64,000 bases of DNA from Adineta vaga (Eukaryota; Animalia; Rotifera). Shown here one piece after another: positions 1 to 64,000 of the stretch. The DNA lies in assembly GCA_021613535.1 (NCBI GenBank), contig CP075494.1, positions 13,020,001-13,084,000 on the forward strand, in the 5' to 3' direction. The notes below the pieces were generated by a model. It was given only the letters and a program-made list of their open reading frames with translations, did not search any database and was not told where the DNA came from. The stretch's first letter is position 1; each line of letters begins with the position of its first letter. A program made the translations under genes and the position numbers.

Positions 1-2341
1 AAGGATGTCCTGAAGACAATGATTGTTGTGCAATTTGTACAGCACGCTCATAAAATGAACAGGCTTTTGAATAGTTCTTCATGTCTTCATACACTGCGCC
101 GATGTTGTTGTAAGATGAAGCCAAATCAGAATGATTTGGAGGAAGTGATTGTTGCCAAATTGCAAGGGCTTTTTCATGAGATGAAAGTGCTTTTGGATAG
201 TCACCCATGTTGTAATACACCGAACCGATGTTGTTGTAAGACATCGCCAGATCAGGATGATTTGGAGGAAGTGATTGTTGCCAAATTGCAAGGGCTTTTT
301 CATGAGATGAAAGTACTTTTGGATAGTCACCCCTGTTGTAATACACCGAACCGATGTTGTTGTAAGACATCGCCAGATCAGGATGATTTGGAGGAAGTGA
401 TTGTTGTCGAATTGCAAGGGCTTTTTCATGAGATGAAAGTGCTTTTGGATAGTCACCCATGTTGTAATACACCAAACCGATGTTGTTGTAAGATGAAGCC
501 AAATCAGGATGATTTGGAGGAAGTGATTGTTGCCAAATTGCAAGGGCTTTTTCATGAGATGAAAGTACTTTTGGATAGTCACCCCTGTTGTAATACACCG
601 AACCGATGTTGTTGTAAGACATCGCCAGATCAGGATGATTTGGAGGAAGTGATTGTTGTCGAATTGCAAGGGCTTTTTCATGAGATGAAAGTGCTTTTGG
701 ATAGTCACCCATGTTGTAATACACCAAACCGATGTTGTTGTAAGATGAAGCCAAATCAGGATGATTTGGAGGAAGTGATTGTTGCCAAATTGCAAGGGCT
801 TTTTCATGAGATGAAAGTGCTTTTGGATAGTCACCCATATTTTGATATATCATACCGATGTTGTTGTAAGATTCAGCCAACTCAGGATCTTGAGGAGAAA
901 GAGTTTTTTCCTTGATGGCAAGTGATTTCTGATAGAATTTGATTGCCTCTTCATATTCTCCTTGATTGTCTTTGATCGAACCAAGTCTATGATAAATTCG
1001 TTCTTTTTCATTCTCCTTGGTTGCTTGATCAAGCAGCATTTCATAAATTTCTTCAGCCTTCTCGTTTTGACCCAATTTACTTAGTACTAAACCCAATCTG
1101 TACCACCCCTCGCTGTTTGGAAAACTCTCTTCTCGTATGCGCTCAGTCAGTGCATGTAATTCCTTGTCACTATCACTGGTCAGTGTCAAACTCACTTCGA
1201 AGAGTTTGTTATTTCCACCCATTTGTTTGATATCCTGAATACGAAACACGCTGTGCATTGAAAAAAGCACTTCATCCTCATCCTCAATGGCACTAAGATC
1301 ACGAATTGATGCAAATGCTGTTGTCGATTGTTTTGGATCAATGGTCATCACAAACAAAACTGCCACCAAATCTGTATTACTTAGATTTTTTTTTGCAAAC
1401 GAAAGTGAAACATTTTTATCCTTGCTGGTGGATAAGAAGTTGTTAAACGATATTAGTCCACCTTTTGTTTGCTTTAGTTGTTCGAAATCGGCGATGGATA
1501 ATCCTTGTCCACGATAAACTGTGAAAATTTTATCAATGTGTTGTTCTTGATGCACGGATTCGATATGTCGATGTAGATCATTAATAAAGAATCCCATCCG
1601 TGTGATGATGTCACCATCCATCATTCGGATTCCACGATTGAGCATGCGATAAAAGAAACATTCATAAGTATACCACCAGATAGGTTTTTTCTGATGATAT
1701 TCGCGTTCCAATCGTTCCACATTCTCTAATTCTCGATCGTTATCGATGAAAAGTTCACGACAGTAGTTGACATAATCTTGAATATGTGTGTCGTCGAATT
1801 TGATGGTCACTAAGATCTCCTTGAGTATCTGAGTGTACATGAAAGAAGGATCTAGTTGATCCAACTTTTTGCCAGATGTCACGAAACTCATTGATACTGC
1901 ATTTTGTTCACATCGTGCTGCTGCTTGTTTGAGAGCTTCACAGATGGGTTCGATTTCTGTAAAGACTCCCATGATTTTTGGCCAATCTTTTGCCCATCCT
2001 TCATGTCGTTGTTTGTTGCCACAAAAGATGAAAATGGAATCCACTTGAGACAGTTTATGTACCTGAGGCACAATAAGCTGCCCAAGTGAACCAGAAATAA
2101 TCATACATACCTTACGATCTTTGATTGTTTCAATGAATTGGATGCACTGATCGCTATCAGTGTAAGTGTTTAAATCATAGACAACACGTCGGAGATGTGT
2201 CTTGGTATTTTGGCAATCTTCGTTATTGTTGTCGATATTGCTATCCAACCATATAAGCAGCACATTTTGGATCTTCTGAATATCAAGACGACGACGTACA
2301 CGTGTTTCTTCTGAAACCGGGCTTGATTCGCTACTTCCCAT
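1..2341 (-). CDS. ART-TPR protein: N-terminal alpha/beta domain + R-S-E mono-ADP-ribosyltransferase + 42-aa TPR array; 3'-truncated by window edge
   Basis: Minus-strand frame read from ATG at 2341 (MGSSESSPVSEETRVRRRLDIQKIQNVLLIWLDSN...) stays open to the window edge, so the ORF track omits it. ART motifs FTVYRGQG, FNNFLSTS, EDEDEVLF; then repeats HPDLASSYNNIGLVYYNMGDYPKALSSHEKALAIWQQSLPPN (kinesin light chain/NPHP3-type TPR). No introns needed. Confidence 0.9.
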   Translation of the reverse strand, partial: MGSSESSPVSEETRVRRRLDIQKIQNVLLIWLDSNIDNNNEDCQNTKTHLRRVVYDLNTYTDSDQCIQFIETIKDRKVCMIISGSLGQLIVPQVHKLSQVDSIFIFCGNKQRHEGWAKDWPKIMGVFTEIEPICEALKQAAARCEQNAVSMSFVTSGKKLDQLDPSFMYTQILKEILVTIKFDDTHIQDYVNYCRELFIDNDRELENVERLEREYHQKKPIWWYTYECFFYRMLNRGIRMMDGDIITRMGFFINDLHRHIESVHQEQHIDKIFTVYRGQGLSIADFEQLKQTKGGLISFNNFLSTSKDKNVSLSFAKKNLSNTDLVAVLFVMTIDPKQSTTAFASIRDLSAIEDEDEVLFSMHSVFRIQDIKQMGGNNKLFEVSLTLTSDSDKELHALTERIREESFPNSEGWYRLGLVLSKLGQNEKAEEIYEMLLDQATKENEKERIYHRLGSIKDNQGEYEEAIKFYQKSLAIKEKTLSPQDPELAESYNNIGMIYQNMGDYPKALSSHEKALAIWQQSLPPNHPDLASSYNNIGLVYYNMGDYPKALSSHEKALAIRQQSLPPNHPDLAMSYNNIGSVYYNRGDYPKVLSSHEKALAIWQQSLPPNHPDLASSYNNIGLVYYNMGDYPKALSSHEKALAIRQQSLPPNHPDLAMSYNNIGSVYYNRGDYPKVLSSHEKALAIWQQSLPPNHPDLAMSYNNIGSVYYNMGDYPKALSSHEKALAIWQQSLPPNHSDLASSYNNIGAVYEDMKNYSKACSFYERAVQIAQQSLSSGHP
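97..870. repeat. 126-bp tandem repeat (about 6 near-identical units) encoding TPRs
   Basis: gatgttgttgtaag...atgatttggaggaagtgattgttg...ttttggatagtcaccc recurs every 126 bp; unit variants aagatgaagccaaat vs aagacatcgccagat. Confidence 0.95.
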
Positions 2342-3437
2342 TGACTTTGTTTTCAATGGGAAAATTGTAGATTAAAATTTCTGAAGAAGTTAAAAATGAT
2401 AAAATAGTGGAAGAAAACGACTTTTATAAATCTCTTCTGTCGTCATGATACTATATCTTTTTATGATTATATCACTTGTTGTTATCGAAAATCAACAAAA
2501 CTCAACATATAAATCGTTATCAATGCAATAAATGTAAAAATAAAAGGCACAAATGGAATGTTTTTTTATGATTCTAACAGTACTTGAATAAATCGGGCGA
2601 AAAACAGATGATTAGGGTATTTAAGGAGAATGTTGCCCCACGGAAAAATTTTTCAAGAAATACCATGATAATTAACGGTTTTTGAAAAAAACAAAAATCA
2701 TTATATTGATGGTATATTATTTCTGACATCTATCTGGTAATCTTTAACTTCTCTATGTCTGTAACCGATCCATTATCTTAAGATGATATTTTAACACCTC
2801 GGTCAATTCATTAAATACCACTATCTATTTTATATTTATTTTCTTCTGATTAGATTCGAACTTCTTACCGAGTGATTGCAGTCCACTAATTCTGTTGTAC
2901 TGTCCGATGATGTTCATACTAGTATCAGATGTGATAGTCTATCTAATCAGTGATAAAGAAGGTTCTCATTTAGACTGATATGTTTCATCTATTAGTAGAT
3001 TTATAAGAATCTTATAATTCCTAATAACTTTTATCTCATTTATAAGTTTATTAAATTTTCTGAAATATCAATGTTGATGATGTCCTATATTGTATATATA
3101 AAATCTTATTTATCGCTCATAGTCATGATAATTAAACTATAAACACAATCTATTCGAATAAAATCATTTCTGGGGAAAAATATACATTTATTAGGATCTT
3201 TAGTTGATGAACCATGGTATCATGTGTTCTGACAAAGTCTAACTATTTGAAATATTATCACAGTTCTGTCTATATGTAGATCTGTACGTCAAAACACATG
3301 AGAATACTACTCAATACACTTATGTTCATTTCATCAGTCAAAAAAACAGTCTTATGTCTATTTCTATCTCTGAACTTTTACTATCTCATGAACATATTAT
3401 TAACTTACAAGTGATCATCGCAGTGAAATCTGAATAA

Positions 3438-3713
3438 TACCCAAACAGATAAAATCGATAACAAAACGACGTTCTTATGTTGTTTTTTCCAACAAAACGT
3501 ATATTTGCTACGTAAAAAATATACTTTTGTACGCGTAAAAATGATTTTTTTTCTTCTCGACAGAAAATAGCCAATAACGGCGTTTTTACGCGCACAAAAG
3601 TGTATTTTTTCACGTGTTAAATATATGTTTTGTTGAAAAATACCAATATAAGAACGTTGTTTTTTTTCTCGCCAATCGCGTTTTTTTATCGATTCTGTCT
3701 GCCTGTATGAGTA
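3438..3713. mobile_element. MITE/foldback-like element with ~100-bp imperfect inverted arms
   Basis: Left arm tacccaaacagataaaatcgataacaaaacgacgttcttatgttg...tacttttgtacgcgtaaaaa matches the reverse complement of the right arm tttttacgcgcacaaaagtgta...aagaacgttg...ttatcgattctgtctgcctgtatgagta; TA at both ends. Confidence 0.7.
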
Positions 3714-4529
3714 TCTTTAAAATGTATTCATGTCTATTTTAGGTCAATATAATATTAGATTAATCGATAACGTCTATTTGAATTTAGTTGAATAATTTCT
3801 CCGCAATTTGACTTTCAGAACAAGTCTTTTTATCTCAACTCATTTCATTTGTCAAAAGAAAAAAAAACTGAATCTAACTTCAATCAGAAATATCTTTTTT
3901 TAAATTTAACTGTGATTATATGGATCAAAATTATTGTGATATACTATTATGACGAAAATCACATGAAATCATTTAGAACAATGATATATTCTTATATAAT
4001 AGAAAGTTTACAAAATATAATACCGTAATGAATGGTGGCTCTCGAATACCACAACTAATCTATGACTTATCAAGCTTTTTAAAATCGCGTCCTTCAGCGG
4101 TATCGTCTAAATTATTTTTCCGTGGTCGTTAAAAGTAAAAACAATTTTCTTATTCTTTTGTTTGAAGTCGTATTTTTGTATGAAGAACGAAAAGTTGGAA
4201 GAAAACATGTGTTTTTAATATCAGTATATACATTATACGCCATGTAAATCGCTGATAACATAGGATTCCAAGAATATTTTCTCATCTTCACTTATAGTAC
4301 ATATCAATGCGAGAACAAAAAGTAAAATAATTGACAGTACTATTTCATAAAATATTTCATATAAATTGTTTTCCATTTTATTCTAATATAATATTCAAAC
4401 AAAGAGTGAAAGATATCTTCTCAACGATAACACCCACCCACATCCTCAAGATATATCAATATTAAATTATAATTAAGTTTAAAAGACTTTTTAATAAAAA
4501 TGATAAATTATTTTTCATTCATATTGATA

Positions 4530-5534
4530 CAGGGGCGGTGGAACCTTTTCAAATCAGACAAGGCTCAGTATAAGATTATTGTTTACCCTTCAAAACTTTT
4601 ACATATCCCTCTGATATAGACTAAAATAAGTTCAATTAATATGTCGCTTTACATTATTGATTTGTTTATCTTTACTAAGGATAAAAGTTTTATAGCACAA
4701 AAATTATTTATTTTAATATAAATTATTTATCTAGAAAAAGCTTGTCTTTTGTCATTTGACGCGATAAATGTTGGCATTATTTGATATAAATCAGTTTCAA
4801 CGAGCTTTTATTTGTAAATATATGGTATCAAACAATAATTAAGTGGTGACTATGTGTTATAGAACTTCAAAGCGTAGTTTTCAATCGATTCAATGCGCTA
4901 AACTCAAGTTCAGCGGTTGCTGTAGTAACGGGAACAGTTGAATAAAGTTTAATCAATTTATCAAATTCTCTAAACATTTGTTTTCCAACAGCACTCAAAT
5001 TTAAGATTTCACAGATAGTCGAAATCTTTGTAATTTGTTTTATTTTCATCTTGTGAACTTGTTGGAGCATTACTTAAATTTACCAATGGAATTTCTCCTG
5101 TTGAAAGACATAATGCTGCAACTTTTGATTTTTTCGAAAACAATCTAGAATTGATCCACTGGATCGTTTCGATGTCATAGACTGATTATTATCTGAAATA
5201 TTGATATTATAAAGTAGGAGTGCACCTTTGTAGCTGGTTTTATTGTTTCTTGAGCGCATGACTCTATGATTGATCCAGTTTACATACCAACAAATGTAAT
5301 CAATATAAAATATGCCACTAGAGGCTGTGATGATACAATAAATGACTTTCATTTCAAGTCGCATTTCTAGTATTTTTATCGTAGTGTAGAGGTAATGACA
5401 CAAAAATACCTCCTATTGATACCAAAATAACGTTCGTTTGATCTGACAAAGTCAAATTTGATAGCGAAGAGATTTCAAAGGTTGAATTCGGGTAAGGCTC
5501 AAGCCTAACGAGCTTATAGGCTCCGCCGCCTATG
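4530..5534 (-). mobile_element. Non-autonomous, internally deleted hAT DNA transposon
   Basis: 8-bp direct repeat TATTGATA at 4522-4529 and 5535-5542; imperfect TIRs CAGGGGCGGTGGAACC / CATAGGCGGCGGAGCC (12 of 16 match); internal hAT C-terminal dimerisation remnant. Confidence 0.88.
4867..5070 (-). pseudogene. hAT transposase C-terminal dimerisation-domain fragment (ZMYM1-like)
   Basis: KLIKLYSTVPVTTATAELEFSALNRLKTTL resembles the hAT consensus LTxPVTTAxxERSFSxLxRLKTxLR; surrounded by stops. Confidence 0.8.
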
Positions 5535-6389
5535 TATTGATACACAGATCAATTCATAGAATAAGATTTCTTTTATATTACTTTTGCCGCGGCAGAGCGG
5601 CCGACCGGACGGCAAAAATTTTGAAATGCTCCCTAAAGCGTACATTGTAATATCCATAGCATTTGTTTTCAAAACAACTTTGATTATGAATGATGCAATT
5701 GAATTCAATGTTAGTATAAAGAACTATGTGAATAATAAAAGTTAGAGAAAGAGAAAGACAAAATATAATCAAAAAAGCAAATGTGTAAAGTATTTTGTTC
5801 ACTTCTAAATGTAATAAAATAATTGATACTATGTACTCTATATATCCAGAAAGAAATCGCGTTTGTTAGACTTCATTAATATTAATATAAAATTCGTGAA
5901 AATGCGCTAATAGCATCATCGACAACGCGTAGTAGATCATGAATTTGTATAAAACAAGAAAAATAGTACTGAGTGAAACATTGCGGCCTTATTCGAGTCT
6001 CAAAATGTCTAATAACGTTTCCATGAGCTTCGTACGATCTACCGTTCTTGAGATCATCGGAACACAATATATGGACGTTAAATGCGTACAAAACGAACCA
6101 ATAAAGATGATGAAGGTGACAGATTTGACGCTAGGTTGTAAAAAAGAGAATATATATAAGACAAAACAATTTTTATTCTGATTATTAAAAAACAAACATT
6201 GAGTACAATTCTAACATAAATAAAAAAAGTCAATATATGATATTTCTTTGTTTTTTTTATATCGTATATAAGGTAAACGTTCACAAAATGCATAATATTC
6301 AAGGACAGACTACATTAGAGGTTTATTGAGCTGAAAGCATACACGCACACAAAGAATAATGGCGATAAAAAAATTGTTTTGTATAAGAA

Positions 6390-9300
6390 CTATTCTAATT
6401 CCACTACTAAATCATCACCCTGAACTTGTTGTCCGATTTGTACATGAATTTTTTTGACTTTACCGTCGACGGCACTCTTAACAACTGTTTCCATCTAAAT
6501 GAGGAGATTGATATGAAGAAAAGCGATTAATAATTAAGAATTCTTAATACATACTTTCATCGCACTTAATACAATGATTGTATCACCTTTTTTAATTGTA
6601 TCACCTTCTTTTGTTTTAATATCAAGTACTTGACCGGGCATGGGCGCACCTAGATGACATAAACAAAGCAGTTACTACTTCGCATACGTTAGATCTTATA
6701 TCTAACTTACCTATTTGATTCTTTTGATTTTTATCAGCTTTTGGGTGAACTTTATGATCTTTAATAGCAGCTTTATCCTTTACTTTCATTGATCGTAATT
6801 GTCCATTGACTTGAAAGAATACTTCACGTTCACCAGTAGCTGTCATTAACTCACTGATTGCTAAGACAACAATATGAAGAACTTTGCCATGTTCAATTTC
6901 AATACTATACACAAAACAATAAATTATTGTTATTCGAATAGATGAACTTACTCCATCATTTCATTCAGTCGTGGACCAACAAAGAAAACTCGTGTTGGAT
7001 AGAGTTCAACAGGACCATATTGTTTTTTAAAATCAATATATTCTTCAAGAACTTTCGGAAACATAACATATGACATAACATCACATTTACGAATAATATC
7101 TTCACCGAATTTCTTTTGTAATTCTTTTTCAATTTTATCAAAATCTAACGGTTTCACGTCTGCACCTGGACGACCATCGATTTTCTTCTTTCCTTTTAAC
7201 ATTTGAGTACGAAGTGGTTCTGGTAATCCTCCATGAGGCTAAAAATCATCCAACTCTTCGTATTCAAAAACAAAAACATAAGAAATAATGCTTACTTGAC
7301 CAAGTTGACCTTGCATGAATTCTACCACACTTGATGGAAATGAAAGTTCGTCAGCACGTTTACGTACATCATCTGGAGTTAGATTATTTTGAACCATAAA
7401 CTGTGCAAGATCACCTACAACTTTGGATGATGGTGTTACTTTAATAATATCACCTAAAAGTTGATTTGCGTCAATGTAGGATTTTTTAACATTTTCAAAT
7501 TGTGAACCAAGACCAAGACTAAATGCTTGAAACTAAATATAAAATTTAATCGATTAATTTTTCTTTTCATTAATAAAAAATTATTTTTCTCTTTTACTTG
7601 AAGATTCGTGTATTGACCACCAGGTATTTCATTTTTATAAACATCAGCATTACCACTTTTCATTGTTGTTGTACATTCAAATGGAGCATAGAGTAAACGT
7701 GTTTGTTCCCAAAATGCTGAATATTCATTCACTTTATCCATGTTAATTTTTGTATCATGTTTCGTATTCTGTAATGCAGCAACCACACCACCCATCGTCG
7801 GTTGAGATGTCATTCCACTCATTGAATCAACAGCAACGTCGACAATATCAGCACCGGCTTCAAATGCTGCAAGATAATTTGCAACACCAGTACCTGCTGT
7901 ATCACTAAACAAAGAGACAGAGAGAAACGATGTCATGTCCTATGAAGAGTATTGAGAGTTTCTTTTACTGTGTATGTAAATGAATTGGTAGATCAGGATG
8001 TTTTTGTCGAATAGCATCGATTAACATTTTTGTAGCACGTGGTTTTAAAAGACCAGCCATATCTAAATGAAAACATAGATTATCTTTCATATTCTCATAC
8101 GTGTAATCATTCCTAACCTTTGATGGATAGTATATGTATACCCATTTTAACCAATTCATCAACAAATTTAGTATAATATTCTAAATTATATTTTGTACGT
8201 GATTTATCTGCAACATCACCTGTATAACAGACAGCAGCTGAAATCACTCCATTTGCTTTTCCCACAGCATCAATTCCAATTTTCATATTTGGTAAATAAT
8301 TCAATGAATCAAATACACGAAATATATCCATACCATGATCAACAGCCATTTGACAAAAACCATCAATAACATTATCAGGATAATTTGAATAACCAACAGC
8401 ATTTGCACCACGTAATAACATTTGAAATGGAATATTCGGAATAAGTTCACGCAATTCACTTAAACGATCCCATGGACATTCATGAAGAAAACGAAGAGCA
8501 ACATCAAATGTTGCACCTACATATTTTCCAATAGAATAAAAATTTCATCGAGCAAAAAAAACAACAATGAATTTTACCTCCCCAATTTTCTAAACTAAAA
8601 AATTGAGAGAAATTTTTTGCGACAAATGGAGCACATTTCTTTAAATCACGTGTTCGAACACGAGTGGCTAATAAACTTTGATGTGCATCACGCATAGTTG
8701 TATCCATTAATAGTGCTCTAACATGAAAACATAGTCATAACTTGAAAATAGACAGATATTTTTTTCGATTTTCTTACTGTGGATGTTTACGAACAGCTTT
8801 GGCAAAACCTTGTGGACCTTCTTGTTTTAGAACTTGACGCCAACCATTTGGAATCTCTTTCTTTTTTACATGTGGAAGTTCAGGTTTGATATCCATTGGT
8901 TTAACAGTTGTACCTAATGGTGTCAATGGACCATTGACTAAGACTTCTGAGAGATAGGAGAGTAACTTTTGTGCACGATTTTGTGCGGGTATAAATTTAA
9001 ATAAGAGTGGGTTTTCATCGAGAAAACTTGTGGTAATTGAACCTTCGAGAAATTGTTTATGTTGAAGAACATTTAATAAGAATGGAATGTTCGTTTTAAC
9101 ACCTATTTAGAAGAATTCATAAAACGTAATAATAATTATTGAGAATAATTACCTCGAATACGAAATTCTTGAAGTGCACGAACCATTTTTGCACATGCTT
9201 CTTGATGATTACGTGCATGAGCAATAACTTTAACTAATAATGAATCATAAAATGGACTAATAACAGCATCAGTATAAGCAGAAGCACTATCAATACGAAT

Positions 9301-10644
9301 ACCTAAGAAAAAATAGAGAGATCTAAGAACGTCATGAATCTTTATTCTGTTTTGAACTTACCAAATCCTTCTGCTGATCGAAATACATCAATACGTCCAA
9401 CATCAGGTGTAAAATTATTTCCAGGATCCTCTGTTGTCATACGACATTGTACAGCAGCACCCATAATTTTAATCTTATCTTGTTCGAGACCTAAATCAGA
9501 TAATCGTGCACCTTCAGCAATTTTAATTTGTGATTGAACAATATCAATGCCCGTTATTTCTTCTGAACATGTATGTTCAACTTGTAAACGACAATTAACT
9601 TCAATAAAATAATGTCGGCCTTGATTATCCAAAAGAAATTCAACTGTGCCAGCATTTTGATAACCAACATATTTAGCTAGACGAACAGCATCAGCTGTCA
9701 TACGTTCACGAATTTCAGGATCTAGATTCGTTGCTGGAGCAACTTCAATTACTTTTTGATGACGTCGTTGAACAGAACAATCTCTTTCATATAAATGTGT
9801 AACACTACCATGATGATCACCAATAACTTGAACTTCAATATGACGTGCTTGTGAAACAAGACGTTCAACAAATAATCGACCATCACCGACAGCAGCTTTC
9901 GCTTCTGATGAAGCGCGTTGAAAAGCTTCTTCTAATTCATTTTCTTTTGTTGCTACACGCATTCCACGACCACCACCACCGCGTGCTGCTTTAAGCATTA
10001 TTGGATAGCCATGTTCTTTAACAAACTCACGTACTGCATCGAGATCTTCAACAGCTTCAGTTGTACCGGGAATAATCGGTACATTTGCATCCAAAGCTAA
10101 AGAATAAGAAATACTATCAATATGTATATATGTAAATTTTGACTTTTGTTTTACCGGCTTGTCGTGCATTTAATTTATTTCCCATTCGATAGATTACATC
10201 AGGTGATGGGCCAACAAAAGTAATTCCAGCTTCTTGACAGGCTTTAGCAAAATCTCCATTCTCTGAAAGAAATCCATAGCCAGGATGAATAGCATCGACA
10301 TCATTCTTGACGGCGACTTTGATAATTTCTGGAATATTTAAATAAGCAGCAATCGGTGCTAAGCCTTTGCCAATTTTAAATGATTCATCGGCTTTAATAC
10401 GATGTAATTGTCCTTCATCTTCAGCCGAATAAATAGCTACTGTTCGAATATTAGTTTCTGTACATGCACGAAATACTCGAATAGCAATTTCACCACGATT
10501 AGCAACGAGAAGTTTATTAATTTTACGAAATTCCTGTTTATTCGACTGTTGTTTCGGCGTTTGAACGGATAATAATCGTTTACATGATACAAATGAAGAA
10601 CGAACACAAAAGGATGTTTGAAGAAGATTATTAACACGATACAT
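6390..10644 (-). CDS. PC: Pyruvate carboxylase, mitochondrial (multi-exon)
   Basis: Biotin carboxylase motifs [47 protein letters not shown]; carboxyltransferase [37 protein letters not shown]; split SAMK/M biotinyl motif; ends GDDLVVELE*; basic N-terminal transit peptide. Confidence 0.97.
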
Positions 10645-12279
10645 TTGTATCTGGAAGATAAAAGAAACAGATCATGAATTCTCTTTTGGATATTGACTTA
10701 CTGTATTATAAAAAAATATATCTAATCATATAAAAACTACTGATTTGCAATTATTTGTCAGAAGAGAAACATCTGGTTTCAAACGTACGTGTCGTCTAAA
10801 CAATACTTTTTTACTTTCCTTCTCGAATAAAACTTGTACTATAAATAAAAAAAAACATTATTTTTCTTCTCCTCTTATGTTTGTGGGTACATTTGCCTTC
10901 GCACGACGATCTAATATCTCGGCGTGTACTAACTAGAGCCTATATTTTTCCTTTCTATCTCAGAGTTTTGTCCTTCTCTACATCGTAATATAGAACCGCA
11001 GAGTTCGTCGAAAAAAAATCGATTCATACGAAGGTTCTCTCATCTTCAAAATTACGAATATCCTCTAAATTTTGATGATTAAATTAATCGAAAAAAGACC
11101 ACGATATGTTTCGAAAATAGTGTCATCTTAAATTACAATTTATATGTTCTTAAGATCATCATGACCTCAAGATTCCTCCTACGCTTATAGTTGTTGAAAA
11201 TACTTCGTTTCACCAATTCATCTTCTTTCGAAGATTAATAATTGAAAATATGTAAAGAGACAAAGAAACCAACGACGCACTTATTTTCTATTCATTACTA
11301 AAAAGAAAATTGTTAGTTTTTCCTTCTCTTCTTTTCTTCAAATTCTACTATGGCTTATTCTTTCAAACTTCTTTGACGTTAATAATCAACTGTAATACAT
11401 GTTACAGATAATCTTATTTCTTCACTTGCCTACTTGATTGAATTCCCTATATAATAAATGTTCTAGTTCTTAGAAAAATAAATATTAGACCAGTAAATAC
11501 TTATAGATATTGTTGCTGTTGTATATCAGGTGATGAAAATAGTTCTACAAGAGTATGTTTGTATTCTAAATGGATAGAGAGAGAGAGAGAGGGAGAGAGG
11601 GAGAACAGAAAAGGAAAAAGAAAAGAAATATGTTCGTTTCGGTCAGAACAGAAAAAAATAAGAAAGAAAAATAGAACACAAGACAGGAAACTATGGATGC
11701 CTGGAGCAATAGAGTGTTCGAAAATAGAAATTGCCTTGAGCAATTTATCATTTAATACCGCACGCCATCAAAAATAACAGCGGTTGAATACAAATTCTAG
11801 TTTTTTTTCCATGATATTATATAATGAATCTATCAATAGTAGATAAATAGCATTTGTGCTTTCTAAATAACTATCGTTTATTATCAATGTAAACAATAAT
11901 CAGTTGATACTGTTGACTGAACTAATATGTGAAGCTCTCATGCTCATTTCCTGTTATTGATAGTTAGTCAAGCAGTAAACGAATGTACATTAATCATAGA
12001 ATATAATATCGATTTTTCAATGTTCTTGATTTCTTTTTTATTATGCAAAAAACAATGTAAAACCTCTCACTCACATACAACACTCAAATATGACCTAAAA
12101 AACAACAAACAAAAGAAACCATCTCAATAAACTCGTTGTTTTTCTCTTCTTCGAATAATCACAACATAAGGGATTTTTGAACGATTTTTTTTATGTTTGT
12201 AAAATTTTTTTCAGGTTTAAAAAAGAAAAACAAAAAAAAAGTAACCTAGAAAGAAAGCACGATTGTAAACAATATATCA

Positions 12280-15200
12280 TTAATTCTGATCTTGAGAAGC
12301 GGCACCACCATTAGTTTGACTATCACACGAAGTATATGGAGGCGGTGTTGGATTTGTCTGAAATAGATTTGCTTGTGGCCAACGTTTATGACATTCATTA
12401 CGATATTTCTCTAAGATAGAATTATCAATTGAACCATAATCACCAGATTGCATACTTTCATATATACGAGAACATATCTGTAACGAGAAAAGAAAGAATA
12501 GGAAAAAATAGGTTTTAAATAGTACAAACTTTTAAATTTTGATCAGTAAAATTAGAATCGAATGTTGTCAGCAATTCAATTGCTTTGACATTGTTGGTTG
12601 GATTAATTAGAAGTATTACTTTAGCAGCTAAAGTCAAATGAAAATATCTTTCTTAAAACGTGCATAAAGAAAAGTGGATACATTTACCTTCAGCACGATG
12701 GGTTAATGAATTGAAATTTTTCTTTAAGAACTCGGCATTTAGGTCGTCGATTTTTTTCACAGAATCGCCTTGTTTAACATTAAAACCTTTTAATTCATCA
12801 TCAATAATTGTGCGAAGTCGTTCATCCGTAATTGGTTCATTTTCCACTGAAATATATATTTAACAATTAATTATAGAATGAAGTAAAGACAATTATTCTT
12901 ACTTAATTTCAGAAATTTCATTAAACATGAATGAAATTTTGCATTATTTGAATCTAATTTTTTCATTCGATTCAAACAACGTAACATTAATAGAAATTTT
13001 TCTAAAATTCAAATCTGAAAATTTCTCATCATTGATCTATTAAACATACTTCGTCGATAATAAACTTCAAAACCAAGATAATGTGTTTCAAGAAAATTCG
13101 CCGAGAAATCTTCAAGTGGTTGCAAGAAACGCATAGCTTCTTCTAATGGTTTGTCGGACTAAATAAGAAGAGAAATTGAACATCAATGAGAAGAATCTAT
13201 TTGACATACACGTTCAAGTCTTTCTGGAACAAGGTCATCTTCTTTCACTTTTTCTTCTTCTGCATCATCTTTATTTCGACTACGTTGAAATTCTTTTTTC
13301 TTTCGTTCAGCATCGATTAATTTTTGTTTTTCTTGTTGTTCTCGAAGTTGTTGTTTACGTTGTTTGTTCTTCAATTTCTTCGCTTCAGATGCTGACATAT
13401 TAGCTAAACAAAAAGAAAAGAAAACCATTCAACATTTCCTATAAATTATTCTTCTTACCGAGATTTTCATCTTTATCATCATCATGATCCGAAAGAGGAT
13501 GATCATACAAACGAATATAAATCTAAAGAAATGAATACTTTTTAATTAAAATCTTTAAATGATAGACATTGACTTACTTCAACAGCGATTTGTGCTGATT
13601 GTCGAAAAAATCGATGTCCTTTCATATGATCTTCAAGATTGAGCATATCAACATAAGCACATAGCACCATTTTACGAAGACAATAGGAATGAAAATCAAA
13701 TTGATCTTCAATAAATTCTTGAAAATGCTGTAAAAATAAACATTCAATCAATTGTACGAATATTTTTTTGCATATGAAAAAAAAAAAAATCTTACACGAT
13801 CAATTTCATGACATTTTTTCAATGCATCACCATATTTTTTCAAGCGACGATAAGCTCTTGCTGTTTCTAATTCAAACCACATACATTGCATTTCACGTAA
13901 ATAATCACCAGGTGATGAATTTTCCTTTGAAAAAAAAAAACCCCCGATAATTTAGTTAAATTGAGAATTGAAATAATGATGTAAACTTACTCGTGTAAAT
14001 TTTCCAGCTATTTCCAAAGCAGTATTTATTTGATTAGCACGTAAGAAATATTTCGTACATTTACAATTCACAAATCTATCAGCAGTATCTAATGATTGAG
14101 CTTCATCCATCAATGAAGCAGCCGTTTGAAAGTCACCAGCATGCTAATGAAAATATATCCAATATGAATGAAAATTTCTCGAATGTATCGTCAATCAAAC
14201 CTTGCATATTTTTGCTTTGAACATATATAGTTCAACTAGTGTCGGTGTATCACGAATAGCTTGATCAATAAATTCAAATGCTTTATCTGTTTGATTTAAA
14301 TAATCATAATGTTGAGAAAGATAATACTGTAGCCAAAGAATTGTTGATGCAGGTTCAACTTCATCCGTTTCTGCAAATCACGTATTGATTACATCTTATT
14401 CAAAGTCTTCAATCATACCTGTCGTGACGTCAAATGTTCCATATTTAGTTAGATTAGCGAGGTAAGTTTTTAAAAGTGTGTCAATAATTTGAATCTAGAA
14501 ATCATAACATCAAAATCAGTTTTAGTTCACTTGAAAAGATAATAACAAACTTTTTCCGTTTGTGAATATAGATATTTCACCGATTGAAATAGAGATGGAA
14601 CACCTTTTTGAAATCCTTTTTGTAAATATGAACCAATTGATTTCGAAAATGGTTCACCTGAAAAGAATGAATTCTATGCATTCAACTTGATTGTACAGAT
14701 AATTACCGATTAGAAATTGTAAACATATTTGTTTCGGTGCATCAGCTTTAGGATATTTTTCCATTAAATTTTCATATAATTTCGATTTTTCTTCACTATT
14801 CGTTAAATTTAAACATTTTTCTAACATATAATAATATTTCTTATTCTCCGGATTTCGTTCAATTAAATCTCTGAGAATTGTTTCTGCACGATCATATGTA
14901 TTCAAACGCATGTATAAATCATATTTGATTTCAGCTAAGGACAATTTATTATAGATATCTTTTTCATGAATCTGAATATGACGTAAAGCTTCTTCATATT
15001 GACCATTTTCACGTAGAACAAGATTTTGATATAATAAAAATTCTGAATGTTCATTATCGTATGGTTTATCAGGTGCTGGTGCTGGACGATCTTGTTGAGT
15101 TTTACGAAATTCTTCGAGTACACTTTGTGCCATATCAAAATCGCCTAGTAAATGATAAGACATAGCAAAACCGATCCATGATTGACGTTGACCAGGTTTT

Positions 15201-15880
15201 AAAATAAACAATTGATGTCGTGTTTCCTACACAAAGAATTCTTTACATTACTTTTGTTGTTTAACAAGAAAATCAATTCTTACTTTATAACCTTCTAAAT
15301 CACGCATTTGAATTTGTAATAGTGATAAATCACGAAGAATAGTTAAGCTATCCTTTAGAAAACAAAAGAAAATTCAATTGTTAGACAATTCATTTGTGTT
15401 TACTTTTTCACATTGTAATGCTTTTTTATAAGCTTTAATTGCTTCATCATATTTACGTTCAGATCTTTGATATAAACCGTAGACATGCCAAACTATATGA
15501 CTTGCCATATTATTTTTAATACCACTACGAATACTTTCTAGAGCTTCATCTTTTTTACCCATCGAATTAAGAATTAATCCTTTCATAGCCAATGTTTCTA
15601 GAAAATACATTTTTATTCTATATCAATTCTTGATTAAGTTAATTGTACATACCACCATGATTCGGACATTTCTTTAGAATTTCACGAGTAGCTGTTAAAC
15701 CTTTTTTATACTGTTTTTGTTCATAAAATCGCTAAATATTATAAATGGGAATGTATGAAATGATTTTAGATCAAAATTTCCTTTTTAACATACCACAACT
15801 TTTTTAAATAAAGTATTTTCTCGTGAAAGTAACTGTTGACTGGAAGATTGAGTTGTTGTTGTTGATGGTGGTGGTGGCAT
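12280..15880 (-). CDS. NAA15: NatA auxiliary subunit NAA15/16 (multi-exon)
   Basis: [84 protein letters not shown]; ends AASQDQN*. Confidence 0.95.
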
Positions 15881-17029
15881 GATTGCCTAAGCTGGAAAAA
15901 CGAAATTTCATGATCGAAATAAGAAGATATTATTGTTAGTATTATTACATACTTTTTGATTTTTTGAAAAGTTCAGTTGAAAAAGAGAATAGATAGGGAT
16001 TCAGAGAAGAAAAACTGAAATCCTGAAATGAAAGAACAAGTAAATAAATAAACAGCTAAAACTAAAAGAAAAGGAAAGGAGGTCGACATTGAAACATCCA
16101 ATTATGTCCATTATTTATCAGTAAGAGACATTCAATACAATTTATTAGTTCAATACGCACCATTCATGTACTACAGTAAAAAATTTCAAATTGTTAGTTA
16201 CCGCCATCTATGTTTCACGCTTACAACAAGACTTATTTATGATAATGATGCATAGAATTTGAACAGAATGAAGAATTAAATCGTGACGAATTTATTGCCT
16301 TAAAACATCCGAAACAAAAAGATGAACGAGATCGACGACATGGACGTTTCAAATATATTTTTGGCGATGGAACTGTACAAGTTAGTGAAACAATTACTGG
16401 ATGTAAGAAAGAAAAACTACATGTTCCGAAAATCAAGAATACAATTTACGTTGGTTAGATTCATTTGAGAAAAGATCAAGTATTTTGATATAATAATCTT
16501 TTTCTTTGAAATATACTTCGCTTCATGAACATAAACAACACCTAAAATTAATTAACAAACTGCAGTTACATCCTTCGAAATTCTCATGAGTGAATATCAA
16601 TAGAACGAAAATATATATATATATATGCTGAATTTGTTCACTTTATAATCATTATCTTCTTTTTGTACACAAACAAAAGAAAAAAAAACTATACAAGAAC
16701 AAGAAAAGAAAGAAGAAAAAGCAGAGAATAAGAAGAGCACACAAGATTTGTATTAGCATGCATTATTACATGTTGTGTGTTGTTGTAGTATTTGTTTTTT
16801 TTTATTTGAAAGAGAAAATCTATTGTTCATTGAGAACAATAACAAATAGCAAAGCACATGAAGAAAAAAGAGTAGAAACCGGTCAATTTGTACATTAGAA
16901 CGTACAGAATAATAAAGTTTGATCGAAACAAAAGAAAAGAAGAAAGAGTAAAACACACGCGACTTGTTTTTTAAGATAACGAACAAAAATAAATGTGTAT
17001 AGAAGTAGTATGAAGCCGAAAGAATGAAA

Positions 17030-17069
17030 GAGAAGAAGAAGAAGAAGAAGAAGTAGTAGTAGTAGTAGA
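17030..17069. repeat. Compound microsatellite (GAA)n(GTA)n
   Basis: agaagaagaagaagaagaagaagtagtagtagtagtag downstream of the PHACTR stop. Confidence 0.9.
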
Positions 17070-17187
17070 TAACACACATAGATATATGTGAATCACAGTG
17101 GAAAAGAAACTTCTTTTTTCGAATATCTTCTTTTCTCTTTTTTTTCGCCTCAAAAGCATACAGAGATCAAATAACAAGAAATTTGTA

Positions 17188-20100
17188 TTAGGGAGGATGA
17201 AAACGTGTGTATTTTGCACTTTCAGGATGAATTTCCATTTCCGAACTTTTATATTCATTAAGTTCTCTTCGAATTAATTGTTTATCACGTGGTGTTAAAC
17301 GCGTCCATGGTTTATCAGCACGTCGATCAACATCATCACATTCGGATACTTCAATATAATCACAAAAACGTATAATTTTTCGATCACGAAGTTCTATTCA
17401 AAGAAAAACAAATTAATTCAATTCATCTCACAAATAAAAATCATCTGATATCTTACCTTGAATACTCGGTCGAAAACTAAGTTTTCGTATTAAATAACGT
17501 TTTTTCTCTTCTTTTTCAGCAATTAATTCAGCTTGTGTTTTGGCACGTAGAATATTTCGTGCTTCTAATTCTTCTGGTCTTGGTCGCAATGATAATTTAC
17601 GTTCTAACTTTGTTTCAATAGTTTCACGTTCATTTTTACGTTCATCTAATGGTTTAACAAGTATATGTTTATCGAATAATTCACCTGGTAAAGGACGATC
17701 TTTGAGAAAACGTGCTAATGAATCATTACGTTTAACGTTAGCAAAACGTTTTGATGGTTCATTATTTTCTTCGTCATCATCTGATGATGAATCCTCATCA
17801 GAATTCATATTTTGTTCATTATTTACTATTGTTGAAGTTGGAGTATTTTGCACAACAGATTTTAATTTTGGACTTGGACGTGGAGATGGACGTTGATGTT
17901 CACGAAGAACAGGTATAACACGTCGTTTCACACCATTTGGTTTTTTCAATGCACTTTTTTCTGGTTGTCGTGATAGGTCAGGTTCTTTAGCAAGAATTTC
18001 TTCATATCTAGTAGTATCAATATCTTGAATAATACTTTGTTTCGTTGTTTGAAGAGTTGATGTTGATGAAGAATTCGTCGATGGAGATGATGATGATGTC
18101 GCATTCGGAATTGGTTTTTCATTCGAATTTCTTGGTACAGATTTCGGAGAAGATGAATTTGTTGTATTATTCACAGGTGAATTCCGAGATTGAAATTTCT
18201 CTTTTAACAATGCAGTTGATGAAGCAATGTTCGCATAGATCGCAGTATTATCATTGGTTGTATCATTAATAGGTTTAAACTGATTCGATGTTAATCGATC
18301 AGAGAACATTATATGACGTTCTTCGTTGGTATTGGTTGATACTGGAGGAGAAAATGAATTTGCAGGAACAGGAGGTGATGGATTGTTGTTGAAATAATTG
18401 GAACGAATTGGTGTAAGACGATTTATATCTGGCTTAGGAGCAACTAGAAAGAAAATAATTGATTGATGTGCATAGAATTTCTTTTTAAGATTGAAAAGTC
18501 TTACCTGGTGGTGGAATTCTAGGAAGATTAGATGATGATGTTGTTGCAATAGGCATTTTACTATTATTCGTGTCTATTGTTGTTGTTGTTGTTGTTGACA
18601 TAGCAAGAGGTGCTGGTGCTTTGATATGTTCTGAAAACTGTACTGGTAACATTCGATTTATCGGTAATGTTCCAGTGGATCGAGATGCTGAATCCGTTGT
18701 TGTATTGGGTATAGAAGGAGAATTTGCCCATGGTGATTGAATATAACCTTGAATATTAGTTGATGGTCGATCAAAATCGACTGTTGTACTAGCAGTCTGA
18801 TTTGATCGTGGCGATGAAGGAGTAATTTGTTCAGTAACAATAATTCGTTGTGGTGATGTATGATTTGTAATTGAATCAACTGATAATGAACGTGTGGTTG
18901 TCGATGGATGAACTTGTGGTAGATCATTATCGGTTGTCATAGAACGAGATGTAGACGATTGCGTTGGAGGTGGTGTTGAAGAATTTGTTGATGGATGGGT
19001 GCCCGATGATGATAGTTTCCTTTTTGTACGCCATGATGAAAAACCTTGACGTATCATTTTTTGTATAGAAAATTTTCCATTACTATTATTAATGCGTTTA
19101 GTTGGTTCATTTGAATTACTCATCGTATCATTATCTGATGGAGTTAAATAATTAGTTCCATTTTCTGTTGATATAACATCTTTTTTCGATGATGTCGAAG
19201 TATTTTGATAGTGATTTTTTGACATTGTTGATGAGTCTGAATTTGCTTGTGATGGATATTTTCTTGATGAATAATCGTATGAGTTACTTGGTAGATTTGG
19301 AGTATGATGATGGTGATGATTGTTATTATTATTATTATTATTATTAATATTTGGTGAATTTATAATTTCAACATTTTGATATGTTGCCATAGGTGAAACT
19401 ACATCCTTTTAATGAAAGAAACGAAAAAGAAAATGAAATCGAATTGAAGTATTTATTTATTATTTGATCATTGCAATTCTTTACTCTTATCGTTCTTATC
19501 AATGAAAAGACGAAAGAAGAAAAAAAAAGAGAACTATCGAATAGCTGAAGTGAACCATGTCTACCAAGGTTGAAAAAGCATTTGGTAAATTCATGTTATA
19601 TGCATGTTTATACGATGTGACATATATGGTTATGAGTAGAGAAAGAGAGAAAGAGAAATATCAATAAGTTTGGTTACAGATTTTTCAATATAATAATAAA
19701 TCAATTAGTAGCATACCTTATCATTAGAAGAATAGTTTTCTTTATCGAAATTTCGTTCTCGAGAATGAATAATACCCATTCTCAATGAAAAGAATTACTG
19801 CTAACGATTTCAATATTCTTCCTGCGTGTCTCTATCAAAATGATAGTTTCTTTCTTATCTTTTCTTTCGCATTTTAAATTAATACAGAGTTTTTTTTTTC
19901 GTTTGCTGTCTGGCCAAGCGAATGAATATGTATCTACGTAATCATGAGTGAAGGTCATCCCGCCTACGCACATCGCGTTTGCTCTCTCTCTCTCTCTTCT
20001 GTTATATCTAGATACATCGATACAAAAACAAAATAACAATTTGGCCTTTTTTAACCTGATTACTCGTTTGTTTACTTATCAAATGTATATGTCAATCCAT

Positions 20101-21460
20101 CTATATGTAGATCAATAAAACGAACTCATGATTTCTACACACCTTAAAAGAAATATTTTGTTAATAAAACTATGTGGTATCTTGTCTAAGAAGAAAGACT
20201 AATGATAAATTAATCAACAAGGAAAAGAAAATATGCTAAGTGAAAATTGATGTATAATTCAACGAAAAATAAACGAGACATGTATAGACAAGAGCTTACC
20301 AATATAGAAAGACGAGGCGGGAGACAGGAGAGAATTTTTTTTATTGATAAATCCCAAAACAATCAGTTGTAGAAATGAATACAGTGTTGAGACGACTATG
20401 AAAACAAGAGAAACAATGTCGCAATGTCAATATATGTATCTGTATAGATAGATAGATATATACACTTCTTTTCTCTGATATGTATGAATGAGTTATTATT
20501 AGTTGTAATAGTAATGTTGCAAAAATATATTCATAGAGAAGAAAGAAAACACGTCAAGTATCAAGATAGAATCAACGAAGAAAAATATATATCTTTTATA
20601 AGGAAGAAATATTGCAATAAATGAGTAACATTCTTTTCTACATAGATGCAGCTGACGCATAGAACATAGAAAAAAAGAAACGCATATTCGCCACAGCTTT
20701 TATCTGCTCGAAAATATTCTTTAGAAGTAATAAATACTTCTCTACATATATGTGGATTGGCATAGCGGATAAAACGAAGAGAGAAAGAGAGCGAGCGAGC
20801 GAGTGAAGGAAAGAATGTTTTGTTGTGCATATAGAACTCAAATTACATAGATTGAGAAGATGAGAACGAAAGAAATTCAGCTGACTTCTTTTCCTATACA
20901 AATGATTATGCGATTAGAAAACCGAGTGATCTTTCAGCATAACTTACACCGGTATCATCGAAAGTATAATTGAAAATATCAATATAATCATCGATATTGT
21001 CATTCTCTTTCTCATCATTATAAATCGGTTTTATACGACCATTATATTCTTCATAGTTTCGATAATAATAGTCATCACCAACACTACGTGAAAGATAATG
21101 TCGCTGAGAATGACGTGGTTTCGTTCTTAATTCGATACAACGATTCAATTTTGTATATTGAAAAGGCAACGTTTTTTTATTAACTGGCGTATGACGATAG
21201 ATACCATACGAACTTGCAACGTATGGTAAATGAATATTATTGTATGATCGTTTTACTGCACTTGCATATGGTAAATATGGCGAATGGATAATTCGATCTG
21301 TTGTTATGTATGTATTCAAACGATCTTTAATTGGTTGAACATATTTTGCTCGATATTTACTTTCATGAAAACGTTTTGAGGGAATGAATCCTGCTACCGC
21401 TACTGATGATTGTTTCGATGTCATTGGACGTCCATGTTGCCAAAAGATTTCGTTCATCAT
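17188..21460 (-). CDS. PHACTR: Phosphatase and actin regulator (RPEL-repeat, PP1-binding); 5' exon assignment tentative
   Basis: RPEL motifs [42 protein letters not shown]; C-terminus [41 protein letters not shown]. The 21460-20948 exon joins in phase 0 (GGT|GTAAGT) to the acceptor at 19405. Confidence 0.85.
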
Positions 21461-22678
21461 TTCTTTTTGTTCAGTTGTCTTTCGTGTGTAAAATCAATAT
21501 AATGAAACACTTATGATTACTCATAGAGCATCAAGTAAAAAAAAGTAACAAGTATTCGACAAGCGACAACATTACAAATGAGATTTTTCCTTCAATTTCA
21601 ATCGTCTCATTTTCTTTCTCTCTCTCCCTCTCTCTCATCTTTCATTTACAAGTATAGAAATGCAGTTGAAGCAAAAAGAAAACGAAAATGAAGGTTAAAA
21701 CTGAAATCATACAACATGAAGGCGTATCAATTGGATGATGATGATGATGAGAGTAAAACGAAAAAAAAAATTAAATATATTTCGAACGGTTAGTTGCTAA
21801 ACAAATCATTCAAGAGAACAAAAAAGGTCAAGGTATATACATACGTGTGCGTACGTTTATTTTTTAAAATAAGAAAAACATTTTCTTTACTTACCAATTG
21901 ATCAAACAGTTGACGAACATTTCGAAGTTTTCAGAAGTATGATAAACATCTAAAAGAAAAAATCATTTCGAATAGTTTTAATTTAGTGTGAATGAAATCA
22001 AAAGAAAAAGAACAATCAATTATAAACAATTGAAATATCAAAAAGAGAAACATTAGAAGATGTTACTAATAGGAGTGATGATACGATACACTATGTTATC
22101 ACTTTCGTAAAACAGAACAATCGAATCAATTTTTTCTTAATGAAAATTATAATCAAAGTAGATGTTTGTTTGTCGGTATAAACTATTCTTACATTGTCTT
22201 GATTTGGTAACAAATGGAAATGTAGTATGATTATATTACGTTTCTTTTGTTTCGCGTACTTTTCATCAAAAACATTGTTTCGTCTTCTAATGAATCATTA
22301 ACTGAATATAATCGACATCTGTTTGTTCGACAATAAAGCCAATCATTTATTGTTATCAACCAACGCCATCTATTTACATAGAATTTTCGTATTACTGATT
22401 AGAATCGAAAAGAAACATTGAAATTGCTTGAAAATGAGAACATCTTGAGAAAGTATTGGGGTTGTTTGGAAAAATTTGTAAAACATTGTTACCATGACAT
22501 TTGAGTAGTTTTTCAAGTTTGCTGTTAGTTGTATGTAATCGATTGTAAGTGAATTTGAAAAAACAAATAAATGTTCGAATAAAGTCATTCAGATGAAATG
22601 AAACATTCGTTTGTTTTTCACTCTCAACAAACAAGAACGTGAGATTATTAAGTGATTGTCAAAGAAAACAAAGTAATA

Positions 22679-24767
22679 ATGGCTAAACAACGTCAAGCTA
22701 AACCCTATGTGGATCGTTTTAATGAAAGTGTTACTGGTTGGCATCAACCCAATGATCTTGATCTTGTCCGAGCCAAACCAACGTATACACGTATTGGTAC
22801 ACCGCCAAAATTACGAACGTATGTTAAGTTTATGTCATTTGAAAAAGCGAGAGAGAAGAATGTATGATCATGTCATCTGTGATTTTAGTTTGGTAACTCC
22901 ACCTGGTACGGAAGCCTATCGAAATACTTATAATTTACGAAGATTCAATAGTCCATTACCAACTCTTGATGATTTGCAGTAAATTTTTGATGACAAGAAC
23001 GATGCAAACTTACTTTTAATGAATCCATTTTTATTATTATTTAGAACTCCTCCAGTTCGACTTGATACCTGGGGACTTGAACCAGTCGATTATCGTTTAA
23101 ATCAAGATGTTCATTCATTTATTCGACAACCATCACCATTAAAAAATTATGGCCTTGCAAATAATAATCAAAAACAAAAAAAAGTAGCAAACACACATGT
23201 TTCTTTAAACATTTTTTTAAAGTAATTTCTCATTCTATTAGTCCTATATTGTCGTACCCCGTCTATCAACTCTCACTAGTCCACCTTTGAGTAACGATGG
23301 CATTGATAGTCGATTTTCTGTAACATCCAATCGAGCAGTAACAAGTCATATTGCTGATTCGCAATATAAATATTTAGAAAGAATTCAATCTTACTCACCT
23401 AACTATAAACATGTAAGTTATTGAAACGAATTTTCTTTCTTTTCTTTTCTTTTCTTCTTCTTTCATAAAACTGAAAGATTGACTAAAGATAAGAATAAGC
23501 AATGTAAATATTTATTCAGGAACCCTCCGATACAACTCATATCCGTAAAAATGAAGCATTTGCGAACCGTTTTATAGACGATTTTATTGATAAATGTATT
23601 GCTGATCAATTCGTACCAGATATTTTACTTGAAGTTTTAGGTGAACTTGATCGAGAAGTACGTTCCTTTATATACATATCTCATATTGATAATGGAAAAA
23701 AAAACATTCTTCTTATTTAAGCATAAGAAAACTCAAGACGCAAAAAATCCGAAATTTGAAGCGGATGATTATATTACTGAATTGAATAAACGTGTTGGTA
23801 TTAAAAGTGATAATACAAAGTAAGTTTGAATTGGACTTTCTGATCAATCAAATTTCATGTTTTTAGTTTATTTTCTGACGAGTGGATACGTGAATTGGAT
23901 TATCAACGTCCACAATTACCTTTAGCCGAAATCGACTCAAATCGACCATTACAAAAACGTTTAGAATTTCGAGATATTCTCTCTGAACAAACAGAAAAAC
24001 CATATAGTACTTATCGCGATATACGAGAACCCATGTTAACTGGTTTTGTTCGAGATGTTGTTGATTCCGAAGTGGAAAATATGACAACAGATTTAACACG
24101 TGAAACAGTAAATAATGCCGTAAGAATATTGAAGATTTCTTTATTCATTTAGGCAAGTTCTGTTTTGTTTTGTTTTTCATAAATAAATAGTTACGGAATG
24201 GCCGAGCTATGCACGAGATTTATCATGATATTGAATCGGAAACTGTTGGAGAACTATCGCGTGAAACTGTGCATGATACGACAAATACCGAAAAGAAATT
24301 TGTTAGTCAAGTTCAATTGAATTCAATTTCAAAATGTGCACAAAATAAATTATTAGATACTATCTTTCTCGATCAATTAATTGGCAAATATATTCGACAA
24401 AATGGTTCTGTTGTTGATGTTGATGATCTGTCTCGTTTCTTAGATGGTAAATTTCAATTTCAATATGTAGATAATCTTTATTTTCTGTGAATGATTTTCT
24501 ATTCTAGCTACAATACTTGATAATTTAATCTATCAATATCAAGATATAACTGAAAGTCGATCACGAACATTAGATAATTATGCTTTAAGAAAATTTCATT
24601 TGAATTCATTTATGAATATGGTAATAGAAAAGTGAAATGCTCATTTCATATAATTTTATTTTGTTTTACTTCATTTCTAGACAATGGATTTATTACTTAC
24701 TGAATTAAGTGCTAGTCTTATTGAAGATATGAAAGATTTAGATGAACAAGAACGTCGAATATTTTAA
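22679..24767 (+). CDS. Uncharacterised multi-exon protein
   Basis: ATG 22679 (MAKQRQAKPYVDRFNESVTGWHQPNDLDL...), chain of ORF pieces separated by short GT-AG introns, ending ...EDMKDLDEQERRIF*. No family recognised. Confidence 0.7.
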
Positions 24768-26142
24768 TTCGATAAGATATTTCATCACACCTATGAGATA
24801 GGACACACTGAATAATAGGACTTTTTCTTGCTTTTTTGTGATATATATTTACTATTGCTTATTGTATTTCTCTTTGATATTATTGATCAACACGTGCTCA
24901 TGTGTGGAGTTAGTTTTTTCTTTTCTATTAACAAATCTATTGAAAGCTTTTTTTGTGGATTTCTATTCTTCTTCACATCAATTTTTTTTACGAGAACAAA
25001 ATTCAATTTTTGCTTGCTATAATTCAGTGTTATTGCATGCTTGTATATTTATTGGATTGAAATAAACATCTGTATGATATTATAAAACACTTTTACGCTG
25101 TCAATAAAAGGAATATAATGTTCTTTAGCAAAGAACACACGTAATAGTGTCGCAGATGCTTCAATTCTTTTAAAAACTTGTTAAATATGAACTCATTTTG
25201 CTGTCACCTCTCATCCTATAATTTGTTCTGATTATCAAAATGATCTTGTCATTCTTAGTGTTGATGTAATTCAATACTATTTGATCAGGTGAACATCAGT
25301 GCTGGTGAGAATTGAATTAATTTATGACATTTGATACTATTTAAATGAAAGAGATATAGTTAAAAATAGAAAAGTTGAATCTTTGGATTGTGCAATGCGA
25401 GATTTCATCAAAATAAAAAAGATAAATGATCTATAAACTACAATTTTGTTTCGTTCTGAGTTGAACTGATAACATCTTTTCCGACCATCATCGAAGAAAT
25501 CCGATGTGGTAATAAGATAATTAGACTATTTATTTTCTTTTATGACGTTGTTGATAGTTTATTTAGTTTCATCAATATCCCCGAAGATAAGTATTCTGTT
25601 CATGATCTAACACTATCTTGGTTCAATGTCAACAAAATAGCATAAACTTTTCCTAAGAAACAAATTCATTCATACACGACTAATAAGATGTTCGTCGTTC
25701 TTTGAATTCATTTATATGACCGCATTCTTATACAACAAGTTAGTCATACGATTAATTACAATGTGTAATATAGTTGTGTGCGTGTTCATCCACTAAACAG
25801 ATGTGCATAATAAGTAGACCTTCGAGTATGCTATTGTTTTTCCTAAGCAAAAGAAGATGACTAGCAAAATATTTATATATTCATTCATGAAGAATTCGAT
25901 ATGATATAATATGAACTATATTCTGTATTGTTTTACTAATAGAATTCTTTTTATATTTAAGAAAACTGAATTGATGATTATTGAAATACACAATAAGAAC
26001 AAAAAAAACGACTTCTTCATTCTAATTGAATAACAGAAAATGCACACATTATTCAAGACCAAAAGCGGGAGTAAATTGAGAGAGAAAAATCGAGATATAT
26101 AACATTTATCACAGGATGTGTATTCTCTATTAGATCGTTTAT

Positions 26143-26979
26143 CTAAGTGGTTTGAAATTGAGCAAGACGAGTTTGAAAGGCAACTTTACGGCGAGCTTTA
26201 TCTTCTTCCAAACGACGTCGTTGTTCTTGTTCTTCACGAATCTCTCTTTGAAATTTATCTCCTTCTCGAATAGCAGCAACCTAAATTATAAAAATTGATT
26301 TCAATCATCAGCATGAATTTCAATACTTACTTTTGCTTCGAAGAAATTCTTTGCACCACCGACACCTTCTTTGGCTACATCAATTTCTACAAGCATCGAA
26401 TAAAGTTGTTGTAGAACAGATGCAATTGTAGATTTTTCATTTTCAATTTCACCAGTACTTGACATTGCTTTTCGAAAGATGAGCAAGAACTAAATAGAAT
26501 AGAAGATATAGAGTACACGATGATGGGTAGAAAAAGATCATATTTACTTCTCGAAACGAAATTTTGCCATCTTGATCTTCATCAACTTGTTTAATCATTT
26601 CTTTTAAACCTAAATGTGTTTGTGGCATACCAAGTTTTTCCATCATAATCTTTAATTCATTGAAATTAAGTGATTTATCTCTGTCTGTATCATATCTACA
26701 ACAAGAATGAAAATTTCTATCTTTATCCTCTTAAAATTCTTACTTTTCAAATGTTTGCATTAAACTTTGAATTTGTTTTCGTGAAAATTCTGTATATTCT
26801 GTATAAGGATTGAATACCGATGATCGTTGATATTCACAACTTGCTGATGAAGATGACAAAGGTGAATCAGGATCATCAGTTGTTCCTGTACCATTAATCG
26901 ATGATGTTTCCGATGATGATTCAGCTGATTCAATTCGACGTATTCGTCGACTAAGTTTTTGTGCTAAATCAGCATCCAT
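26143..26979 (-). CDS. EFHD2: EF-hand protein swiprosin/EFHD
   Basis: LAQKLSRR, FNPYTEYTEFSRKQI, MMEKLGMPQTHLGLKEMIKQVDEDQDGKISFRE, EIDVAKEGVGGAKNFFEAK; C-terminal coiled coil RKVAFQTRLAQFQTT*. Confidence 0.93.
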
Positions 26980-29189
26980 AACGATAAATTATTTTTCTTT
27001 CTTCTTTTTTTTTCTAAAACATAACAATGGTGATATTTTTGAAAGAATTTAGTTGAAAATATAATGATGTGTAGACAGCAATTTCGAAGGGTGTTGTGTC
27101 ATACATAAGCTCTCAATATAATATCGAGGATTATCTATCTCTTTGAATGGAAAAGAAAAGAAGAAAGCAGAAAGAAGAGAAAATGTCGAGTGGGACGGCG
27201 GTACATTGTATAAAACATTGTAAGAGAAAAGAAAGAAAGAGCGAGATTGATCTCCTATCTCTTTATCCTTTCGTCTGACATCGATGTACAGTGTCGTTCA
27301 TTATTTTCTCTTCCAAGGTTACGATTATTAAGAATGCATGTAACTGACAAAAAAAGATAGTCGACTTGTTATTAATTTCAACTGTCATACGAAGAGAAGA
27401 AAAAACGTTCGATAAACCTGTCTGGACACTAACATCAAATAACAATTCCTTCATTGGCTTACTCGTTTTCGTTCTCTTGCGAGTGTGACATATATACGTA
27501 TAGAAAAAGTGTAAAAGACGAAAGAAGCAAAGTGCAAGCATGTTTTCGTATACGAATCGATACGATTACATCATTTCAATATGACATGTCCAACTGACTA
27601 TGTCAGTAAAGAAATTGATGTCCTCATCTTTTCTTTTTCTCCAAAGAAATGGCAATGGCATGACGCAGTGTGGCGATGTTCGAAGAAAAGAAAGAAAGGG
27701 AGAAAGAAAGAAAGAAAGAAAGAGGGGAAAATAACGAACCAAAATGCTGACCTTCGTGTTCATTTTTGACATCTGTCCATACATAAATATATGTACATAT
27801 ATAGAAACTCAAGAAAGCAATAGCAGTATACTCATCTACTTCAAAAGAGAATGGGCTTCTCTCGTGTGCGTGTGTGTTTGTTGCTGATGGCTAACACAAT
27901 AGTTACCGACAAACTATTAACACATTTTGCAGCTGCTGTTCCTAATGTTGACTGTGTAATAACTGACCTCTGATGAATCCAACTTCTCTATCAAGAAAAA
28001 GACTATCTTTAGTGAGAAGAATCATTTGTACAACCATTGATCTTTGACTTTTTTTTTTAAATGTGTCAATGAAGTATGAATAAGTTTTATATGTACTCAA
28101 ATTCGAACAAGATCAGTCAATATTGATAGAAAAACATCAACGAATAGTCAATCAGTTTATTCGTCTTACTTCCGTCTTCTTATCACACTTCGTAAAATAA
28201 ACAATCGAACCTATTCGATAATGATGGAAAGAATCTCTCTAAATGTATTTGTTGTTTTTTCTCTTTTCATAACTTACACAAGGAAGCAAATGAACTACAT
28301 CGTAGTCATAGAAGAGCTATAACATTTCTAAGGAGAAAAGAACGAGTCGATCTGTTCCCTATAGAAATATCCATATGATTGTCTCTAGTGGAACATTGTT
28401 GGCTCGTCAATGTTTCATTAGTGAGTAGGAATTTAGTATGAGTAAGCTCGTATGCGTGACATCGATTTCATCATCGATTAATGTTGTCAAATTGATTAAT
28501 ATGGACTTTCATCATTCATTTTGACATAGATAATGAGATTATGAAAGATAAGTGAAGGTTCTTGTCAATGGTTTGCATAATAGATAGCTTTATATTTGGA
28601 ATAGATACGAATCTCTGTTCATTGACTGATGTTAAAATTTCATACTTACTTCTTTTTCAACTCAATAGAAGCAATCGATAATATTTGAAAGTGATTTTGT
28701 TCTTTCTTTCGTATTTTTTTACAATGTGAAGATAAACAAACCGTTTTGTGACATATGCTATTTTAAGATGAGAAAGGAACTGAAATTTTTCAATACTGAC
28801 TCAACAAAATCATGATATCTTCTCGCATTACTTCAAATTGTTTGAAACATGAAAAATCATGAATAGTATATATTTTTTTGAATCTACTTACATAGTAGGA
28901 TTTATCTTAGTATAAAGCTTAGCCTATTTGGCATGAATGATCATCATTAGAAGATTCTATTTCAAATCATATAGTACTGTAGGCAAATATTGAATAACTT
29001 CTTGTAAAATACATTATATTCTATTCCATATAATGAGCAAGAATGTATAAATAAGTATATATGTGTAGCAAATAGGAACAAACAAAATTAGCATATATTG
29101 GAAATTAATAAAAAAAGAAAAGAAAACGAGAAAGAGGAACATAGTCACGGCATGGACGGGAAAAGGAATGACCTGGTTATATCATGTTT

Positions 29190-32100
29190 TTATATATTTA
29201 ATTGATATCGTTGCCAATTGTTTTCTAAAAGAAACATATAGTTAGAAGTTTAGAAACCTTATATTAAAGTTTATTTTTTTGTAACTGAAGAGAATAGAAA
29301 AGAGTCGCGAGCGATTTTCATGTTTCTTACCATGTTGGTTTTTTGTTGGAAAAGGTTCTGTGAAAAAAAAGGTAGTGTGGTTGGTCATTTCGCTGATTCT
29401 CTTAATGGATATTCATAAAAAGAAAAAAATATTTACTTACGATTTTCAGTAGCATTGATAGCACCTTGAATAGCAGTTGCCCATTGTCCAGCTTCTCGAT
29501 CTTCGAAACCGTACAACTAGAAAGTAAAAGACAAACAGAGATAATTTTACTTCATTTGAACTATCGATATGATAAAAAGATTCGGAGAATTCTGAATGAT
29601 TTCATCATTAATCTATCAGACTAGATTATATGCATTCTATGAAAGATAATTTACGTGATAATGTTTGGCATTATTCTGTCGAGTTGCCCATGTAAGTTCC
29701 AAGGATGATCCATGTTTTGGATCGTCATACTGAAGTACTTTTGCTCCTAAAAAAATTCATGAAATCATGTTGATAAATATAATTGGAATTCATGTTTCTT
29801 ACCGTTTAGATTAATTGCTTTAGATGGTATTCGATCATGTTCATTTTTATGCATCAATAGTACATTCTTTGATAGAACACAATAGTAACGTTCAACTCGT
29901 TTAAAGAATGATTCTATATTATTTTGAATTGAAAAAAGTTTATTTTAAATATGAATTAGAATCCGACTTACCTCGATTTTGTTTTCGAAGCCATCCTTTT
30001 ATTGTATTTTGATATTGTGAAGCTGGATGCGTTGCTTCATGTGTTGTAACATAAATTGAGGTTGATTCATCATATCGCGTTGGTTTTGTACCTAATTCTA
30101 ATGAAGCTGTTTTATGGGATGGATTTAATGCTTGTTCGGTTTGAGATGTTTTCCGTGGTATTACTTCTAAACTGCGATGTAAATTCGAATTTCTAGCGGA
30201 TAATCCGATACTATTTCCTGTATTTAAATTGTTTGTATCGGGCTGTTTTGATAATGATAAAGATAAAGTTGTTGATGACGATGATAATGAAGCTGAACGT
30301 TGTACTTTATTAGTTGATGTTTGTTGTCGTCTAGTTTGTGCATCAATATCATCGTTTTCATCGTCATCACCATGCATACTTGTGAGAACTTGATCGATGG
30401 AAATTTCTTTTCCAGTTACTCTTGGATCTGAACGACGAACTTCAGATATGTTATAGTATGCTGATGAATTATTTGACTCGCCGGTATTTGATTGATGAAT
30501 CATATCATTAAGACGACTCGAAGCAGCGGGTCGTTCTACTAAAGGTACGGATGTTGCTAATTGAGTAGCTATCGTTGAAGCTGATATGTCTGCTACAGGA
30601 CGTTCTTGATTGCCTGGAATAACTATTCATGATAGGAAAGAGAATAGGTCAAGAAAATGTCGATATTAATCAGACAACGTACTTTTGATAAGTTTTGAAA
30701 CGGTTGGGTCATGTTCATTGCTAACGAATGGTGCATGTTGATCAAGTCGAGGAGCAGGAGTCTACAAAGTAGAAGAATTAAATATGTAATACTTGAGGGC
30801 GAACTTTAACACTATTTCATTGTTTTACTGTATAGAGCAAAATTCGCGAGATCTACTCTCAGAGCTTAGCATTCGATAAAAAATTGAAACTTTGGTTTTC
30901 GTAAATATATGATGAACTGCGGAGGATTTTATTCGCAATCCCTCAAGGCTCTTTCACTTTTATGTCCTGCAGCGAGTAACTATATTGTGTTCGAACCTTT
31001 TTACTTGATCGTTTGCTATTGTCAGTAGTAACGGATGATGTTGTTGAAAATTTTCGATTTCCTGATATGTCATTCAATGTTTGTTGTTGATCGTCAAAGT
31101 CCGATATTTTTCGATCTAAAAATGAGAATTAAATTGAATAAAACTCAATGTTTCCTTCTCTTTCGTTTTTACCAGTTGATTCTTCTGCTTCTGTTGTTAG
31201 ATATTTCTTTTGTTCATGAAATGATAATCGATCTCGAAAATGATCACGTTCTGTTTCAATTTTCGATATTTTACTTTTCAATCGTTCAATAACTTCATCT
31301 TGTTGTCGAATGATATATGTTTGTTGATGAATCATATTTTCAAGATTTTTTAATTTCAATTCCAATTTATCACTAAATTTTTGTGCATCTGTTTCTAATT
31401 GTCGACCAATTTTTTGAACAAGTGTTGTTAATTTCTTTTCAATCATTTGATTTTCATCGGTGGTTAAATGATTTGAATTCGTCATAACAATACCTGAATC
31501 ACTGCCAACTGTTGAATGACGATCTGTTTGAATCGATTTATAAGGCGATAATTCACTCTCCCGTTGTGGAGTTAAATATGATTTCTCGTTGACATTCAAA
31601 TTAGTCGTCGTTGTAAAATGTGGTTGACGATTATGCATTGATAGATTATCAAGAGTTGGACTTGTAAAATGTGTTGAATTAGGTATGGACGATTCAGTCG
31701 GAGGTGATTGTGTTGATTCATATATATGACTGGTGTAACGTAAACCATTATTATATTGAGACGAAAATTGTCGATCAGAATTAATTGGCGGAGATACTAG
31801 ATGATAAAAAGAACATTCAGTATTGATAAAACTATTAGATGAAAGTTGATGAGAGAATTTTAAGAATGTTAATTGATGTTTTTCATTGGTTGAAGTCATT
31901 CTGTAAGAGTAATGAAAGTTTATCTGTTTTCTTGCCTACCAAACAAATTGACTTTGACGATGAGAAGCTATTCGATTGTTAAATTTTTTATGTTATTCAA
32001 GTGCTTTATTTGGTTGAAAAGAATTTCATGACTAAATAGCTTTATAAATCTTCAAAATTAATATCGGTTGTAAAACTGCGGTTTAGATAACGAGTAAGAA

Positions 32101-33531
32101 AATGAAAAAGATTTCAATCCATGCACTGTATATTGATTCTCAAAATGGGAACAAGGACTAAGTTAGTTATTATTTACTTTGATAACCGTTGATATTGATT
32201 TCATTGGGTGTACGACCATTTTTCATTGCAGCAAATTCTTTCAGTGGTGTATATTGATAATTAGCTTGAAACATACCTATGGATGTATTTTCGTCGTTCA
32301 TATGCGAGTTTCTTTGTTGTTGAATACGTTGAATTGACTTACTATCATCCATAAAATGACCTAGACATATAGAAAGACAAATAGTATATGATAAGAGATG
32401 TATAAAAACGAAATAACAAAATTGAACAGGAAAGAGAACATTTGAAAGGGATTTATATTTGTTCATATGATGATGATAAGCATAGATATAGATGAATATT
32501 CGATTGATTGTTCAATCAAACGAAGAAAAAAAAGGAATATTTACCGATTTGATAGATTTTGTGTATTTAGAAATGTGAAACCAATTTTTTTCCTGTCATT
32601 ACTCTATAAGGATTCTTTGTTTTTAACACACTCTTGAAGTGAAGGTGAATGTATAATAAATGAGAAAATTTAAATGAAAAATTACCGTTTGTCTGTGTAG
32701 AATTTTGTTCATCAATATCATTCGATTTCGTTAATTTTTGGGGTGATTGTTGTTGTTGTTGTTGTTGTTGTTTTTCTTCGAAATATCGAATCACATTCAC
32801 AACTGTTGTATCTTTTGTTGGTGTTGCATTTAATTTCGATGGAACATTAGCAAAATCACGATAATCAGCTTCCGAAGCATTCGGTGATTTAATTTTTATT
32901 CCACCATTTGTTTGTCGTTGATGAGAATTTGTTGTTGATTCGGTATTACTATCATCACATTTGTCACAAATAAATTGAGCATTTTCACCATAATGTGTAA
33001 TCATTTCGGGTTTTATGCAACGCCAATGATATGATCCGTCACAAATGCGACCTTCAGAGAACAAAAGAAAGTAAAAACTAGTAAATAGGCAAATAAATTC
33101 AAATCAATATACGAACAGATAAGAATTTCTTCAAAAGAATATAAAAGACGTTTGCAGATATTACATGTTGTTTGTGACGCTGTAGAATTTATTGGAGAAA
33201 TTCCATAGGAATTGATCGGAAGGGCTTTCGTTGATGTTGTCATTAATGAATTAGTTTCGGAAGATTTAGACAAAAGTGAAGATGATCGGGATAAAATTGG
33301 CGGAACTAAACCTAAAGAGAAAAAAAACATTTTTTCTATATTTAATAATACGTTTTTTTTTTCTCCTGAAGAATTTGTCAAATGTTTGGTCTCTTTCGAT
33401 GTTTTTTCATACACTCTCATATCTTCTGAAGACCTACATCGAACTGTCAACTACTACCATAAATGTACACACTTACATCGAACGCGAAGAACATAGTTTG
33501 GCAATTCTGGTAATGAAGTTGAGCTCATCAT
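29190..33531 (-). CDS. Multi-exon protein: PHD-like Zn finger, coiled coil, C-terminal PH domain
   Basis: CNIC...C..RICDGSYHWRC...FICDKC (C4HC3 spacing); coiled coil LELKLKNLENMIHQQ...; PH IKGWLRKQNR...RYYCVL...AINLNG...EAGQWATAIQGAI. Start and internal exons approximate. Confidence 0.7.
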
Positions 33532-35040
33532 TTCACGAAACAAAAGAAGAAAATAAAAAAAAACCGAGAAGAGATGAAATTTTCTTTTTCTATAATATAT
33601 TCGTTTTTACTATTCCTTATCATTAATCTCAATTCATTCCATTCATTGATGAAAAAGAGCATACAATTTTACGACTTTTTTTCACTTGAATGATGATAAA
33701 AATTGCTTTGTAAAGTCGTATAAACGTTCTTATTCGTTTTGAACTGATTTAAACCACATACCTTTTGCAAATATTTGAGACTTACAAAAGATCTGATGAT
33801 GAATTTCGTTCAATCATCAAAATCTATGAGAATGAAACAATATATGATTTATTTCGTTCGATTTCTACCGCGATTTTTCGTTCGTCGATTTCGTTGAGAA
33901 GAATTTTATGTTACTCTTCTATTCAAGTGTTTTTGTTTCTCAATCAATCCTGATTATTACTTTACTTTTACCCTCTGTCTTCATTTTTTTTTCTTTGCTC
34001 AACTACGAATGGAAAATTGTTCCATATGAATCATAACTAGAAGTTTTCACGAGACTTACCATGATCATCTTCATGTGATATGAATGAACAGAATAAAAAA
34101 AGAAAGAAAGAGAGGTCAATGTTTTACGTGCCAATTTCTTTCGCTTCTGATTTTTCGCCTTTTTCTCTTTGTATTCCTTTTCTTTTGAATTAAATATATA
34201 AGAACAGAAGAAGAAGAAGAAGAAATAGAGAATATATAAATGTATTGGCACTCACTATATTACTATTCTTTAGACTTGTACACCAATATATATATATATG
34301 TCAAAAGTAAGAACGAAAACGAAGTAGTATTTATTTTTTTTAAAGAAAGGCAAGCAAACGTTAGAACTACTACTAAATATACCGTATTGTAAAAGAAGAG
34401 AACATATTGAATGGCACTCATGTGCTTTTCGTTCTTTAGTATGACGACCACCTGTTGTCAATCGATAATCGCATATATAGAACTATAGATTGCATCAACT
34501 GAAGGTTCATGTCTTTCTCTTTTTTCATTGTTTGCCCACAATGAAACAGACATACATATCCATTATAAGAATAAAATATGAAACAAAGAAGAAATGAAAC
34601 TTTTTTTCAAAAAAAAAATAAATATTCACTTTCTTCTGACCTTCCCTGTCAAAGTACAATTAACCTTCACTTACCTTGAATAATAATCCAGCAGACAATT
34701 ACTTTTTTTCGATGATGATCGATTTAAACAAAGAAATTTCTTTTTTTTTCCTTTTTTCTTACAAAATATTTATTTATATAGCTTTCTCTGTTTCTATTTG
34801 ATGTGTCATACATTAGAAGGGATTAAAAGTCGTGACTAATATTTGTATATATATATATATATGTATATAAAGATTCTTTTTTCTTTTTATCAAATTTGAA
34901 GAAGGAAAAAATTACATAATAAACATTCAATAATGTCAAAGTAAAGTATAATCCACTTGAAGATTGGTGAAACATTTTACGTTGATAATTCATATATCAA
35001 ACATCGTTTTTACATAATCATAGAAAGAAAAACAGCAAAT

Positions 35041-37528
35041 TTATTCTGGAAGATCTTCATAAGAATTAGTTGTTAAATTCAGTCTTTCAATTTCATTCTG
35101 TCGTAATTCCCGAGAAAAGACATAGAATTCATCCAGTATACCGATAAATTGATTGGATACATCTAATCCATCTCCACCACTACAATTAGCTGTACCACGA
35201 TACATTCCAAGAGTAATTGTCATTGGTTCACCGGAATTATTGTTCAATTTAACTGCACTACTATTTCGACCTTGCCATGCAGTTTCTTTATAAAGTTGTG
35301 CTTGATTTGTTATACTCCAAGTAAATGCAACATGTACCCATCTATTACTTGTCATCGTCGATCCAAGAAGACTAACACCAATATTTGTACTTGTTGCATT
35401 CGGTAGATAAGCAACAAGTCGATTATCATTAGTTCGAATGCCGAGTACTAAAAGGCACGACTTCGAATTAGCAATAGTAAGAAATATGCCTGATTGATTA
35501 TCTGGACGAATCCATATAGCAACTGTAAACGCATGATCGGGTATATCCAAAACAGGAAATGCATTCGCTTCATAATAAGAACCGGATATATTGAAAGTTA
35601 AAGCAGTACGTACTTGACCAACTGTGGGTCGAGCGCCGGCTGAAGAAGCATTTCGACAATTTGGTCCATAATCAAGTAGCAAAGCATTATTAGTAGGTCC
35701 ATCAAGAGGATAATAAGCCGCAACAGTTGCGTCCCATAAAATTTGATCATTGCTTTTAGCTGTTGATGAAATTGATAATTGATCTATTGCACCAGTGAAA
35801 CCAGAGCCGATAGTAATAGTTACATTTGCATTTTGATTCACATCATTTGATACGTATCCTAATTGTTTTTCAACAGTTCCATCAATATAAATACTACTCG
35901 AACCACTCGCCTTATTATAAACAACAGCAATATGACACCATGTATTCAATGGTATGGTTGATGTCGAAACAATTCTATAGTTTTCGTTGATAACAAATGT
36001 TAAACGAACCGATTCGATATTTATTGACATTCCAGAAGAAAATTGAATAAGACTTGCATTTAACGAACCGTTCATCAAAAGGATAAATGCTTCAATGGTA
36101 AAAGTTTGATTGTTGAAATTGAAAGGATTCATTACAGATACTACACTAGAAATTGATCGATTGAACATAAGCGCTTCACCAGGAGCAACATAACCGTTCG
36201 TATATCTTTCAGCTTCTTTATTTATTTTACCATCACGAAGACAATATAGATCAAGAACAGTGTTGTCGAACGAATAGAAAGCGATAGCAATTGAAACAGG
36301 AGTAAAAACACTTATATTACTGTCATACTTTGGTAAAACTATAAAAAGCAAGGATATGCCAAAAGAAAACATAAAAAAAGCATTTTACGTACGTGTTGTT
36401 GTTAATGTTGAAACAGTTTCATCATTCTTTTTACGAGTAGCAAGTAGAGTAGTGAGAAGAACAATAAAAATAACCAAGAGAATTGCTAAAATTCCAGTAA
36501 AAATAAACTTTTTTCGTTTGTACCACGGTCTAGATTTGATAAATTTGAAATTATAAAAACATCTATCCAAAATGTGTGGTGTACTAACCGATTCTTTTTC
36601 TTATCATCAGAAGACAAGCTGTCATCCTATATATAAACATACAGATGAGTAGGTAAAATAATCAATTAGAATTCATTGTACTACTTTATGAAAATGATGA
36701 TGCTGATGACATGGAAATAATTGTGCATCTGAAATAGTGAAAAATATATTTAGTTAACTATGAATTAAAATACAACACTCTACCTGGAAAAGGTGGTTCA
36801 AGAAGAACATGTGGCGGCACTTTTTGTTGCAAATGAACAATATACAAATCAGTTGCCGGATTCAATCGTGATTTCACTTCAAGGTATGTTCCTGGCAACA
36901 GTAATATTTCATCTTCAGTCGTGAAATGTGAATGTGCACGAATCGTTCGACCATTGATTGTTTCAATCGAAAACAATGTTCGTGTTCCAACATTTCCCAA
37001 ATAGAGATCTGATTCAAGGACGCTCAATGATGTTGTGCATGATGAAAAAGCCCACCATGTCACTTGTGCACCAGGCGGATAATCAACACTGTGATCTTTC
37101 CGAACACCACGCCACACTGTTTGATGTGGTTCACATGGTAATTTAGCTAGTGCAGTAAGAAATAGTTTGAGATATCGAAACCATGGTCGAAGTTTTGTTC
37201 GATCGACTTGTTTCAGTGTTCGGTTGAGTTGTGCATAGAGACTGCCACGTGGTTTTTTTGGATCAGAATCCCATTCCATCGTATAGAGATGAATAGCAGC
37301 TGATTCATCTGGTGTTAGACCACCAGTGGGATTTTTCGTATTTTCTTTTGCAATCCAAATGTGTGCTTCGAGACGATCGACTAGATCCAAAAGTGGTTCA
37401 CATGCTTTTTCCAATGGCAATAATGGTTCATGAACATAACCTGCGATAGGTTGTAGCATTTGTTTTGGTTCATCACTAACTCCTAATATATATCGAGGAT
37501 TGCCTGTTTCTACTGTCTCTAACTTCAT
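35041..37528 (-). CDS. ART-TM-2xLamG type II membrane protein, copy A (753 aa by hand splicing)
   Basis: Exons 37528-36784, 36728-36685, 36626-36589, 36529-36393, 36338-35041, all GT-AG and phase-compatible (1,0,2,1). ART motifs TVWRGV, WAFSSCT, TEDEILL; TM FIFTGILAILLVIFIVLLTTLLA after PWYKRKK; LamG-like WCHIAVVY..IYIDG..FTGAIDQL and WVHVAFTW..FIGILDEFYVFSREL. Confidence 0.85.
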
Positions 37529-40500
37529 TTACTTCGATTCATCAAATGCAAAAACAAAAAATTAAATGATATTTGTATCAGAATGATAAACAAGAATTCG
37601 ACCGTGACTGATTTTATTTCATTTACGTGCTCTTCCTACTCAAAAGAACGAGAAAAAATACATGATACAAAACAAATTTATTGTCATTAATTTAATATCC
37701 AAATACGTACGTCAAGGTTATTATTTGTTCTTTAGTGTGAAAAATTGAATTCAACATACTACTGTGATCGATTTAAGTAAAAGAAAATAATAGTGATTCA
37801 TATTTGAAACTCATTCAATATCGAGTAATCAGTATTCATATAGAAAGAGAAATATATTATTTTATTCAATTACGTCTCAAAAATATCGTTAAATAATAAT
37901 TGTCATTAAATACACCTGTGTTTTCGTCATCTACAACAAACTAGCTCTCTCTCGCTCGATAATAAATTTCGACAAAGGTTAAACCAGCTAATCTAAAATT
38001 CAAATATTATTCAAAAAAATGAAATGTTTTTTAAAAATGAAGTGAAATAGTCATATTTACAGATGAAAAGTAATAAAAATATTTTTTTTATATATAACAT
38101 GGATCATCATCTTAATTTGATTATGTTTGAACGAGGACTTGCATATCATCACTTTGTAATTCCCGAGAAAATACGAAAAGTTCATCTAATGAACCCATAA
38201 ACGGTTGAGATGTATTCACTCCTTGTATACCAGCACAATTTGCTGGACCACTATACTTGCCTAATGTAACCGTCATTGGCAAACTATTATTACCACCACG
38301 AACATTATTAAGAGTATTTGCACTGGCAGATACACTTTGAAGATATGTCGATGTATATAGTTTCGCCAGATTTTTTGCACTCCAAGTGAAGGCTACATGT
38401 GTCCATGCATTTAATGGCATTTCTGGACCAATAATGTTCACACCTTCGCCAGTAGCAGTTGCATTTGGTAGATAAGCAACAAGACGATTTCGATCAGTTT
38501 GAAGACCAAGTACAAGTAAACATGTGTACGCATTAGCTATAGTAAGAAAGGCACCTGCTTGAGTTTCAGCTCGTATCCAAAGAGTAATAGAAAATGATTG
38601 TTGTGGCGTTCCTAATACAGTAAATCCATTTGCTTGGTAATAAGCATCAGAATGATTAAAATTCAAAGCATTAAAGTGCCATCCAAAAATTGTTATAACA
38701 CTTGCTGCACTTGCATTGAGACCATTCGGTCCTTTGTCGAGTAACCATTGTTCATCCATGGGATAATATCCAGCAGTAGTAGCATCCCATAAGACTTCTG
38801 ATGGAGATTTAGCTTTTATTAAAATTGATAATTGATCAATACAACCTTGCAAATCAGCACCGATAATAATAGATGAATTAGTATTATTTCCAGAGATGTC
38901 CAATACAACTGAAGATAATGATGTGATGATCGTTCCATCAATGAAAGTTGTAGCCATTTGATTAGATGTATTGTAAACAAAACCAAAATGATGCCATTGA
39001 TCTGGTGAAATTGCGATATTGTTCACAAGGCTGATATCTGACCCTATAGATGCTATCAGAAAACCATTAACGAGATTTAATTTAATGTTTGGTGTTAGTT
39101 GAACAAGCGTTGCATTCATTTGCGTTTGCTGTAACATAAAAAATCCTTCGATAGTGAAACTTGAACTAGTTTCCAAATCGAACGTCGGTTCTATATCAAT
39201 TCGAGTTGCATTGAATTGTGTTAAGACGACGGCTTTCCCATAAGGAACGTAACCTGTTATGTAACTAACGGATCCACCAATTACCTCTCCGTTTCGTCGA
39301 GAATATAGATCATTTATATCTCCATCAAATGCATAGAATGCATCCGCAATAGAAACTGGATTAGGAATCGAACCATTAGGATATATTGGTGCCAATGTTG
39401 CTAAAGATAAAAGAAAAAAAATTATTATCTGTATAGTAGCCATCTGAAATATATTTACTGATCTTATTTGGTGTAGATACTGTACTTGTTTGAGTTTGAT
39501 TTTTATTCTTGTTTCGAGTACCTAATACAGCACCCAACACAATGGCAAGAATGATCAATGCCAATACAGCAATTATGCAAAAAAGAATTTTCTTCTTTTT
39601 GTACCACGGTCTATAATAAAGGAGAGGAACCATTACTGTTTTTGTGATGTAAACATGATAAAATCCTTACGTAGAATCATCATAAAATTTGTCACTCAAA
39701 ACAGACGTTTTGCGCTATAAAGTAAAAAAAACAAATAGTTATAAATTTTTAAATAGAGTATGTTGAATATGAACTGAGAAACTACTCGTAGGTATGAGAG
39801 TTAACTTTTAGTTGGATGAAACTTACTGGATCTCGATCATTTTCTGGTCCTGGAAGAAGTTGAGCACCTATTTAAATCATTGATAAATGTATAAATTGAT
39901 AGGCGATCAAATAGATTCACTCTGAATTATACCTGGAAAAGGTGGTTCAAGAAGAACATGTGGTGGTACCTTTTGTTGCAAATGAACAATATACAAATCA
40001 GTTGCCGGATTCAATCGTGATTTCACTTCAAGGTATGTTCCTGGCAACAGTAATATTTCATCTTCAGTCGTGAAATGTGAATGTGCACGAATCGTTCGAC
40101 CATTGATTGTTTCAATCGAAAACAATGTTCGTGTTCCAACATTTCCCAAATAGAGATCTGATTCAAGGACGCTCAATGATGTTGTGCATGATGAAAAAGC
40201 CCACCATGTCACTTGTGCACCAGGCGGATAATCAACACTGTGATCTTTCCGAACACCACGCCACACTGTTTGATGTGGTTCACATGGTAATTTAGCTAGT
40301 GCAGTAAGAAATAGTTTGAGATATCGAAACCATGGTCGAAGTTTTGTTCGATCGACTTGTTTCAGTGTTCGATTGAGTTGTGCATAGAGACTAACATGTG
40401 GTTGAGTGGCTGCACCGTCCCATTCCATCGTATAGAGATGAATAGCAGCTGATTCATCTGGTGTTAGACCACCAGTGGGATTTTTCGTATTTTCTTTAGC

Positions 40501-40629
40501 AATCCAAATGTGTGCTTCGAGACGATCGACTAGATCCAAAAGTGGTTCACATGCTTTTTCTAATGGCAATAATGGTTCATGAACATAACCTGCGATAGGT
40601 TGTAGCATTTGTTTTGGTTCATCACTAAT
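36784..40629. repeat. Near-identical direct repeat of the ART exon (about 36784-37480 vs 39933-40629, offset 3149 bp)
   Basis: About 400 nt (36822-37222 vs 39971-40371) show no difference by eye; the ORF track reports identical 62-aa antisense ORFs at 36958 and 40107. Confidence 0.95.
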
Positions 40630-40677
40630 ACCAAGCAGATAGCGATGATTTATGAATTCAAAAAGACTCGTACCCAT
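38121..40677 (-). CDS. ART-TM-2xLamG type II membrane protein, copy B (753 aa by hand splicing)
   Basis: Exons 40677-39933, 39867-39827, 39714-39671, 39610-39459, 39400-38121 with the same phases (1,0,2,1). Same ART motifs; TM ILFCIIAVLALIILAIVLGAVLG after PWYKKKK; LamG-like WHHFGFVY..FIDG..GCIDQL and WTHVAFTW..FMGSLDELFVFSREL. Confidence 0.85.
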
Positions 40678-41615
40678 GATCTTTTTTTTACCCTTTCACT
40701 CTTATTTACTACCGTTATTTAATGAAATAAATAATAATCTATATGACTTTTTCCTTGTCGTTTTCGTTTTTACGATCAGTCATCCATATCCAATTAGATT
40801 ATTCAGTAGAACGAGCTATTTTGTGTATATTTATACATAAAATAACACATATTAAAGAGAAAAAAAACAGCTCTCAAGCGAGTAGGTGATATAGATACAA
40901 AAAAATTTCTTTTCCCCATCGATTACTTATCGAAGTATAACGTCATTTCAATTGCATCATAGAAAAATCTAAAAAAAGACTCTGTACAGGTATGCATAAC
41001 ATTGTATCATATCTGATAAAGTCGATGTTGTTTTTAGACATTTAGAAAGGAAAAAATACGTAAAATATTGCCGTTGAATAACATCTTCATACATTCATAA
41101 GTCATAAAATCAAGTAGATGAATGCATATCTCAATAATCAGTCACAGATGATAGAAAAAGTCAGTAATTATAAACCAATTTGTTCAAACATATGAAGTTA
41201 ATTCCTTCTTTTCTCTCATCTTAAAATGCAAATAAGTGCTAATGAATACAACTGACCATTTATTTTTTCTATCTTTTCTGTGAACTATTGACACATAGTT
41301 CGGGTCAAGCAAACATTAGACAGAGAACATCATTCGTTCGTTCGTTCTTTCATTCATTCATTCATTTTTTCTTCTAGACATGTCTTTTTTTTATTACTAT
41401 ATTCTCTCGGCAAAGAGAAAGTGATGATGAAATCTGATCTCATTGAACAGATTTCAATTAAGCACACTCTTCGTTCGCTCTCTATTTGCATAATCGGAAC
41501 CATCATCGGTCGGCACAGATATCTATATTGCAAATAAGAGAAGAAAAAAAAAGAAAGAAAATGATGCCACTATCATTTGCAAACGAACTAAACTAAAGCA
41601 TCAACGATCACAAGT

Positions 41616-42999
41616 ATGGTATTTACAAACATGATTTCGATCCGTCTACTTATTTTGTTTATTTCAATGAAAAATATTCTAACTATTGGAAATAATTCGT
41701 CAATCGATCGTCGTCTAATCCTTTCCTCGTGTCAGCAAGATGGACTTGGATTGGCAACAAGTAAGAAAATCTTCTTTTCTCTATTTTTCCATATCTTGAA
41801 AAACTATCACTATAACATCATTATATTGTTTTCGTTTTGCATCTTCTATTACCAATGATTTATTCATGAGAATATTAAACAATAGAATTGAACGTGAATA
41901 TCTGAATAAAGATTTCTCTTTACTGATGAAATTCTATTTTTTTGCCCCTCTAGCAATGATTGGTTATAAGATGTCTTATATACGCATGTCTTCCTTTTTC
42001 TTATTCACATCACTAAAAATTATTATAATTCTTCTGCATCACTATTTTTGGATGTCACTTACTATCGTCATACACGAGCATATATTAATATAAAAAAAGC
42101 GAGATACTGAAAAGAAAAAGAAGAAAAAAAGGAAACATTTTTTTTTCATCACATTGTCTCATGCTGTCATTCTAGTCAATTGTTATTATCATGAGCATTC
42201 TTAAGCCATAGTTTTTTGTTCCTAGTTTTAGAACATCCCCTCAAATAAGAAAATCTTCTTGTATTTTTATAGAGCAAAGCTTTGATTTGTTTTTCTTTTC
42301 TGTATAGTTTTCAAACCAATTGATCGACGTCATTTTTTTTACTTTTCCAATCAACCATCTTTGTCCTTGTCTTCTTTTTCATCATCATTACATCTATCGT
42401 ATTGTGAACATCAACAGACTACTTATTATTTACCAAGTGGTTTTTCTATCCTTCGTTCTTCACCACGACTTCCTTTTACTGACATTGCCGACAAGGAAAA
42501 TTCTTCGTCCTTTCATCGTCATCATAATACTATTCTTTCCGCTAGTGATCAATCGACATCTTCCAATAGTAATATGATCACTACTCTCATGCTATTATCA
42601 TCATCAATAACAACAACAACAGTTCAAGAAAAACATCTAGTTATCGATAAGGACAATAATCTTCATTTAACAACAATTTCGAATAATAGTTTATCTCATA
42701 CATCATTAGCAACAACATTACAAAATGGACAACGAACATTTTATATCTTGTTACTTTCAGGATGTGGTGCAGCTGGACTTCTGATTCTTTTAACGATTTA
42801 TACGATTATTAAATATTATAATCGTGATGAAGGTTCTTATAAGATCGATGAAAGTAAAAATTTCACTGCTGAAACTCATCTAGAACGTGCTGATAACAGT
42901 GGTCGTAGTGGTAAAACTACAACAACGAAACCACATCGTCAAAAATTATTAACACCTCATGAACAAACTCTTACTAATACGAAAGAATGGTATGTGTAA
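41616..42999 (+). CDS. Short neurexin-like type I membrane protein (2 exons)
   Basis: Exon 41616-41760 (hydrophobic leader, A|GTAAGA) splices in phase 1 to 42308-42999; S/T-rich stalk, TM, KYYNRDEGSYKIDES (band 4.1-binding motif) and C-terminal KEWYV (neurexin-type KEYYV PDZ ligand). Confidence 0.8.
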
Positions 43000-43118
43000 A
43001 TAGAACGAACCAAAATTTTGTGTCATATATTCATCGTTTCTTTCTTTCCTCGAAATAAATAAATCTTTCTCTAAAGATAAAATATCGACAGGTATTTTAT
43101 TGGATAAAAAAAGGAATA

Positions 43119-46100
43119 TCATTCATAGAATCGTTTGATAATTGAATTATAATATGCTTCGGTGATTACAAATGTAGGAATAGATGGCACGTGGATTTCT
43201 CTAAAACATGAGAAAAAGAACTTGTATGACGAGGAGAAAAGAAAACAATTTATTCAACTTACTTTTCCTGTTCCATGGATTCAAAAAAACGAACAGTGAC
43301 CGTATTTTTATCAGATGATATTTTCTCAACTATTGCTGGTTTGTATATGTATTGGCTGTCATCAACAGCGAGAACAAAACAATTGACTTGAAAATCAATT
43401 AATTGAGAAAATGCTCCAAATAAATGTTTTTCTTCTTGTGCACTTTCTGTTTCATCAGACCATTCAATTCGAAATTCATGGCCATTTTTAAGTCGTTGAA
43501 TAATTGTACCTAACATATATACTTTCTTGACTTCATTGAAACCAACGATTGTCTGATTAATCAAAGATTTCTCATACTCAATACGAAGTTGCGTATAATC
43601 AGTAAATTGTCGTTCAGTAATTGGAATAACAATTGTACTATTGGAGAATTCTTTATCAATGCAATCATAGAAACGAACAAGTCGTTCGGATTTGTCTGGA
43701 ATAGATCGAAGAATGACTGCAGGTTGCCAACAACGACGAAAATCGTTGGGACACCGAATGAGAACAAATGATTTATCCTAGAAAAATTTTCGAATCAAAT
43801 TTCATGTCTTTTTCGGTTTCGAAAATCTATCGTCACTATTTAGCTTACTTCCAGGTTTCTTAATGTTCTGCATTGTGTTTCAAGAAATATGTGATCACGT
43901 GGAATAATAATGGAACTATTAAGTAAATCTTTACGTTGAATACGATAACTATTTTCATCTTTCTGTTTTTCTACTACGACACCCTGAAATAGAAATTCAA
44001 CAATTTATGAAAATACTATGATAATTTTCTTCTAGATATTGAATTTAACTAACTTGATAAAAGAATTTATCATAATCTAACCAACAAGCATAGACAGCTG
44101 TATTTGGTTCAATGATATCTTGTTGATTACGATTAATTGTTTTTGAGTCAAAACCTTCTAATGTTTCTTCAGGATTGTCTACTAACGTAGGAGAATCATC
44201 CGTTGGTTTTACTTTTTTTGGTGAATCCGGTCGATCAGATCTTTGTGAAGATGGTCGCCTGCTTTCTGACGGTTTATCTACTAATACATCTTGTGGCAAT
44301 GTCTTTTCTTGCAACAGTCTTAATGCATATAATTGATCTGCTAGTTGCTAGAATAGGAAAAGAAACGATATTTAATGATTATAAATTTTGTTATACACAC
44401 TTGTTTTAAACGGCGGTATCGTTTTAAATGAGATTTATTATATCGTTCAATTTGATTTGTTAATGGTTCGAGTTCTTTTCGTATGATATCTAGATAAAGA
44501 TGATATGAAATAAAAAGAATTCATTCAATAAATATAATTTACCTTCGATTGAAAATCCCGATGGTTTTTTCTCGGGTGATTTTGTTGGTGGTACATGTAA
44601 ATGACTGGTTAATAATATGCATGCAAATAGATTTTGTTAAAAAAACGAAGGCAAGTTTTACGTACATGATATTTCGAATGTTTTGAATTATTGTTTGAAA
44701 AAGACCATCACTTATTTTAATCAAATCACGTCGTTGAACATTAACCTTAATAATAATTATTCAAGCTCTTCTTTTATATAAATAATAATCATTAGTCATA
44801 CTTGACGTTCATGTGGAGTATAGATTTCAACCGTGTACAAAGCAGGTGGTTGTGCTGATGGTGATGGAAGAACCAGAACAATACCAGGTACCCAAATTTC
44901 GTCATTATTATTATTTCTTTGACGAACGAGAACGCGATCCTCTACAAAGAGATTTGGTTGGGCGATTGCGCCATTAATTGGTATTGGTTTGTGTCCAATT
45001 ACTATTTTCTGAATACCCATGTCAAATAGAACAATTATAGTTCGACTATCTGGACCTTTTTGAATAATACCAGGATAGTAGAAACCATCATCAAATATAT
45101 AAATGACACGTTGACCAATGCTTGGATATACTGATGGTCTAAGTGGTAGTGGTTTTGGTTTATCACCATCGCTTGGTTTTGTATCGGTCTATATGATAAG
45201 AATCTCTCGTTCGTAAGTTTTTTAAATAGGAAGAAAAAAGAAAGAACATACATCGGCTCGTTTTTGCAATTTACGTAAATCAGTAGATATTTGTAGAAAT
45301 TTAATAGCACGTTGAATTTCAACATCCATACGACCAATACCTTTCAATGCTGATTCAACTTCATCTTCTTTCGATAAAGTTTCATTGTTCTCGTCTCCAG
45401 TAACAGGTCTTTCTAGCGCTCTATTTAAGAAAAAACAACAACATATCTCTGCTTAGGTCACCAGTAGTTTCATCAACAGTGTTTATTAAGAGAAAAAAAA
45501 GTAAGATGTCATTCAGTAACACTTACTTATTTCGTTCATCTTTTAATAAATTTTGCCAATATGGTGTAAGACTAGAATGAAATCATATGTCAGTATACAA
45601 ATGTAATCTCGATAATTTTGTTGAGTGAATCAATCATTTACTTTTTTCTGTCTTCGTCATTCAAATGTTTCCAAATAAATTTTAAAGTAAATCTAGAAAT
45701 GATCATGAATTAATTTCATTCTATATTTTCTTCACTTACTGATGATAAGTCGCAATCAATGCTTTGAGTTGCTCTTCATATTTTTCTAAATTCACTGCAT
45801 AGTGATTTACTAAACGTAATTTTCCCGTATGTGATCCATAAGTTAATGGTAAAATCTATGAGAGAAAAAAAAAAGGATTCAATAAAATTAGATTAGTAAT
45901 TGAACGTTTAGTTACATCATTCCAAACTTTAGAAAGTACAACACGATCTATAACTTGAATATGACGTGGTTCTTTGACTGTAATTGATACTGGATGTAGA
46001 ACATCAAATAATGTTAAACCCTTAGCAATCAAACTATGTCTTTTCAAATAAAACTTCACAGTTTCATATGGAGTTCTACAAAAGACAAATTGATTGTTGA

Positions 46101-49100
46101 ATATAGATTCAATAAGAATATACCGAGCTTTCTTTGTTTCAATAGGTCTCTCAACTGGTTGTTCATCTTCTTTATCAGATCTTTCTTCGTCTTTCTTATC
46201 ATTTCCTTGTAAATAATCTTTTGTTTCTGGTAATAACCATTGATTAGAATTTACATTGAGAACATTCGTTGTTTCAGTTAGATTTGTTACTAAAACATCA
46301 ATTCAAAATTCAGTTGCAATTCTTCTCTTAAATATCAACCTGATCTGGATTTGAATTTCTGATTTTGATTTGTCGTCGAACATTTCTTTTTAGTTCGTCG
46401 TTGTGGCATTGTAGCTATGTAAAGAATAAATTTGTTCATAGGTGAAAAAACAAAACAAATCAGCGTTCTCATAACAACTTGGTTGATAAGAAAAGTTTAC
46501 TTATAGTAAATAGAAGAATAGAAACAACGTTCATGTGTAAATCTAAGTTAAATGAACTTTTCTCACAGATTTTGTTACTTACATTTGTTTGATGAAAATG
46601 TAATATTAAGTGCACTATGACTTTTCAATCCGGATGTTGCTGAATGTTTATCATGGCTGCTTTGACGAGTTTTAGATTTTGGTACTCTTGGTAATAGATT
46701 GTCACGTGACCATGCTTGACCAAGACATTCATCACGTAGAGAAGCAATACGTTCTAATTCTTCTTGTCCACGAATTAGTTCTCGTTTGAGAGTACCAACG
46801 TCTTCACTCTAAAAAGTCGTTTCGTTTTCTTTGCAATTTTGTTTGAGTAAAAACAAACCTCGGGAATTTCAACAGTTGTCTGTTTTTCTAATCCATATTG
46901 AAATGCATGAAAACGTCCACCTGTTTGTTTGGATAAATCATGAAGAAATTGATTGGCTGTTTGATCTTGACAATTAAAAGCAATTGTATGAATTGGAACT
47001 GTTTGCCGATATTGAACTTGCGAAAGAATATGTCGTTCATTCTAAAATAAATAGTTTCAAAAGAAAAATCAATGTGTTTTCAACTATCTTACTTGATCTG
47101 GTCGTCCGTCTGTAAGAAGATAAATAGCATCAGTTGCTGGATCAGCAAGAGCAAAACGAAGTGCACCCAATGTATTCGTTGATCCTTCAGCACTGAGTCC
47201 ATCAATCCATGGTTGTAATTGAGAAATTGTTGTTGAATCAGTTATTTTAGTTAAACGATCACGCCAAGGATTGACTACAGTATTGAATGCAACCATATTA
47301 ATACGTTCTTTAGCAAATAATTGATCCTACAAGGATTTATTTATCAAATGAATAGATTTCTTTTTTCGGAGACAACATACATTTATCAATAAACGAAGTT
47401 TATCTTTAACATAACCCAAATGATGTTGCATACTTTTCGATGTATCAATGAGTACATAGATATTATTCTCCAAAACACTACCGAACAATTCGCGACTGCC
47501 TTTCTTTAACCATTTCAATCTAAATATTTAATAAATTATTTTCTAGCAATGCTTATGAAAGTATCCAAAATATTACCTTGCTTTGATTTTTTCCATTAAC
47601 GCACGTAGTCGTCTTTCATAATCCCTAAAATCAACATAAAAAAATAACGTCTTGTAAAAATCAATCAAATCATATCTCTACCGATGAAGCTCTGGTGTAA
47701 CATGAACATGTCGAATTGTTCCATCTGGCCAAGCAACATGAGCAAATTGATCACAATATATAGCATTAATCAATTTATTTTGAGGATTCTGAAAAACATA
47801 TTCCTTGTTCTACAACTCAACTGGAAAATAAACAGAAGAAACTTACAGCTGGTGTACTATCCGTCACTTCATCTGAATTTTCAGGTGGTTTTAATACTTT
47901 GACAACACCATCACAATGTCGAAATGCTGCTGCTTGTAGAACAGAAAAGAAGTCGAGTTTTTGTGCATCGATACCAGAGATTTTTAACCAATCAATTGAA
48001 CGCATTTCATTTTCATCATTGCTAAATAATGTTGATGAGGGAATAATGACACTACGTTGAAAATGAGTATCGCCTGATGCATTAAATGCTTCCGATGATT
48101 TCGTTGCTGAAAGAACAAATGATATAATAGAAAGACAATGATATTCGAAAAGAAAACTGTTTTACCAGCAAATGAATTTTGACTTTCATCGCGAACATAT
48201 CCAACAATTTTCTCAATTCGATCAACTATACTTTGACATTCGATTATTTCTTTATACATCAAAGCAATATCTACTGGATATTCTGATGTTGTTGTTAATA
48301 TATTTGTACCGATTAATAATTTATCATCTTGAAGTTTAATTCGTGTTGGATCATTGGAATTCGATGGTGCTTTCAGATCAGATATTTCATCTTTTATTTT
48401 ATAACAAAAATAACTATTCAAATAAAGAAAAACAACGAATAAATGAAGGATCTTTTTCAAACAATACAAACTTTCCGTCAGCAGATTGAGCAATGGAACG
48501 AAGAAATGTTTGAGTATCATTATTATGACAAAATAATGAAACAACATTGAATGGTTTAGGTGATTGAGATGAAAGACGTGTTTTAACAATATTATCTCGT
48601 AACATTTCACGAGCATAATCTGAAGAATCACCTTCACTTATTAAATAAAAAGCATCGACCTAATCGAACAGACAAATATGCATAGAAATTATTATGAAGA
48701 AGATTTTTACATCGTTTTTAAATGCTTTAAGAACAGCTTCACATGTTGCGCTTAGAGATATTTTAATTTTAGGGCATTTTCGATCATATACCCAATCAAT
48801 CTAAACAACAGAAAGTAATAATATAAGATCATATAATGACCAATTATTCATACAAACTTACTGCTCTATCAATATTAGTGGAATTGACATCAATAGGTTG
48901 TTCTCGAAATTGTTCATTATCATTTGAAATCCTAATGTAGATGCAATGTTATATACAATATTTCATGAAAAATCTTCTTACCAAATAATATTAAATTTCT
49001 TAATTTTCGTTATTTGTTCTTTTAATAAACTTGTTATTCCCAATTGAAATTGATTAAACAAACGATAATCAACTGTTTTACAATCGCATATAAGACACAC

Positions 49101-49986
49101 ACTTGGTTCACCAATAATTCCAAATAAACGACGAGATCCACTGTTTAAAAATGTTAAACGTTTTCGTAATAAATGTAACATTTTCTCTAAACGTTGAAGA
49201 TATTCTCGTAATTTTTCCGGTCGACATGTTAACTAAACATTTTTAAATCGATTATACCAGAAATGAAACTATGATTCAATCTTACCACATATCGATCACC
49301 ATTCTCATGTTGTACTTCATTGTAGAGATTACCTGCATATTTCGCCGTAATAGTTTTACCAACAACAGCATCATATCCTACAATTGAATGTGATGGTACT
49401 TATTAGAAAACAAAGCTTGTAATTGAATCCGTTAAAGTGACATTTGATAGGTTTCGAATACCTTGGTGTTCGATTAAAACTTAAAATTAGTATGTTTCAC
49501 CTAACGACGAAATGTTTCTTCTCTCGTATATGTCGATATTTTAGAATTTCTTTTCCAACTATCAATTATTTTACAACTCACCTTCAACACGTTTAAATCC
49601 AATACGTTGAAGAATTTGATCAAAAGTTAATTTTTGAGATTTAAGACCATATCGTTGAAGCCATTCAGCACTTCTTAGCTGGGAAATAGAAAGAGAGAAT
49701 AATTCATAAGATAGAATGAAATTAGTTCATATTTTTCATTTACATTATTGAATAAAAATGGGGGATCATTCGTTGAACTCGTTGAAATCAAATTAGATGA
49801 AGTAGTTAAATCGAAATTACGTGATTCACCAGGTGTAACTGCGTAAGGAACTGCAAGAAGAGCAGTAGAAGATGCAGAGAATGAAGCTCGACGAGTTTTA
49901 GATATCATCGTTGAATTTCTTGCAATCTTCGATCTCCGATCAAAAGAATTCTTTGAATCGGATATTAACAAATTATAGAATACCAT
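43119..49986 (-). CDS. VWA3B: VWA domain-containing protein 3B-like (multi-exon)
   Basis: Repeated units LNSGSRRLFGIIGE and LKKGSRELFGSVLENNIYVLIDTSKSMQHHL; MIDAS partner GSTNTLGALRFAL...AIYLLTDGRPDQ; C-terminal Tudor/SH3-like repeats; ends IIKRFYE*. Start codon uncertain. Confidence 0.8.
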
Positions 49987-50270
49987 TGTAGGGTATGTTG
50001 CTATAGTGAGATAGTAAGCAATTAATTAAACAATATCAAAGCAATATATTATTCTAATAGAAATTCATTTTTAAAGATAATTATATATTTTTTAAATAAA
50101 ATTCTTTCCCGATTTAAAAGTGATTCTCTATATAGAATGGACGTATTTTTAACCAATCAGCAATAAATATGAATCATACATTTAGATTTTTTTGTTTTGT
50201 GCATAAGTTTATATAATATCATCATCTTTATTCATTCATTTATAGATATAGGACAATAGAAAGGCATAAA

Positions 50271-51439
50271 ATGTTGAAAACTATCCTTCGTCATGGATGT
50301 CGTCTACGACCAGCACTTAACATGCGTTTATTAACACCATTAAATAATCAACTTCATACATTAACTCCATTAAATGTCCAACGAAATGGTCAAGTATGTT
50401 GATAAGTTTCAAATCTATTTTTGTTGATGAAATCTTTCATTTAATAGGTTTGGCCACAAGTTTTTGTATCCCGTCGTACAGGTATGCTTGATCAACAGAT
50501 TAAAGATGCTGGTCAAATGCGTACACCACCACCAATGACACCGGCTGATATTGAATCACGAGTATTACGTATTTGTAATGAATATGATAAAATTCAAGAA
50601 GCAAACAAAAATAAAGTAAATATTATCTATAAATAGATGCACTATTGTGTCAATAATCAAATGATCGACTTGCTAAAATATCTTTTATTAAGTTAATTAT
50701 CGAGTCAAAATGTCAGGTTTTTTCAAAAATAGCATTGGATAACTCAATCGCAAGTATAGACTGAGAAAAATTTGAAATGCAAGATTGATTGCCTCAAAAT
50801 TCGGTCATTTTTAATATCAAACTAGATTAAAAAAAAAGTGATATGCAATAGGCTGATTGATTTCAAATCTTTGAGTAATAATTCATGCGAAAAAAATAAT
50901 TGTCTTAACTCGTCTCGAATAGGTTCCTGATAATCAATCTAAATAGAATCATCAGTGCGAAAATAAGACAGTGTTACACAATGGAATCTTCGATTGAATA
51001 ATAACTAATCAATAATTCATCGAACTAGTTAGTAATTCGAATCCAATGTAACAGAAATCTATCGAATAAATAATGCATATTGTTTATATTCAACATTAGA
51101 CAACGAAACAATTTTCCTTAATCGTCTTCTTCTGTTTCTTAGATTACTTTGGCAACACATTTTATGAACGATCTTGGTCTTGATAGTCTTGATCATGTTG
51201 AAATTATTGTTGCATTAGAAAATGAATTTGGTAAACAAAACACAAACTTTCTTGTCTATTTTCGGCTAATTCTTTCTTTATTTTCTTTAGGTTTTGAAAT
51301 TGCTGATGCTGATTATGATAAATTATATACAGTACAAAATGTGGTTGATTATTTAGTTAAAAAAATGAATATCACCGATCGACCTAAACATGTTGTTTCA
51401 TCAGCACCTGATCCACGATTTGACGAACATCATCACTAA
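50271..51439 (+). CDS. NDUFAB1: Mitochondrial acyl carrier protein
   Basis: Basic transit peptide MLKTILRHGCRLRP...; [43 protein letters not shown] (phosphopantetheine DSL motif). Confidence 0.93.
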
Positions 51440-52497
51440 TTTGTTTTCATCATTTTTCTTTTTCAAAACAAAACATGTGTTACTTTTTTTTCTGTCTGCT
51501 ATTATAACCCTACATACTTTTTTTCTTCTTCTAACGATTATTTAGTATACTTTAGATCAGCAGACATGTCTCGTGAACTATTTCATTTTTCTTTTTTTTT
51601 CTTCGTTCTTGTTTTACATGGAAAGAAAAAAAATTGACTATGAGATGTCGATAATAACGATTGCATTCTTTCGCGTTCTCCCCCCCGTTGCAGAATGAAA
51701 CAAAGAAAATAGGAAAGCAACTGATTCATCTTCTAGAGGATAGAACGACGATATGAAAGCGGAGCAGACAGACAGAGAGAGAAAAAAAACAACTGAAGAC
51801 GTCAATAACGACGAGAAAGAACTGCTATATCTATTGCGAAGAAAAACGACAACGAAATGACTATTTTTATACACGAACAAAAACGAGAATAGTATTATGA
51901 TCGGTTCGATGAATGTATAAAAAGAACGAAGTGTTAGAAGAAAAACTAAAGAAATATTTCAAGAAAAAAAATAAGGTAAGATTAAAAAATATGATTGATC
52001 CGGAAAAAATATTAAGTCTATTTCATATATTCATCTGCATTATAAAACAAATCAAAACTTGTCTTATCGGAAACATCGAGAAAGAATTCTATAGATACTA
52101 GATACTAATCTAACATTCAAGGTTTATCATGTATCTGAAACGTCTCATGAGAATTCAGCAAGATTTAGTTCATTAACATAGACAAAATAAATCATCAGTT
52201 CTTTCTTAATAATTAAGAAAGGATTTGAGTATGATAAACATTTTCCTAGAACATAACTGCCAAACTTAATTAATTTAGAACGAAAACGCAGTCATATTTG
52301 ATTGAATAAACAATCGAAGATTATTGTAATGTATAAGATGAAACATGTTCTTGTATGTGACATTTTAGTGAGATGATTTGCGTGTTAGATAGATAACTCA
52401 AAGATATATTTCTTAATGTATTGAAATCTACTGAAAAATGATTTTATTGATTGAAGCAAAGGTAGTGAAGAATCAATATTTTAATTTCAGAAATATA

Positions 52498-53999
52498 ATG
52501 GGAACACATAATTCGAAAGAAAATTCTAATTTAATATTATCAAATGTGGAAAATATTAATACAAGAGAAACATCAATGAAACGTAAATCTTCGATCGTTG
52601 ATAAACCAATTTATTATTCTGGATGGCAAGAAATCTGTCGATGTTCACATGCTGATTGGCTTCATGGAAATGCTGGTAATGATTGTGATTTGTTTATTAA
52701 ATCCATTTTAATACATTCAATTTAGAATTATTTGGTTTTACTCCACATAAATTCATTTGTAATTCAGAACTTCATAATATTTGTGCACCTGGTTTTTGTT
52801 CGGAATCATTATCACGTAAACTTCATCATGGTTCTTATCGTTCATCTTCGAAACGATTTCAATCGTCAACATCTCTCAAAAGCAAAAAATTACGTGAACA
52901 TTTTGAATACAATCATATTCCAGCAATGATTAGTTCATTACAAAACTATTCTGTTCATGGAATCGTTAATGGTTGTTCAATATCAGGTTTAGATCATGGA
53001 AGTACAATTATGTTATTGATCTATTCCGCTGTATTGGAAAAAACGAAATTTATTATTGTCGATTTAAAATTAAATCGTTATGTTTGTGCATTAGGAGATG
53101 ATTATAATGGATTAATTGATGCAAGAAAAGTTCATGCTGCTTGGTCTATGGATCGTACACAAGTTCTTATACGTTTACCGATCACTGGTACAACGACTGT
53201 ACTTGATTTTTATAAGAGTAAAATGAAAATAATTCGAATTCATTGAATATAATTTTCATTGTTTTTAGTTGTTAAAAAAGAAGCTAAATTATACCGTCGA
53301 ATCAGTCCTATTGATATCAATACTCAATTTCAATTCTGTCCAAATTATTGGTCTTCACGTTTAGCATTCTATACTCATTCAACTGGTGTATCTACTACAA
53401 TAATGAATTACAATATCACATCATTGCCACTAAGTGGTTCAAATAAGACTCCAATACAAACATTACCATTAAATCAATCAATTCATGGTTCATATCTTTG
53501 TTCAATGAATGTCCATACATGGTCCATGTCTAAAAATCAAAATTTAGTCATTGACGATAGTTTTCGTCTTCTTTCATTTGTATATACACCTGATAGTGTA
53601 TATTTAATCTTAACATTTGTAGATAATTTCTGTCATTGTGGTGAAACATTACCTATCAGTTATTTTGATATTTATCATGGAAATACATTTCAATGTCTTC
53701 ATCGGATACATACACAATTAAGTACTCATATATGTCCATGGCATTTGTGTCGAAATCCATTAACTTCCATATTTTCTATGAGTTCATCACGAATGGCATT
53801 TTGTACGACGAAAAATAATGGTGGAAGAGAATTACAAGTCTCCATTATTGTCTTACCTAATGAATTGAATTTAAAATCAATCTGTCGTCGAACAATAATT
53901 CAATATTTAAATGAATATCATGGGAAAATTGAAGATATTACTAACGAACTTCCATATCGTCTTAGTCAATATATTCAATATCGACCTGAATATCAATAA
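52498..53999 (+). CDS. C-terminal SOCS-box protein (3 exons), probable beta-rich substrate-binding region
   Basis: MGTHNS start; C-terminal NLKSICRRTIIQYL...ITNELPYRLSQYIQY matches BC-box LxxxCRxxI plus Cul5-box LPxxLxxY. Confidence 0.75.
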
Positions 54000-54294
54000 C
54001 CCCTTCCCCTTTCACAATCTTAGTTTGTCTAATCGGACGAAAAATGTGTACATTCTTTCATTTTAATCTGTAAATAAATCGACTGCATAATGTATTCTTT
54101 AAGAAAATTTGCATGTCTTCATTGAATACGATACTAATAGAATCTTTATTTACATTTATGATAATATACAAAGAGAAAAAAGAACTATTTACAAATTGAA
54201 ATTGTGCGTATTCATGGATCTTAAAATAGATTGCAAAGATATTTACAAGAAAATATACAATAGATAAATATAGACATGATATTTTCCTCTGTGA

Positions 54295-55752
54295 TTATAA
54301 CATGTAAGAATTTTCATCTGATTCATTTAAAGAAACAACCATTGACTGATGTTCTGGAAATGTTTTTGGTGAACCTTCTGTTTGATGAGATGAATGTAAA
54401 GTATTTGAATGTTTTTCAGTACTTCTCGAGAATGATGTTGTACGACTTTCGGAAAAACTAAGACATTGTTTATTATTTTCAAATCGAATCTTATTTGAAT
54501 TAGACTTTTCATAGAAATTTTGTAGAACAGGATGACTTAATTCCACTGAACTTCCTCGACGGTGACGATAATATTTATCACATTGAAATAATTTACCAAG
54601 AATTTCTCTACAAAACATCAAATTAATTCTTTTTTTTTTGTCTTTGAAATTAAACTTACTTGAAATGTGGAAATGTTTTAATATATACAAAAAATTTACA
54701 AGATAAACTGATTTCATAAAGAAGCATTGTTAATTTTCTTGCAACAAGAATAATGACAATGATTGTTGTATGATCATATTGTCCGTAGAATAAATCCAAA
54801 GCAATCATAATACCTTTGTAAAATACAAATCTAATTTCATTGATTAAATAAAACTAAACATACCCGTTGGTGTATGAAATAATGTTGGAAATAGAATTGA
54901 TATTAATAACGTTGTTTTCGTTGCTCGATCCCATTTTAATGTTCGTTGTTGACCAGAATTTGTTTCATATTTTTCTTTTGCAGTATTGATTTCATAAATC
55001 ATTATAAGACTTAAGATCAATGTACAACATAATGGAAATATAGTCCAGATTAATAAATTTATATTTCTCATTAATAATATTGAATGATGTGTACTATTAC
55101 ATGTTATAATAGCAAAAACACTACTTTGATCAATACCTTTTACATCGTAGAAACGATACATACTTAGACAGAGAACAAAGATTGCAAGAATAAGTAAAGA
55201 TATCTTTGCTCGTCGTCGTGTATAAGATAATCGACGTGTGAATAATCTTAAGATGTATATTAAACGATCAATTGTTAATAGAACAAGAAGCCAAGCTGGA
55301 AAGATGAGAAAAAATTCGGTTAGAACGCCAACTAAGCGACAAATTGGTTCCCAATTACGAAAATAATCATCAAATAATTCCCAATGTCGTATCATTGGTA
55401 AAGCAAAATTAATATGTAAATTAATTGTATCACTTATTGATAAAACATATAAAAATATATTTTGTGAATCACGTTTATACATTTTGAAAAAACAATATAT
55501 ACTTAATGGATTTAATAGAGTTCCAATCACAATAAATATCACAGTTAAAACATAAAATATAGGAGTAATATAACAATCAATTGTTAAACCAAATAGAAGA
55601 TATTGAATATCTTCACAATGTTCAGTATCATTCTCGTTGCATGATTTTAAAGTTAGGTGATCGGCAAGTGGACATGAATTTGGTGCACCGAACAGATTCA
55701 TAATGATAGATATCTGAAGGAAATAGCCAGAGACATTTCTCAAATAAACCAT
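54295..55752 (-). CDS. Rhodopsin-like (class A) GPCR, peptide-receptor-like
   Basis: Hydrophobic helices; TM1 GTLLN, TM2 LSISD, Cys before TM3, TM3 LTIDRL, ECL2 Cys, TM6 FHTP; short 3' exons give TM7 and tail. Confidence 0.85.
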
Positions 55753-58095
55753 ATTTAGTTTTGCTTATGAATGCTTTTATATGGTAGAATAGTAGATATG
55801 AAATGACATTCAACGTTCATTTTTATATATTCATAATCAACATTATTCTTCTTCGTCTTAGCTTCATGGAAAGATTATTCTCATTGACTCAAAAATAAAA
55901 CTGAATTAGAAAAAAGTCTTCATCAACAAAATGAATGAACTTTTCTTTATCCCAGAAGAATAGCATATTCTATTTTATAAATAATAGATATTTCAACACA
56001 AGATTACTAACAAAAGTCATTTTCTTTTAGAAGCATTTTGCAACTCAAATTGACATACTTACTTTAGTTTCTTCTATAAAAAAGAAAGAACGTCTCTAGT
56101 CCAGCTTACTTTCAACACATACTATGATAGAATATTTATTTCTTATTATATTTGTAATTGCTTAGACAGAGACTGAATAATATAATAGAATCAAGAATAG
56201 AATGTCATTTGAATTTAGCTAACGCTTTCTATAGAAAGAAAATTATTTCCGACTTACCGGCATCTCTTTGGAGCAAAAGTTTTATTGTTCTAATGAAAGA
56301 TCACGAGCATTCACCGTCAAATATCCTCATAAAGATAAAGATAAATAGTTGCCTGTTTCCATAAAGGATGTTGTAAGAAAATAGATCGTTCCCTTTCCTC
56401 TGAAGCTACTAATGACAAGAAAAGACAATTTCTATGACATTTATGTATTTATGAAAGTGATGAAAAGAACACTTTATGCCTGACGTGATCCTAATAACAT
56501 CGAAGAACAAATTGCGCTGTAATATATCCATTGAAAATGTTCACAGGAACATCTTCAATTTGACTCTGAGATGAATCCCTTCTCTTCCCTGGAAATCTGC
56601 AGGTTACCATATTCATTTCAAATTTTTATCACATCATTTTTTATAAGAATATTACAAGTAATTAAAAAAAAAGTAAACTTTCGAGGTCTACAGTAACTCT
56701 GTCTACTTTATCTTATATGATTAGCGTTCATCATAACTCACACTAAATCATAATTCTTTTTTTTTATAGAAAAACAGAAAAAAACAAATGTAAGAAATGC
56801 GTAGAAAAGATAGTCTAAAGTCTAGGATATCTTTATCTATTTATAATATGAATAGACTTTCATTTCCATTAGTTTCATAGTGAAATAAAGTATGAATTCA
56901 ATTGTTAATTGATGCTTTTGTAATAATGAAAGCTATTTTCTTAATGATCAGCTTTTGAAAATAACATATTATTGAATGGAACCGCATGTTCAAAGGCATA
57001 CTGAGATATTATTGCAAAGTACACAAATGAATCTTCTTTTTCTATCGCACGAAAATGACACGACTGTGTAGGAATATATGATTACACTGATTTACTACTG
57101 ATACAATTATAATTTGAAATTCTATTCTAGAAAATGACAGATGCTCAAGATTATCAATAATTGAAGGGTAATATCTGGCTTCTATAAAGATAGACATTCC
57201 TTTTCAAAACATCGTCACTTACATATCGATTATTCGACTAGAGAAAAAACAAGTTATATGATACTTTTATCTTCTTGTAATAGAATACCTATCGTTTACC
57301 TTTTTGCGAATCTTTACAATTGATATCGAAACGTTTATTGTAGAAGAAATCTAAAACAAACCTTATTCTTAGCCAAATATACACGAATATCTATTAAGAA
57401 AAGGATGTCCTTAATATATATTAACCCCGATGTATGTCTAACGATGAAGAATAATAGGAAACATTATAATTTGCTTAGCGTAACATCCTGTTTTTATTTT
57501 TCATACTAATGAATGTGACGTCATCCAAATTAAATCTGTATCTTTAAAGATACTATTTCTCAGTACACAAATGGAATTATCGTCAAATGTATCGTATTTA
57601 TCATGAGAAGAAATGAGGCTATTTATATTACAATAAAATCTACAATGTATAGAATAAATCGCTAAAAGAATATGTCACACGATTTACTCATGCCTCTGAA
57701 TAATCCTCGCCTACACATAGTCTTTTTCGAAATGAACTTTCTAGCATCAACGGCATATAAATTGCAAGCAATTTTAGTAACTAGACTCTATAAAGATCAG
57801 TAGTCAAAAGTTGATTTTTGCCTTAATAAAGATTTCTACTTTTACATTGAAAAGTTCTTACAGTACTTATCATCCTACCGTTAACAGCATATTTCAAGCA
57901 GAAAAATGAATAGAGAAGCAGATATATTCTTATAATATGACATTCATTTATTATCTTCTTTCGTCATATGTCAATAAAATATCGCAGCATTTATTAGAAA
58001 ATACAAAATTTCTAAGTCATTACCGGATTATATTCTTAAAGAAAAACTGAAAAATAAGCTTGATTAAATAAAAAATGTACGCTTTTATTTCTTAA

Positions 58096-59241
58096 TTATT
58101 GTAGTCCAGCTTCTTTCAAAGTATTATTTGTTGGATCCCATGTACATGACCATGGTTTATCTCCAAGTGCATCCTAAATATATAGATATACACATTACTC
58201 GTTATGTTCATTAATATGTATTTATATCATGTACCAAGACTTTCATATCTTCTTCCGGAATGGACCAGTCAAAAACATCAGCATTCGATTGAAGTCGAGA
58301 TGCTTGTGATGTCTTTGGAATCGTTATAAATCCATGTTGAACAGACCAACGAATTAATATTTGAGCGGGTGTTTTTGACAATCTAAATATTCTTATTTGC
58401 AAGTGACGTCTCGATACAGAAAAAAATGAACTTTACTTTTTAGCAATTTCACTGACAGTTTTATCTTGTACTTTTTGTCCTTTAGCTAATGGTGAATAAC
58501 CCATGACAGTAATATCATGCTCACGACAATATTTTACAATATCTTTCTTTTGTTGCCATGGATGAAGTTCAATTTGATTTACTGATGGTTTATCGAGACC
58601 TAATTTAGCAAGTGCTTCTAAATGAGTTACACCGAAATTAGATACACCTAACGATCTATAAAATTTTCCAATAATTATAATAAAACTCAAATATTTCTTT
58701 TCGAAGTTTACATACCTTATTTTTCCTTGTTTTTTTGCATCAATTAATGCGCGATATGCTTCAGCACAATGACCACCTTGCGGAGCATGAAGAAGATATA
58801 AATCAACATAATCAGATTGAAGACTAAAAGTGAAACTAAAATGCAGAAAAGAAAAAGAATGAAGTCAATCGTATATACCCTTTCAAACAACGATCAAGAC
58901 TTTTCAAAGCACCTTGTGTACCTTCCCGTGATGGCCACCATTTTGAAACAATAAAAATGTCTTCACGTTTTTTACCACTTTGTTTCAATCCACTACCAAC
59001 ACCTTCTTCATTATGATAAAACTCAGCTGTATCAATCAAACGATAACCATGATTAATTGCGGCTGCAACTAATTCCGGACCTGAATATAAAGTAATGATA
59101 CAATTTTCTAATATGAATCTCAAAATCTTTCATACAATTATTTTCAATTTGATATACACCCAATCCGAATAATGGCATAGTTATACCATCATTAAGTTTG
59201 ACTGTTGATTCAAGATTAGAAGCAATTAATCGAGAAACCAT
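58096..59241 (-). CDS. Aldo-keto reductase (AKR5 / 2,5-DKG- / glyoxal-reductase-like), multi-exon
   Basis: LNDGITMPLFGLGVYQ, GYRLIDTAEFYHNE, FIVSKWW, DYVDLYLLHAP, SLGVSNF, NQIELHPW, YSPLAKG, IPKTS. Confidence 0.93.
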
Positions 59242-59488
59242 CTAGAACAAGAGAGAAAAAATTCAAATCAATATTTCATATAAGAAGAGAAAACGAATCA
59301 ATCGGCAGCTTGAAAGTGAACATATTCGAGCTGATCATTGATCAGTATGTCGATGACACCTTACCACCTACCGACAGTTCATATTCGAATAGGCGAGAAT
59401 AACATAAATTGTTATACGAGCTGTTACCTATCTACCGATATCATTAATCAATTTCGAACAATTCATCATCATCATTCATATCAGAACG

Positions 59489-59547
59489 GAGAGAGAGAGA
59501 GAGAGAGAGAGAAACGAAACGATACATATACATATATATATATATAT
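59489..59547. repeat. (GA)n and (TA)n microsatellites upstream of FoxQ2
   Basis: gagagagaga... run followed by a tatatata run between the divergent AKR and Fox genes. Confidence 0.85.
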
Positions 59548-59615
59548 GAACGAACTGAAGGAGTGAACTACAATACATTTCTACGTTATTTTTAATAATT
59601 CTTTTACAAGACAAG

Positions 59616-60104
59616 ATGAATTTACAAGAGAGTACTTATTTCAATCCTGATTTATCAACTAAAACTTTCTGTTCTCATCAAAATATTAAATCATCAAATA
59701 AACCTCAAGAATCTTATGTAGAACTGATTGCTCGTGCAATTTTATCTTCGCCAACTTATCAAATGTTACTCATCGATATTTATGAATGGATTGTTAATGA
59801 ATATCCTTATTTTGCATCATTACAGAGTAAAGCTTGGCGAAATTCTATTCGACATAATCTATCACTAAATGAATGTTTTATTCGTCAACAAAAATCCGAA
59901 AATGGGCGTGGCTATTATTGGGGTATACATCCAGCGGCATTAGATGCTTTTATTCATGGTGATTTTCGACGACGACAAGCTCGTCTTCGTGCTAAACGCG
60001 CGGATCATCCAACGATACAATCAATGCCATGGATGATCAATACGAATCCTTCTTTTGATTGCTCTCTTCATCAAACGCAAACATATAACTATTCGTATTC
60101 TTAA
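59616..60104 (+). CDS. FOXQ2: Forkhead transcription factor, FoxQ2 class (single exon)
   Basis: KPQESYVELIARAILSS...AWRNSIRHNLSLNECF...GRGYYWGIHPA...GDFRRRQAR; HPA..DF..GDFRRR is the FoxQ2-type wing. Confidence 0.85.
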   Translation: MNLQESTYFNPDLSTKTFCSHQNIKSSNKPQESYVELIARAILSSPTYQMLLIDIYEWIVNEYPYFASLQSKAWRNSIRHNLSLNECFIRQQKSENGRGYYWGIHPAALDAFIHGDFRRRQARLRAKRADHPTIQSMPWMINTNPSFDCSLHQTQTYNYSYS

Positions 60105-60295
60105 TTTTCATGCTTCATTTCTTTTTTTTTTGATTCAATAAATCAAACAGATTTACAAATTTACAGATACATTTATTCTCATTGGTGAAGTGTATGCAAT
60201 ATAAAGAAATAAAATTATATAAACGAAAACAAAAAAAAAACGAGAAGTAGTGACTGGAGAAGTTCATTCATTGCAATTCATTCGTGAAGATGAGA

Positions 60296-60868
60296 TTATT
60301 TATATGGATTTGGTTGTTGGTAGATGTATGGTGGTGGTGGACCGCCATAAGTGGCTTGTTGACCTTGATTATATGGTGGATAACCTACTTGTTGATTATA
60401 TGGAGGATAATTAGCTTGCTGTTGCGATGGTGGTGGATAATAAGGTTGAGCACCTCCTGGATAATATTGCGGTTGTTGTTGAGGAGGTGGACCATAACCT
60501 TGTGGACCATAAACACCTGATGCTGGTACATATGTACCTGGTTGTTGCTGATAATAACTGAATAGAAAAAGAAATGAATAGGTTGTGTTATCAGTTACGT
60601 AATAAAAAGGACGTACACAGCCGTTGGAGCTTGATTATTAGCAGAACGTGGACTCATCATGTCTTTCTATAACAAAAATAAAAATGATCGAAAATCTAAG
60701 AAAAAAAAGCGAAAATAATTACACAGCATTTACCTAAAATAGAGAAAAACAATGTGTTTTTTTTTCAATGATCTATTTTTAGACTAATGAATACGTACAA
60801 CAGCAGAGTGCTGCCAAAGGAACGCATAAGCAACAAAGAAGATCATCACATCCATCATCAATACACAT
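60296..60868 (-). CDS. Small Cys-string / Pro-Gln-Tyr-rich protein (4 coding exons incl. 11-nt microexon); absent from ORF track
   Basis: MCIDDGCDDLLCCLCVPLAALCC|CKCC|KDMMSPRSANNQAPTAV|YYQQQPGTYVPASGVYGPQGYGPPPQQQPQYYPGG...GGPPPPYIYQQPNPYK*; all junctions GT-AG and in phase. Confidence 0.75.
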
Positions 60869-61652
60869 GATTAAAATCTTAAATAAATAATTTAATTAAG
60901 TCAATTGTATTCATGAGTAAATTAAGTTATCGTCGTAAATTTATACATCATACTATCAATGGATGGTATTTGAGATAAATAACCAAAGAAAATATATCAA
61001 CCCGATGAAGAAATTATAGAGGTCACTAGAAGCTGATGAAAATAGTTACAAAGCGTTCATCCGTCTGGTTTCGTTTTTTAGTTGCATTGATTTTATTCCT
61101 TTTGTGCTATATTCATTATTATCTTAAAGTTATTTCGTTACCGTTGGTTTTGTATTTTATAATTCCATCTAATTTGATAAAGTAGAAAGTCAGAAACATC
61201 GAAAAAGTAACGATGGAGAATCTAACCGTCAATATATTAACTCTTCTTTATTAAATGATCATTATTACTATCAAATATTGTCCATCAAATGAGGTTGATG
61301 TAATCACTTCACAAGTAGCTTGAAACAGGAAAAAGAATTTAACAGAAGAACGATAAGACAAAGAAAAAAAAAGTATGTTAAACAATATCAAGACTAATGA
61401 TCATTCTTTTCTTGAACTGGACCGTAGGTTAATTGTTTAAATATCTGCTGGTGTGTCACTAAAGTGTAGTTGAACTTGTACCTAAATATTGACAGATATC
61501 GTTATACGTGATAGGTATTTCTTTGCAAAGTTTTTTAAAACATCTGCTGCAATTCTCAAGCAAAATAGATTGAAAAAAAAACGTGTTTCGCGACATACAT
61601 CTCTTTTCTCTCTACCGAAATCATGTCTTTCAATGATTGAAAATTATCAAAA

Positions 61653-63365
61653 ATGAAAACTCAACTTCACCGGTAAGGATTTTTCTGAATTCAATGATGA
61701 TAAATATATCTTTTTTTTTCATTTCAGTTTTCATGTTGTTCTTTGTTTGTTAGTAGTCATTCTAATTTTCTTTTATTTCTATAGTTGGGTATGAAAAGAT
61801 GAGTTCTCTTCGAAAAAAAGTCTCTTTTCTTCAATTTTAAAATAGAGATATATTGATGATGATGGTGATCCTATCGGTACTGTTTATATCGCAGAAACTC
61901 GTCATACGCCCAGTCAATCCAAATTAGATAATTGTAAGTTGATACCATATCTTTTCTAAGTTTCTTATTTCTTTTTTTCTATAGTTGTGAACGATAAGGA
62001 TGAGACATATTTTGCTGATCGAAACCTCAAAGCACCTATTCTTGTTTGGTGGACACCATTTACCTACGATACAGGTTCTTATATTCGCTGTGGTGATGGA
62101 ACTCGATGTTTTATATCGAATATACGAAAATATCGTGATAATCAAGATTTTTCTGCTTTTCTTTACTATGGTACTGATATTCATCTTTACGATTTACCAT
62201 TACCACGTTCTTCACATGAACAATGGGGATTACTTCATGAAGAATCACCAAAGAATAATTATATTTTTTCATTTGAATCAATTATGCAAATGTTTAATCA
62301 TACGGCAACATTTAAACGTCATTCAGATGTACCATTAACTACTCAATGGTTAGCATCCATGGATGATATATTAGATCAAACATATGTTATTGATGTTAAA
62401 AAGAAAACTAAATTACAGCAAGATTTCGATTTTGCTCCGATTATATATATTCAATCGGATTGTAATACACCATCGGATCGAGATTTATATATTAAAGAAT
62501 TAATGAAATATATTCGAATTGATTCATATGGAACTTGTTTACATAATAAAGATCTATCACCAAAGTAATTGAAAAGAAAAAAAAAGAAGAGAATTTTTGA
62601 TCAGATTTTGTTTTAGTTTAAGAAATCCAGTCGAAACAATGGAACATACAGATATATTAGAACTTGTTGGTAAATATAAATTTGCATTAGCTTTTGAAAA
62701 TGCAATTTGTACCGATTATATTACGGAAAAATTCTGGCGTCCTTTGAAAGTTGGAACGATTCCAATTGTTTATGGATCGGATCAATTTCACGTACATATA
62801 TCATCTTCTCTTTTAGCTTATCGGTTTTCTTTTTCTTTCATAGGATTTTCTTCCTGATGATCATTCAGCAATATCACTTCTCGATTTTGCAGCTCCGATA
62901 GAACTAGCAGATTATCTTCATCAATTAAACAAAAATGACACTCTATATGATTTCTATCGTCAATTCAAATTTACTCGTACGATTTCGAATAAAACACTCC
63001 TTGCTCGAACAATGTCTGAACGAACATGGGGTATACATAATGATCGTATTCGTGGAAATTTTATTAATAAATTTGAATGTACTGTATGTGAACGTGTACA
63101 TAAAACACGACAAGATTCGGCAATAAAATATCAAGCGAAATTTGAAGATTATGGTTGTCCACCACCAACGACATTTGATGAAACTGCTCAAAGAGTGGAA
63201 CGTTCGGGAAATTGGTATCGAACATATGAATTTACTCATTGTCAAGTCGAAGTATTTGACGAATGGATAAAACAAGGAAATTATAATTTTACAGAGAAAC
63301 AATTGTATGATGCAGCATCAAAACGTTTTTCACCATCATTTCGACGAAATGAATTTTTAAAATGA
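61653..63365 (+). CDS. GT10 fucosyltransferase, FUT10/FUT11 type
   Basis: N-terminal TM; ILVWWTPF, HEESPKNN, FNHTATF, QSDCNTPSDRD, IDSYGTCL, YKFALAFENAICTDYITEKFWRP; C-terminal FECTVC. Confidence 0.92.
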
Positions 63366-63714
63366 TGTTACTGGAAAAAGGAAATAAATCAAATGATATT
63401 TTTTAGGTTAACTCATTTACGAAAGAGAATAGTTTGTTACTTGACTTCTACCGACATCTCCTTTCATCATGAGGGTGTGTGAAATACTCTAACCAGTCAT
63501 ACAGGAGAGAACGCAATGAAGAGTAATACCCATCTTTTCCTTCTGACGAAATTCATTTGACGGGATGGAGAGATGTGGGCGTATAAAATATATGATGATG
63601 ATGATGATGATGATGAAATGAGAACATAGTTGCAGGAGCTTCATTGATCTCTACGTTTATAAACTTCTAGATTTCTATCAAAAGTATATCATTTTATTTG
63701 TTTTGACCAAGAAA

Positions 63715-64000
63715 ATGTGTACCACAAGTAAACAAGCTACACTTTGGAAATGTCCGGAAGCATCGGATGAAGCACGTCTTCGTCTTTATAATAGTTTTAC
63801 GAAGAAAAAGGTAAAATACAATGCTTTCTTAACTTCATATTCAAGGATTATATCTAGGAAGTTTTTATACCAATAAATGGTAATGAAGTTCGTTGGTATA
63901 GTTGTGGACCAACTGTTTATGATACATCTCATATGGGTCATGCTCGGTAGGATCATCTCAGTTCCATATCTGGTGTTAAAATCAATCGTTTTCTAGGTCA
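63715..64000 (+). CDS. CARS1: Cytoplasmic cysteinyl-tRNA synthetase, 5' part
   Basis: [15 protein letters not shown]...[11 protein letters not shown]|[30 protein letters not shown] (HMGH signature); runs off the window. Confidence 0.93.

What the first reader, a model, noticed from the sequence alone, without database searches (positions are those of the whole stretch)
36784..40629. Constant enzyme, variable sensor: ART exon homogenised while everything else is deeply diverged
Seen: the ART exons are identical over about 400 consecutive nt and otherwise differ by a few synonymous-looking changes, one small patch and the first ~12 codons. Similarity ends abruptly at the splice donor. Introns, linker exons and TM are barely alignable, and the ectodomains share only 21 of the first 46 aligned residues by my count. 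Inference: identity at silent sites cannot come from protein-level selection alone, so an old tandem duplication with recent, exon-restricted gene conversion (or exon replacement) is likely. This is the pattern expected of immune receptor families with a shared signalling module and diversified ligand binding.
Basis: partly seen in the sequence, partly recalled or inferred. Interest (0 to 1): 0.8.

Follow-up and report, generated by a model that had tools for sequence, protein, structure and literature searches.

The report
Gene conversion homogenised one enzyme exon
Two neighbouring rotifer genes that split before bdelloid families diverged carry almost identical copies of their enzyme-coding exon, because one copy recently overwrote the other; this is a clean example of ordinary gene conversion in an unstudied gene family.

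Summary
The window is Adineta vaga chromosome 5. It holds two tandem minus-strand genes, A (37528..35041) and B (40677..38121). Each has 5 exons and encodes 753 aa: an N-terminal ART domain, a TM segment and two LamG domains.

A 699-nt tract inside exon 1 (A 36781-37479, B 39930-40628) differs at 6 sites, all synonymous, plus one 25-nt patch. It includes a 401-nt identical run. Tract dS is 0.039 and dN is 0. In the LamG exon dS is about 1.0 and amino-acid identity is 44%. Introns are unalignable.

The tract is not an artefact of this assembly. Contigs from two independent short-read runs break exactly at its edges and carry it at about 2x depth.

LamG trees place A and B in separate ancient clades, and Rotaria genes fall inside the B clade. 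Forcing A and B to be sisters is rejected (p about 1e-111). In the ART exon A and B are sisters (100/99), and the no-conversion topology is rejected (p 0.0004). The homoeologous segment on chromosome 2 has a single B-type gene whose ART exon has dS about 0.85 to both.

Another bdelloid genome shows an independent conversion tract inside the same exon.

The best reading is a recent non-crossover interlocus gene conversion. The donor is unresolved. The immune-receptor reading is untested; LamG omega is 0.2-0.5.

The parts
36784..37528 (-). Gene A exon 1 (745 nt, ends in phase 1; donor GT at 36783-36782): ART domain
   Evidence: ORF and Pfam ART PF01129, E 1.7e-11. R140, S162-S163 and E205-D-E207 align with the R / S / ExE positions of rat ART2.2 and are invariant in 13 orthologs.
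36781..37479 (-). Conversion tract, copy A (699 nt)
   Evidence: 6 synonymous differences plus the patch against copy B. dN 0, dS 0.039. Logan contigs of runs X1 and X3 span this interval or start at its 3' edge, at about 2x depth.
39930..40628 (-). Conversion tract, copy B
   Evidence: Ungapped offset of 3149 nt from copy A. Flanking contigs end at 39959 and start at 40599, i.e. a k-1 overlap into the tract.
37244..37268 (-). Unhomogenised patch inside the tract, copy A (codons 87-95); the B counterpart is 40393-40417
   Evidence: 13 of 25 nt differ and 7 of 9 residues differ. It is the most variable, indel-bearing segment of the exon across species.
37480..37528 (-). Unconverted 5' end of exon 1, copy A (codons 1-17); the B counterpart is 40629-40677
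   Evidence: B shares the 'FEFIN' N-terminus with C, X1/X2 and A. steineri. A shares an acidic, T-rich N-terminus with A-type orthologs X3, Y, Z and W.
36685..36728 (-). Gene A exon 2 (44 nt, linker)
   Evidence: Splice sites read from the sequence. Phases match genes B and C.
36589..36626 (-). Gene A exon 3 (38 nt, linker)
   Evidence: AG/GT boundaries, reading frame kept.
36393..36529 (-). Gene A exon 4: RPWYKRKK, a 23-residue hydrophobic TM segment and a Ser/Thr-rich stalk
35041..36338 (-). Gene A exon 5: two LamG (Laminin_G_3) domains, to the stop codon
   Evidence: Pfam PF13385 with 2 stretches, E 1.4e-30. 14 N-x-S/T sequons. Falls in the A-type clade, 98/99.
39933..40677 (-). Gene B exon 1: ART domain
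   Evidence: Identical to the N-terminus of the annotated A. vaga protein P0033.
38121..39867 (-). Gene B exons 2-5 (39867-39827, 39714-39671, 39610-39459 with the TM segment, 39400-38121 with 2x LamG)
   Evidence: My splice model gives 753 aa and equals NCBI I4U23_026129 (P0033) residue for residue. Pfam Laminin_G_3 x2. Falls in the B-type clade.

Best explanation
Genes A and B are ancient tandem paralogs in Adineta vaga. Each most likely encodes a type-II membrane protein: a cytosolic N-terminal R-S-ExE mono-ADP-ribosyltransferase domain, short linkers, one TM helix, a Ser/Thr-rich stalk, and two glycosylated extracellular LamG domains.

Recently, on a scale below the species' mean allelic divergence, a non-crossover homologous-recombination event copied about 700 nt of exon 1 from one gene into the other. 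The event was an interlocus gene conversion, most simply repair of a break in the ART exon using the paralog 3.15 kb away as template.

The tract lies wholly inside the exon. It starts at codon ~17 and ends at the splice donor. It skips, or was restored at, a 25-nt hypervariable patch, so it was either one discontinuous tract or two adjacent tracts of similar age.

Shown: the tract, its edges, its silent-site identity, the age of the duplication, the discordant trees, an independent tract in another species, and purifying selection on both copies since the event.

Inferred: the repair mechanism; that the tract stays in the exon because only the selectively conserved ART exon keeps enough similarity for pairing and resolution; the membrane topology; and enzymatic activity.

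The donor copy is unresolved.
For: 1. Silent-site contrast. The tract (codons 18-248 without the patch) has dN 0 and dS 0.039. The same codons against homoeolog C have dS 0.83-0.87. The LamG exon A-B has dS 1.0, dN 0.51 and 44% aa identity.

2. Site patterns in exon 1: A=B≠C at 149 sites, against 19 (A=C≠B) and 14 (B=C≠A).

3. Trees. In the LamG exon the A-type clade has 98/99 support and the B-type clade, including four Rotaria proteins, has 94/94 and 96/97. A+B as sisters is rejected, p-AU 8.6e-112. An origin of A within Adineta after the split from Rotaria is rejected, p 0.002. In the ART exon A+B are sisters at 100/99, and A grouped with its LamG orthologs without B is rejected, p 0.0004.

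4. Synteny. C2:4357076-4379190 is collinear with window 48098-29652 and holds one B-type gene.

5. Non-crossover. Both genes keep lineage-specific N-termini, introns and downstream exons.

6. Not an artefact of this assembly. Logan contigs from runs of 2015 and 2022 break at the tract edges (…36810 | 36781-37479 | 37450-39959 | 40599…). The tract is at 59 against 32-37 in X1, and at 424 against 168-216 in X3.

7. Recurrence. In L058, from another bdelloid, X1 equals A-type X3 over exon nt 569-728 (dS 0.048) but equals B-type X2 elsewhere, introns included.

8. All 6 differences accumulated since conversion are synonymous. The synonymous-site fraction is about 0.24, giving P about 2e-4, or about 3e-3 if the three clustered changes count as one event.

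9. Tract divergence is 6 of 674 nt, or 0.9%. Mean allelic heterozygosity is 1.7% and homoeolog divergence is about 13% (PMC8494291).
Against: - No long read spanning both copies was examined. The short-read contigs collapse the tract, so the phase of the six differences, and the state of the second haplotype, are unknown.
- The direction of transfer is unresolved: p-AU is 0.07 for an A-type donor and 0.19 for a B-type donor.
- The unconverted patch has no proven explanation. Candidates are two tracts, patchy mismatch repair, or re-diversification.
- Longest exact runs between unconverted ART exons (23-26 nt) are only slightly longer than in LamG exons (16-22 nt). 'Homology-limited' therefore rests mainly on overall identity.
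- RNA evidence for gene A is weak: low-depth contigs over its 3' end in a run only guessed to be RNA.
Confidence: 0.9

Rival explanations
1. Assembly or polishing artefact: reads from one ART exon were used to 'correct' the other, or one copy was pasted in during assembly.
For: A 401-nt identical repeat 3.15 kb apart is the kind of place where polishing can homogenise copies. The A. steineri short-read assembly is visibly damaged at this exon, with an internal duplication and an N gap.
Against: Contigs built independently from two other read sets (2015 and 2022) break exactly at the tract edges. They carry the tract at about 2x depth and join it to both sets of unique flanks. No diverged alternative ART contig at 90% likeness or better appears. 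All six residual differences are seen in those data, three in each run (36815/36818/36821 in X3; 37349 and 37412 in X1).
Confidence: 0.02
2. A recent whole-gene duplication followed by very fast divergence of everything except the ART exon, with no conversion.
For: LamG exons do evolve faster than the ART exon at the protein level: omega 0.2-0.46 against 0.035-0.17.
Against: Synonymous divergence in the LamG exon is saturated (about 1.0), and the introns are unalignable. A and B each have closer LamG orthologs in other species (62% and 68% aa) than they have in each other (44%). The AU tests reject this history.
Confidence: 0.01
3. Silent-site identity is maintained by selection on the nucleotide sequence itself (codon usage, RNA structure, an embedded element) rather than by copying.
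For: None found. Identity at third positions is the only hint.
Against: The same codons have dS 0.83-0.87 against homoeolog C and 0.9-1.1 against orthologs in another species. Silent sites of this exon are therefore free to change.
Confidence: 0.01
4. Conversion occurred, but its restriction to the ART exon is selected. Tracts that overwrite LamG exons are purged because A and B need different ligand specificities. Keeping the two catalytic modules identical is favoured, for example because they share a substrate or regulator.
For: Tracts confined to the ART exon are seen independently in another species. A 98.7%-identical tract over an ART exon with 76-77% flanks occurs in another adjacent ART pair in this genome. 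dN is 0 since the event. The ART tree fails to recover the A/B split that the LamG tree shows, with borderline p 0.048-0.056.
Against: Limited homology explains the same pattern without selection. There is no gene-wide positive selection on LamG. The tract leaves a patch and the N-terminus unhomogenised, which is odd if identity as such were selected. The evidence for older exchanges is only borderline.
Confidence: 0.25

Closest known systems
Interlocus (ectopic) gene conversion between tandem paralogs with exon-limited tracts, e.g. primate Siglec-5/14 and Siglec-11/16 paired receptors, HBG1/HBG2, RHD/RHCE and red/green opsins (from my own knowledge, not re-checked here)
   Same: A short tract of near-identity, silent sites included, in old tandem duplicates. 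It is flanked on both sides by diverged sequence, gives discordant trees for tract and flanks, and recurs in related species.
   Different: In the Siglec pairs the ligand-binding exons are homogenised and the signalling tails differ. Here the intracellular enzymatic exon is homogenised and the ectodomains stay apart. The host is a bdelloid rotifer and the gene family is uncharacterised.
Gene conversion and loss of heterozygosity in Adineta vaga (Simion et al. 2021, PMC8494291; Flot et al. 2013, cited there)
   Same: Same organism. Homologous recombination and conversion signatures are documented genome-wide.
   Different: Those reports concern allelic or homologous-chromosome exchange and large LOH tracks. 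This is a 0.7-kb exchange between non-allelic paralogs 3 kb apart.
Vertebrate R-S-E ecto-ADP-ribosyltransferases (Pfam ART PF01129; rat ART2.2, PDB 1gxy)
   Same: Pfam match above the curated cut-off. The R, S-x-S and E-x-E positions align and are conserved.
   Different: There is no signal peptide or GPI anchor. The domain sits N-terminal to a TM helix, so it is probably cytosolic, and it is fused to two extracellular LamG domains. Sequence similarity to solved ARTs is low (E 0.003).

Membership tests
Interlocus non-crossover gene conversion | A tract with anomalously low divergence, synonymous sites included, bounded on both sides by diverged sequence | tested here: met
   dS 0.039 against about 1.0. 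Edges at 37479/37480 and 36781/36780. Longest identical run 401 nt against a maximum of 44 in 10,000 shuffles.
Interlocus non-crossover gene conversion | Significant phylogenetic discordance between the tract and the rest of the gene | tested here: met
   In the ART exon A+B group at 100/99 and the alternative is rejected at p 0.0004. In the LamG exon A+B as sisters is rejected at p 8.6e-112.
Interlocus non-crossover gene conversion | Both flanks keep their own lineage, so there was no crossover or chimera and gene number and order are unchanged | tested here: met
   N-terminal codons, introns and exons 2-5 stay A-type or B-type. The order B then A is the same in L058, L059 and L060.
Interlocus non-crossover gene conversion | The tract is real in independent sequence data | tested here: met
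   Two independent short-read runs. Long-read phasing was not available.
Interlocus non-crossover gene conversion | Donor and acceptor identified | tested here: inconclusive
   The AU tests reject neither direction: p 0.07 and p 0.19.
R-S-E mono-ADP-ribosyltransferase (Pfam ART) | Profile match above the curated threshold | tested here: met
   PF01129 at 44.3 and 43.5 bits against a cut-off of 22.3.
R-S-E mono-ADP-ribosyltransferase (Pfam ART) | Catalytic R, S-x-S and E-x-E residues | tested here: met
   R140, S162-S163 and E205-D-E207 align with ART2.2 and are invariant in 13 sequences.
R-S-E mono-ADP-ribosyltransferase (Pfam ART) | ART fold | tested here: inconclusive
   The AlphaFold model from a shallow alignment has pLDDT 44. 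Only the secondary-structure order (helices, then strands) is compatible.
R-S-E mono-ADP-ribosyltransferase (Pfam ART) | ADP-ribosylation activity | not testable with these tools
   Needs biochemistry.
Vertebrate-type ecto-ART | Secreted or GPI-anchored extracellular enzyme with an N-terminal signal peptide | tested here: not met
   The N-terminus is hydrophilic. The ART domain precedes a basic RPWYKRKK motif and the TM helix. Sequons number 1 in ART against 11-14 in LamG.
Immune receptor family with a constant signalling module and diversifying sensor | Diversifying selection on the sensor domain | tested here: not met
   Pairwise LamG omega is 0.18-0.50 and 0.20-0.43 in unsaturated pairs. 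Site models were not run.
Immune receptor family with a constant signalling module and diversifying sensor | Role in defence (inducibility, ligand, phenotype) | not testable with these tools
   No functional data. No paper on these genes was found.

The most novel reading that the evidence does not exclude
The ART exon may be a recurrent conversion hot-spot across the very large bdelloid ART family, which has at least 151 ART exons in this genome. Catalytic modules of neighbouring genes would then evolve in concert within each species while their sensor exons keep ancient orthology. Selection might maintain this to keep paired receptors' effector domains matched to a shared target or regulator.
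Probability: 0.2. Interest if true: 0.6.

Novelty: new member of a known kind. Interest (0 to 1): 0.4.

Why it matters
This is an unusually clean, datable example of ectopic gene conversion in an asexual bdelloid rotifer.

- The duplication predates the split of bdelloid families.
- The tract is younger than the average allelic divergence.
- The event can be set against a homoeolog and against orthologs in other species.

It shows that homologous repair in A. vaga acts between non-allelic copies at kilobase range, not only between homologous chromosomes.

It also bears on method. ART-exon trees in this very large family will mislead about gene history, and short-read assemblies break at this exon.

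The encoded proteins are uncharacterised. A probably cytosolic ART coupled through one TM helix to LamG ectodomains would be worth a functional test. That architecture, however, is a separate finding, and the mechanism described here is textbook.

Tried and rejected
- Structure of the ART exon: the AlphaFold model from a 13-sequence alignment was too poor (pLDDT 44) for a fold search, so none was run.
- Donor direction: a few 'A-type' residues in the tract looked diagnostic. A. steineri and Rotaria B-type genes share them, and the AU tests are inconclusive.
- Older concerted evolution of the ART exon across species: only borderline, p 0.048-0.056.
- Homology-run argument: the longest exact matches in unconverted ART exons are not much longer than in LamG exons.
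- Run X20 ('organism B'): a few adaptor-bearing 151-nt pieces with only C>T changes, uninformative.
- Other adjacent ART pairs:
  - C3:6.275/6.289 Mb is a plain 92% inverted duplication.
  - C2:0.70-0.72 Mb is a 94% whole-gene duplication.
  - The two C1 regions have no internal repeat.
  - Only C6:0.316/0.319 Mb resembles the present case.
- Literature: no paper on rotifer ART-LamG genes in the searchable library.
- The joined (spliced) protein models were never sent to a search tool.
Full report
**What is there**

The window is G000:C5:13020001-13084000 of a 100.8-Mb, six-contig, roughly 31% GC genome. A hit to NCBI protein I4U23_026129 [Adineta vaga] identifies the organism. The assembly layout matches the AV20 assembly of Simion et al. 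2021: six chromosome pairs and paleotetraploidy (PMC8494291).

Two genes lie head-to-tail on the minus strand.
- Gene B: 40677..38121.
- Gene A: 37528..35041.

I read the same five-exon structure with identical intron phases in both genes.
- Exon 1 is 745 nt and matches Pfam ART PF01129 (E about 1e-11).
- Exons 2 and 3 are two small linker exons.
- Exon 4 encodes a basic motif, a TM helix and a Ser/Thr-rich stalk.
- Exon 5 is about 1.29 kb and encodes two Laminin_G_3 domains.

Each model gives 753 aa. My model of B equals the annotated protein P0033 residue for residue.

The ART domain has no signal peptide. It keeps R140, S162-S163 and E205-D-E207, which align with the R / S / ExE positions of rat ART2.2 (1gxy, E 0.003) and are invariant in 13 orthologs. 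The LamG exons carry 14 and 11 N-x-S/T sequons, against 1 in each ART exon. The likely topology is therefore type II, with the enzyme inside the cell and the LamG domains outside. This is an inference.

**Check of the observation**

The two exon-1 copies align without gaps at an offset of 3149 nt.
- The longest identical run is 36822-37222, 401 nt.
- The high-identity tract is 36781-37479 in A and 39930-40628 in B.
- Inside it there are six single differences, all synonymous, and one patch (37244-37268, codons 87-95) where 13 of 25 nt differ.
- Upstream, codons 1-11 are unrelated and codons 12-17 partly differ.
- Downstream, identity ends three bases into intron 1.
- Elsewhere a global alignment is near the noise level for AT-rich DNA, at 20-43 matches per 60 nt.
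- In 10,000 shuffles of the difference positions the longest identical run never exceeded 44 nt.

**Silent sites**

| Comparison | dN | dS |
|---|---|---|
| Tract, A-B (codons 18-248 without the patch) | 0 | 0.039 |
| Same codons, A or B against homoeolog C | 0.14 | 0.83-0.87 |
| Same codons against another bdelloid species | not quoted | 0.9-1.1 |
| LamG exon, A-B (44% aa identity) | 0.51 | 1.0 |

Silent sites of this exon are therefore free to change, and the duplication is old. Only copying explains the tract.

**Is it an assembly artefact?**

Logan contigs from two other read sets, dated 2022 and 2015, break exactly at the tract edges:
- 35000-36810;
- 36781-37479 in X1, and 36781-37318 in X3;
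- 37450-39959;
- 40599 onwards.

The shared piece is at 59 against 32-37 in X1, and at 424 against 168-216 in X3, i.e. about 2x. No diverged alternative ART contig appears. Both sets of flanks therefore join the same sequence in independent data.

A run guessed to be RNA has low-depth contigs on the 3' ends of both genes, which is weak evidence of expression.

**Age of the duplication and tree discordance**

The syntenic homoeologous segment on contig 2 is collinear on both sides: C2:4357076-4363496 matches window 48098-42799, and C2:4375882-4379190 matches window 33052-29652. It holds a single gene, C, with the same exon structure.

LamG identities are 51% for B-C, 44% for A-B and 39-41% for A-C. 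The next paralogs in the genome reach only about 32%.

A protein search with A's ectodomain found closer relatives in other bdelloid assemblies and metagenomes, plus full-length ART-LamG proteins of Rotaria. I fetched loci L058-L064.

The LamG tree has two clades:
- an A-type clade of A, L062, L064, X3, W, Y and Z, with 98/99 support;
- a B-type clade of C, then four Rotaria proteins, X1/X2, and B with A. steineri, with 94/94 and 96/97 support.

Two alternative histories are rejected on the LamG exon:
- A and B as sisters, p-AU 8.6e-112;
- A arising within Adineta after the split from Rotaria, p 0.002.

The gene order, B-type upstream and A-type downstream, is the same in L058. L059 and L060 have an intact A-type gene with remnants of a B-type gene upstream.

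In the ART exon the picture is opposite:
- A and B are sisters at 100/99.
- The no-conversion topology is rejected, p 0.0004.
- A=B≠C holds at 149 sites, against 19 and 14 for the other two patterns.

Both genes keep lineage-specific N-termini. B, C, X1/X2 and A. steineri share 'FEFIN'. A shares an acidic, T-rich start with X3, Y, Z and W. The event was therefore a non-crossover replacement, not a chimera produced by unequal crossing-over.

**Recurrence**

In L058, from another bdelloid species, X1 and X2 are recent whole-gene B-type duplicates, with ART dS 0.016-0.067 and alignable introns. Over exon nt 569-728, however, X1 is identical to the A-type gene X3. For codons 187-248, dS is 0.048 for X1-X3 against 1.7 for X1-X2. 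X1's intron is again X2-like. This is an independent tract inside the same exon.

In this genome another adjacent ART pair, at C6:315.7-319.7 kb, has a 1064-nt tract at 98.7% over the ART exon with flanks at 76-77%.

With A, B and X1 removed, the ART tree still fails to recover the A/B split. The rejection is only borderline, p 0.048-0.056.

**Mechanism**

The most economical reading is repair of a break in one ART exon using the paralog 3.15 kb away as template. The tract is confined to the only stretch that purifying selection has kept similar: about 78% nt between unconverted copies, against 55-59% elsewhere.

The patch is the most variable, indel-bearing loop of the exon across species. 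A's version resembles A-type orthologs and B's resembles the A. steineri B-type gene. This suggests it was never converted, through two tracts or patchy repair, but 9 codons cannot prove it.

All six differences since the event are synonymous, with P about 2e-4 (about 3e-3 if the three clustered ones count as one event). Both ART copies are therefore under purifying selection.

Tract divergence is 0.9%, below the 1.7% mean heterozygosity reported for A. vaga.

The donor is unresolved.

**The 'variable sensor' reading**

LamG exons evolve faster than the ART exon. LamG omega is 0.20-0.43 in unsaturated pairs, against 0.035-0.17 for ART. Gene-wide omega stays below 1. Their deep divergence mainly reflects age.

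The ART exon type is hugely expanded, with at least 151 matches in the genome. Only A, B and C, however, combine this ART subfamily with this LamG subfamily.

An immune role is possible but untested. No paper on these genes was found.

- The read call used 5901 letters.
- Spliced models were searched exon by exon by reference only, and the joined step was left out.
- No step needed referral.

**Verdict**

The core interpretation, an old tandem duplicate with a recent gene conversion confined to the exon, is supported at about 0.9 confidence. This is a new, well-documented instance of a known process in an unstudied gene family.

Noticed in passing
L065 (G000:C6:312000-321999) 3736-4799 vs 6599-7657: An inverted adjacent pair of ART genes has a 1064-nt tract at 98.7% identity centred on the ART exon, while the flanks are 76-77% identical. 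This is possibly a second ART-exon conversion in this genome.
   Followed up: partly
L058 (ENA ERZ26165376 ctg355622) 984-11275: Another bdelloid genome has three tandem ART-LamG genes: X1 and X2 are B-type and X3 is A-type. X1's LamG open frame is shorter (340 aa) and X1's ART exon is an X2/X3 mosaic.
   Followed up: yes
L059 7956-8243; L060 6240-8302: Fragments of a degraded B-type gene (pieces of ART and LamG in broken frames) lie upstream of an intact A-type gene. This points to lineage-specific loss of one member of the pair.
   Followed up: partly
L061 (A. steineri CAJNON010000082.1) 285-1300 and 10001-10650: The short-read assembly has an internal duplication of about 70 codons inside one ART exon and an N gap at the start of the other. 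This looks like assembly damage at a near-identical repeat. ART-TPR genes are interleaved with the ART-LamG genes.
   Followed up: no
L032 6692-9973 (G000:C2:4369691-4372972): A multi-exon gene downstream of gene C on contig 2 has no tblastx counterpart above 60 bits in the syntenic part of the window. This suggests differential gene loss between the homoeologous segments.
   Followed up: no
genome-wide: At least 151 ART-exon matches to this domain occur in the 100.8-Mb genome, and this is a lower bound. Many sit in open frames of 250-600 aa, so the expansion is very large and has varied C-terminal partners.
   Followed up: no
window 42361-42999 (+) and 32567-33064 (-): The pair is flanked by a syndecan-like TM gene and a PHD-containing gene. 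The same neighbours appear in L059 (syndecan-like), on contig 2 (TM gene in the syntenic position), and in A. steineri L061 (PHD/PH gene).
   Followed up: partly
window 35840-35974, 37077-37621, 40808-40900 (run X20): A run labelled as a different organism holds a few 151-nt adaptor-bearing pieces of this locus whose only differences are C>T. This may be bisulfite-type or damaged DNA of the same species.
   Followed up: no
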